Shown: piece by piece, positions 1 through 64,000 of the stretch
Numbering within the stretch: the stretch's first letter is position 1
Layout of the letters: each line of letters starts with the position of its first letter
Translations under genes and position numbers: made by a program
Source: Ascidiella aspersa
Lineage: Eukaryota
Length of the DNA stretch: 64,000 nucleotides
NCBI GenBank assembly: GCA_963924565.1
Contig: OZ004615.1
Coordinates: 6,944,001 to 7,008,000, forward strand
Reading direction: 5' to 3'
Notes under the pieces: model-generated
What the model was told of the DNA's origin: nothing
Database searches by the model: none
Seen by the model: only the letters and a program-made list of their open reading frames with translations

Positions 1-944
1 TCAGGTCGGTTTGAAAGATAAAAGTGTACGTGACAAAGTGGTATGGAGTGTAGTATTTGCTGAACAAAACGATCTGCACCGCTGATGTGTTGTTGCTTAC
101 GTAAGCAATGTGTGTGGCTCAAATTCGTAGGAAATTATGCTTACCGCCCACGTTCCATTTTGTACTCCCTGTTTCAATGCGAAGGTGTATTTTACAGCGC
201 TGCTGACTTTAAAACTCAGTCCAATAAACCGCTTGTTTTTTTCCCATTTGATTTAGTGAATAAACCGTGTCAGTTTTGTGCTAAGGTAAATAGATAACCA
301 AGTAAATCATCAGGTGTCATTGTCTTTTTCTGTCAAACCCATCTTAAACCACCAGTTTAACTCATGCTTGCACCACGCACTTCCTGCAGGCCTATTCCCT
401 GGCCAAAGTTTAGCCAAACCTTTCAGCACCATCTTTAAAACATGAACGATTGCAAAATGCTACCGACCTGCTTTTAAGGCAGGCCATTCAGGGACCAATC
501 ACGTATCTTGTTGAGCACACAGGATGGGCGAATCCCCGCAAACGCGCCAGCATCGCTAAGAATGCGCCGGTTGTATATACAAAGCTATATCTTGGTTTTA
601 CAAATTTAATCTCCCGTTTTTGTTCCACTATGAGCATGCAGAGGAAGGCCCAAGGCAAGATGCCTGTTTATTATGACATTACAGTCCTGCACATAGACGA
701 AAAGTATACAGTAGAGTTGCAATATTAGGCTGTTGGTTTTTCACCTATAAATTACATTTAAAGCATTAAACATTATAACTAACCTCTAAGAAAGCTTTTT
801 TTTATGCTGTTTGAAGACACCCGGTGGCCCTCAAAGGGCGCTGTTTAATAAACTCTGGGCTGACATATGGCATATTTTGATCACTTAGTTGTTTTTATTA
901 TCGACTCTGTCTTTAAAACTTCCGAATTCCGCAATACATTCCTT

Positions 945-1020
945 TTAAACTTGCATCCAATAACTTTTAAACTTTGCATCCAATAAGCTATATTTTAAAC
1001 TTTGCATCCAATAAGCTATT
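945..1020. repeat. Short tandem repeat, about 3 copies of TTTAAACTTTGCATCCAATAA
   Basis: Direct reading. Confidence 0.7.
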
Positions 1021-1504
1021 GGACTGAAAAAAAAACTTACTTTGCTTTAAGTAAGTTTATACATTTTGGGATTTGTCACATTTTTTAATTGTTTACCGGG
1101 TAATATTTATCATATCTTGGTGATTTGAATAACAAGTTGATATGACCTAGTTCTGACGCCTGAAATCGTCATTCTTACAAAGTGAAGAAAGCGTTTTTTA
1201 ATGATCGGTTATGCAGATTAAAATTGAAACAGAAAGTTCACAGTTTACCCGATTGGAAATAAATAGGAACATAAATCAGAAAAAAAACAATGACAAGGTG
1301 ACTTTACAAAACAAAAATTCGAAGAAAAAGCTATCAGACGACCCGCTATAGTACACAGCGAAATTAGTAGATATTGACAAAAATCGCAAGTTGACTGTTT
1401 CGAACTGGGCATAAAAAAAAAAAGCGGAACTCGATTTACAAATGTACACGGAAACTAGCGCTGTTTGCGCAGTGGATAAACAAGTTTACTACAAGCCAAC
1501 AATG

Positions 1505-2101
1505 TTAGATCTGTTCCAGCAACTCGAGGGTGGGCTTCTTGACCTCGTCCATGTACGCCTTCTGGTATTCTTCCTTGAGGATAAGCTGCTTCTCAATCTC
1601 CTTGTCAATCACCTCCTGTTTCTCGGCCTGGCGTCTCAGACGCTCCTGGACCTGGTCCTCGCCCTCTTCCATTTCCTGACGCACCAGATCCCGGCCGTAG
1701 AAGACGGTCAGCTCGTTTTTCTCCTCGTTGTTGAAGCGCGCCCAGAAGTAGACGCTCAGCCGCTCGCCGCTGCCGTGCTTCACCACGAAATCGAGAAAGT
1801 CGCGAAAGCGCCGGTCGTCCTTGTCCTCGGCGGCCACGCGCATGCGCACGCCCTTGACCACGTTGATGACCTTGATGATCTCCTCCTCGTTGCCGCCCTC
1901 CACCGACAGGCCGGCGTAGGCCTCGACCGCGAAGGTCTTGTCGTCGTGCGCGTCGATGTCAATCTGCTTGGGCTTAAAGGGAAGCTTCTGCTCTTCGGTC
2001 TCGGCGTGTTTGTTGTGCTTGTGCTTGGCCGGAAGTTTTGCCGGGGTGGCGATCACGCTTCCCGGACAGTTGTGGCGGTGGTTTTCGCTCCAGTCTTCAC
2101 T
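1505..2101 (-). CDS. ANK-MYND gene coding exon 4 (end of MYND, C-terminal domain, coiled-coil-like tail)
   Basis: CCAG acceptor, SEDWSENHRHNC completes MYND, strong GC3 bias, TAA at 1505-1507. Confidence 0.9.
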   Translation of the reverse strand, partial: SEDWSENHRHNCPGSVIATPAKLPAKHKHNKHAETEEQKLPFKPKQIDIDAHDDKTFAVEAYAGLSVEGGNEEEIIKVINVVKGVRMRVAAEDKDDRRFRDFLDFVVKHGSGERLSVYFWARFNNEEKNELTVFYGRDLVRQEMEEGEDQVQERLRRQAEKQEVIDKEIEKQLILKEEYQKAYMDEVKKPTLELLEQI

Positions 2102-4716
2102 CTGGTGGTAAAAACAAGGCAGTTTTATCGTTTGCTTTTATTTTTATCTTGTTGAAAATGCAGTTCGACTAGACCAGTGATTCTTGAACTGTGTGCCTCG
2201 CTGGATTTGTTTAGTGTGCAGCGAGATTTTTTGTATTAATAAAAAACATATCTAATGCTTTCTTGTATTAAAGATGATTAAATTTATAAACTTTATTACA
2301 TTCATTAAAATTCATCAATTTTTTCATCAGAAATTTCGATGGACTACATTTATTCCATCGGAATGCTAACTGACAATTCTGTTCTGTACTTACAGAAGTA
2401 TATATACGCTTGACAGACCGTTTCGGTACCTTCAAAAACACCAACCCTTGTAGTTGTACACGCATACCTGGCACTGTTGGTTGCAGTAGAACGTCACATA
2501 GCATCCAGCGCAGCGCTTGGCCTTCTTAAGGGCCGAGGCGCCGCACTTGGCGCAGCGGGCCGCCTGCCGCTCCTGACGCAGCGTGAACGAACGCAGGCAA
2601 GTGTGGATCAGGCGTCGCGTCTTGTCGTCGTCGGCGAAGTCGTAGGCCGTACGCCCGTCTCTCATGGCGGCACGCGGATCTGCTCCGTGTATTACCAGGG
2701 CTCGCATCGCAGAGCGGTTGCCGCTGGCTGTGGCCAGGTGGAAGGGTGTGGCGGTGGAGTAGGCGCGCTTGTTCACGTCGGCACCACGCTCGATCAGGTT
2801 CAGCAGGTGCTTCTTGTCGATGCCTTTTCTGCAAAAGGACGGGGAACAGAAGTTACAGGACTAACAATGGTATTTGCTTTGTGTCAAAGGGGATCCGAAA
2901 TCGGTTTTTCAAATGACTTTGCTACTGAATACGAGTAAGGCCGATAAACGGAAATCGCAGTAGGGGAGCTTTGCCGTGACGATATTTTACAAAGCAGTAC
3001 AACCCGCTTTACACAAAACAGTTGTATCCTATTGACATTATTGCTTGCTTTTTTTTCTTTCAACAAAAGGACTTCGGTCGCATTCAGCTCGCGTTGATAT
3101 ATTTATAATTTCTCCTATGTTTTGTTGTTATGATTTCCCGTTTATTCTTGAAGATAAATCATGATATTTTTGTATCCAAAAATGACATTGAAACCCCGTA
3201 GTCGAATTATACTGTGAACGGCCTGAAGACAATTGTGTCATATCTAATTAAAAAGCAGTTATCTGATTTCATTGTGAACGTTGTAAAAAAAAAAAAATGC
3301 TTTACACCAGGGGTCACTTAACTACAGCTTGTGGGATAGATCCGTCCACGGCTCCACGGCATTTCCTTAATTGTGAATTAAGACATAGTAGATTTGAAAT
3401 GTTGTCAAATTTTTAAGTTCAACCACAATTTATCAAGGCTCACTACAGTTTTTAATAATCAAGTTAGTAAAGTTCGACAGAAAATTGTTTATCCGGCCCG
3501 CGAACTTTCGGCCTTACAGTCATCCCGTCCTTTCTGAAAAACATTTGATTACCCTTGCTTCAGACCAATAGTCGCAACTCGCCTTTAAATATTTACCTGC
3601 ACGCGACCATCAGGGGCGTGAAGCCTTCCAGCAGTGTGGGGCTCTCCAGCATGGCGTCCCAGTGTAGAAGGCGCTGATAACCTAGCTCGTTTTGGCTTCC
3701 CACCATCCAGTGCAGAGGGGATCTCCCGTACGGGTCCTGCTCGTCCACCGTCCTGTGGATGCGCGTCTCGTCCTTGTAGTTGTCCAGGAAATTATCCATT
3801 ACGGCCCTTGAAAAAAAAATTGACTCCTTTGCCGCCCGGCATTTCGATTTCGTTGCGTTGTGAAAAGACGCCGTTGACTAATAGCGTAAGGGTATAAGAC
3901 TATTTGAAGAAACAACCAAGCTCATTAGATTGTGTTTTGTGACACATACTTCTGGTCGCCAGCAGACAAAATGCAATGTTTTTCTTTTTGATAGACACTG
4001 TGGAAGTACAACGTACCACGTTCGCACATTATGGCATAGGTACAGTGTTTAAAGTAGCAAACGTTGAATAATTTGTTTGCAGTAATGGAATCTTTGTAAG
4101 CGTTAATAATTAGCATGTACCTTAATCTTGCATTGATAAATAACTTAAAGGTAATATAATTTTAACTTTAGGTCGAATTAGGACCGTGTTTGCCCTTTTT
4201 ACAGTTTGTTTTGTTTAAATTTCGTATTTTCTTAGGTTTTAAATGTATTAAACACACAAAATTCTTGGAAAACAACATGGTGAAGTAATCCAAAACTGGC
4301 AGCACCTTTGTGTGTAACACTTTCGCGTCAGCCAAATTCGTTTGAGTAACCTGCTAAAATCGTTAAGAAAGTTTGGCAACACGAAATTCCAATGCGGGTG
4401 TAACGTGTAACTATTAATAGTCGCAGGCGAATTTGCGGCTTTGGACAAATGTTGCAATTAGTTGTTAACCAAAAAAATGGGCATAAAGCAACTATAGTTT
4501 ACCGAATGTCACTTACCTCATTAACGGGTTAGTCTGTTGCGACGCCATGGAAGTCAGCTGGGTGATGTGTGGCTTATACTGCGGGTCCAACGGGTTGTAG
4601 TTATCCAGACCGTCCAAAATGTTTTCGGTCTTAAAGTTCTCCGACTCTCTTTTCCGTTTGAAATCGTACAGGCCGCCATAGCTGGGGTTCGGGTATAGGT
4701 CATAGTAGGTGGTCAT
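1505..4716 (-). CDS. Ankyrin-repeat and MYND zinc-finger protein, 455 aa; join(complement 4716..4517, 3806..3597, 2828..2468, 2101..1505)
   Basis: Four GT-AG exons with matching phases (2,2,0) give 1368 nt ending in TAA. Ankyrin motifs GRSPLHW, GFTPLMVACRKG, GADVN, TPFHLATASGN, GRTAYDFA. Complete MYND motif CAKC..CAGC..YC..CQ|SEDW..H..C split by the last intron. Orthology to a named gene not established. Confidence 0.9.
2468..2828 (-). CDS. ANK-MYND gene coding exon 3 (ankyrin repeats + first part of MYND)
   Basis: TTTTGCAG acceptor, GTATGC donor; GADVNKR...CAKC...CAGC...YCNQQCQ. Confidence 0.92.
3308..3557. mobile_element. Degenerate hAT-type MITE in an ANK-MYND intron
   Basis: Ends CAGGGGTCAC / ATTACCCTTG; flanks CTTTACAC / CTTCAGAC (6/8 TSD). 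Confidence 0.55.
3597..3806 (-). CDS. ANK-MYND gene coding exon 2 (ankyrin repeats)
   Basis: TTTTTTCAAG acceptor, GTAAAT donor, GRSPLHW/GFTPLMVAC. Confidence 0.88.
4517..4716 (-). CDS. ANK-MYND gene coding exon 1 (MTTYYDLYP...NPLMR)
   Basis: ATG at 4716, GTAAGT donor at 4516, phase 2 matches the next exon. Confidence 0.8.
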
Positions 4717-4948
4717 TTTGTGCAAGATTAAATCGGTCCTAGCTGTAAAGATTGCTTGTGTTGGCCATTTATGGAACGGTGTTCTGTAAATTGGCGTTGA
4801 TAAGTTTCGGTTTGATTTTTTTCCCTAATAGTTGAAAAAAGTTAGTTGACTTTTTACCGTTCGGGTATTCAACAAATTACCGCTGCCAGGCTGTTCCTAA
4901 GTTGCTTTCGACAGTAATTCAATACATAAATACTCAGACAGGCAGGCG

Positions 4949-4960
4949 GCCGCCATATTG
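4949..4960 (-). promoter_or_regulatory. YY1-like motif (CAATATGGCGGC) in the probable promoter/first exon of the ANK-MYND gene
   Basis: Close match to the YY1 consensus CAANATGGCGGC in the gene's orientation. Followed by a GTAATT donor (4880) and TTTACAG acceptor (4743) that would form a 138-nt 5'UTR intron. Confidence 0.4.
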
Positions 4961-5433
4961 AATCAGACGGCTATAATTTACCGTGTCAACTGCGAACTGC
5001 TGTCCTCATGTTTTACACATTTTAGTCCAGTTTCAGGTTTCATAGCCAAGAAACTTTTGTCATAGGTAATAATTATACTTTTTTGACTTTGAAAAGTCAT
5101 TTGTAATACTGTATTTGACCTTTTTCGTTACTGAGCAACTAAAACCTGTACTGCCCAGCAAAACGCTCAACGATTGTTTGTTGGTGCGCAATGGACCGTG
5201 GCGTGCTCTCTCGTGCACATAACGTTTTTCTCGCATAGAATAGTTACGCACCCTGAATATTGCGATGGTCGATTGCGAGTGAGCCGCGTTTACTGAATAC
5301 GCGTTCCAATTGGATAGTTGTAGGTTTTTCAGTTGTATGTCTAGTCGTTAAAAAATAACAACCTATTCTAGGCTGTTAAATGGTTTCCTAATTTTATTCG
5401 ATGTATGTTGACCAAATGATTGGTTGTTAAGAG

Positions 5434-5955
5434 CAGACTTGGACAACTAGATTTATTTTAGCTTTTTAAAATTAGATTAGAATTAAAATTAGAGCATTTC
5501 ACTTTTTTCAAATTAGATTAGAATTAGAATTAGATTATTTTGAGTTTTCTCAAATTAGATTAGAATTAGAATTACCGAATTCCTTAAAAAACGAATTTGA
5601 ACTTAAATTACATTTTATTATTCACAATCAATTACATTTAAATCGAGTAGTACTTTAATAGGAATGTACATGTCAATTATGTGTGTGCTAATTTTTAAGC
5701 ATTTAAGCATAGCATATGACTTTAGTCCGTGAAAATTACGTGTCAACTAAAGAGTTTAAATTCAAATTATTTGTTTTCACCAAGAGACTAAAAATGTCGT
5801 TGGACAAAGTAGCATTTTTGGTAAAATCCGAATTAGATTAGAACTAGAATTAGAACACACAAGCAATTGGCAAATTAGATTAAGATTAGAATTAGCCGCA
5901 TTTTGCTCTAATTCATTGAATTAGAAAACTAGAATTATCTAGTAGTCCAAGTCTG
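5434..5955. mobile_element. hAT-type MITE with subterminal AATTAG-type repeats
   Basis: TIRs CAGACTTGGACAACTAG / CTAGTAGTCCAAGTCTG; perfect 8-bp TSD GTTAAGAG; arrays of AATTAGATTAGAATTAG. Confidence 0.9.
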
Positions 5956-7946
5956 GTTAAGAGTGCGCGATTCATGCTTGATGAGCCCCAAGCAATTTAC
6001 AGTCATGAGGTATTTTAGTTTAGATGGAAGTGAGAATTAAACGCAACCTATCGTTTTATTGATACCCAGGCATAGGCAGCTTGTGGAGCGCTAAGTTTTG
6101 CTTGTTAATTGTTGTTGTTTAGTGCAAAGCCAACAAAATCTATAAATATGTTTTGCTCGATAGAAGTACAAGTTATTGCAGAAAGCCAGAAACTATATCG
6201 CGAGGCAAAATGAAAAGCAGGCTGCGTTTAGTTGACAGATCACGATTTTTATTACAAACTTTAATCAATTACGTTTTGACGAAAGCTCGACATGCATCCT
6301 ATTCGGAAGGGAAACTTCAAGCAACAGAGTGTCATGTTTTGATAAAGGGAAGCTGTTAAACAACAAAATATACGTTCCAAAATTGAAAGTATTACGCTGT
6401 TGACGCCTTTATTCAAGTGTTTATTCGCGTCGCTTCAAAATATTTGCAAATTTTTTGTCGGTGCTACTTGTCCGAAGAACCTTTTTTTTGAACAGGTAAA
6501 AAAATAGGTTCAAATCCTGAGGTAAAAATAGGTTCAGACATTTGTTTAAACTGGGGCTTTAGTTTTACTAAGCTTCAGTTGTTCTCTCGAGTGCCCCTTT
6601 AACTGCCTAGGAAATGTAGCGGTAGGTAGTAATAAAGCTCTTAGTTACACCATCGTCCAGTGCCACTCCATTAGCATGGCACTATTCTCAGTCTTTCAGC
6701 GATCCGCCCGACTAAGCTTGAACTGCGCAATTTGTTTGCTAGTCAGTGGAGGAGGTTTAAGGACTGCAGTATGTTGTTGTTTTGGGAATTTTGTGTATAT
6801 ACGTGGTAATGTTTGTTTTTATATTTCCGTTTAAGGTTATGTTTTATGTACGGTAACTATCAATGGCAGTTTTTAGTTTAACTTTTAGTCCTAACATAAA
6901 CCTAAACATTGACAAATTTTGTTATTTAGTACAGTATACATATTAGTTGGATTGTACAGCATAGAACCATGGCCGCTATGTTAAGTTAACAAAAGGCATC
7001 TAGTTTTGTCCGAACTGTTATCACCCGAACAACAGAAAGTTGCAGTGGCTTACGTGCTGTAAGTCACGCAAAATAGAAATATTTAGTCAGTAGTCCGACA
7101 TTATAGTTGTTATCAGAAATGACAGAATACTCTCTTTTACTGGCACTGGTAGTTTAAAAAAACGTTTTTTGTTAGTTTTGTCTAACTTAAGATTTAGATA
7201 AAGTCATTCAAATACACATGTCAATTAAACTGATGGCCCAATTAGCAGCTAGTTGAGATTTATTCATTGCTATTTTGTAAAACATCCTTAAATAAAAGCA
7301 TTCCGACATATAACTAAACAACGTTGCATGTTTTGTGATTGTTTATTTGGTTAGGAGTAACGAAGGTTTCACACTGTTTCTCCGTACCAGTTCAGTCGGC
7401 AAAACATATGATTGGGTGTTGTTCGAAAGGGAACATTCACTAGAACTCCCATTGTTGTCGAACAAAGGGCCAAGACAATGTCAGGCGCTTTGAAGCCTTT
7501 TGTGTCGGTTGCTGTGTACGTTTGGTTTACTGCCAGCCGGTCATACGACACACCTTATTACGGCATCCATTTTTATTCGTTTACGTTGCGCAAAAAATAT
7601 GACTGACTGCAATAGCTGTTTTTTGGGATGCGCTCACCAAGCACGTCATCGAACTCCCATTTATTTCTAGTTTCACCAGATTTCTAGGTTCAACTGTGGA
7701 TAAAATTATTCGATCAACAAAGGAAATGAAACCTTTTTAACGCTAATAATGAGCACAGTAAAGGCCGATGGCGCAATATAGTACGTGTAGTATACTTACT
7801 GCACTATACGCAAAAATATTACATACCCTATTTTAAGAAAAGCCTTACTTGAAGTGATCAAAAACATGCAACGATTTTGAGTACAATATTTTATTTTTTT
7901 TAATTAAAACCAGTAACACGTTGACGTTATATTAATCAAAAACACC

Positions 7947-8019
7947 TAATTGTAATTATTAACCAAGAAGAAGGCGATTTGAATTGGTTGCCGAAACGTT
8001 GGTTAACAACTGCAAATTA
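7947..8019 (+). mobile_element. Penelope-like terminal-repeat relic with degenerate hammerhead-like motif
   Basis: TTAACC-aagaaga-a-GGCGAT..GTTGCC-GAAAC-GTT-GGTTAA layout; core CTGAAGA is mutated. Confidence 0.4.
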
Positions 8020-8976
8020 GCAGAGAAGATGTTTTTCATTATTATTATTATGTCTGGTAGCAACAGTTTTTATACGTTAACCTGAACGTTGTACTTTCAT
8101 TGCGACGAACAACGTAGCAAATTGAAAATCGCATTGACCAAGGCAGTTTATATATAGGGCACACAAATATTCTATTGTGTGTAAGCTATTCTGTTGTGAA
8201 AGCTTTTTGAAAGTCCTTGCGGTGCAGTGTTGGTCAAATTGCCGTTAGGCACGCCTGGTTGGGCGACAAATAGTCGCCGATTTTGGGTCGCCAACTTTCT
8301 GGAAATTTCAAAGTTCGCCTTTTGGGCTTAAGGTTAGATAGGGTTTCTAATATTGCTGTAATGGTTGCGAAAGATGTTACTTGATCTGAGTAGACTTGTG
8401 ATGATGGGAAAAATCTTGCAAAAAGCCACTATTTAAGACCACTTTATGTTCTCCACCCAGTTTTGACCCAGTCCTTTACAGCTGGACAAAAACGTTTGTC
8501 AGCTACTTCCAATCATTGAATGAATGAGCGGAAAATGGCCAAAATACACATATGATACACATATCAAGGTTCTAAGTTTTAATCCAATATGCCGCATAAA
8601 GTAGAAGTGTGAACCGTTTAATTTTATTATAAGCACCACTCTTTTTTCTATTTGTTACAACCGTAGTTTGATTTTTTTTCAAAAAAATACAACCTGTTTA
8701 TTCAGCTTTCGAGATTTCGAAAATTACAAGATTTCTTCAGAGCAAGCTTATTCTTTTGATTAACTATACCAGTCTGAGCTATGCCATTCAGAGACTTGTT
8801 TAGTTAGCGGAGGACGCGAGAGCATAATTTGATCGCTTTTATTTGTGAAATTTCTGTTCACGGGGCTCGTGCAGTAAAAACGTTTTGTGACTTTCGCAGA
8901 GCTTAACGCTAAACGCGATCTACTGAAAACTCTATAAATATCGCATAGTAACTGATTTAAGACTGCTGGATACAGC

Positions 8977-9019
8977 ATGGGAGGATGCTGCTGTGGAAAG
9001 TCAAAGTCGGGAGAGCACG
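8977..9019 (+). CDS. SLC44A2: SLC44 exon 1 ([14 protein letters not shown])
   Basis: ATG in GCATGG context, GTAACG donor, phase 1 joins to exon 2 (HG-KAKEFDP). Confidence 0.75.
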
Positions 9020-12000
9020 GTAACGACTATTCTGGTTTTCTGTTTTCTATAAGTCAGTGGTGTTTTGTTTGCCAAAAAACAAAGATTTTAAAATCACGAA
9101 CAAAGAGAGGGAAGAAGTGCGTTTATTGTTTCAAGTCTGATTGCTAAATAGTGTGAAAATCTTATATATGATCGTTTAAATGTCGCGTTTTTTATTTTAT
9201 TTTTATCTAAATAATAACTTTGTTTTAGTGATTTTTTAATAAAGTTATACAGATCAAGGTAAAAAGTTAATTTGAACACCACAATAGCACTGTTTGTTTT
9301 TACTATCAATGTTGCAATGTATTATAGTTATGTATACAGCGACTCCTGAATTATATACGACCGAAAAACCCAATAAATCAACTTACTGGCCATACTTTTT
9401 TGTTTTTCGCTTTTAAAAGTGCCTTTAGCACGGGGAAGGTGTAAACTTTTTTGCTTGATATCATCATGTTTGCCCCTCTTTGTAATAGCGCGCAATAGGA
9501 CCGTTTTATTGACGTTTTACCAGACGTGGGAAATGATCGCAAGAGCTTAAACTACCGAACGCAGTGCGTTTTATGGCGCACAACTTTGTTCCTACATGTG
9601 ACGAAAATATTTTATTGCAGGTTATTGTGTAGCGAATTACAGTGACGCAATTCAGTCCGTAACAGATCAAACATCACGTTTGGCCAAAAAACAATCGATG
9701 TGAAGTTTCGGATTTCGTTGAACCAGCTATGTGTTTCCTCCGAGCGACCCCCACTAACTCTTTCAGCGTTCTAAAAATACAACAGCCCGCTGACGCGCGG
9801 CGTCGTGTTTAACTAAGATGCCCTATTATGTTGCTCGGTCCCGTGACTTGCACTTGGAAATCGCCTCTCTTCACACCTACCGCTGGTAACATGTACCAGA
9901 CGTGCTCTACGCGGTTGCAAAAGGACTATTTTGTGTCAAGTCGGGACACGTTCATGTTAAAAAGTGTGTTTTTGTCGCTAATGGGCGAGGTCGCTAGAAC
10001 GCTTATTATAGTTGTAACGTCAGAATTTATTGATTACTTTAGTAATGCGCCAGAAACCCCACTTTTCGCACAAACCAATATGGAAACACCATCTAGATCA
10101 GGACTTGCTGAACTTTTGGTCCACCCCCTTTAATTTATTGGAATTTTGGGCCAACCTTTTTTTTTAGTTGAATAAATAGTGCAATCACTATAGGCCTAGA
10201 CGCAACGCGTGTGTAAAATTCACGAAGTAATACTGACGACCCCTAAAACACATTGCGCGACCCCCAGTTTAAAAAGCCCTGATCAAGATTATAAATTGTT
10301 TCTTTGAAACAAGTTTTAAAATACAGTATCAATCGGTAAAGTCTTCCCAAGTTAGCACGGCTTTTAACGCAATTACGTTAAAGATAGATGCTACAATGCA
10401 CTGTCACATAACTAGACATTCAAAGAGTGTCCGAAATAGCAAGCAAACACGTTGCGTTGCCGTAATACAGACTCGCTCTGTTTGTGGCGACCGAATTACG
10501 GAACAAAAGCCCGAGCCATTGGAATTACAGCCCCTGTTGATTCATCCTTCTCGACTAAGGCTTTTGTGCTTTTCTGTAGTCACGCCCTGTGCACCTATAG
10601 CTTAAACACTGGGCAAAGGAAAGGGGACTTTCAAGGTTGATCTGCGTCACGGATCTTTTTCGGTTTCATTGCCTTTTGTGGGACTTTTCGTTTTTTTTAT
10701 TGCGCAAAAATGACTTTAGGATTGATGGAGCGTCTTTGGGCCAATTTGATTTTCATATTTCCAATGGTAAACAGTCTAGCTACACACTAAATCTGAATTA
10801 ATTGTTATGGTCGAAAAGCTTGTTCGCAAGTTATGTTCACCTGGATATAAAAGTAATTAAATGCTCTGAGAACAATAATCGTACAACAGTTCCTACTTGT
10901 CGAATTAGAGCTTCTGCAAAACATTAAACTGTTTTGAACGTTACATCATTCGTTAACATTGAAAAATGGTATGTTACCGATATATTATTTGAACTCCACG
11001 TTGTAAAAGGAAGTAAAAAGTACATCTTTTAGAAGTTATACATCAATATTAGAGGCACCTTAATATATGTTTAAATGTCTTTTTAACGTAATTCATTGAC
11101 ATAGTGATCCTTAACAAACCACCATAACAATTCTGATGCAGCATAAATAGTGTTTTGCTGCTCTTCTGTTGCGATTTATTGACACGATACCCATAAAAGC
11201 ACCAACAATCCAATAAAATCAACTGTTACCTCCCCCTTGTAAAAAGTGCTCTTGGAAAAAAAGTACAGCCTATATGTTGTTTAAACACCCTTTATATGGG
11301 CCATAAAAACGATAGAAAAAAAGTTGTGCTGAAAAGCGAATTGCACTAATTGTTCTATTTGTGCAAAAAATTCTTAATTTTTTTCGCAGGTAAGGCCAAG
11401 GAGTTCGATCCTGATTTTAACGGACCGATCAAGAACAGATCTTGCACCGACATCCTTTGCTGTCTTCTCTTTTTCGTCTTTATTCTCGGCTACATCGTCA
11501 TCGGAATATTCGGTAAGTTTTTAAAACATTAACCATGCTTAGGTACACTATGCAGGGATCTGTAATGTAAATTGATAACGAATTGCAAAGCCAAAAAGGT
11601 CGAGTAGATCGACATGTGACTAAAGACGATACAGTACAAGCTCGTATCGAAACGTCTTAACAATCAAGATGATGTCGATCTACTCGACCTTTTGGCTTTA
11701 ATTCATTATCAACCATGCTTTAAAATCACAGTTTTCCAATCTTGAAGTCAAAACATTTGTGAAAACCGAAATACTTAAACAAACACTTCAATTTTACAGA
11801 ATACCTAAAGGGCCCGCAACTATTTCATTAAACTATAAATCCTAGTTAAAATGATAGACTTTGGAGACCGCTTTAGAAGATTAAGAGACCGCGTACTTCG
11901 TGTGTATGTTAATTTGTGCAGGTATTTGTGTCCAGTAGTCTAAAGTCAAACTTTGTAACTTGTAAGGCATTTTATTAGCGTACCAATGACCCGGTAGTAT

Positions 12001-15000
12001 AGCTTGGACATAAATAAAAGCGCATTTTTGAAAAAGTGATTTTAAACTAACAAGGGTCCTATTTACCGACCTGGTTAGATTTACTAAACTGGATAAAAAA
12101 AATAACGCGCGAAACAGCTGAGCAGGGTGTAATTGTTGTAATTGTTCAGCCACAAGCTTTAAAGTTTTTCATTGGCAGTCGGACTGATTGCACAACTTCA
12201 TTTAACAACTGTTTGAGATTACGTAATTGTTTCTGCCGCGCATGGTTTTTCGTGACGCAGGTGGTACAACCGGAATTTGTGATTGCGTCACAACTTGTAT
12301 TTTTAACACTCTACAAGTGGTTGCCTAACGGTGGGTGCGTAATTACCGGTCAACAAGGTTTAGTGTGATTGTAAGTCTGTTTATTTGTTGCAACGTCAAA
12401 ACAGTCACATATTACCTATTTGGAATGCACAACAAATCGTGGTTTTATCCAATGGTTGTGTTGGGAACACACAATAAAGACGTACGATGCAACGATATCT
12501 AAAGCAGAAAAATCTATAATACCATAGTGTTAAAACCAATGACTTAATAAAGTCAAATGCGCAGTAATATCCACGACAGAATAAAACCTAAACCTGTCCA
12601 AATATGTCCTAAATTCATCGGAATAAAGTCTAAATGAACGAAATAACACGTAAATCTGTATAGGGTGAGGGTATAGGACGATTATTAGGTATCAGTCCTA
12701 TTTTGATCTTAATGTTATTTTAACTTCGGTTTTATGGCCAGAGTTTGTGTTAAAAGAATACCTGTTGTGTTAAATTTTATAAAAAAATTCATCTTTTAAT
12801 TTTAAGTCGTAAATTCATCCAAGTAATAGTCGCACACCGAAAACATTAACAACGTTTTTCTTTCAATATTTGGCGTAACAACAGTTAAATATTATTTTAG
12901 ATAATTGGTATTTTCGTAAAAAGTTATCTAAATTAAGCATGATTTTTAACAGCCTGGCTAAACGGAGACCCTATAATCCTGCTTTACCCAACTGACAACC
13001 AAGGAAGGATTTGTGGAGTTGACTACATCGACCTTAACCTAAAGTAAGTTTTTTTCAACTAACAAATCATGTGGTAATTGTTGTTCAAGTACTGTTTTTT
13101 ACCATCCATTCCGTAATAGGGAGGAGCGACGTTGTTTTTAGTATAGTTGTTGGTAAAAAGTTGTATAAAAGTTTAACAAGAGTCCTAAATGTAAAACCAA
13201 CCCTTGTCTGTCGGGAACGTGAAACGTATGACGCTTCGAAACGCCAGATGTGCTTATATACCCAAGTAATTTTAACCCAAAGTTTTTCGTCCCTGGCAAG
13301 TTGTTTGAACAGCCGATTTACCGTTGCGCGCTCCGATAGGCACTGGTTCGTCGTAAAATCACAATGATGAAGCATTCGACTCCACTAATGTGTATAGAAC
13401 CAACTATTTTATCTCACTCGGAATACATGCGTGTCACCAGTAAGAGGTTGCTGACCAGAACAACACTTTTAATGTTTTTTGCCGGTTTAAAGTTACTCAA
13501 ACAACACTCTAGATCCGAAAGCATAAATTCTTGATGTCGCTGTTATTATTAAAATTAATATTAGTATAATCACAACATAACCGACGCCTATTGACTGTGA
13601 GAATTTGGAACCTAACACAAGCTTTTTGCTCGTCATATTTTTAAGCATAAAGTAAGTTGTCGCCGTTATTATCAAAATTAATATTAGTATAATCACAACA
13701 TAACCGACGCCTATTGACAGTGAGAATTTGGAACCTAACACAAGCTTTTTGCTCGTCATATTTTTAAGCATAAAGTAAGTTGTCGCCGTTATTATCAAAA
13801 TTAAATTAGTATACTCACAACATAACCGACGCTTATTGACTGTGAGAATTTGGAACCTAACACAAGCTTTTTGCTCGTCATATTTTTAAGCATAAAGTAA
13901 GTTGTCGCCGTTATTATCAAAATTAATATTAGTATAATCACAACATAACCGACGCTTATTGACTGTGAGAATTTGGAACCTAACACAAGCTTTTTGCTCG
14001 TCATATTTTTAAGCATAAAGTAAGTTGTCGCCGTTATTATCAAAATTAATATTAGTATAATCACAACATAACCGACGCTTATTGACTGTGAGAATTTGGA
14101 ACCTAACGCAAGCTTTTTTCTTGTCTTTTTTCACACGCAGATCGAAAAATAACCTGTTCTACTTCGACATTACGAAATGCGCAAGCCCGGCCACACTTCT
14201 GAAATTGCAATGTCCGACTACGCAGGTAAGCTGTATTAACTTTATGCTTTATTGCCAACTAAAAATTGGTTGCAAGTGAAAGCTGTTAGTCTTGCGTCCA
14301 TAAAGTGAGACTTGACGGATTGGTCACCTTTTCCTGTATTTGCAACTATTAATTTGGACGAAACACGTATCTTACGTCAACACGTATAGAAAAATCGAAT
14401 TTCCCAAGAGGTTAGCGTTAGTAAAGCTTGGTTTTATTCGGTTTTAACATTGAGGCTTTTGATTTTAACGCTGTTGGTTTGCCTCGTTTTATAGGCAATT
14501 TAATATAGCGAAAGCGTTTTTTACGGTTTCGGGCGTCCGTCCTGAGTAAGAGTTTTTATTCACAACCTCATTTAACAGTGACAAAATGGTTATAAACTAT
14601 TTAAATTTCAGGAACAATTCTCCACTTAGCATACTAGGTACATCTAGAATGAGGATAGGGTGGCCATAATTCCATTATTTTTGTTCACTATATCTTAACC
14701 TATATCCAACAAATACAGAGTATTGGTCAGTGGTTCTCAACCGAGGTGATATTTCTAACGCCTATCTTGCCAAGAGGTATTTTAAATTCCAATTTTGCTC
14801 TATTAGTGAGCTTCTTGATACAATATTTAGTACGATTGGAATGCAGCAAATCAAGAAGGTTTTTTCAACCTTGTGTACAGTTCACGTTCGCTGTTTCGAT
14901 TTCGTTTATAACCACGTTACAGTAAACCTCTTCGCGAAAACCCTATAGTCAACGTTTTATAATTTATGTTGAGTGCGGAAAGCCAAAAAAAGCTTAGGTA

Positions 15001-18000
15001 ACACTGGTATAGGCCAACTGTTTCGTTGGTAGCTTTTTTGAAGCCACCTATAGTATATCTTACTGGTTCTCAACCGGGGTGCCGCAGCACCCTTGGGTGC
15101 CATTTCTAATGCTTAATGGTGCCGAGAGATATTTGAGAATCTTTACGAATCTGATTTTTGCTCAACTGTTACAACTTTTTGTGTAAGATTAGAGCGGAAT
15201 AAATCCAATTATAAACTTCCTACGTTGTGTAGAGTTGATGTGTGTTGTTTCATTTCCGTTTATTGTGATATTCTAGTGCAGGGTGGTCCAAGGTTGACTG
15301 CATCGCGGCCCACAATATTTCTTGCATATTCTTTGCGGGCCACCTAAAGTGTTACATGCGTGCCAGGAGCCGATCAATAATTTTCGTTTGGTCGGGGCAT
15401 GAATTGTTTAAAGATGACGCCACAAAGCATCGACAAAAAGTAACGTCTAGAGCCCACAAAAGTCAATAAAGTTAAAATTTTTAAGGACCTCGTCTGTCCA
15501 CGAATCAAAGAATAAAGTTGTTTTCAGCACCTAGGGGACTGTTTCTAAGAAGTTTATAGGTAAAAATAAAGTTAAAATTTACAATAAAGTTAAATTTTTT
15601 TAATAAAGTCAAAATTTGTCAAATTATGGCTTTTGACAAAGTTTTTGTGTTTCTTGAGAGTAATTTTTGTAAAAATCGTCGTGAAAGCATTGTAAATCAG
15701 GAACTGCGCCACAATTAAACCATATGAACCTATAAAAGCGGGAAATATGTCACAATGCCCACTTGAATCAGCAGTAACTTTTATCGCAAATTGATCATTT
15801 TTTTTTATTTATTGTTAAGTATTTAAATAATTCTTATAAAACACTTCATCTTGATAAACGTGGTCTTTTCGAAGATCAACAGTTTGGATTTTAGGAATAG
15901 CCTACTGACATTCGGTAATACAAAAATGCCTAAGCAGTAAGCTATCTAAATCCATCGCCCAAAAAAACGACACACTTTTCATATTCCATAGGCTAAAACA
16001 CCTTGACTTTGCGACAAAATATTATGTTTGGGTAACTGGCATCAATTCAAAGAAGAACTGTGGCCTCTACAAACAAGCAATTTCGTTAGGCTAAAATACA
16101 AAATAAAATTTGATAAAAATAAAGTTAAAATTTTTTTTTTTTAGGGTTAAAATAAAAATGGCCCTAGTAACGTCGAAAAACACATAGGCTCTCGAAATTT
16201 TCTACTACCGTCTCCTCTAACTTGTGAGCAAATGAAATCGAATAATTATTATGAGACTGGCAAAATGGTGCGCGCAAAGCGCGAAAAACTAGATCAATTT
16301 GGCTGAAAGTTTTCAACTAGATCAATTTGGCTGAAAAGACATCATGAAACGGTCCGATCGTTAGCCTTTAGTCATGGTAAAAACAAAAATTCTCAGAAGC
16401 GCGATATATTTTATTGTTTATTTACTTTAAAGTAGCAAAAATAGTAATTTATCTGGGGCTTTTTATATTATGTTTATATTAAAAAGACGGAAAACAAAAT
16501 GCCAGTATATAATTATTTAGGTTTGCAAAAAGCCTTTTTAGAAAGTTGCATATAGAACGTACTGCGACTTTCAAACTGGTCTAACACATATCAAAAATTA
16601 GGTGTTCTTACCACCCCCTGGACACGAATTTGATGAGCGATAGTAAACTGGTTTATTTAACGGTGTATAGCCGAAAAAATGTAATCATAGACAAACAATT
16701 GCAGTATGCTTGCTGATCTTAAGTTATTTTAGTTTCTTTGATTAAACCCTCAACTGTGCGCATTACAATAATGAATTTAACAGTGCTTCGCGGGCCACGA
16801 ACAATGATGTCGCGGGCCACATCTGGCCCGCCGGCCTGGGTTTGGACCACCCTGTTCTAGTGAATTACCTACGGAAAAAAATTGTAGGGGTGCCGCAATC
16901 TATTTATTATTTCTGATGGGTGTCGCTAGCCATAAAAGGCTGAGAAACACTGGTATATCTCTTCACAACTTCAACCATTGGTTCGCTGAGTGGCGGCGGA
17001 ACCAGTTTTTACCTTGTTTTTTGACGATATTCGTTCGATGCAGATCTGCGTTCAGACGTGCCCTGCCGAGAACTGGGCCTACTTCCCCGACATCGCCAAG
17101 TTTGAAGCGGCCAAAGCTGCCAACCTGAACGCAGTCAACACGAGTGCACAACGGGAGGCTATCGCCCTGTCAGCCGAGACCACCTTCTATCTGAACTTCA
17201 CCAAGTACATCTGCTCCTATGGCTACAACGTGCGCGCGGAGTGGGTTAACAACAGCAGAGTGAGTAAATCCTTACGCAACACACACAAAAATATTTATTA
17301 TAGTAATCAATGTGTTTTTTCGGTGAGTTATCTTATCTAAGAAGTTTCTCGATTGGACTTTTTTGTACTTTTATAGATGAACAAAAAGTAAATTTATAAC
17401 GGGGAATGACAACCTTTTAGTGACAGTAAACCGCATTGTACGTATTTTGTCGGTGGTGGTTTAACTCATTTTGTTTAAATGTGGTCCATGTAGATTTGAA
17501 AAATTTAAATTTAGTTACTTGACGTGCTCCCCCCTGAATCTGTATCTTAGTTGGTAAAGCGACGTTCCCAGTATTCCAGGAGGTTGTAAGTTCGAACCTC
17601 ACCACATGCTGGTTATTTTCTAGCCTGGCCTTTCTTGCACTATAATCCTGAATATATGCTGACTGATTACGGTAGGACTTTTCGAAGGCATCCGGTGGAC
17701 TATATAATGCGTGCCGTTGGCCAGTACGCCTCCCTATATGGGATTGTGCGCCTCCAGAGAGGCATTACACAGAATGCCCTTTATGTATATGTACGTTTCA
17801 GTTAGTTAGCGAAATTCGAAAATGCGAAATAATATAAGAATAGTACGTCCAATAAACAAGTTGGTTTGTATGTTTAAATTAATATTGGATCACTAACATA
17901 TCCACATGAAACTTTAAAAATCAGTTACGCAGGAATAAATGGCCATTAGGGATAAATAAAACCATTTCGGGAAGTGTTTAACTTTTTAAAACGTTTTGAA

Positions 18001-21000
18001 CGTAGACCCCCGAAGAATCGGTGCGCTTCGGACACTGCGCCCCCTACTACCTGGAAATGACCCCTGTGGTGAGCCGGTGCATCCCGAAAGTGATAAAGGA
18101 CGCCGCCCAATTTACGGCGTCGCTCGTCGACGAAAACGGAACCACGATAAATCAAGTCCTTACGGTATGTGTTGTAATACAGTATTTCTTAATCAGTTGA
18201 ATGGTTCACCACAGGGTGAATAAATTTTTTGCAGGGGTGAACCAACCAAAAGCGGTGAATAAGGCTGAACCGTCAGAAATCGATGATAGTCCGTTGTTTT
18301 TCTAAACTTTGTGACTGTGTTTTGTGCTTTTGTAGCTTAATATCTCTGGACTCGAGAAATTGTAAATTTGCAATTATAAAACTTAGCTTGAGTTAATCTT
18401 AACAAAAATCGAAACAGCCTAAGTCATTTCGTGCTGTTATATATAGATGAATTTTATCATATCATGAGACAAGGGTGAATTAAATCTGGAGAAGGATGCT
18501 AGGAGTTAACAAAATTAAAAAAGTCTAAGAAGCACTGTTCTAATATATAGTGCCCTGTATGCGATATGAAATCATAAAGCAAACAAAAGAGAACTCGGAC
18601 CACCGGCAAGAGCTTTTGTGTTGTTGTTTCAAATGATTTCCGATACTTGACTATTTACTCGGTTCCCGATAATCGATATTTTGGACTAAAAGTTTCGCGA
18701 TCCGATCTGATAACAAGTGACGTCTTTACTATGCACTATAACAAGCGAAATAAATGAAGTTAAAAGTTTTTAGGGGTTATTAGGTTAAAATTTGTTTTAG
18801 CGCGGTGGTTTTCAACCTGGGGGTCGCGACCACCGGGTGGGTCGTTTGTATTTTTTTCTCTGGGGGTCGCGAACAATTAAATACCTATCACTATTACAAG
18901 AATGCTAATTAATTACCATAAAACATTATCTGTAATGATATTAGTGAATATTGTCAACAGTGGATGTTTAAATAGTGAGCAGCCAGGAAGCAAGTTGCGA
19001 GATAGATTATTATTTCAACAGTGTAAGCTTACTATACTTAGGTTGTTACCTAAGTCATTTCGTGCTGTTATATATAGATGAATGTTATCACATCATGAGA
19101 CAAGGGTGAATTTAATCTGGAGATAGATACTAGAAGTGAACAAAATTTAAAAAAAGTCAAAAAAACATCTGTAATGATATTAGTGAATATTGTCAACAGT
19201 GGATGTTTAAATAATGAGCAGCCAGGAAGCAAGTTGCGACATAGATTATTATTTCAACAGTGTAAGCTTACTATTGATTTGCCGGTATCAAACATATAGC
19301 TAGCCTAGCCTGAGGAAATTTCAAAAGCGACTGTTAAGAGCAAGTTAAAATTTGCTAGACATAAAAAAACTTTTTTTATTGCTATTTCACATGGAATAAG
19401 AGCATTTTAATAGCTTTATTCACACAGAATAAAGTTACCGAGGGTTAACGAGCAGCATTTTTTTGCTCGGTTTTCAAAGGGCAAGAGAAATACTGCTCGT
19501 TATATCAAAGTCAGTTTAGTAGCGAAAAAATGAATTTATCCAGCCCGTAAAACGTTAGCGAGCATTGGGTTATGACCCTCTTGTTTAGCAGCTTTCTACT
19601 CTTTGGATGGGGGTTGTTTGTTACATTTGGTTGTTAAAATGGTGGGCGGTTAAAAAAATGTTGAAAAGCACTGCTTTAGCGTTAAGAGGTTTGGGTATTT
19701 CCAGGTGAACAACCTACTGCTTGTTGATAAATATCACCCAAGTATCGGACGACAATGCTATACATGGCACCAGGTTTTTCACGTCGATCCCTTAATTATC
19801 GGACATCTCTGGTGTAAAATGTAACTTTTAAAATCGAGTTTTCGTCCAAGTATACTGAATTAAGCTTTTTATCGCTACAAGCATTTGTTATCGTTAAAAA
19901 ACACCCTACTCAGTTAACAAAGAGCACCATGCGGTCACAGTCTATTGATATATGCTTTCAGACTAAAAAAAAAAATTAGTTCGCAAAATAGGCTGTCCGC
20001 TTTAAACCAAAAACTCAAAGAAACTCAACTAAGACGCCCAAAGAGTTTTTTTTTTATTGATTTAATGACAATCAGGTGGCAGTCAAGTAACAACGCGTAA
20101 TGACTCAATATTGGACACTAAATAATTTACATCAAAATCTACGAGAAGCTAAAACAGTGATGCACAGCAGTAAATAAAGTGAGAGATTCTAAGAAATAGG
20201 AAAAAAAGAGTTCTATACACATCGTTCTATTTTGCAAATACGCAAACCTTGTGTATTTTACCTCGCCTAGGATGCTAACAACAATCCGATTACCGGCGCT
20301 GAACTGGTGTCGGGAACCGACGGGGTGCAGCTCTACCTCCAAGCACGTGAGATCGCTGACAAGATATTTTCCGATCTTACTACCTCCTGGTACTGGCTCC
20401 TCATGTAAGTGTAAAAAAGTTTTCGTTGCTACAAAATCGCCTTGGTTGCGTGTTACAGGGAGGTTCCGTTAACAGAAGGGGATCGATTTGTAAAAGCGTG
20501 TTTAAAGTTTAGCGAACTTTTATTGTAACTGTTTTTTTAAATAATAAAAATATCAGGAGTACATCCGTTCGTGTAGGTATTAAAAGGACTTTAACGAAAT
20601 ATGTTCTTGTAAGGGTGTTAGGGAACTTGCCACTCCTAAACTGGCATAACCAAAAACAAAGAGCTAATTATCAAAATAGCGCCACACTGGTTTACTCTTC
20701 ATATGCCGGCGTTGAATGTTTTGAGGGATCTCACTAACCAACCAATGATTGTCAGAGGTTGTGGGAGGGAGTTTATTGAAAGTTGTATGTCAGCTGAAGT
20801 CTTCATCAGTAATATATAGCATAAAAAACACAAGTGACAGTTGCAACAACTTAGTCCCTTATTTGAAATTAATTCAATAATAAATGTTAGTGCTAATAAT
20901 CAACAAAACAAAAATGAAAACCTAAACTAACACAGCCAAAAAAAGTAGCTGTTAACACCAACAAATTCACGTCTAAAATGATGGACGTACACGACACGTT

Positions 21001-24000
21001 TTTGCTCTAAGCAAACCTCTCCACTAGGAGCAGTGTTTAATAAAAAAAAACACCAAAAGGAAGTCCCCTAAGCAAGGATCTGTAATGTAGGTTGATAATA
21101 AATTGCAAAGCGAAAAAGTTCGACTAGATCGACATCACATTTACCTCAAGATGATGTCGATCTATTCCTTTTTTTGGCTTTGCGCCTAAGTGCTTAATAC
21201 AAAATATATGTTAACGTTCTACTGGTTTAAATGAAACCATCAAAACGCCTCCCCTAATATTCCAATCTTGGCAACTATCTCCACCCCGAAATAACCAAAC
21301 TTTTTCCAACGCAGACTGCTGGCTGTCGCGGCGGTCGTGGCCTTCTTATGGATCGTGGTGATGCGTTGGGTGGCCGGCATCATGGTCTGGGCCACCCTTA
21401 TCACCATTGTGGCCGCCCTGTCATTTGGCGTCTGGTACTGCGTTGACGAGTATCTCGTAAGTTGAGTAGTTGTCTATTGAATGAGTGAACGCCAATCTGT
21501 ACGCAGAATAAATTGCGTTTGTTAATAAACATAATAGCAGAAGATCGGGCGAAGCTTTTCTCACGTTAAATTTGGTGTAATTTACAACACTAGCATTAGG
21601 ACTCATGGTCGAAGTAAAGATTTTTTTTAATACGAAATCGTGTAACACTTTCAAAAGGATTGAAGGACCTATTTGATTGAGCAAATGTAAAATACACTAA
21701 TTTCTGAAAAGTGACGCAAGGTATGACAAAAAATGTTAAACTGTTCTGCCGTTATTTATTTGACTTTAAAAATATAGCGCCAGATATCATAAAAATGTTA
21801 AACTGTTTTGACTTTTTTATTGACTATAAGAATATAGCGCAAGATATATGATCAAAAAATGTTAAACTGTTTTGACGTTATTTTTTTTACTTTAAAAATA
21901 TAACGCAAGATATTACAAAATGCTAAAATATTTTGACGTTATTTTTTTTGGCCTCAAAAAAAGTAAAAATGTTTTTAAAACTATACAAAAACGCCATTAC
22001 TTAAAGAATGCGAAAACCTCCATTTTTTAAGGTGCTTTTATAGTAATTTTAAGACGGCTTTAAACCATCTCATTTTTATTTTCTATTCACAGCGACTTCT
22101 TAACGTGCCGGGAGCCAACCAGACCCTGATATCGGTAGGCTTCACCACAAGCCTGGACACCTACCTCAGCCTCACTGAAACTTGGCTCGCCTTCTGTAAG
22201 TGTGACTGCAAAAGCAATTGGCGTTATATTATTTTTGTTTCCTCAAAATCTAAGCGATCAATGTGCATACACTGTGTCTTGTAATCAGACACCCAGATGG
22301 CCAATATAATTGTTTTCCTTTCCTATTTTGCGTAACGCATGCCGACTTAGTGCATTTTCAGTTAAAATTGTTTTTAAATTCGTTGTAAACCCGCGCGCGG
22401 CCAGTTCTACGAGATATTGACAAACGATAAGATTTATTTATATAACAGGAACAATAGTCTAAAACAAATCATATCCGGTGATATTCGTTCACTTTCTATT
22501 CCAGTAAACTATGCAAAGCGAGAAAAATTGTAAATATATACGCCATTTAAACGATTTCGGGATAATTTTTTTGCACGAAATCCGTCCTCATTGACATGAT
22601 TCGTTATTTTAATCGAATTGCACTCTTCTTCTCTTCCGCAGCCATCATCCTTGGTGTGGTGGACCTCATCATCATCCTGATGATCTTGTTCCTCCGCAAA
22701 AGGATCCAGATCGCGATCCAAATCATCCGACAGGCGAGCAAGTGAGTTGGCAAAAGAAAATATTTTGGGAAAGGGAGTGTCGCTATGTTAGCAATGTCCA
22801 TTCAACTTTCATAAATGTTTAACTTGGAAGCATGGACGTCGGGTTTCGGGTGCTTAGGGTGCTCCGAGCACACTAACATAAATTTTGGGTGTTCAGCCCC
22901 CATAAAACAATGGTAAATCTTGGGAAATACTGTATACTGTATATTTTGTTTGATGTGTGCGATTAAGGACTATTATTTTTCATGGCGCAATTTAGCACAA
23001 TAGCTGGTTAGCAAATAAACGTCTACTTCTTAGTACTTTGAGGTATTTATACGAACGTTTACAGCTATATCATAAAACCTTTGTTTGTTAAAACGAAACC
23101 GATTGTACCATTAAAGGGCTTTCCCAGCCATGGGATTCGCAATCTTTGTTAACTTTTTTTTAGCGAGAATTTAATGGCGTAATATATAAGCACCCTTGTA
23201 AAAAACAAAAGTCGGCGACAATATGCTTAAAGATTGTTTTACTATAATATCCCAATCTTAGGAACCTAAGCCATAATCGATCATTAACATAATATTATTT
23301 GTAAACACACTTTGCTGCACATAGAGCCATCGGCTACATGATATCGACCCTCTTCTACCCGCTGGTCACCTTTGTGTTGGTTGTGATCGTGGTGGCCTTC
23401 TGGGGCGCCACGGCCCTTTTCCTGGCCTCGACGGGGGATCCCCAATACCAGATCTCGTCCCCCAACATTAGCATCAACGGCACCTCCTGCAACATAACGG
23501 TGAGTGTTTTAACCTAAGGCTGTTTAGTGAACGGAGAAACCCACTGTTGTAAACAAGTCATTTTACCAGTGTTTTTGCATTTGTAAAAACCTACGTTCTT
23601 TCAGACTTAAGTCCAAGTCTAATCATTTTGACAAAATAACAAGTCAAGTCATAATTATGGCAAGTCAATTTCAAGTCACGTTCTTGTCATAAAACTTGAA
23701 CGTTAAAATATTAAAATTAGTCCAAATATGAGCAGTAACCCAAGACTTGAGTCAAGGCAGGTCATTTCAAAACCGTGACAAGTCAAGTCCTTACAACACT
23801 GGAAAAACCTTTGCTGATGTTCGGTGTGTTACATGAGCTTTGTCGTTCACGTCGGGTTGCCTTTGTTTTCTTTATGTACAGCGTTTTAACCTTGAGAATC
23901 CCTACTAAAACGATATAAAAAGTGATACCCTGTTGTCCTAAATCTCCTAGGAACCCTTTTCAAACGCCTTGCGAGATTTTTTGTTTTCTCTTTTTAAAAA

Positions 24001-27000
24001 ATTGGCCTTATTTTTAAGAAAAAATAATGTGCTATGAGTTAAGTCACAATTTTGATTAAAAATGTATTGTTGATCGTGTTTCTCTTTCATAGCACATATA
24101 CATTGGGTCTGTGGCATCTTTTACAAATTTAGCGCATATTATTCAGTCGCGGTAATTTTGTCAACCTGCGTTTATTTCAGCTTTGGAGCAATTCCAGTCA
24201 CGAGTTCTACGACGACAATTCGACCAAGTGCATCTTCACCAAATACGGAGGAACTTCCATGTAAGTTGCCAACTATAACGGCTTTTATTTGACAAGAAAC
24301 CTTAAGTATGGTTTAGATCAGCGGTTCTCAACCGCCGGTCCGCATCAACTTTCCTGCCGATCCGCCAAATATATTACCATTTCATACCTCAATTGTAAAA
24401 TGCAAGACATTGAAGGCTTTTATCAAATTTAGAACTTTTTCCAATTCCGTAATTTGCAGAATTGTGGCATAACATAGAGATGATGGTCTAGTTTAGACTT
24501 TATTAAACGTCACAATGCTGCAAGTGTTGTGCCCAGCTGTTTAAAAGTGGGTTACAGCTCGTTAAAGTCTTAAAATTGAAGACCAGTTGTATGTAAAAAC
24601 TAAGAAGTCTTTTAGTTGATTACTTTTTTGTAATTACATTTTGGTTTGATTTTTGAAGGTCCACCGGTCCGCAAAATTTGTTTTGAAATTTTACCGGTCC
24701 GTAAGCTAAAAAGGTTGAGAACCACTGGTTTAGATCATTGGTCGGCAAACGTTTTTGCCGCGGCCCAAAATACTCTTTCCAGATCTTTTGAAGGCCTATC
24801 ACGTGAAACCACGAAAACGGGGAAGGACCCAGGATGTTTGTTTTGGTTGGGGTATGCAAATTTTCAGAATGATGTCACAAACGAGGTCATGATACAATTG
24901 TCATAACTTACATAGCGCTTTTGGGCCGAAAAGATTCAAGTAAAAGAAATAAATAAAAGTTCGCACAAGGCGCGTAAAAAAGTTGTTTTCCATAGTTAAA
25001 CTTGGGATAAATGTATAGTTTAAGGAGGTCTAGTGGAGGTTCTGTGATGCAGCAATATGCCAAGATAAAAAATTGAGCACATCAAGGAAATGCAGTAGGA
25101 ATGCAGAACAATTAATGTGCGGCTATCATGCGGCCACCACTTTATGATAACACTATAAACTGTTGAAAAATATAAAAATTACTTCACCAATTGTTACACA
25201 CATTACCGGACACGTTGTAAAAAGGGATTACATTGAATTTTTTGAAGTGTTTTTTATCTTGTAGACCTAATAAAACATTTGTGCCCGACAAACATTTCTG
25301 CCCGACAGGCCCCTTAAAACGTAATAGAATTTTATATAAAAAATAATATTATTTTAAGCAGCAAAATACATCGACTGTCCATTCCGAAAACCGGGGTATA
25401 TATGTATTGGGCTATAGCATAACTATATTGTGATGTAATGACACACACATTGACATTAAAGCCTATGGATCATGGAAACACGACAGGAAACGATATTGTC
25501 TGACACTTCAACACAAATGGGTGTTGCAATTATCATCGAGTGCTATTCATCATCGATTTATATTTCGCGTTGCATTGTCTACCGACTTGCGACTCTGTCT
25601 ATTGAATCGTTATTCAAATTCCGACGCTTTTGTTAAAATTTATATTGCTCTGTGGCCCAAGGAAAACCGCAGCAGACCACATTAAGGCTAACAATCGAGC
25701 ACTATATCGAGACATAGATGCGCACATATATAAATCCAAGCCAGCTGAAGCGATATCATTGGCTTCACTTTAACAGCATTTCGTGCGTTTTACTTTGCAA
25801 TGTCGATTTTATCATTTTGCTTTTTGACAATTTTATCGTTTGGAGTTCTACTTATTTGTAGGTTTATGAATCTCGTACATTTCCGAGAAATTTCTAAAAC
25901 CTAAAAATCTTTAAAAAAACAGATATCACTCGAATTATTACTTGAACATCTAAAAAAGGCACAGCGATATAAAACCGACGTCAGTCTCAAATTAGAAATG
26001 TTTTTTCCTTAATAGTTTGTATTTTCTGTTACATTTCTTCGCTTTTGTGAACTTACAATGATTTGGTTTGCCAGATTCCACCAGAACGTGATCTGGCTGC
26101 AAGTGGTCGAGGCCTTCGGAATGCTTTGGATAATGAACTGGGTTTTGGCCCTCGGTCAGTGCACGCTGGCAGGTGAGCGAGATGAAATGCGGAATTGAAT
26201 AACCGCTAGACGGTGCTAGAGATACAAATTGCCCGCTCGTTAAAAGGAACGATTGTTATTCGTACACCCCATTGCTTAGCTTAAAGTTTCAAAACTGGGG
26301 TTTGCGTAACGAGTTTAAAGGGTCGCGAGTAATAATACGAAGTGTTACATCTATAAAAGTGTTATTTTTTCTGTTTAATATGCTAATGGTAAACCCAATG
26401 CAAAACACAACTCTTAAAATGCGGGTTACTTTAACCAATGCGTGGCAAAACAGAGAACGAGAAATGTTATGTTTTGAACAATTAAACCTAAGTGGTTCAC
26501 GGAACATTTTAATAAATTAAAAGGGGTCGCAGACAAACTCTTCTGCAAAATACATTTTTCAATTTGCTGAAAATCGACCCACATAAACAAACAAGCACAA
26601 TGTACCGACTATAACAGTGTTTCTTAACCATTTTAGCGCTGGTACCCTTTGACCTTTCATGAAATTTTCTCGTACCCCCCCCTGTCTACAATGGTCGACG
26701 AAAGAATATAAAATTGTCACAATACGTATCAAAATTAGTGTATTTATAACTTAGGTGTTGAATGCTTTCATTAAAAACAGTCTAGTAAGTTCAACAATAT
26801 TTACAACACACAACAATCAGTCAATTTACTAATGGCATTTTTGTTGTTGCTTTTCGTAAGTCGAGCATTTTTCTAAAATATGCATAATTAGCGCATAATT
26901 TCACGCTGCATGTCGTACCCCCTGCTTTGGTGCTTCGTGCCACTTAGGGGTACACGTACCCCTGGTTAAGAACCCCTGGACTACAGTGTCTGCTATAATA

Positions 27001-30000
27001 AGAATCCTAATAAAATAACCTTGTTACACAGGAGCGTTTGCTTCGTACTACTGGGCCTTCAAGAAGCCAGCCGACCTTCCTTACTTGCCACTCTACTCCG
27101 CATTCGGAAGAGCTCTGAGGTGAGTTCGCAGTTGCCATTGAAATCTAATTCGCCACTTTAAAAGCAATTTGCAAAAAATATTTTGATTCAAAGAAGCACT
27201 TTTTTCCAGTTTTGGTTCAAGACTTTACTGAGGTTGTTTTAAAAGTCCAATTAAACAAGCTATATCTTCCAAGCACAAGTTATTTTGTTAAAAAAATAAT
27301 AATTTTCGCTTAATGATCTGGCATCGTTCTTGGATCCGTTTGAAAATAAACTATCTGGGGAAAAATTAATTCTGTCATAAACCAACTTTTCTTTTAAAGA
27401 ATGGAAAAAAGGGCGTAAAACTAAAAAAAAAGAAGAAAGTAACTTCTAAGACAACGTGTTTTTCTACAAAGTCGCTTGCCCTTTTGCTCAACTATCTGTT
27501 CTGTCCGATTATGTGTGTGTTTTTTACCACTTTTACTTCAAAATACCCCAAAATTACCCCGTATTTTTGTCCCAGATACCACACTGGCTCGCTAGCCTTT
27601 GGCGCCCTGATCATCGCCATCGTTCAAATAATCCGACTGCTTCTGGAGTATGCAGACCACAAGCTGAAGGGAACCGAAAACAAGGTCGCCAAGTTCATCC
27701 TGAAGTGCCTGAAGTGCTGCTTCTGGTGCCTCGAGAAGTTTCTTAAGTTTCTCAACCGGAACGCATACATCATGGTGAGTGGGTTGGAGGTCAAGAGATC
27801 CCTTCTAAAAAAATAAATTGTTTTTGCTTCTCGGGTTTTCTGAAATACGGTGCTTTTCTTTTGACTTTACCCGTTTCCGAATTGAGTTTACGAGCTAATG
27901 TCTTGTTTGAAATGATGCAGCTCTTTAGGAAAAAACTGTACCAACTTTGGTTCACGATTCATAGGTGGAGAAACACTGGTTTAAGCGTTACTGTTTTAGG
28001 GTTTTTCCAAATGTCGACAAATGTGAGTTTGGATCGAACCCGAATTCCAGATTTTCTTACCCGTTTCCTAACAACGACACACGCTTGTTATGTATGTGAC
28101 CAGGTGTTTCCGGTCATCCTGCTTTGCAACTTTTTTTGGCTTTTTCTTATTTTTGACCTAATAAATTGAGTTTCACGACGTTGCCTTACTTGTTATCGAT
28201 AGAATATTATAATGGAATCGCAATGGAATCCACCCGGTTCGAAAAGCAGAGAATGACCACAATGGGTCTATGGAAATCATGGTGAATCGCGGCTTGTGTC
28301 ACCCTATGACCGAGTAGGATTCCCGGTGTATCAAGTGTAATTTGCAACTGCGTTTTAGATTAAACGGCTCCTTCGAAAAGGCGCTTCTTTTTCCGGATTT
28401 TTATCGCCCTTACCTACTATTTAACAGACTGACAATGTCCATTGCCCACTCAAAAAGCAGCCTGGTCCGTTCGACACCTGTTTTGCCCTTGGTCATGAAA
28501 ACTGGGTTAAAAAAAGTAGCCTGCTTCCTTTCAAACAACAAATTGAAGCCTGTCTGTTATCACAATAACGTCTTTTGACAAGCACGTTAATTAGTTTCGG
28601 TTCTGCTTTGTGCAGGGGTTTTCCATCTTGGTTTAAAAATAGATGGCGACCGCAGACGCAACCGTCATAGATTTTTTAAACGGAGCGCTGGCGAAATTTT
28701 GGGCACGGGTTGGAAACCTTAGCTCAAATTGCTATTTGCACGCATCTTATCGTAATTCGCAATCGCTTACATTCATGCCGTCTGGTTTTGGGGGTTTAAG
28801 TTTCGGTATTATGATAAACGTTGGGCTGCTGGGTGTATTTATCTTGAAACGCGATCCGTAAAAGCCACGACCGCCAAAAATTCAACACTGGCGACACGTT
28901 TTTTAATCTTCGGTTCTTTTTTGTTAATCTCACAACAAATATGTGATTTTTTGGCGATTGCATTGACAAGTCACAAAACTAAGGCGAATCAAATAGACAA
29001 GAAAACGCAAAACCCGAGCCGTATTGCGTGCAACAAGCCCAAACTTGTTAACACAATTTGCATACCTTTCGTGCTCTCTCGGGAATTTTCCATTCCTGTG
29101 GCGCTTATTCAAGAACTGGCATATACCTTTAAAACGTGCGAAACAAATATGCGTTGTTTAAGAATACGTTCGTTGAACCTTCTCCCTTTTCCGATTGGCG
29201 GAAAACGTTGTCGAAAATGTGGGCGTGTCGAATCGTTTTGGGGCGTTTTTTACTCGCGCTTGCAACAGTGCAAGCACCGGTACGCGAAAACCGCATGGTC
29301 GATGTAAAGCGGTAAATATTGATTTACAGATCTTGATGAATCTGATCATCCTTTACTGGAATTTAATCTATTCATTGCTTGGCTAACGTCTTATCATTGG
29401 ACGTCTCGAATTCACACAATGATTAATCTTCTACAAATTCCCTGATTTTAACCGTGGACAAGCATTGTGTGGATAGTATAGATTTAAAAAATCCGATAAT
29501 TTAATAAAGGTGTGGGTTAGCACTTGGCTAAAGTTTGGTTAGGTGGTCGGGTAAAGCATTGGTTTGGCCATCAAGAACCCATTTCCGCAAAAGATCAAAG
29601 CCGCATAAGATCAAAGCCGCATTTATCAAATGCGCCGCGCTCATTAGGTTAGTTAAATCGACGAATACAGACCAAGTGCGCTTTCCCGTTCTTGCGTTGG
29701 ATAGTACTAATCTCCGTACCTTATCCTCTTGCTTATGATGCTTATCTCAATTGCTCGTATTTTGGGGGCTTGCAGAGTCCTTATAAGGTCCGGCGTTCGC
29801 TGCAACCGCCTGATTCTATCATCCCTTTGCGGTATACAGGCTTGTCTTAAGGGGCTCGGCTAACTGCTTGGCAATCTGTGAAGATTTCGCGATAAAATTG
29901 CGGGGATTTTCTACCGTGCTGGGGGCATTTTGTACGGTTTGATTTTCGGCGGGCCCATTTTCTGGTTGGGGTGCTTGCGAATTGCCTGAAAGCAATTTAG

Positions 30001-33000
30001 CACCGTAGGGTGGTCAGTGTTGTCTATTTTGAATCCTTTCTGGTCGCTTTTTATTTATAACTCTACCAAACCGTCATTTTTTTTATTAAAAACGCATCGA
30101 TTAAATTCCAAACGGTGGTACACAATCTTTCCGTGATTCCTCATTGCTACTTGTCCAACAACAAGAAAATCCTGTCTGAGTATACAAGAAAGTACAAACT
30201 GGACTATAGTGTACATATATTAAACACACAAACACATAACAAAACAGCCCGTTCCACCATGCTTTACTGTTTTTTCTTTCCTTGTTATAAATAAGACCGC
30301 TAGGCGGGCCTTTTTTAACCCAGTTTTGATCCATTTGTAGACATTTTTTTTGCAAAATCGCACCGAAATCACGCTAATAGAGTAGGTAGCCGGCTACATT
30401 TAAAGCGCCTGTCCAGGCCGACTTATTGTTGCATCGGTCGCGGTTTAAACTTCGCAGAAAATCCGCAACGGCGACGTTAATCGGCTCAATTCAGCGGCGC
30501 TACTTTGCAAGCTTTGCCGCCGCCGCATTTCACGCAAAACACGCTATCGTTTGTTGTCAAACACGGCGGTCGCTTCTGGGAAGCGGATGACTACGCTGGA
30601 TGCGATTTCCCATGGCCAGGCAATGTGACGCGGGATCGGTTCGTTTTTCAGTTGTTTTTTGGTTTTCTCTGCGGATCAAATTTGTAGCGAGGTTTTCTAT
30701 TTTTTTGATGAATGATACCTTTTTTATGCGCCAAAGGCACATTTTTATCCAGAAAAGAAAAACTCCCTAACCACCGTTGTTTAATTAGCACTCACTTTCT
30801 TTTTTTAGTTATGTTGATTGCGTATTCTATAAAAAATAATAACCTCCTTTCATTTTTTTATTTAACTACTCAGTATACAAATTATAAATTTTCAGCTGGA
30901 CAGCTTAGCGAGAACGAGTACTTTTAGATTATGATTTTTTTAAACTGCTATATTGGATGTTGTTCTGCATTCTCTCATAAGAGTTCATTTCTTCATAACC
31001 TATAATTGCATTTAATGTATGTAGAGACTAAAGAATTTAAACAATTTTGTTTTAGTTAAAATGTCACAAGTTAAAATGACACGTTCTATTCCGCAAACTT
31101 TCGATACGTTCATTTGGTTGTTTTTTCTTGAATCAATAAACTGTTAAGGTCAATTCCCCGACTTTTAAAAAAACAACAAACGGCGATTGCGAGGTTCTAA
31201 GGCATAAGAGGCAAATTAAACCGACACGGAACCATTTTAATTGAATTCTAAAACTTTACGTATCTTGTTCGGCTGTTGTTTTTCCTCGGTCAAACTTTTC
31301 ATCAAAGCGGCTGTTTACCAAACTTTACCAGCTGAAACGACATATCCAAACGCCGAAACCGCCTTGGGTATCATTCGTCGGAATTTTACGCCCCGACAGT
31401 TTGTCTCGATTGTTCCCCCCGCAGATGGGAGTTTCGTCGTAACCCGAACCGCGAAAAGATATTTCCCCCGTCGATTTACCGTCGTTTCGTCGAAATCCCA
31501 AATTCGCCCTTGCCCTTCGCCGCGACCTAACCTTGCCTAATGAAACGAAGCGAGGCAGAAAAGCCCCTTTTGGCCCAGGGGACCAAAATGCGTTTACTTG
31601 GGTTCAGGCTTTCAACTGGTTGGTTGCTTTGCGGTTCTACGCTTGGTCTACTCGCCGTTCGGGTTCGTTGGCGGTGAAAGCCGCGCTTTGAACTGCAGAG
31701 ATGATTAAGTGAAGAACAAACATTACCTATAGACAGCAGCCTGTCGACGTGCTTTAAACTTTAAATGTCGGCGTGCTTTTAAAGTTGTTATTGCTATTTT
31801 TTGTGTTCCTGACGAAAATGACGGACAGACATGGAGTTTCGTGAAACGCCTTCCCTCGAAGGGGACACTTTGCTCATATAACCTTCAATAATAAATCAAT
31901 TATTTGTGTGATTTAAAATAGCATACCCAAGGTTGCAACAACAGGTAATAGAAATATAACACTTTCACTTAAGCACAATTATTCTTATACCCGGGAATGA
32001 TTTCCGGATGTTTTGTATAAAAACACTGCAATTTAAATTTTCTATTAAAGATCCCGTATAATCAATACTTCAAAGCCGTATTTGTTTGCAGCAAAAAGTC
32101 ATATTTTAACGTAAAATCATCAAGCGTGCTCATATTTGTGGGCAAAAGCGCACTACTTTTCACTCATGTATATTTTTTCATACACAATTAAATCTGGGTG
32201 CAAGCATGATAATGCCACTTGACACCGTTTTTTTCTATGAACTAACTTTAAAGTGTTTTGAAATGTGATTTGTCACGCTGTGCTGCGGCTTTGGGAGAGG
32301 GGTGGGCAGTTTGCGCAAAATTGGAGCTGTTAAAGAAAATTGAAGCTGGTTGCCGATTCAGCACCTTATTTCGCAAACCTTACCCCGGCAACGACGCATA
32401 AACTGTGCGAATTTCTCGCGTGCCTTACTTTGCCTACGTGACTTGGACTGCGCAGCAATGTATAGATCTACTGGTAAGATTAGCAGTGAAAAACGCCATT
32501 TAAACCTGTTTTTACCAAAACCGCTGCGTTTTTGTGTCCAGGCAAATTAAACACAGCATTGACCCTGTTGTAAGATCAATATTTTCTTCCTCTTTTCAAG
32601 CTGAACATTTATTAAATTCCACATGTTTATTAAATTCCACTGCTCTCCCTTTGTATACGAGCCTATAGTGAATCGCTCTTTCAAGACGGAGGCCGACTGA
32701 TTGTCAACGTGCGGTTGTTTGGACAAATGGACAAAGAATGTCGTCTATAGACTCGCTATAGAAAGGCAGAATAAAAAAGGACAAACGAACACAGTGTTAT
32801 TGTTGGCTCGGCGTTTGCTGAATCAACGCAGCAACTAACCACGGTTTAAGCGGCCGTAATGCGCATTGAGGGCTGCTGCGCGATTGTTGCTTTAGGCCTA
32901 TTTACACTCGATTTACCGCTGTTTAACTCTGTGTTTGTCCCGCTACCGTAGCATTGATGGCTCGACGAGCCGCCCTACATGAATGGCGAGACTTTGAAGT

Positions 33001-36000
33001 TTGTCTTTGTGACCTTTCACAAGGGATTCCAGGCTGTGCGATTGATATACTTTAATTACAAAAAACTCCCCCTCGACTAATTCTAAAGTTTAGCCTGAAA
33101 AAAAAAATCCTAAACTGGTTAACAAACCCATATAAAGGTTGGATCTAGCTTTATATACGTTTTATTGCTCAAGTTTAAGTATTGTGGCTAATTGCAAAAC
33201 ACTCTTAGAAAGAATGTCAAATGAAGCGTGAATGTTAATGCATTTTGTATAGGTTGAAGGACCTATTTCTGTAGGGCGAGCTACCTAAAACATTACGACG
33301 AAAAAAAGTGTAGCTTTCACCGCATAAGAGGTTGCTGCAAAAAGGGAAACGTCCCTTTAGGTCACCCTGCCATTATAAGCTCATCCGCAAAATGCCGTGT
33401 GCAATTTTAACCGTCATTGTCCGTAACAAGAAAACAAGCAAAGGCAGTACCTAGCAGACGAAAATAAAAGCTCCGAAAATTGCCGAGATCCTAAATGCAT
33501 ATTCTCGCAGCGGCAGAATTTCCCGTGCCCCGTACTTGCGCCGTGTTGTTGTTTTTATCTGCAACGCACATCTCCGACACAAGCGTATACAGCCGCTGTG
33601 TGTAGGTCAGGCCCGTTGCCGCAACAAACGCAACATCGGCTGAGCTGTGTGTTTGTTTTTGCATCTGGGATCGTGACGGCCTTATCTCGGTCTTATCGCC
33701 AGCTCGGATCTCAAAGAGCGATTTTCGCGCGATTTCCCGGAATGCCCTCTGGCTTCAGACAGGCCGGAAAAGTCATGTGAAAACTTTCGAGCCTGTTGCA
33801 ATTTAGGCAATCTCGAGTTATCGAAATGGGCCTGCCTGCGCAGAACCTTAATTGAACGAAAATCACCCATAGTTTTTTTCCAAATTAAGATAATTGGGTC
33901 GTGCAAAGTTACTTTTGCAAACGGTACTGCTGCAACATGTTTATACCCTCCCCGCAGGGAACTCAATCATTTGTCCCTTTAAGGATGTGTTCGTATCTTC
34001 GGATATGTAAAGCAGTGGTCAGCAAACTGTAGGCCGCTGCCCAAATGTGGGTCTTTTAAACAATTTATAGTGAACCGCGATGTATTTGTTAATATTATTT
34101 CAGTTTTATTATGTAGTTGTGGGCCGCGTGATAGATGTACGTTTTTGTAGGGTATTTAAAAAGTAATTGTGGCTAAGATTTTTTTATTAACAATGTTTGC
34201 TGATCACTTACGTTGAAGCGAATCATATAGAATAATTTAAACAGTCGAAATAACTGGCTTGCAGAAATGACATATTCGGATTCGCGTAAAGTGTGCTTGC
34301 AAAAAACACCACCAGTGAAAAAAAAAACTATATTGAATATGGCGCTGTGTACGACCTTCATTTTTGTCATCGCATCGTCCTAATCAATCACTATTACCCC
34401 ATTTTCACGTCCCATTTGTTTGGTCAGACGGGGCTCTGGTGTTCGACAACGCTATTGGTAAACTTTCCTGCCGACTAAGATGCCCGGCTCCGATTAGATT
34501 AGACGAACGTGCTCGTTTTCCGCATTTCTGGCTCTATTTTTAGGAGCGGCTGGCCTGGTAGACGTGTTTGTTGCAACTTCACAAGCACGCTGAACAGCTC
34601 AATTTTTGCAAATAAATACCGACCCGGTTTCGGAGTCGCTAAACTGCCACACCCTCTGCTGCATTGCACGTATGTATGCTGCTGCAGCAACTTGACCACA
34701 TGCTGTTCAATTGTGTTCGTAGCACCTTTATTTCCTGCAAACTATAAGATGTCACTAAAAGACTAAGACCATGCATTTAAGCTTGGTGTTTATTAAATCC
34801 ATTGCTGTTTTGGACGACAATCTGTGACAAAACTTAGCAAAAATGTCGTAACGTTTAATATATTTTCTTAAATACCATAAATGGGTGTTTGACTCCCTCT
34901 TGTTTTCATTCGAACATGATGTATATAGGGACATTTTGTTGCACAGTATCATCTTGCCCCAGCTGTGCGGAATTTTGGGTTGGTGCGTAGGCGCTTATGT
35001 GAATAAACAGCAGCACACTACTTCCACATTCTGACCTAGTCAACAAAACAAAACTTTTGGGCCTCATAAATCATCCGAAAACAACAGTCGTATAGTAAAG
35101 CTTACGAAACCCGACTGTACAAACCCGTTGTGCATTTAAAATCGTTGTTTTTCGGCTCGTGCTTCGTTTTATACTTTTTTTTAGAAATGCACAATGATTA
35201 TTAGTTGACGTTTAAAGAAACCAAAAAATTATTTATTCAATTTTTATTTTTAAACTTGTACAAAAAAAGCTGCAAAAAAGTGCAGAAAATTAAAAAGACG
35301 AATTAATATTACTCAAAGTTATTGACGTAGAAAATATACTTTAATTAAACGTACTTTCTGACGGCCAAAGGAAATCCTTCTGTATTTTTAACTTGCCAAG
35401 ATGTTGTTTCTATCAGTTTATGGTTTTCGCCTTTGACTGGCGGGTACGTTCCTAAACAAATTTAATCAAGTTCGAGTCATACAAACACCAACGCACACAA
35501 ACATACACACAGTGACCCAGAACCTGTTTATTTTTAATCCAAACGCCGTGTCAACAGAATTTGTTTAGTTGCTATACGCTCCATTTAGCATATTAGCGCT
35601 TAACTTGATTTACTCAGTTACCGCCCCTTATGAAAACAGCCGACAGGTTTAAAAGACATCACCTTTTTGTTAACTGTCTTTGGTGTCTTTTTCCGCCCCT
35701 TGTTCAAACTACGATCCTATTCAAGTATTTTGGACCGCGAAGAAACATTTCAGTGCCCTTTATTTCACCATACAGCCGTGTCATTTGGGCATCTTTGGGT
35801 AGTACAATTTAACATTTAAGTTCATCTATCGATGCACCAAAGTGACTGAACCATTAAAATATTCCTGCGCACTTAGGCAAAGGTTGTTGTGGTGGTTTAT
35901 TCCGCCGCGTGAAAATCCATTAGGGTTTGGATCTCCTTGCGGATCAAATAATGTCATCTATTCCTGGAACGAAATGCCATCACTTGGGCAAATGTCTGTT

Positions 36001-39000
36001 GTATATTCGCTCCTCTTGCGAAATAATATAGTGTCGCGTTACTCCGAACGCTCTTAAGGCCCAAGATGCGTATATTTATCACGACATAAATTAAGGCTCT
36101 TTTTACGTGAACATGTTCGATAAATTACCGGCAAGTTTTTGCGATACCTGGCAATTTTGATTGATGCGCCTTGCTATCTGTGAAATGCATCTGCTTTGCA
36201 ACGCTGCGATAAAGTGCAACGAACCCGGTTGGATATTTTTCCTCGTTTGGTATACTTTGCGATTTTATCTGCGCCAGTCTTTGCATCTCGAGGCGGCGCT
36301 CGCGTTGTCGTCCTTTAAGGTCAGCCAAAATCGCTTTGCACAGATAAGAGGCAATTTTCTCTCGATTAGGTGAAGAGAAAGTTCGCCCCCTGTTCAAGCT
36401 ATGCGCAATGTTTTCCGCCTACTCGTGCCAGAACCTAAAAATGCGCCTAAATATAGCCGTGATGCGCGCAAATGTATACAAGCCCCTGCTGATTCTTCAG
36501 ACGAATGACGAAACCCACTTCTGGTATAGACGAGAACAAATTGCTTTTGGGAGTAAATCGAGTCATTATTGGCGCTGTGGAATTGTGGAAACACCGGTGA
36601 CTCGAGTTTGTGGCAAGCTGAAATTGACTCAAACCGTTTTACGGACAATTTAACTATAGGCCACTTTAAAAACCAGCCGATTTCCAGATTTTCTCCCTGA
36701 TTTGTGCAGATTTTGAATATAATATATAAAAAACTAAAAAAAAAATCAGCCCGGGGAGGCTTTTACAAGTGCTCTAAAATATTAACCATATTTATAGCTT
36801 CTGCAATATACAAACGTAATTATATATATCGAAGTCGTATAGTCCTGCCCTAAATATACTTCTCGGTCGATGAATAAACGATTTTCTGTCAATTACTCAT
36901 TGAGCAATCGCTAAATTGACATGACGCATTTTGATCGACCATTCATATTTTGACAATCCGAGTGTTTTTACAGAAGAAAAGAAAAAAAGATTGTACAGCA
37001 TTTCTGCCAATTAGTGATAATATATATTTGCAGTTGCAACCTAAACAATTGATCTTTGCAATATGGTGCCACATATACGATTCACCTGATTGTTTCAGCA
37101 TTCATTTCCCTAATTAGTTGTAAAAATTAAAACTTACTAACGATTTAATCCGAATGGTCAATACATAAATGAGAAATCGCGTCACATATTTACTTGGCCA
37201 AAGTTTTTTTGACATTCTGCACATTTTTGAAACAAAAAATCTAACTAACTGACGGTCGGTCGGGACGTACTAATCACAAACGTCAAAAAAATAGAGTAAT
37301 GTGAATTGGCAGTAAAATATTAGTTCGCGCGTTTTTACCTCCAAGGTGCCACAACTTCTACCATAACAGCAGCGAACGGCAGCTAAACCCAGCAACCCGC
37401 TTCAGACGCGACTCTGGTTTTCAATTTGGCGATAAAAAATTAATGCACCCTGTTACGTCCTGCGTTGCTTAACCTTTGAGCCACAGATGTTTCATGTGCG
37501 TGCGTATCTTAACGGTACATCGGTGGAAAGATGTAGCGCGTTTTTAATAGGGAATATTGGCACTCTGTAGTATACAAAGAAAATCGAGAGAACAGCTGCG
37601 AACCGAAGTGTCGAAAAACCGCATGGTGGTATGTAACACGTGTTATTTGAGGGCTTTAGTTAAGGGAGGAGTTCTCAAACTGTCTTACGCAAGATAAATT
37701 ATCTTGTCGGAGTACACCAACAAATTTGTCGTATTATAGCTTTGGCGAATATTTCACACCAATCTAGTCTAAAAGCCACCTTAGGTTGTAAAATTCATTT
37801 TAAACCATATAGTTATGCACAGACAAAGCGCAGTCGTCAGAAAATTTGTGGAAAGTCCTTACTCACTGTTGTGAGAAAACAACTTTGTCTTTCAGTGCGA
37901 GTGTGTGTTTCTAAAACATTTCTAATATTTGACTTACATCTACAGCGACGCCAACGTTATCCATCATATCACATGACGTATATTCAATGGCGTGCAGTTT
38001 TTGCTGAACTCTTTCCAAGGGCTACACCAACGCCGCATAAATGGGTTCATTGAAAGGATACGTGCAGATAAAAAAGAGAAACACTGAGTTAAGGGTAGCA
38101 TATACAGTATACACGACTTTGCTCTGACGAAGACACTATCGCAGTATGACTTTCATGTCTTTCACGACCCGAAGTCTCGCGATTGAATCGATTGAATGGA
38201 CCCTATGAACCGACTTCCTAGAAACTGGAAATCCTGATATGTTTTGATAGGTTTGCTTGTAAGTTCAGCGCAGCGACGTTTCAACGAATCCGTGTTTTGT
38301 CGAGCTTGCCAAATTACCCTTTTCGGGGCCTATATTTTTGTGCCACTGTTCAAATAACTAAACGTCCGTCAAATCTGCGTCAGAGACATTTTCTTCGGGG
38401 CGGCCTTCGATTTCATCAGAATGCGAATTGAAAAACAACAGACTGACGTCACGCTTTTTTTGTTTTTTATGTTTTCCTCCTCTCATTATTTTTTAAGAGG
38501 CATATCTCGTGCGCCAACCGTTTGCCAAGACTAAGCCTTTTTTTTCGTTTTTTTTTTTTTTACAAATGCAAAAAAAGAAACTTTAAAAAACCCAATAAAA
38601 CAAGAATCAGCAATTTTTAAAGGAATATATATTTCGCCTATACTGGCATCATCAGTTCCCATAAGTAAAGTAAAATAGCTTGACAATAAATTGCAAAGCC
38701 AAAAAGATCGAGCAGATCAACATCATCTTGATTAAGACATTTCGATACGAGCTTGTATCATCTTAAGTTAATGTGAATGAGAAGTAATGTCTTTGCAATT
38801 TATTATCAAGCAATATTACAGATCCGTGCATAGTGTAAAGTAAAATACATATAGCAAAGTAATAAAAAAATCGTGTAAAAAATGTCTGATCCTGCTGTTA
38901 CTCTAGGTTTTAAACTTTGAGTTCTATTGTTAATACACGCGTCAGCGGAACAGTGATCGACAAGCATAAACCTGCTGCTAGTGGTTTTAAATTCTATAAA

Positions 39001-42000
39001 GATACGCCGTTTTAGTATATCCTATACAAATTGAAAACGGTTCCGATCATGGTCATACTTTGGCTGCCCGCCCGCATGTGAACCTTTCAAGCTTAAACGC
39101 ACACAAACAAACACCACTAATTCACTATAGACGTCCAAGCGTGATGTTATCTCTTCTCTCCTTTCCTTTCACACCACAAACTCCCGAGATGCACCCGAGA
39201 TGACCTGAGATTTTGGCTGTAAGTTATACCTGTCGATTTTTAAGGCGCGGTCAGCGACCCCCAACGGCTTCGTTTTTATCTGCTCCGTGGATCTGAATAG
39301 AAGTTCTGGCGGGTCTAGATTGTATCATACGTATACGTATATGTCGGTAGACAAGCGAACAGTCATCGGCCGATATAAACACGCATCAAAAGGTGGAAGG
39401 CTTATCTAACCTTTGGAGCCTAATTTGGCCACTTTAAACAAAGATAGCCTATTTTTCTACCAAGGTTCAGGCTCTAAACCTTGCCTTTTAAGGCGTCCTT
39501 GTTTATACTAGCCCATTGCTGTGTTTTCGAGATCCCTAATGACATGCCAACCTAAAATAGGTGTTACATGCTTTGGAAGGTAGCTGCATAGTCTGTTTTC
39601 TGTAAAGAATGACATCATCTATAAAAGAGACAAAGATTTCCGATATTTGCCGTCATTTTCTAATAAAAATCCTTTTATCGAATCTCGATTTCGCTGGAAG
39701 TATAAACAGGTCTTAATGGCTCCGCATGTGCGTATCCTGTCGGACAACAGAAAACAAAACAAACATTCGGTGGACGATAAACGTGCCCTAAAAGGTTGAA
39801 TTCGTGCGTCTACCCTTTGTCACCCCACGGACAGTTTCCAGCCATTTTTTTGCCACTTCCTATAGTGTAGTGCTACGACCGATTTCACTTGAACGCGCAT
39901 CTTGATATATCTCGTTGTTTACCGACGATTTTTTGGAACAACGCCTGGCACAAGCGCACAACACAGCTGCTGACGATACCGCAATATATACATATTAACT
40001 CTGACGTCTATCGTGTGGTACCACATTGTTTACATGGAGATACAAAGAATGTAATGGTGTTCTTTCTCCTGTTTTCCCGGGCTCACACATGTCTCTAGAA
40101 TTCACAAAAGTGTATTACGAGATGGTGGTTGTTGTTCTTTCCTACCAGTTCAAATCGTAGAAGCGAACGCTTTGTGCAAGAGTTTCATTCCTAAAAGTGG
40201 CTTGCATATATTGCGCGATCTTTAACCTACACATTTTTATTGTCTATAGCCAATGTACCGCGTGTTGCCTCGGCCTGGAATCGAACCCCAGATATGTGGA
40301 ATTTTAACCATGCAACCTAAACAGAGCAGTGGTTCCCAACCTGTTAGATATACGGGACTCTAAAAAAGTCAAAACCACACGCATGAACGATGTATTAATG
40401 TCTGTAAATATTGTTGATTTTTCTGCTCTTATCGCACGCGAACAATTTGTGTTAAATGGCTTACCAACTGAGCAAATCTCAGAATCGCCCAACGGTATCT
40501 CCTCACTTCACGAAGAGGCTATTCTCCCGAACACCAAGCTGGTTCCTTGTTTTACTCGGGTTCAAATCGACATATAATAATCACTAACAGGTGCAAGCGT
40601 AAATGAGCTATCCGGTGAAATAGCCTAAAGGCACCTTAAGAGGCTATATACCCGACTAACAAAGTAATTTAAATCGATGCCAAAAAAAAAATTAGGATTA
40701 TGTAACTTTTTTGGAACCCCAACCCTAACCCCCAATCGCTAAGAACCCCAACCCTAACCCAAATCAATAAATAATCACGTACCGGCGCAAGCGAAAAAGA
40801 GCAATCCAGTCAAATAGCCACTTCCTCAGGAAACATAGCATTCCGGTTGCAAAAACAGCTAATATTATTTGTAACGACAAGCATCAACGTGTGTATGTTT
40901 CCTCATAGATCGCCGTCTACGGTAAGAACTTCTGCTGGTCGGCCAAGGAGGCATTCAAGTTGCTCATGCGTAACATCATCCGCGTGGCGGTCGTTGACAA
41001 GGTCACTGACTTCGTGCTCTTTATCGGTAAGTTGGGCGCCGTCCGATAAATATATTTTAGACTAATTTATTGCGTACCTGCTTTGCACAGTTTATTTTGA
41101 TTGTTTCTGTGTGTGTTTTAACTGGGCACCTTGTTGGCGTAACACTTGTGACCCATGTTTAAACGTTAAATTAAAGTCGGTCTAATTGAGGGTTAAATAT
41201 TTGTTTGCGCTTTAATATTTCATGTTGTTTTCTCAAAACCAGTCAAATCATTTGAATAATTAGCCGGAATCTGACTCAAGTTAATTTTCTCGGCCAGAGT
41301 CGGACTTTTAATCAACTCCACAACCTTGCTTTCATGAACTCCAAAGCCCCTGCGCTTTTAAAGTGGTCAATGTTGAGTGGTGATGTTACATGCTTTACCA
41401 GAAAATATTTGACTTTTCGCGAGCCATAAGTGCTTGTGTTGGCGATTTAAAACCGATAGCATGAAAACTATTTGTCAAGTCCCTTATCGTTTCAAGCATA
41501 GATTTAGGCCTAACCTTGATTCTTAACGACGTCTTTATCAATCGTTGCATTAGTATATTTAGGGCTTCTGGATTTATAACGAGATTGCTATCGGTAGAGT
41601 TGTCAAAAATGACTTGTTACATACCGTAAGTTAGATGTTGGGATAGTTTTGACCCGCTTTTGAAAGGTTAACCCAGTGGTTCTCAACCGGGATGCCGCGG
41701 CACCAAGAGGTGCCATTTCCAATGCCTAAGGGTGCCGAGATATTTAAGAATCTGATTTTTGTCCAGCTCTTACAACTTTTTGTGTAGGATTAGAGTAGAA
41801 TAAATCTAATTAAAACTTCCTACGTTGTGTAGAGTTAATTGATGTGCGTTGTTCCAGTTCCGTTTTTGTGATATCCTAGTTATTTACCTACGGAAAAATC
41901 TTATGGAGGCCGCAATATATTTATTAATTTTTAGGGGTGCCGCTGGCCACAAAAGGCTGAGAACCACTGGGTTAACCTATGTCTGTCTGGGTTGGGAAAC

Positions 42001-43982
42001 CACTTAAGTTTAATCAACCAATTTCCTTTGCTTAAAATTCCAAGCCCCAATGCTGTATTTGTGCCGCACATAACGCGCTACGTTTGTATCACAGGCAAGC
42101 TGGTGGTGACTGTGGGCATGGCAGCCCTTTCCTGGGCATTCTTCACCAACAAGTTTCAGTCGGTTGAGATCTTCATCGCTCCCAAACTAAACTATTACTG
42201 GATGCCGATTATCGTGAGTTCATCCTCTTCACTTTACTCTTTGAATTTTTCTCAACAAACGTTATATACGTTGAAATAAGTAGTGTTTTTGCCAGTGTTA
42301 CAATCAAGCCATTTGAAATAACATGTCCATGTCAAGCTATTTGCATTTCAATATCAAGCCAAGTGGAGTTTTTATAACACAAAAAAAGTTTTATCGTTTG
42401 TCACGGAGATTACAATTTCCAAATAAATTGACCTTCGAAAGTATTTTTTAGGCCACTTAGAACATACTAATGCAACAAAATAGGCAAATAATGCAGCACA
42501 AAATTGCCCATTACTGTTTTCTGTTGAATGATTTTCGTCGAAAACGGATTGAATTCGTCTTTTCTGCTAACAAAGCCGAATTGCAGTGCGTGTTTTTACC
42601 TAAACTCAGCAGCTCGCCAAATTGCTTTCTGCGGTTGCGGCCGGTTCACAGTTCACCTTATTTCCAAACAATTTCTCGCGCAGATGATCGGAGTTGCGGC
42701 CTACTTCGTCGCCGCCGGATTCTTCAACACGTTCGGAATGGCGGTCGACACCATTTTCCTCTGCTTTCGTAAGTGCTTTTTGCATTGTATACACGCAAAG
42801 GCACTTTGCCTGAGCGAATGCAGGTGTAGCGGGCGTGAAACACGCGTTTCGAAACTTCATACGGCGTTCTTTGCGACGTGCTAACTCCCCAAGTCGGACA
42901 AACGCGAGTCTAATAGCGTGTTCCTAGCTGATTATTCAATTACGTCTATTTTGTTAAGTTTGTAATTTCCTTTCTTCTCAATTCTTAGAAAGTCAATTTA
43001 CCCCTGTTTTCTGTACTATAGCGTTTTAAAGATTTTCTAGTATATAGTTGATGCTGGAATCCTTACAAATATCACATTTCCCCTTTTAGACTTTGTACAC
43101 CGTGTTTGTTATAGGGTAAGGCATCCTAAAAAAAACCTTAATAGGAAAAATGTGATAAAATTGTACATTTTAAAAATGCATTTCTCATAATTTGATGAAA
43201 ACAACAGACTTACATCCAAGCTAATTCGGCGCCACTCTTACTCACCAAACAAAAATTTGCGGCAGGGGACTGAATTTTCTAAATTCGCTTGGGGATTATT
43301 ATGCAATGATCCGGATCGTAACAAAAATCTGTTTACGCGGTTTCCACAAGGCTAATCAACTGGAATGCCTTAGTTAAAACTTTAGCTTGAGTTTCGCAAA
43401 GGGCCTTTAAATATGACGTCAAAGTTTACTGTTATTAGGTGGCCCAATGATCCTGAATGTTCTCCCTAAATATGCCTATAGTGCTCAAATCCGGTAAAAA
43501 ATGCTTGTATTGTTTCGTTTAAATGCTGATCGGTCAGCGTTACATTAGTCGAACACAATACTGCGCAAAGTTCCATATACGACACGCGTTTCTTCATATT
43601 GTTTAAACCAGGGCTTTCTAAACTTCCCAGTCTGCGATCCTTTTTAACTCCCCAAAACTTCACCACCATTGACGTTTGATATGAACAAAATATTTTTTAG
43701 TTTTTTTGCTTTTGATGGGTTTGTTGACGTAATGTGTTTGAAATCGTTTTTCAACTTTTATATATTAAAGATCTAAAAATTACCTTAAAAATGTGCGAGG
43801 TGGTGCGACCGGCTGATTTGTTGTTTTTCAAAAACACCTGTGTTTGTTACGTCACAGTGGAGGACCTGGAGCGTAACGACGGCAGCGAGCAGAAGCCTTA
43901 TTTCATGAGCAAGGGCCTGAGGGAAGTGCTCGGCAAGAAGAACAAAAAGCCCAAGAAGAAGAAGCGAAAGGACAGCGAGTGA
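8977..43982 (+). CDS. SLC44A2: Choline transporter-like protein, SLC44A2/4/5 (CTL2/CTL4) type, 760 aa, 19 coding exons
   Basis: Family motifs [121 protein letters not shown]. All 18 introns are GT-AG with consistent phases; total 2283 nt. Probably pro-orthologous to SLC44A2/A4/A5, so the symbol is approximate. Confidence 0.95.
11390..11512 (+). CDS. SLC44A2: SLC44 exon 2 ([21 protein letters not shown] + TM1)
   Basis: TTTTCGCAG acceptor, GTAAGT donor, conserved motif. Confidence 0.95.
11541..11710 (+). mobile_element. Short fold-back retroelement-like repeat, copy 1 (hammerhead-like core)
   Basis: About 42-bp inverted arms (11572-11615 / 11672-11712); flanking direct repeat AACCATGCTT; homologous to 21073-21184 and 38678-38834. 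Confidence 0.75.
12953..13043 (+). CDS. SLC44A2: SLC44 exon 3 (AWLNGDP...[11 protein letters not shown])
   Basis: AG/GT boundaries, phase 1->2, conserved motif. Confidence 0.93.
13519..14118 (+). repeat. Tandem array, 123-bp unit, about 4.7 near-identical copies, in SLC44 intron 3
   Basis: Unit marker GTCGC at 13536, 13659, 13782, 13904, 14027. Confidence 0.95.
14141..14225 (+). CDS. SLC44A2: SLC44 exon 4 ([10 protein letters not shown]...QCPTTQ)
   Basis: AG/GT boundaries, phase 2->0. Confidence 0.93.
14728..15006. mobile_element. hAT (Buster/Charlie-like) MITE
   Basis: CAGTGGTTCTCAACC start, degenerate GGTAACACTG end, flanks GTATTGGT/GTATAGGC. Confidence 0.65.
15061..16952. mobile_element. 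hAT MITE (same family as 41674-41969) interrupted by a nested element
   Basis: TIR-like ends, perfect TSD GTATATCT, halves align to the uninterrupted copy at 41674-41969. Confidence 0.88.
15279..16854. mobile_element. Non-autonomous hAT element (1.58 kb) nested in a MITE
   Basis: Perfect TIRs CAGGGTGGTCCAA / TTGGACCACCCTG, perfect TSD TTCTAGTG, subterminal GCGGGCC(A) repeats, no transposase ORF. Confidence 0.92.
17044..17259 (+). CDS. SLC44A2: SLC44 exon 5 (ICVQTCP...NNSR)
   Basis: AG/GT boundaries, phase 0->0, GC3-rich. Confidence 0.92.
17541..17795 (+). mobile_element. tRNA-derived SINE
   Basis: A-box-like TATCTTAGTTGG, B-box GTTCGAACC (17590-17598) at tRNA spacing, non-tRNA body, TATGTA-type tail. 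Confidence 0.7.
18006..18164 (+). CDS. SLC44A2: SLC44 exon 6 (GHCAPYY...SRCIP)
   Basis: AG/GT boundaries, phase 0->0. Confidence 0.9.
18180..18537. mobile_element. hAT-type MITE 15 nt downstream of exon 6
   Basis: CAGTATTTCTTAA / CTAAGAAGCACTG ends; TSD TTGTAATA/TTCTAATA. Confidence 0.7.
18803..19673. mobile_element. hAT-type MITE with internal duplication
   Basis: CGGTGGTTTTCAACC / GTTGAAAAGCACTG ends; TSD TTTTAGCG/CTTTAGCG. Confidence 0.7.
20271..20404 (+). CDS. SLC44A2: SLC44 exon 7 ([15 protein letters not shown])
   Basis: AG/GT boundaries, phase 0->2. Confidence 0.92.
21073..21184 (+). mobile_element. Fold-back repeat, copy 2 (core deleted)
   Basis: Homologous to 11541-11710; flanking direct repeat CCTAAG. 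Confidence 0.7.
21315..21456 (+). CDS. SLC44A2: SLC44 exon 8 (TM segments, [10 protein letters not shown])
   Basis: AG/GT boundaries, phase 2->0. Confidence 0.93.
21715..21950. repeat. Degenerate tandem repeat of about 60 bp, about 4 copies
   Basis: Recurring GCAAGATAT..AAAAATGTTAAACTGTTTTGAC..TTT..AAAATATA. Confidence 0.75.
22093..22195 (+). CDS. SLC44A2: SLC44 exon 9 ([10 protein letters not shown]...TWLAF)
   Basis: AG/GT boundaries, phase 0->1. Confidence 0.92.
22642..22741 (+). CDS. SLC44A2: SLC44 exon 10 ([18 protein letters not shown])
   Basis: AG/GT boundaries, phase 1->2. Confidence 0.94.
23325..23499 (+). CDS. SLC44A2: SLC44 exon 11 ([10 protein letters not shown]...LASTGDPQY)
   Basis: AG/GT boundaries, phase 2->0. 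Confidence 0.94.
23542..23801. mobile_element. MITE with CAAGT subterminal repeats
   Basis: CACTGTTGTAA / TTACAACACTG ends; flanks GAGAAACC/GAAAAACC. Confidence 0.6.
24181..24260 (+). CDS. SLC44A2: SLC44 exon 12 (KCIFTKYGG)
   Basis: AG/GT boundaries, phase 0->2. Confidence 0.9.
24319..24727. mobile_element. hAT (Buster/Charlie-like) MITE
   Basis: CAGCGGTTCTCAACC / GGTTGAGAACCACTG; perfect TSD GTTTAGAT; another MITE-like end (CATTGGTCGGCAAAC) starts right after the TSD. Confidence 0.9.
26075..26172 (+). CDS. SLC44A2: SLC44 exon 13 ([12 protein letters not shown])
   Basis: AG/GT boundaries, phase 2->1. Confidence 0.93.
26615..26978. mobile_element. hAT (Buster/Charlie-like) MITE
   Basis: CAGTGTTTCTTAACC / GGTTAAGAACCCCTG; flanks GACTATAA/GACTACAG; GTACCCC repeats. 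Confidence 0.8.
27032..27119 (+). CDS. SLC44A2: SLC44 exon 14 ([13 protein letters not shown])
   Basis: AG/GT boundaries, phase 1->2. Confidence 0.95.
27576..27774 (+). CDS. SLC44A2: SLC44 exon 15 ([10 protein letters not shown]...NRNAYIM)
   Basis: AG/GT boundaries, phase 2->0, signature motif. Confidence 0.96.
29591..29622 (+). promoter_or_regulatory. Tandem TCF/LEF sites (AAGATCAAAGCCGCAT x2)
   Basis: Perfect 16-bp direct repeat, each with the optimal TCF site AGATCAAAG. Confidence 0.45.
38678..38834 (-). mobile_element. Fold-back repeat, copy 3 (best hammerhead-like core)
   Basis: Reverse-orientation homologue of 11541-11710; flanking direct repeat GTAAAGTAAAATA. Confidence 0.75.
40240..40325 (-). 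mobile_element. Probable tRNA-derived SINE head fragment
   Basis: Minus-strand B-box GGTTCGATTCC with an upstream A-box-like TAGGTTGCATGG; no full cloverleaf. Confidence 0.4.
40909..41026 (+). CDS. SLC44A2: SLC44 exon 16 (IAVYGKNFC...[10 protein letters not shown])
   Basis: AG/GT boundaries, phase 0->1, continues the motif across the 13.1-kb intron. Confidence 0.95.
41674..41969. mobile_element. Intact hAT MITE (296 bp)
   Basis: CAGTGGTTCTCA / TGAGAACCACTG TIRs, perfect TSD GGTTAACC. Confidence 0.92.
42095..42213 (+). CDS. SLC44A2: SLC44 exon 17 (GKLVV...LNYYWMPII)
   Basis: AG/GT boundaries, phase 1->0. Confidence 0.94.
42684..42768 (+). CDS. SLC44A2: SLC44 exon 18 ([10 protein letters not shown])
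   Basis: AG/GT boundaries, phase 0->1. Confidence 0.95.
43858..43982 (+). CDS. SLC44A2: SLC44 exon 19 ([10 protein letters not shown]...KDSE*)
   Basis: CACAG acceptor, conserved C-terminal motif, TGA at 43980-43982. Confidence 0.95.
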
Positions 43983-46900
43983 GCCAAGTTGCGAGTCTGC
44001 CCAAATTATGCGTTTGTTTGTGTGCTTTTTTTGTTTTACATTTAGTTAAGGTCGGCAAGGCCGGTAAAAAAATCATCTTTCAAACTCTTCCCGTTACCTT
44101 TAAAGTCCCTATAGTTTAATATGAATGTTGTATCGAATGCTTGAATTTTTGTCAGCAAATTTTGTTCTTTTGAAATCCAAAACTGTTTAATAACAACAGA
44201 ATCTAATGCGTTGGGCACATTTCACACAATTTTTTTTTAATTTTTCGAGTATTTTAAATATGATACTCCAACTGATACCCGTACTACACGTAGCGTCGTA
44301 GTGTCTGTATAATTATTGCTCCTTTTGTTCAATGAGCGAATTGATAATCCCGCCCGTTATGAACTTTGTAAATAATATTTTACGTGCATTACCACCCACT
44401 AATCTATTGCATTGTGACAGGCTTTACTGACATGCATTCTCGTTCAAATTACTATTTGCTTTATTGTTTGAAAATCAAAGATATTGCGTGCGCTTAACTT
44501 GCATTGTAACCGCCATACACTTAAAACAACGAATGCGCTGGCGTTTTAGCCGTAATTCCATGACCGATTTTTTTAGGTTAATCGACTATTTGTTTTTAAA
44601 TTTCAATCACACGCAAGATATCCCCATTTTTTTAAAAATATATTATCGCCACATTTCTTCACTGTGAAAAATATTTTTTCGCTTTTAAACACAAATCCTG
44701 GACTTTTTGGTACTTTTTCTAAAAAAAACGTTGCTATTGATTTTTTGCAGTTGTGCTAGATTAAATGTCCGTTGGTTGAACAAATCCATGATAACTTTTG
44801 GGCACTATTTTTTTCACCTAAGAGAGCTCCATTTTTACGTTTTGTGGAATGCTGTCGTAACATCGTACTAATCCTCAAAATTTGCTATTTTTGCTAAGTT
44901 TTTTTTTCATTCTTCACATCAAATGTTACTGGGAGCATTCAGTGATTATTCGACTAAAAAATTGTGATATTTATTGTTATTTTCCTTAGTGTTGTAGAAT
45001 CGTGAAAATCGGTTGACCTTTGTCATGTTTTCAAAGATTGAGCGTATTTTTGTTGTAGAGGAATCAATTGAACGATCTTTCATTTTTTGCCTTCTTAAAG
45101 CTCCGTTTGTTTGAAATGCTTTTGAAAAAATGCAAATATTGCAAATATTTACGATTTGGTTGTGCTTTTGTGAATCACAGAAAAGTACTTTGTTTTTTAA
45201 TCTTGTCCATTGCGCTGTACATATTTACTTAGTTTTCTTGGCTTTGTATAGTATGAATAACAATATAGTGTGCTGATGCTTTTTCTAAAAGTGCCTTTTA
45301 TAAAATGACGCCACACTTACTAAAAATAACGAAAACCCTAATTAGAATACATTATACTTTCAGTAACTCTCCCTTAGTAACATTCCGCCATAAAATTACC
45401 GAGGTGTTAATCGATTTTCTTTCTTGAACATCGTATGCTTCAACAATTATTGTATTTCTAGCGTTTTTACTTTAAACCATCATACCTAAAAAAAACATGA
45501 TAAAATCCACGTCGAAATTTGACATTCACAGCGTCTACTGTGTATGTCACTCAACTCCATTTTTCGGTGGCGCTTGTGTGCAAAATGTCCATGACGCGCG
45601 AATTCACGGTCGACGACATTTGCGGTTTCTTTTCGCGTGGCGCCCGTTCATAGCTTCAATATTAAAACACAAAAAATGGTAGAGACATAAGCACGAGTGG
45701 TCGTTTTGCGAGTTCAGCGATAGGAGGGAGGAGAAAAACTGGTCAGTTAAAAGGCCGGCTCCCGTCTTCCACCCTATTTTATCTCTTTGACTAAGTGCAG
45801 GTTGGGAAATCAGCTGATTTTCAGTCAGCTGTGCGAATTGGCCAAGTGTCGAAAGTTGCACAAAATAGCTGTCAAAAAACAAGGCCTGGAGCTTTAGGAA
45901 CAGTCCGCTAAACTTCTGTGATCAACTGGTTAAAATACGATTCGCAGTTTTTGAAATTCGAATTGTGATTTATGTTGACCAACCAGGCGCGATTGATTGA
46001 TCGCTCGTTTAAGTGAACTTTGAACTGGATCAACGCGAGAAAAACAAAGGCGTTGTGCTAATTTTCGAAAGTCACGTCATCCAGACTTGGCCGAGTGTCG
46101 AACCCAATCGAACCACGGCCGTTTTGAGCGTTGCAAAAATAAACCTCGGCTCCGTTTTAGGGATTTAGGTGCACTGTTTTGGCCTTGGCCCTGCCGGAAT
46201 ACCTCCGGGCAATGCGCAATGACAACTTAATAGCTGGAGCTGTATTTTTACAAGGCCGTTTAAGTTTGCGTTTAGTCAAAACGTGACCGCCCTCATCTGC
46301 TAATATGTTATTATTGCCGCCGAACTATTTCGGGCTATATGGGGACGTTATTAAGAGCGCTCTACAAAGAAGCGGTGGGCCTCGTTTAAAGGCGAAATGT
46401 TGCGATTTTGCTTACAGCCGTTTAATATATATCTAAAAGCTTACAGTTTCTTGCATGTACTGACATGCAGTGGCTCTTGCGTGCCTGATTGACGCCTTTG
46501 TCTTAGGCTTTGACATTGATTTTTTTTGTAATTTCGTGTATTTACAGTTCAAGTCGAGAGTGGGACATCCCAATCCCATAAAATATTGTTTTAGGACTTT
46601 ATGCATTTAATTTAGTCTTCGGGGAACAGTTTGGTTTAACTATACTCGGAATTAGGGCAAACCTAAATATTCAACGAACTGTAAATTTCTAACCACGCTT
46701 AGAACTCTAAACCACCTACTTCTACGTGTCCAAGATAACGTCGTTTCACTGGCGTAAGTTTCTTAAAATTAATCTAAAAATATCGTTTGTATTTCTGGCA
46801 ACAGGCCAAATCGCGCACCTGTTTTTAAAGTAAATATATTCAGCGGGTGTCCGCTTATTAAACCAAGTCTCTTAATAACGCCTACAGTTTACAGACCTTT

Positions 46901-49900
46901 TAAACCAGTCACCCGGCCTTAACGCGTTGTACTAAATTTGGCGCGGTATTTAGTTTATTTTGGCTCCTTGGCTTTTAGTGCTGCCACGCCCGCCTATGGC
47001 ACGAGTGACACACGTTGATTAGCCAGAACAAGAGGCGTGTCTCTTCAAACTCAGGCCGTTAATTCTCTTCAAACCCAGGCCGATAATTTATTTTTCAAAA
47101 GCTCGCCAAGTAGGCCTATAGAAATACTGCTTACAACACCGCTGAGGTTTGAAATGGACGAAGCTTACCTCGTGAAATGGTAAATGAATTGCTTGGAAGC
47201 AGCGTGTCTAAATCTATTGGTATACCTTACCGAGGTGAGAAGTTATTTCTCAAGTTAAAAAACATATGTATGCTATCGATTTTTAGATGGTATTACTTTA
47301 TATGGTATTGAAATTTGCTGCCTTGTAAGGGAAATGAGATCTTTTAATGCTTTCAAATGCGAAGGACCACCAAAGCTCCAGTGATGAGCACGATAATAGC
47401 TGTATAACGTTATCCGATTGTGCACGTCAGATAACGCGAGATATGCCAAGCGTGATTCAAAACTCCTGTCGCCTTTTCATGTCCGCGGAAATAACAGGGG
47501 GCTTATCGTTTGGCATCGCCGTGCGAACCGTGACCTTCAAAAAATGCGCCCTCGCGCAAACTTTGACGAAAAGCCGCCAGCAGCAAGCTTCTGTGCTGTG
47601 TGTCCGGTCGATAGTGGTTATGCACCGCCTTCGCCTACGTGCCTTAATCTGCCACGGCTTTCCGCGAAATCCCGCCTGTTTGCTGCTGCTTGGCCTAAAC
47701 CAGGAGAAAACGTGCTGGCGTAATATTGCGTCGTGTGTAAACCCCGCTAAAAGTCCTAAACGAAGCCTGAGTGTTTGTTGGGAAACAAGAATTTACGAGA
47801 TTAATTTCGCGGCTCGTTTTCCCGACTAAATCCCAAGCCGCAAAGCGTATAAGCAGGTTTTCGAGTGTCGGGCGCCGCCCTCTTGCTTACCGCGTAAAGC
47901 TAAATACACTTGCAAGCGCACCCGAATTAAATGCCCGAGCTTGTATGCAAAACACCAGTGTCAGCGGAATGTCAATGCGCTTATCCGGCAATTAAACAGT
48001 CGCGATGCGAGATTTGACCGCGCCAAAAGAGAATGACCGGACTGTGGCGCTCCGGATGTGGTCGCCGGAGGGCTCGTCACGATTTCGGACAAGCGGCGTT
48101 GTTTCAATCGGGATCAGTCGTGCGATTTGTAATGGCTGTAAAGCATCGCCATAACACTCGTTATCCCAATGTCCTTTCCAGCTAATTACGCGTGATCGAT
48201 GGTTGACCCTACAGCAGGCTGCGAGTGCTCTTTTTCTCGCGCCAGACAAGATTAGCGGTGATGTGCTGGCTTTTGGTAAACAATTGTCGCCGTGGACATG
48301 TCGCGTTGGACGGACGAGTGGACGTACATAATTGCACACCACTGTGCTCGGCAACTTTTGTACGTGGTGGTTATATAGCAGTTAATCTGGTGTTTTCCTA
48401 GCGTCAGCTAACAAGAAATCAAAACCGATGGATCATTTATCACTTTTAATTGTTTGTAGACGCTGGTTTGTGTGTAGCCCTTAAACAAGAGTCTCTTGTC
48501 AAACAAAAACTAAAGTCTCCCACAACCCTTGAGCAGGAAAATACAAATAGTGGCCTCGATTACCCTTTGTGACACTTTATTTTCGTTTGGCATGCTTGGG
48601 TTATATAGTTTTGTATTTGAAAACTAGCTTATAAATCTTGATAATAAGCTACATAGTTTGTTTACTTCAAAACCGATATATAAAATTTAAGGCCGATCGG
48701 TGATACCAGATAAGATTTTAACGTGCTGTGACAGTCGTGAACACCAACAACAAGGCTGTCGGCCGTGTCGGGCAATACACAGGCATAAATGTCTGCAAAT
48801 CTATTCATCGCTGCATACCCGTCTCTCCCCTTTGCACAAATAGATAGATCCCTGTGGAATTGTAATACACATCCACCGTCTACGGTTGCACGACACTCAA
48901 TTTAAGTGCATACTGACATTTGCGAGTTTAAAGTTACCTGGCTTATCGTTTGGGCCGCAACCCTGCCCTAATAGAATTTCCTAAGCCTTACGAATTACAT
49001 TACAACGCGTTAGGATCAGCCAAACTGAGCCCGTAAACAAGCTGAAAGATACCAAATGAAGATTTATGGCAGTAGCTTTCTACCTGTTTACAATTCTCGT
49101 GCTAGACCGAAATAGCGACTAAAATCCTTAAAATCTGTATTAACTGTGCTTAATTTTTTTTTTAATTGGTATCAACTGTGTAAGAAAATGTTGAATCTGT
49201 ATAGCATATTTTAAACATATAAAAAATATTTTTTCTGTAAAAGTTTTATGTAATCATATCTGCATTATCCGTTTTTCCAACATAGAGTTTGTGATTTCAA
49301 ATACATCGTTGTATGTCATCGAAATTCTATACGGACAGGGTGAAAAGTGTTTAAAATTGCTTCCACTCAGGTCTTTTTTCTCGGGTCACATTCCGTGACT
49401 TGAGTTGTGTACGAACGGTGGCGTTCGCCGTGTACAAAACAGAGTCAATCTCATTTGTTAAAGTCAATATTTGTATACAGCTGGCGGTAAGCACTTAAAT
49501 CGCAAACAAGCTTCTTCGCGTATCCTCAAATAACTTGTATTTCTTCGTTCGGCAAGAATGTCTGAGCCCTTTAAAGCCACAGCGTCACGGCGGAGTAAAT
49601 AGTTTCTTAAGGCCGCAAGTTACGTCCAAGGACTATCGGATCTTGGAGATTACCAAGAAATAATCGCTCCGGGCGCTCCAACGTCGTCGTCAGTTCCCAG
49701 AAGTTGGGCACATTCCTCGTGTGGGCTTGGCAATTTGTAGCCTATATACAAGGGCGGCTCGTATAATATGAGCCTCCCGTTCTAGTCTCGGCCGCAGCCA
49801 AGCAGTGACTTGATTTCGCATTAGACGAAACGTCCATCATTTAGCATTGTTCAATGCTTGGTGTTTTTAGCCGACCCAACAAACTTGAATGGCTTTTAAT

Positions 49901-52900
49901 CTGGGTTAAAATCTTTCTTCTTTGTGCCTTGAGCCGAGCAGTACATGCTGTCTGCTGTTCTAAACTGGCCTGTACTCACACAGGGTTGCCACAAACTCTT
50001 TAAATGGAAATTTGAATTCATTTTTGGATTAAAAAGTGTGCGGAAAACCTTATGTTTTTCCAGCAGTCTTTGAATGGTATTAGCATAAATTTTATGTCCG
50101 GCTTAAGTTATGTGTTGAGCGAGCACCATTAAAGAACAATTGAAAGAATATGGCTTGACCATGAAACTTATACTGTTTTTATTTCCTATTATATTAAAAA
50201 AAACGTCGAGCGATTTCTTCACAAACCTTTAAATTTTATTTGAAAATTCTTTGAATTCTTTGTGGCAAACCAGTTAAAGATACACAACAATTTTATGAAA
50301 AAAGCCCGAAGACATTTCACTTTAACAATACTTAATAATACTATGATACTACCCAAACTAAAATGCTAACCCCAGAACTAACTTAAAAGTATGTGATGTT
50401 TTAAAATGTCTATCAACCCTAATGGGCAAAAAAATCATGATTTTTGAGTAGTTGTGAAGTTGGTAAATGCCGTCTTTTCTCGAAAAACAAATTGTTTAAA
50501 GGTTTAAAGTACTAACAAGGGACATATTTCAAAATATGTTTGTTCCTTGTGATAACTTTCCTTGCTGCAGACCTTGCTTTATTTGGGGTTACGTTATTAT
50601 AAGACGGGAATGTTTATTGAAATGTCCACAGCAGAGCTGTGTCACCAACTTGGTCAACTCTCATCGTCAAAGTTGACACCCTTGCCTGGATTTCGTCGGA
50701 GAGAAATGCGAGAAAGCAGCCAGCAACCTTCAACTAATCATCAATGGCCTTAACCTTTTAACTGCTCTTTCACAACGGTAACACAACAAACAATTTCCAA
50801 ATATGATAAAATCGGTTTGCATTTTAGGAGATAAATTTCCGAAATACAGATCGTTTAACAAACAGTCATAACGTTCGCATAAGGTGACCTCATCGACAAA
50901 AGGGGATGTCGTAATTGTAAATCTATGTTAGCTCATCTTATCAGCAACTGTCATGTCGCGATCGCGGTGATGTAAGTGGCCACGTGACTGTCACGACACT
51001 GTTTGTACAGCTCGGAGTACATTTGTCGTGCCATTTGCGGCTAGACAAGCGAATAAACATCCAGCAATTCCATTAACAGCAGGGCAAGTATACCTTTCAA
51101 ACGACAAAGTCACTTTGCCCTTTGCACTTGCACAAACAGCCGCAAGTAGCATTTAGCAAGGGGCAATTAGCATGTTTACTTTCATCACGCTTGATTAGGC
51201 TTCTGTCAATGGTCGCTAATTGGCTAAAGTCAATAGCGCTTTGTTCTAATTGAAGTGACGGCCATTATAATGTCGATTTTGTCGTTCGCTCGAAGCATTG
51301 CGACGTGCGGTTTGCGTTGAGTGATATTTTTTTTTCTAAAATGTGTTTGGCGCTACAAAGATCAATTATGTTTTAAAAAGTAATAAAGTTTGCGCGTTAC
51401 AATTATAAAGGCTTTGGAAACATGGTTGGAGGTTGTAGCAAGATGTAATAAAAATATCAAAGCCCGTATAGAAGTAGGTAGCATTTTTGAACGCAACTCT
51501 ATATTCATTTTCGACATAGTGAGAAGGCATTACAAAGGCCCTTTGTAAAACCGCTGAGAGGTGTAATGTGGTCTCTGTAATTCTCCTTGGCTGGTCAAAA
51601 TCTAATCCAACATTTAAATTATCTGTGTGTTGCGCCCAACATACCCCAAAAGCGAGTCCAGTAACCCTATATTGTTCACAAACTCGGCTCGTCGTTGAAG
51701 CCTATGTGCACTGTACAGCAACATCGAGCACGCGGGCTACATGTGTCGGAGACGACTAAACTGGCTTAAATGGGGAGGGGACCGACTCTTGTGACGCACT
51801 GCACGACTTGACATGACATTCTCTCCAAAGCAATCTGCGCGCGTCAGACTTTTGTGACAGCTACTGGCGCTTTGTCAGATGGGCGCGACCCAGGGTTTGG
51901 AATGACGGGACGGGATGCAATTGCGCTGCTGATGAAGTTATTAATTGCCGGCCCTTCCTCTGTTCCGCGAATTTGGGAGAGCTGTGATGGCATCATTTGG
52001 CACGCTGTTTGTGGGTGAGAGGCACGCCTCGCTTTAAAACGTTTTCTGACGCCGACCGAAATAGTCTCGCCGAAAGTTGCCCGAAACTTTCCCACGAATG
52101 GACAGTGCGCGCCTAATTGGGCCGAGCGGCGTAATTGTTTCAGCAAGTGATTTATGTCAACAACTGAAGGGCGACAAAAACTTGGCTGACCGACAATTTT
52201 TGTGAATATTGCTAGAATCGCGGACCTCCTCCCAACAGATAATATAGGTCGTTTAAGTGTGTTCGAAAATTTGAAACTGACATCATTCCGTAACAAAAAA
52301 TAAAATCAAAGTCATTCCTACTGAATTTTGAAACCCAAAGGTTAGATATTTCGAAACAGTCCAATAATTATCGTGACACGGAGTCGAGAATGAATCTCTA
52401 AATTTTTATCTACCTGGCATGGTTTTACTTTTTTCTCACAGTTTTATGGCCGAGGTGCATTTGTTTTCAAGTTGTAACAAAGTCTGCCTCATCTGTCTGT
52501 CTATGCACTTCAGGTCTAAACCAGAAACACTTTTAGGTCTAAACCACAAACAAAAAATCATCAGTCCGGAAATTTCGTGCAGGAAAAACCTTGTTAACGT
52601 CAGTAATCACTCGAAAAAGAAAAGAAGAAAACGCGCCACGGGCATCTCTCTCCACATCTCGGCGCCCGATCGCTCGTCAAGTCACGATTAATTCGCAAGG
52701 TGTGAGCCAACGGCACGCGAGAGCGAACGTCGAAATCGAACGGAAAAACACGAAAATGAAAGAACGCGACAAAGAACTGTTAAAATTGCACTTTCCCTGT
52801 GAGAAAAGGCGTCGCTCCACCAGGCCCGTCGCGTCGACAGGGCAACGCGCGAAACGCGACACGCGGCAAGCAAAGCGACACGCGGTACGAACGAAACCGA

Positions 52901-53051
52901 AGAGAAAAAACACAACGCGAAAGATTGATTGTGCAAAAAAACGAACAAGGAAAAAAACAAGAAAAAAGAGTGAACTTTAAAAGCACAACAACACGAAAAA
53001 GCAACGAACAGGGCGAGGGGGAGTCAAATCTTGACTACCGAGAAACGCCGG

Positions 53052-53815
53052 CTAAGCCAGCGCGCTGTTGCGCGAAAGCGTAAAGTTGCTGATGTCGCCC
53101 AGGCGCTTGCCCAGGTGGATTTGTGTGCACGTGATGGGCAGGTAGGCGTCACACGACTGCGTCATCTGCACCACAACCTTGGGTCCGCTTGCCAGGCCAC
53201 CACTGCTGGTGCTGGTGCGACTGGTCGTGGTGGTGATGGTGGACGGCGTCGTCGAGTAGACGGTCGAAATTGAAGTGGAGGTGCGGCTCTCCATGGTCAC
53301 AGTGCTTGTTACGGTTGCGGTAGCGGCGCTATAATCCGTGTGTAGGCGGCTAACGACCGACGGAGGCGACAGCGCCGTTTTGGGCGACTTGGGAGCCGGC
53401 GTCGAGTCGGCGAGGAACTCTTTGGGAAGGGGACGCTTCTTGCGCGGCAGCGGGCAGTTACTCCTCACTACCACCGATACTGTTAATGGTGTAGTTGCAG
53501 GTGCAAGGGGCGCGGAAGTGTTCGTCAGCAGCGGCGTGCGCTCGATCTGACTCTGACAGGTTTGTTGCTCGCGGTGACGCAAAGGCGATGATTCAGCGTC
53601 GGTGGGCGCGTTCTCGCAAGAGCTTCCGCCTTCGCTCGAGCCCGGGCCCTCCATCCTGTTTACCGCGCCAGCGCAGTCACGAGGTTCCGTTTGCTGCTGT
53701 TGTTGCTGCTGTGGAGCTTGCGTATCGTCGTCGCACGACACAACCTCGCAGCAGTGCGACAGTTCCAGCTCCTCGCAAATCACCGACGAGTCGTCACAGT
53801 CGTCGCCGTTGTCGG
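53052..53815 (-). CDS. IER5L: IER gene coding exon 2 (low-complexity region, polyQ, NLS-like PRKKRP)
   Basis: TTTTCTTTTGCAG acceptor, 254 open codons to TAG, phase matches exon 1. Confidence 0.8.
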
Positions 53816-56800
53816 CTGCAAAAGAAAACAGCAACCGGTTAATTTTGGGCTCGAATCGTTTGAATGGTAAGCAAATCGCGCCGCCAACATAATGATCAAA
53901 TAGCTTCTATGGGGAGTTCATAAGCACACTACTACCAGGCATTTTACATATAGTTGAAAACAATAAAATGCTGCGTTTACAAAACACATAAGTCGGTGTA
54001 ACGCAATATCGCCCGAGCGCCCGCAATAAAGCTTTAGCAATCGACGCTTTTTTTACTTTACCCTGGCGTTTGCGCCCTATACGACCTACTATTGCCGCTG
54101 TTGGCAAGGTGAACTTTGCAGCTGCAATAGGAAGCGAGCGTGACGTCACTGCGGCCAAAAGTACCGGCACGTGACTTGAGAAAGGCTGGAAGTCGTTGGC
54201 GGGCCCTGGCCTAAGGTCGGCCTCGGCGATTTGTTTATGTTATTGTAAGAGTCAGATTGCTTGACGCGCCTGTGCTAAGTGATGCGACGTGGGGCGGCGA
54301 ACCCAGTCGAACCTTTGGTTTAGGTTTAGGCGGACGTTTATTTGTTTGCCGGCAAACGGCGCGCGCTGTTTTTTATAGATATCCTGTCGCGTATGTATGT
54401 CTGTGATTTTATCGAGCGGAAAAGGATTTGTGCGGCGCCTTTCTGCTGGAACTGCTGAAAGTGGCGACGTCGCAATTTGGATAAACTGTAATATAGCTGG
54501 TAGTATCGAAATAGCTGCTGTAATATAGCTGGAAGTATCGTAATAGCTGCTGTAATGTAGCTAGGACGTCGCAGTTGTTTAAAATGATCTAGTACCAGCA
54601 CTACAAACAGTACCGAGAAAACGTCTCTAATCGCTTCGACTTTTTGATTGATCTAGGACCAGCCAATTGCCTGGCTGCATTACGACGCCTTACTACATCG
54701 ATCAGAGCGTATATTAGCGTTTACAGGTGGAGATGATCGAATTAACGTCGTGCTGCTGCTTATGAGCAATGACGCGCACATCCAGCGTGTTTCCGGGCTG
54801 GCGTCCTCAAACACGGAAGTCTCGAGCGACTAACGAGCCCTGGTGCATCTTGGCAGGCCGAAAACGCGGGCTCTAAGGGTGTCGGGTTGCAAGTACAACC
54901 GCTGTCGTAGTCTTTCTGCTCGCACAGGGTCGATTGCGCAACGCGGTTCGCAAAGCTAGCCGGCTTACCTATAAAAACGCGCCTCTCCTTTTCCCAGTAG
55001 TAGGCGGGAGGTTAAGCAAACACGAGACGACAAATACAAACACATGGCCCGGTTAACTGCGCCCGCTACATCATGGCACCCAATGCCGAATTATTGCCGA
55101 TTCGTCAACACGGCCAGATGAACATTGGCCTCGCAAAAAGCGAAAGAGACACGGCCTTGCGAGTGCGTCATACGACCGACAAGGGGGCCTGTGTATCGGT
55201 CGTTAAACCCACCAAATGGCCAGCAACACCCTCTTATACAGCGGTCGTTTGTCGATGGCCGCTGTTCTGGGCCGGAACGCTTTTAACTGCTTTTAACTAC
55301 GAGCCGTAAAAAGCGCCATTCGCCGCTGTATGATCTGTTCGGTGTACGATTTTCGCAAATGCGGCACGAAAGAGAAATTCAATTGAGTTCCACCGTGCCG
55401 TGAAAGTACATAACGATGACAAGACGGGTGTTGCCCGGTTAAGTATGCGGTTGGACGCCAGTGTAAGGTGCTATTTTGGCAGAACCATGCGGTTTCCGTG
55501 GGGCATCGTCGCGTTTTGTGCGGAAGCAACGCAGTTATATCGGTGCGAATTAGTGGGCGATCGGTCGGTCGGCTATAATTAATTCTCGGGTGCCAAAGTC
55601 CACCCGCGGCTGCAACGCGCTTGCTTGCAGCAAATTGCCTTGTCCGGGTTATTTCGGGCGGTGAAATGCATTTTAAAAGGTTACTTTAATTGGGACAGTC
55701 GTTTGGGCGCTAAGCAATACACAACAAACACCTTCATAACCGTCGTTATTTAGGCTAGTTAGCGTGACTAGTACGTAAGTACCCTTAAACCTCTATATCT
55801 GTCTAGGTTATTTTTAGAGTTGAGCACCGATGGGCGAGAAAATTACTTCTTCAGAAACTCTTCAAAACTGTAAGCACCATACCAGATGTTAACACCAGGC
55901 TTTGACGGGTGCTGAGCACTGAATGGCACCCTTAACTTTTCTTTCCTTGGTTATTTTGGGTGCTAAGCGCCAACTGATCTATCGCGAAATCGCCTTTAAA
56001 TGGCACCAGACGAATTCCCAGGAAGCTCATGAATGGGCAGTAATGTGCCGCGCAAAAATAACTCACTAAACGAGGGGTGGCATAGCGGCTATTGCAAATA
56101 AATATAAGAAGCGATTAGGGGCGGTAAACATCGAGCAAAGAAGACGACGTACCTGCTTTTTCCGCGAGGTCCGAGAGCCTTTGAAAGGACATAACATGGG
56201 CGGTGTTGATCGAAACGGACACGGGCCGAGTCACTTGCGCTATGCGGGAAACTGTGACGTCGGTGTTGGTCACGCACGACTGCAGAACCGAAGGTGACGC
56301 GCTGCTGGGCAGCTCCGGGTCCGAATCGATGAGGTAGGTTTCCGATTCTGCGCAGGGGAGAAAAAGACCAGAGTTGAGTTTAAATGCCTTTTGTTCGGGG
56401 CTGAGCTGTTAAGAGTGCGTTGCAACACGATAGCGGTGCGAGCGCGTTGGAAGGGCGGCGAGCTGCTTGCCTTTGCCTGCTTTGTTACACTCGCCCGCAC
56501 GAAAAAACACTGAGAAAAGGAAATCCTAGGACGCCGTATAGGTGTCGCATTTCGCCGCCAACGCTACTGTTGCTTGTTCCACGCCCAGCCTTAAAGCCAG
56601 CACGCTGCCATGCGGTGATGAGAAAAAAAGCGAGCGCCGATACTTGTTACGTCACACAGTCAACTACTACGGGGCAGCGTGTTTACACGGGGGAGTCTGG
56701 TCAGGCGGGCCTGGGCAACTGGACATCTGTCAGGCGGCGGGCGCATCGCCCTGGATTATCTCGCCTGCCCGCGGCCAGACGACGAGTATACGTGCGTGGT

Positions 56801-59141
56801 GGGGGGGAGGTTTTGGTGCGAGCGAGGTCAATCCTCTTTTAGAAAGCGGCGATAACAAGCGGCTTCTGTTGTAGTAATGCGCGGTGACAGGGGCGCGCGC
56901 ACCGGCCTTCCTTTTTGCCGCACGTCGATTAGCGCGCGAATTAATGGGTAATTGCATGCTCGCGTTAAAACGGCATCGTCGTCAACCCTTTGTTTTTTTC
57001 GCATCCCGCGTGCAATTAGGGATTTTATGGCGCTGCGAATCCATTATGGTCACCGGCTGGTTTACTCGAGAGTGAAGCTAAAGTACCAAACCACCACAGT
57101 CAAAAGGAAGGCAACTCGGAAAAGCCAACAGCAGCCTGTGTTTAGCCCCGACAAAAAACGCGGATTGGAATGGCATTGCGTATCTCCTGTTTTGCCCATT
57201 CGCGATTTGTTTTGCACTTTGCCAGTCAATAGCAAGCCAGTAGTTTGCACGAAAATTGCACGGTACTCTTTCTCCTTTAAATCGAAGAAAAAGCGGGTCA
57301 ACGAAACCGTCAATCTTGTTCTTAAAAAACGAATGGAATTTTTAAAGCGAGCAACGCCCTGCGGCAACGCGCCAAAAGCGTAAACCGCCACACAATGCCC
57401 GAGACTTTAATATTGGAACGCTAGGATAAAGTAGGAGAGAAACGCGCCCGCCTAATCCCGGACTTAGAGCAGAGCGCTGTTTATTTACGGCCCGCTGCGT
57501 CTTACTGTACGTGACGAATTTCGTTTCTTTTGCAAAACGAGTTGATAAAAAACGCGTTTTGTTCTGCTTCGCGGAACCGAATCAAAATAGACGCGACAAA
57601 GCGTACAAAAATTGATGCGTGTTTTTTTTTATTCTGCCGCCCGCCTAAACCAAACTGCAGGTTAAAAATGCGAACCGATGTACACCGGCAGCAATTCCAT
57701 TGGGAAGTTAAGCACGTTGGCTGCCTAATTTTGGACCAATTGGAAAGGCTGTCGGAAAGTGCACTCCGTCGTTTAAGGAAATAATAGCCGGCATGTTCGG
57801 AGCGTAGAACCGTGGGACTTTCGCGTAGGGCGGATTGGGCCCTTTACCAAATGGCATCGTACAATCGACCACCTATCAATACCGGCGATTAAGGCGGGTC
57901 TGCGGGCACTTACTTTACCGGCGCCGCTATTCGCAAAGCAATGGCGGAAGTTTAAGAAGCTGAGCCACACACATACAAGCACGGTTATGACGCGCCGGGG
58001 TTTCCAGCCAGAAGGAAGCGTTGCAAGACACAGCGCAGATGCACGCTTATTGCTGTCTGCACGTCTCGCGCTATATTCGGACTGCTGATTTGGCGCGCCC
58101 CCCTTTACACGCTGAGCTCGTGTGAAAATTGCAGTCAACAGCAGCCGTAGCAGCAGCAGCGGTAGTGGTTGTGGCGCGCGACTTTTGGACAGTCACAACA
58201 CGAGCGCTTCCTCTAACGCTGACAGGATGTTACATCATTTAGCGCGGCGCCAGGCCCTGCGCTGGCCTGATATAGGCTGCGCTGGCCATGAATAACCGCG
58301 CGCGTGAATCAATCTAGCGCGCGAAAAAACATAGTAAAACGGCAGCCCACATTGGCGGGTCACAGGACCTACATCGTGTATAGGAAGTGGGAGCATGTTG
58401 GGTCGCCGTTAAAAAAAAACTGACTATTGCTGCTGCTGCTGCTGCTGCTACTGATTTTTGCAGCGGCAATGCGCGGCCGTTTTGACAATGAATCACGGCG
58501 GCACGCCCACGCAAATACACTTCCGCACGACTTGCCACGGCGATCCTGCGTATTGTGTAGGATGCGGGCCAATGCAGGTTGCGAGTGACTGCAGGGCCAA
58601 AGGTGCTGGCAGATTCCTAGTATTCCTGCGGCATTTTTTTACGCATTTAGACTACAATCCCTACAAATTGATACATCACGCAACCAATTAAGCCTCTGTA
58701 ACTACAAACAGTAGCGACCATACGCACAATAACATTGATCACAAATGCGCGCTCATAGTGTTTACAAAACAAAGAACCACAACGCTTGCAGCTTAAACCG
58801 GTAGAAAACAACAATCGACAATCTAGCACAAACAATTCACCTTTGTTTCGTCTTTCGTCGAGGTCTTTCACAGTGCCAAACTCGTTTGAAACGTCATAGT
58901 CCCTTTTGTAAGTGTCCGATCGCATATCTGAAATTGTGTTCGCTACGATCTCGAAATCTTCTTCCAAATAAGCGCATCGCACCTCTTGTAAGACGTGCGC
59001 TACGAGCAGGGCTTTTCTTAGGTCCATTCCGCGGGACTTTCGATCGCTGCGCCCGGCCAATCCCGAGCCGGCGCCCGAAGTCATTTTGTCGATTGAAATG
59101 CTGATGAGATGCTGTAGTTCGGCATCCATGTCCAACAGCAT
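53052..59141 (-). CDS. IER5L: Immediate early response (IER2/IER5/IER5L family) protein, 354 aa; join(complement 59141..58841, 53815..53052)
   Basis: N-terminus AELQHLISISIDKM...RGMDLRKALLVAHVLQEVRCAYL resembles the IER N-terminal domain (A..L..ISL.K....RGG..L.K.LLV..VL..AR..YL). Phase-1 GTGAAT/TTTTGCAG intron joins to a Ser/Thr/Pro-rich exon with polyQ and a PRKKRP basic motif. Assignment is family-level; the symbol is approximate. Confidence 0.82.
54486..54563. repeat. Short tandem repeat (about 32-bp unit CTGTAATATAGCTGGTAGTATCGAAATAGCTG) in the IER intron
   Basis: Direct reading, about 2.4 copies. Confidence 0.7.
58841..59141 (-). CDS. IER5L: IER gene coding exon 1 (IER domain)
   Basis: AAAATG start 28 nt after a TTTCTTTCAG acceptor; GTGAAT donor at 58840. 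Confidence 0.85.
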
Positions 59142-59828
59142 TTTGGTCGTGTGTTTATTAAACGTTTTCCTGAAAGAAAATCGACACGACGTTTAGAGAA
59201 ATATCCACAGTAGGTATATCACAATGACAAAACGGTAATCCAGTTGTAATGCTAGTGCTGGTACTTAACTACAAGCAGACTCAATACATAGGCCATATTG
59301 CTTTTAAATCAGCACTTGAGTAGCCACGCTTTATAGTTAACTAGCTTAAACTGTTCTAATAACAGTTAAACTCTTTGGAACACTATATACGGATCTGTTC
59401 ATAAGTTTAATGGTAAAACTCTTATTTATGTACTATCAGTTACCAGTACAAAAGCATGACTTGTAAACTGTGCAGCTGCGTTTCTTTAAAACCGTCAAAA
59501 CAAGCTGCTTTCTCTAACAAGCTTATCGAGAGACTGAAACAACTCGGGCACTGCCGTTGCGAGATAACCTTCTTGGCGTTAAGTCACGAAGAGTTATCTC
59601 CTGAAATATGCCGCTCGATATGGCATTTGCCACTGCCTTGCCAAGAGGCCATTTTTTCCTTTTCCACTTGGCATTCTGAAGCCTTCTTCTCGGACGACCT
59701 TCGCGCCACTTGTATTGATCGCTGGCAAGGCTATTCTCTGCTTGCCTATTTCTGCGTCCGCCACTCGAAGCGAGGCCGAGCGCTATTGATCGTTCGACCC
59801 GCTTAATCCCTCCACAAAAAACGAGCAC

Positions 59829-59877
59829 ACTGATTACGTCACAAAAGCCCTCTGTTCTTCTCTCGGTCTGTTTATAG
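59829..59877 (-). promoter_or_regulatory. Probable core promoter of the IER gene: TATAAA (59876-59871), CRE-like TGACGTAA (59841-59834), Inr-like TCAGT
   Basis: Motifs lie in the gene's orientation within a CpG-rich block about 700 nt upstream of the ATG. TSS not verified. Confidence 0.45.
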
Positions 59878-62800
59878 TGTGCGTTGGAGAGAAGGCGGGA
59901 GGCCGTACTGGCGCGGACCCGTGAGACCTTCAGAATCGATGGCGCGGAGAAATAGTGCGGTCGCCCGCTCGTTCTCAACGGGTGTTATTGGAATGTGTGT
60001 GCGCGCGCGTGCCTCTTCTCTCAGTCTCTTTGCGCGCACGCACCGAATTAGGCGCGCGGCGTGCATGTTTCGAAACCGTTGCGCAACTTTGTTTTGACGG
60101 CCGAAATTGGGAGGGAACGTCCTTCCGCGTTGCAAATGGCCTTTCGAGGCCAGCCTATCACGCCAGTTGGTAGGTCGCGCTGCTGTCAGCGGCTTGATAA
60201 ATTGTGGGAATTTTAAGTGTATTCTAACATTGTGTTACTTTTCAACCGACTGCTGACCTCGTTTACTGTGCTGGAACACTCAAACTGTAGCTCGACTGTT
60301 TAAAATCTACATGATACAAAAACAGTGTTTTTGACACTCACCTTTAAACAAGACAAGCTGCAAGGTATTTTCACATTTGTTTCGTTGCTTCTGAGTTGAA
60401 ACTTGGACAGCTGAATTAAGTCGACTTTAGTGTAACCAAAATCCAACCCTTTTGTCTAAAAAATTCTATACAGATTGACAGTCCTGTAGCTCTGAGTCAC
60501 GTATAAACACCGGGCACTGTATTTCCTTGTTTGGCCTTGTTCTATGTATATAACAAGCATAATATATATTTGTTTATGGAGCTGTACATGCTCTCTGAGT
60601 CTAGCAATATAAGGAAATGCGGCCGACTGGTTGTTTTGTTAGCACGCATCTATATATAAATTATACCTTTTAAAAGCCTTGCTGACCTTTCGGTCGTTTT
60701 TAGTTGAGTGTGTATTTTAAATTTATTTAAATTCCTAACCGTTATAATATTTTGTTTTGACATTTTATACACAACTTTTAAACTAGGCTATATCGAACTA
60801 GCTGCTGTTTGAAGGCCTTGCTTTAAATTTCCATGCCAGCGACACTTGGAAAGGCATTTAGTAAATTAGAAAGATCTATTTAACTTTATTTCAATATCAC
60901 AATCTAGGTTTCCTTCATAACATCAGTATAATAACACTTCTTGGGTGGTAAAATGTACAATATTTAATTGGAAACACTCTTAATGAGGCACTAAAAATGT
61001 GCTAAAGGAATTTTAATTGTGTAATTAACTGGCGAATGTCACTTTATTAAAATATTCGCCAGCCCTTCAATTACTGTGTTTCAAATCAGGCCCAAATTGT
61101 TATGCATAACACCTTCTCGAAATTCAAGTGCCAGTGTCCGGCCAAAACGGATGGCAATTTGTGGTGCACGAAAACGGGTTATTGAGCGTTTTTAGCTTCT
61201 GTGGGTGGTAATTGGGTTTACGAAGAAGTTCTGCCTGCCGTAACGGGAGCCCCTTAATTAGCTGTCATAGACTGGCTTCCAGATGGCTGACATAAAATGC
61301 CTGAGCAACAAAAGCTGCTTCTCGATGACGGCCCTGTAGAATTTCCGCCCAATGAAATATTGATGAGAATGGAACAGTACCCATTAAGCTAACGTCACGT
61401 GAACGGCAAAGCTGTTTTAAGTGTTGGGTTCGGTGGGCTTGCACGGAGTTTAAAATTTGAGCCCCTTTAGTATCGCATTTGACCTCTTCTGTATTTTTAG
61501 TTTTCACCTGAGAGTCCATGGGGATTCGGGGACCTGTTACGTAAGTTCAATTTGCATATAGAACTCCTTTTTCCCCCAACAGTTCAATAACGTTTCGCTG
61601 CAGTTCAGTGGCCATTAGTTTTACGAATATATATCGTAGAAAATGCTGTGTACTGCTTGCCTGCAGTCAATTTAAAAGATTGATTTTATTTGGAAGAATA
61701 GCCAATTAACAATTCCAGCAATGTGCTTACAACAGGTGTACAGCGCAATTAATGTTAAATTGACATCTGTTTTAGATTGCCTGCATGTGGGAATTTTAAC
61801 CACGGAGCATATGGTCGATGCTGGCCTCGGCTTGGCTGAGCCGCGTTGCTAAATAATAAATGCCTGGCAGATAAGCCAACCACAAAAAAGTAATACAACG
61901 TGGAGGATAAAATTGATAAAACTATCGTTTAATTCTGGCAACAGCAAGTCACTTAAACTAGGTTTATATTGATCAAAACGTCTGATTTCGAAATACTAAG
62001 GCACATTTTTATTGCAGTTATTTGTGGATCTTTTGTAAAATTAGCAAAACCACGAGTTTTTTATCATTCTTTTGGGGTGTAATAAAGGGTAGTACTCGGT
62101 GTAAACCATGGAAAGGAGTAGCGACAGCTGCAAGCCCAACACTGCACTAACAAATGAACCCTAAATGACCAATGTAGCCCAGGACAGGTTGAAATATAGT
62201 CAAAAGTCCATCATTTTTCATCTGTCAAATTCACACTCCATTTTATATAAAATGTTGAAAGAAACGACAAACTAGCCGAAGGGTTAACACGCGCTTAAAA
62301 ATAGGGTTCACAAGCCAGACCTATTTTAAAAAAACGCATGACTGTCGCATATGTGTGCGTATGTGACCTGAAGCTAATCTTGCAACATCAATCCTTCGAA
62401 AAGCGATTTATTTTCGTGCCCAATCGGTTGTCGACCACGTTTTTTGCGGCGGCAGCGCCAACGACGACCACGTTGCTGAGGGTTAAAGGGCGCAAACAGA
62501 ATTAGAGGCGTGACGCAAGTTTCGAAACGTGGCCGATCTCGTCCGCCTGGCTTGCTCTATGCGCTCGCGCTAAACAAACGGCATTTGCCGGAGGGAGCCG
62601 AGCGCTACGAAACCTGACGCTCGGGTCTTGTGATCCAGTCTATCACGTGTTGCCGAGCACCGCGTGTGCTCTACTGGACCCGCCCGTTCTTGCGTCATTC
62701 TTTGTGTGTATTGTGCCGGTTCGTTTTTCGCTGGGCGGCCTTTTCGCTTGGCTTGCCAACGGGGCGCGATTGTTGTTGTTCATTCGGTCGCCCAATCCAA

Positions 62801-64000
62801 TAATCCGCAATTGAAATTCGTCACTGGCCAGCGACGCAGAAAGGGCCGCTGCTTTCTTTTGCGCCGCGTGCTCGGAGGGGATAAGCCGTTTTCAATTTCC
62901 TTTGGTGTGTGTTGTTAAGGGCGCGCTTTTGTGTGCGTCGTTGTCGCGCCCGTCGACACACAATCGCGTCGCTTGTTTATTGCGACAGGAGGCAAGCTGT
63001 CGGACAAATAGCTCCGGCAATCGAGCTGCGAAACCCGAGATTTGCCAGGCCGCATCAACCGGCAGCCGGCCATTATTGTAGCGTATCGGTTTACGCGGCC
63101 GCTTTTGGTTGCTTTCCTGTACTTTAGCAACTTAACATGGACGCTTTAAAATAAGTTTGTTCACATATCGCGGCCACTCACAGTCCATATGAACAACGAT
63201 ATTGCTATCTACCCATAACCTTTCTTACAGTAAATGCACACCATTAGAATCTATTTTCAAAGCGCCCTGGAAGCCTAGGCCAAAAGTGCAATATGTCCCG
63301 CAGTGGGCTTCATCAGGCTGGTTCTCAGAAACCGAAGTAGCGTTAATTGTTTTGGCGTTACGCCCGAATCAAGAAATGTTGTGAGTAACTCCCGTTTGCC
63401 CATTGTTCAAGCCTTCGTCCCGCCAACTTATTTTCCGCGCAGGTCTTTCGGGACGGCTTGTGTACCGGTTTACCGCGACTGATTCCATTTCAATTAATCA
63501 TGAGCGGCCATTAGCCTACGTCAGGCGGAATATCCTGCATTGCGCCACAAACGCGCGATTATCTGGCTACGGATAATGAATTTTGAGCCCGAACGATGAC
63601 TTATCGCTCGTTTGTGCTTTTCTAAAAGCCGGCTCAAAACAAATACGAGCCGCGCGTTTTCGGTTGTCCCGTGATCTCGGCCGATTATGACCTAATATGT
63701 TTGTTACTGTGATGTCGTAACGGGCTTCAATGATTAAATCAAAACTACGCAGTCTGCCCCTTTTTCAAAGCATTTGGAAATGATCACGCCCGCAGTAAAC
63801 GCATAGTGGCAGTTCTTTTGTTCGGCTGTGAAAAATGGAACGCGAGTGCTAAACGCGGTTGAAGAAACATGGATTTTTTGCGACGTGACCGTGCTGCAAA
63901 CTGAGTGATGGTGACCTTGCGACGGCGATGTCATGTTGCGGTCGAAAGCCGGCGGGCCAAAAGCGGATTATTATCGTTGGCTGCTGGTTCGCGGTGCTCG

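Follow-up and report, generated by a model that had tools for sequence, protein, structure and literature searches.

The SLC44A gene and the repeat in its third intron

The window, the whole stretch of 64,000 nucleotides of Ascidiella aspersa DNA that was analysed, carries a choline transporter-like gene of the SLC44A2/4/5 type, described here by a hand-built model of 19 coding exons (Table 1). With intron 3 removed whole, the model has an open frame and specifies a protein of 760 aa that is 76.6% identical (575/751) to protein P0001 of Phallusia mammillata, itself a match to Pfam PF04515, 70–72% identical to the Ciona proteins and 39–51% identical to the aligned non-tunicate ones. When exon 2 was used as a query, the top matches were ascidian choline transporter-like proteins, with that of Phallusia mammillata at 93%; a homologue search with exon 5 gave no match among 51 candidates. 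Internal exons measure 80–216 nt, and all 21 introns of this gene and its neighbour are at least 366 nt long, a set that cannot exclude a class of short introns elsewhere in the genome. Intron 15 (27775–40908) spans 13.1 kb against 446–2,818 nt for the other 17 introns and could, at a guess, house regulatory DNA of neighbouring genes, and intron 6 (18418–19274) holds two local duplications, of 105 nt and 116 nt, that are 91–96% identical.

The neighbour is an ankyrin and MYND-finger gene on the minus strand (about 1505–4720; four exons, 456 aa), the first intron of which ends AAG at 3807. Two further minus-strand ORFs were seen, one at 58647–59192 that matches the IER family weakly, at E 0.0023 and short of the curated cut-off, and one of 284 codons at 53052–53906, Ser/Thr-rich, in a GC-rich stretch and with no Pfam match. 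Two families of dispersed repeats, some copies of which are inverted, occupy 14719–16953, 24310–24730 and 41665–41970, and 11543–11699, 21063–21181 and 38651–38833, respectively; both are presumably non-autonomous DNA elements.

Intron 3 contains a tandem array, placed by Tandem Repeats Finder at 13535–14125 with a period of 123, 4.8 copies and 97% matches, and homology to the unit reaches back to 13519. It is arranged head-to-tail, lies in an intron at a splice boundary and repeats consensus splice signals, all of them features of the F7 IVS7 type of repeat. The motif CATAAA followed by GTAAGT occurs four times in the window, each time in the array, and the branch motif CCTAAC is present in all five units (13611, 13734, 13856, 13979 and 14102). 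The branch A, at 13615, 13738, 13860 and 13983 in the internal acceptors, lies 30 nt 5' of each internal AAG and 34 nt 5' of the real CAG, and each of these acceptors is the first AG past one that is too near the branch A. A sequence-only reading of this DNA had described the CATAAA motifs as candidate microexons separated by GT–AG spacers of 116–117 nt, with the last partial unit providing the CCTAAC of the exon-4 acceptor, and this layout was confirmed, the branch A in question being at 14106. The reported identity of the array donor to that of exon 3 also holds, and covers 11 nt (−4 to +7), as does the arithmetic of a 6-nt exon in a phase 2 intron: from zero to four inclusions the frame is kept, and each inclusion adds Asn-Ile. 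The statement that every unit is complete must be narrowed. Four junctions do show the full series of CCTAAC, tract, AAG, CATAAA and GTAAGT, but the first copy of the 6-mer (13522–13527) has its AAG with no tract before it and no donor behind it, so that the donor accompanies four of the five copies.

In the unit alignment the donor block of this first unit, U0, differs at 5 of 7 columns, and U0 provides the first junction with its branch point and tract. Of about 24 tract positions, 5 differ between the internal acceptors and that of exon 4, and the internal tract ends TTAAG. The last 6 nt of exon 3 agree with the candidate exon at five of six positions, compared with 0–3 for the other 17 exon ends. 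The candidate is at most 27 nt long and preserves the frame, two features of functional (nSR100/eMIC-type) microexons; use of an AAG without its own donor would lead to a stop at codon 89. A search for the unit as a dispersed element gave no other match better than E 0.07 within the window, and a comparison with Rfam at E up to 1 was negative. An ORF of 130 aa on the minus strand over the array had no Pfam match and was taken as a by-product of the 41-codon period.

Table 1. Coordinates of the SLC44A gene, intron 3 and the elements of the array (positions in the window)
Feature	Position	Strand	Remarks
SLC44A2/4/5-like choline transporter-like gene	8977–43982	+	19 coding exons; open frame; orthologue identity
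Exon 3	12953–13043	+	91 nt; phase 2 end; exon model
Intron 3	13044–14140	+	1,097 nt; GTAAGT to CAG; phase 2
Exon 4	14141–14225	+	85 nt; exon model
Unit U0, 5' edge copy	13519–13642	+	AAG and 6-mer at start; 7-nt block instead of donor
Internal acceptor 1	13611–13645	+	CCTAAC, branch A 13615; 17 pyrimidines in 21 nt; AAG
Candidate 6-nt exon 1	13646–13651	+	donor at 13652
Spacer 1	13652–13768	+	117 nt, GT to AAG
Candidate 6-nt exon 2	13769–13774	+	motif occurrence
Spacer 2	13775–13890	+	116 nt; private 1-nt deletion and one substitution
Candidate 6-nt exon 3	13891–13896	+	motif occurrence
Spacer 3	13897–14013	+	117 nt
Candidate 6-nt exon 4	14014–14019	+	motif occurrence
Last spacer	14020–14140	+	121 nt; array donor; branch point (A 14106), tract and CAG are the real ones
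Competing host exon, acceptor k to donor k+1	13646–13774	+	129 nt; stop at codon 89 of 760
Further host exons	13769–13896, 13891–14019	+	128 nt and 129 nt; same early stop

Neighbouring units also define larger exons, which the sequence-only reading overlooked and which compete with the 6-nt interpretation. At 128 or 129 nt they fall within the size range of the real exons, and all six multi-unit pairings of an acceptor with a donor bring in the stop at codon 89, with 15 introns downstream of it; the pairing of acceptor 4 with the exon-4 donor gives an exon of 212 nt that stops at the same codon. A donor at +6 together with a downstream donor (hosts of 128, 129 and 212 nt) is the layout of cryptic microexons that are repressed by the exon junction complex (EJC), but the host exons of that class are annotated and included, and here all of them stop at codon 89. 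Exon definition would favour the stop-carrying exons of 128/129 nt over the 6-nt exon, which on the model of Blazquez et al. would be the leak product of a two-step route.

Unit history and the origin of the donor

The two edge copies, U0 at the 5' end and U4 at the 3' end, differ in the 7-nt donor block, at two more columns near the start, at one column in the 66-nt core and at five in the tract, a concentration in the edges relative to the core with p=0.004. The middle units U1–U3 start as U4 does and end as U0 does; at column 70, U1 follows U0 while U2 and U3 follow U4, and U3 and U4 differ at one core column. This pattern fits a history of one duplication followed by unequal exchanges, with only three private changes since. 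Within the donor block the differences are too clustered for point drift (p between 3e-5 and 5e-3), so a single complex event would have created the donor or removed it. The array has copies of the real branch point and tract, as is typical of intron gain by tandem duplication.

The end of exon 3, reached by a template switch, is a plausible source of the array donor. An exact match as long as 11 nt turned up for 33 of 1,500 random blocks within 1 kb, for none of 56 pairs of a decoy and a real donor and for none of 28 pairs of real donors, and the local alignment score of array donor and exon-3 donor was reached by 3 of 771 windows, figures to be read in the knowledge that the test was chosen after the match had been seen. 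Against such an origin, five other exact 11-nt matches to the unit occur in the window (E=3). Several older origins for the array were tried and rejected. For a degenerate exon-4 acceptor copy lying 5' of the array, 130/196 and 39/572 null windows were as good. Duplication of the whole intron is unsupported because the 5' part of intron 3 is not homologous to the unit (14/59 null windows as good). An older exon ending at the first copy of the 6-mer could begin at any of five open in-frame AGs, but the scores of the two nearest are poor and that copy has no donor.

How often such a layout might arise was simulated by letting duplications end in the tracts of the other 17 introns, with intron 3 left out. 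An AG near the junction appeared in 31,292 of 73,746 trials, and an AG with an in-frame, stop-free GTRAG in 33, although these trials are not independent because the 33 come from only two donor sites. With intron 3 included the count was 837/78,084, driven by the array itself, and base composition leads one to expect an in-frame GTRAG, given the AG, in 0.3–1.7% of cases. The four array copies count as a single event, in which the duplication itself accounts for the branch point and tract. It would follow that the layout is uncommon per event and to be expected now and then across a genome with very many introns.

Signal strength, orthologues and the choice between explanations

Scores for acceptors and donors are rough, the matrices resting on 18–21 sites. 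The array donor scores the same as that of exon 3 (8.97 each), and in branch point and tract the array equals the real exon-4 acceptor, the score of which (12.9) is among the highest of 18. The combination of CTRAY with at least 17 pyrimidines in 21 nt, as found at the array acceptors, occurs at 1/18 real acceptors and 3/1,430 decoy AGs; taken alone, the candidate tract beats or equals 4 of 21 real ones. Each of the 21 real acceptors outscores the acceptor core of the array (−5 to −3 and +1), which is equalled or bettered by 1,213 of 1,459 decoy AGs. Among the 21, C stands at −5 in 14, T at −4 in one and A at −3 in one, and the candidate has T, T and A. Acceptors of SLC44A comprise 14 CAG, 4 TAG and no AAG, and the canonical human order is reported as CAG > UAG > AAG > GAG (PMC11802449). 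An AAG acceptor is possible in this genome, since one is used, after nine T, in the neighbouring ankyrin/MYND gene (1/21, judged from frame continuity). Across the acceptors of both genes, position −5 is C in 14/21 and position −4 a purine in 15/21, which suggests that this genome prefers C-R-Y-A-G acceptors.

Seven other GTAAGT motifs lie in the 32 kb of SLC44A introns, with scores of 7.1–10.7 against 9.7 for that of the array, the nearest being 176 nt 5' of a real acceptor, and these equally strong decoys apparently go unused. They are not depleted (7 on the sense and 7 on the antisense strand), and neither are AG+3n+GTRAG patterns (9 sense, 13 antisense). The exon 1/2 junction recreates a donor with a score of 9.5, and exon 16 has a donor-like site at +13 (40909–40930; score 7.6), the use of which would shift the frame; both must be mostly ignored, because the conserved protein requires it. 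Exon 2 starts with GTAAG (11390–11395), and the donor rebuilt at its junction with exon 1 scores above the median real donor. This exon of 123 nt is itself a candidate RS-exon, and skipping it would keep the frame but remove most of the first helix.

A hairpin that would mask the donor is predicted in U2–U4, but 51–164 of 200 shuffles fold as well (z-scores −0.58 to +0.88) and the idea was rejected; tract and donor accessibility in the array are within the range of real sites. Strong branch points and tracts with UGC near the acceptor are a feature of microexons. All three are present at the array acceptors, the branch point and tract by inheritance from the real acceptor, and 4 of 18 ordinary acceptors also have a TGC in the zone where the array has it, 19 nt before the acceptor end. 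There are only two YCAY motifs per unit. Three of the five differences between the internal and real tracts place a purine where the real tract has T; selection for a weaker internal tract was considered and set aside, as the direction of change needs an outgroup.

Fourteen tunicate sequences were compared at the loop in question (Phallusia, Ciona intestinalis, eight C. savignyi models, Styela, Clavelina and two further). Thirteen could be scored, the remaining gene model being off pattern, and all 13 have the skipped length of 16 residues; in a whole-protein alignment the form with intron 3 skipped is ungapped relative to the tunicate orthologues. Asn-Ile is inserted in none of the 13 at the protein level, so the conservation typical of microexons was not seen, and these sequences give no sign of the insert being ancestral. 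A search of representative sequences gave as its best new match one that aligns 59 to 59 residues over the junction, with no net insert. Exons of 6 nt are often missed by annotation pipelines, and absence from orthologues is for this reason weak evidence against a tissue-restricted or lineage-specific exon. Loop length is 12–14 residues in ten of ten non-tunicate sequences, and human CTL1 has six more residues at this loop. AlphaFold predicts P0001 with a mean pLDDT of 79.9, and in that model the junction falls in coil at 87–91 (block pLDDT 78), past the first helix at 35–61, in a loop that we take to be extracellular. No N-glycosylation sequon is gained by Asn-Ile, and the protein would probably tolerate the insert.

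Substantial use of the microexon is the main rival to a silent array, though we regard it as unlikely. It would mean that an intron and a microexon are being gained at present: the last spacer of 121 nt would be spliced by intron definition, consuming the real CAG and forcing the use of an upstream AAG, and a sizeable share of the mRNA would carry one to four Asn-Ile pairs, tolerated because the frame is kept and not because they are regulated. In the last spacer the donor fits the consensus, the branch motif is perfect and a strong tract leads to CAG; the frame survives n=1–4, and the site is in coil in a loop that varies in length across the family. There are also precedents in the potato RdRp intron, reported to have been gained by duplication across an intron/exon boundary (PMC4974935), and in C. 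elegans, where short flanking introns release microexons from PRP-40, although those introns are of 49–58 nt (PMC8378409). Against this stand the off-consensus acceptor core, the equal decoy donors that are ignored, the lack of any real intron under 366 nt and a loop length invariant in 13/13 scorable tunicate sequences. Intron gain by tandem duplication in progress, as the sequence-only reading put it, is thereby sustained as to the duplication origin, and the birth of a latent exon and intron is a fair description; its functional side fails to find support, as there is no insert in orthologues, the acceptor core is the weakest part and equal donors are ignored elsewhere in the gene. The spacers could alternatively be cut out first, leaving a remainder with stacked 6-mers to be removed from 13044 to the real CAG and the mRNA unchanged. 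The three internal spacers do have a donor, branch point, tract and AG, and the final product would be the conserved skipped form, but nested removal needs the weak AAG core and nothing selects for it, and we think it doubtful. It would not be recursion of the ratchet type, since the exon-3 junction does not regenerate a donor, and the earlier suggestion of stepwise splice points in that sense can be dropped, as 6 nt lie between AG and GT and would be left behind at each step.

Copy number might instead tune the gene downwards, with more units giving more of the 128/129-nt stop exons and less SLC44A mRNA. The uniform stop at codon 89 in the six multi-unit pairs and the 212-nt exon, and sizes that suit exon definition, are in keeping with such a sink; it demands frequent use of AAG acceptors, and is very unlikely. 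There is similarly little to be expected of a regulated and selected microexon, whether an amplified older neural one or an adaptive array, tunable in copy number like the P exons of avian troponin T. The likeness of the 6-mer to the end of exon 3, the position of the TGC and the donor's being kept in the four copies with an acceptor and absent from the one without could be cited for it, but orthologues lack the insert, TGC is as common as stated at ordinary acceptors, YCAY is sparse, no sequon is gained and whole-intron duplication is unsupported. That the copy number is an assembly artefact is scarcely credible: the units are near-identical, U3 and U4 especially, yet U1 and U2 have private changes and column 70 divides the units in order.

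We consider it fairly probable that the array is a young intronic minisatellite with mostly silent, latent splice signals, with minor leakage to decay-bound or +Asn-Ile transcripts possible. Silence is supported by the orthologues, the weak acceptor core, the ignored decoy donors, the intron lengths, published precedents and the unit history; the strength of the donor, branch point and tract, the short spacers and the rarity of the layout under plain duplication speak against it. As the sequence of the units shows, about 123 nt of the 3' end of intron 3 were duplicated, taking in the real branch point and the greater part of the tract; the duplication stopped short of the CAG, and the copied tract therefore abuts AAG. 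A GTAAGT 6 nt past the AAG in the 3' copy may then have been copied from the end of exon 3, or else lost from the 5' copy, and unequal exchange between the edge copies, to judge from the diagnostic columns, would have given rise to the three middle units, each a chimera. Direct joining of 13043 to 14141 would be the main product, through exon definition across exons 3 and 4. The off-consensus AAG acceptors would be used seldom. In those cases the exon would most likely run on to the donor of the next unit, measure 128/129 nt and bring in an early stop that marks the transcript for decay; only where the repression of junction-proximal donors is incomplete would the +6 donor be chosen and a minor product with Asn-Ile appear. 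Real microexon use of some kind is improbable but deserves to be taken seriously, because the signals are strong, the spacers short and the layout as scarce as the 33/73,746 of the simulation. A bolder version, which we hold to be a long shot, is that a template switch put the exon-3 donor into an intron-end duplication and made a working 6-nt exon in one step, that unequal exchange multiplied it, that repeat number sets zero to four Asn-Ile in the loop while the EJC chooses between microexon and poison host, and that the array has been caught at birth as a segregating repeat.

Comparison with known systems

In the literature searched on microexons, tunicates, splice-site VNTRs and intron gain, most subscription papers being outside the search, the matches listed held no account of this locus or of the exact form of the array. 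The 37-bp VNTR of intron 7 of human F7 has repeated donors that are identical to the authentic one and reported as functional but normally silent (PMC1557585). Both repeats are minisatellites at an exon/intron edge that repeat an authentic splice site, but the F7 VNTR, as described, repeats only the donor, while the unit studied here has a branch point, tract, AG and in-frame donor and lies at the acceptor end. Duplication of the 3' end of an intron, passing on branch site and tract, is common to the array, potato RdRp (PMC4974935) and ATP2A1 (PMC3265369). In potato the duplicated stretch extends into the exon and carries the 3' splice site with it, and a new intron is reported there (PMC4974935), whereas the array copy stops short of CAG. 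Its AAG is a product of the junction, there are four junctions, and the splicing is a candidate only. CBS 844ins68 is reported to duplicate the acceptor. As described, it is a single copy and has no microexon (PMC1334203).

Blazquez et al. (2018; PMC6224609) reported that a donor 6 nt into a human exon, in a KPNA1 reporter, is repressed if the construct is unspliced, that it comes into use when eIF4A3 is knocked down or the construct is pre-spliced, and that removal of the downstream donor led to skipping and not to microexon use. Broad conservation in deuterostomes is inferred in the same paper, which has the Ciona genome among its resources. The evidence for EJC repression comes from human cells. 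RS-exons and the array both have a donor within 15 nt of the acceptor and a second donor that defines a host, but the hosts of RS-exons are annotated coding exons and that of the array is a cryptic, stop-containing exon made by the repeat (PMC6224609). If silent, the array is an ordinary intronic repeat, yet also a natural version of the published reporter (donor at +6, second donor 129 nt on) that could test junction-proximal donor repression in tunicates. If spliced, it would mean that a microexon can arise without a regulator and multiply by repeat expansion, with a bearing on intron gain and microexon birth.

Very short exons also occur in runs in other genes. Avian fast troponin T has up to seven small P exons that encode repeated motifs; these are proven by transcripts and developmentally regulated, whereas the exons of the array are candidates (PMC7581897). 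The P exons serve as the model for the sequence-only reading's idea of a microexon array. The micro-exon genes of Schistosoma also have such runs, but are whole genes for secreted proteins, with exons of 3–81 nt and long introns, and the array consists of identical repeats in one intron of a conserved gene (PMC10526429). The array is best placed as a variant of the known repeat-borne splice sites, because each unit holds an acceptor together with an in-frame donor.
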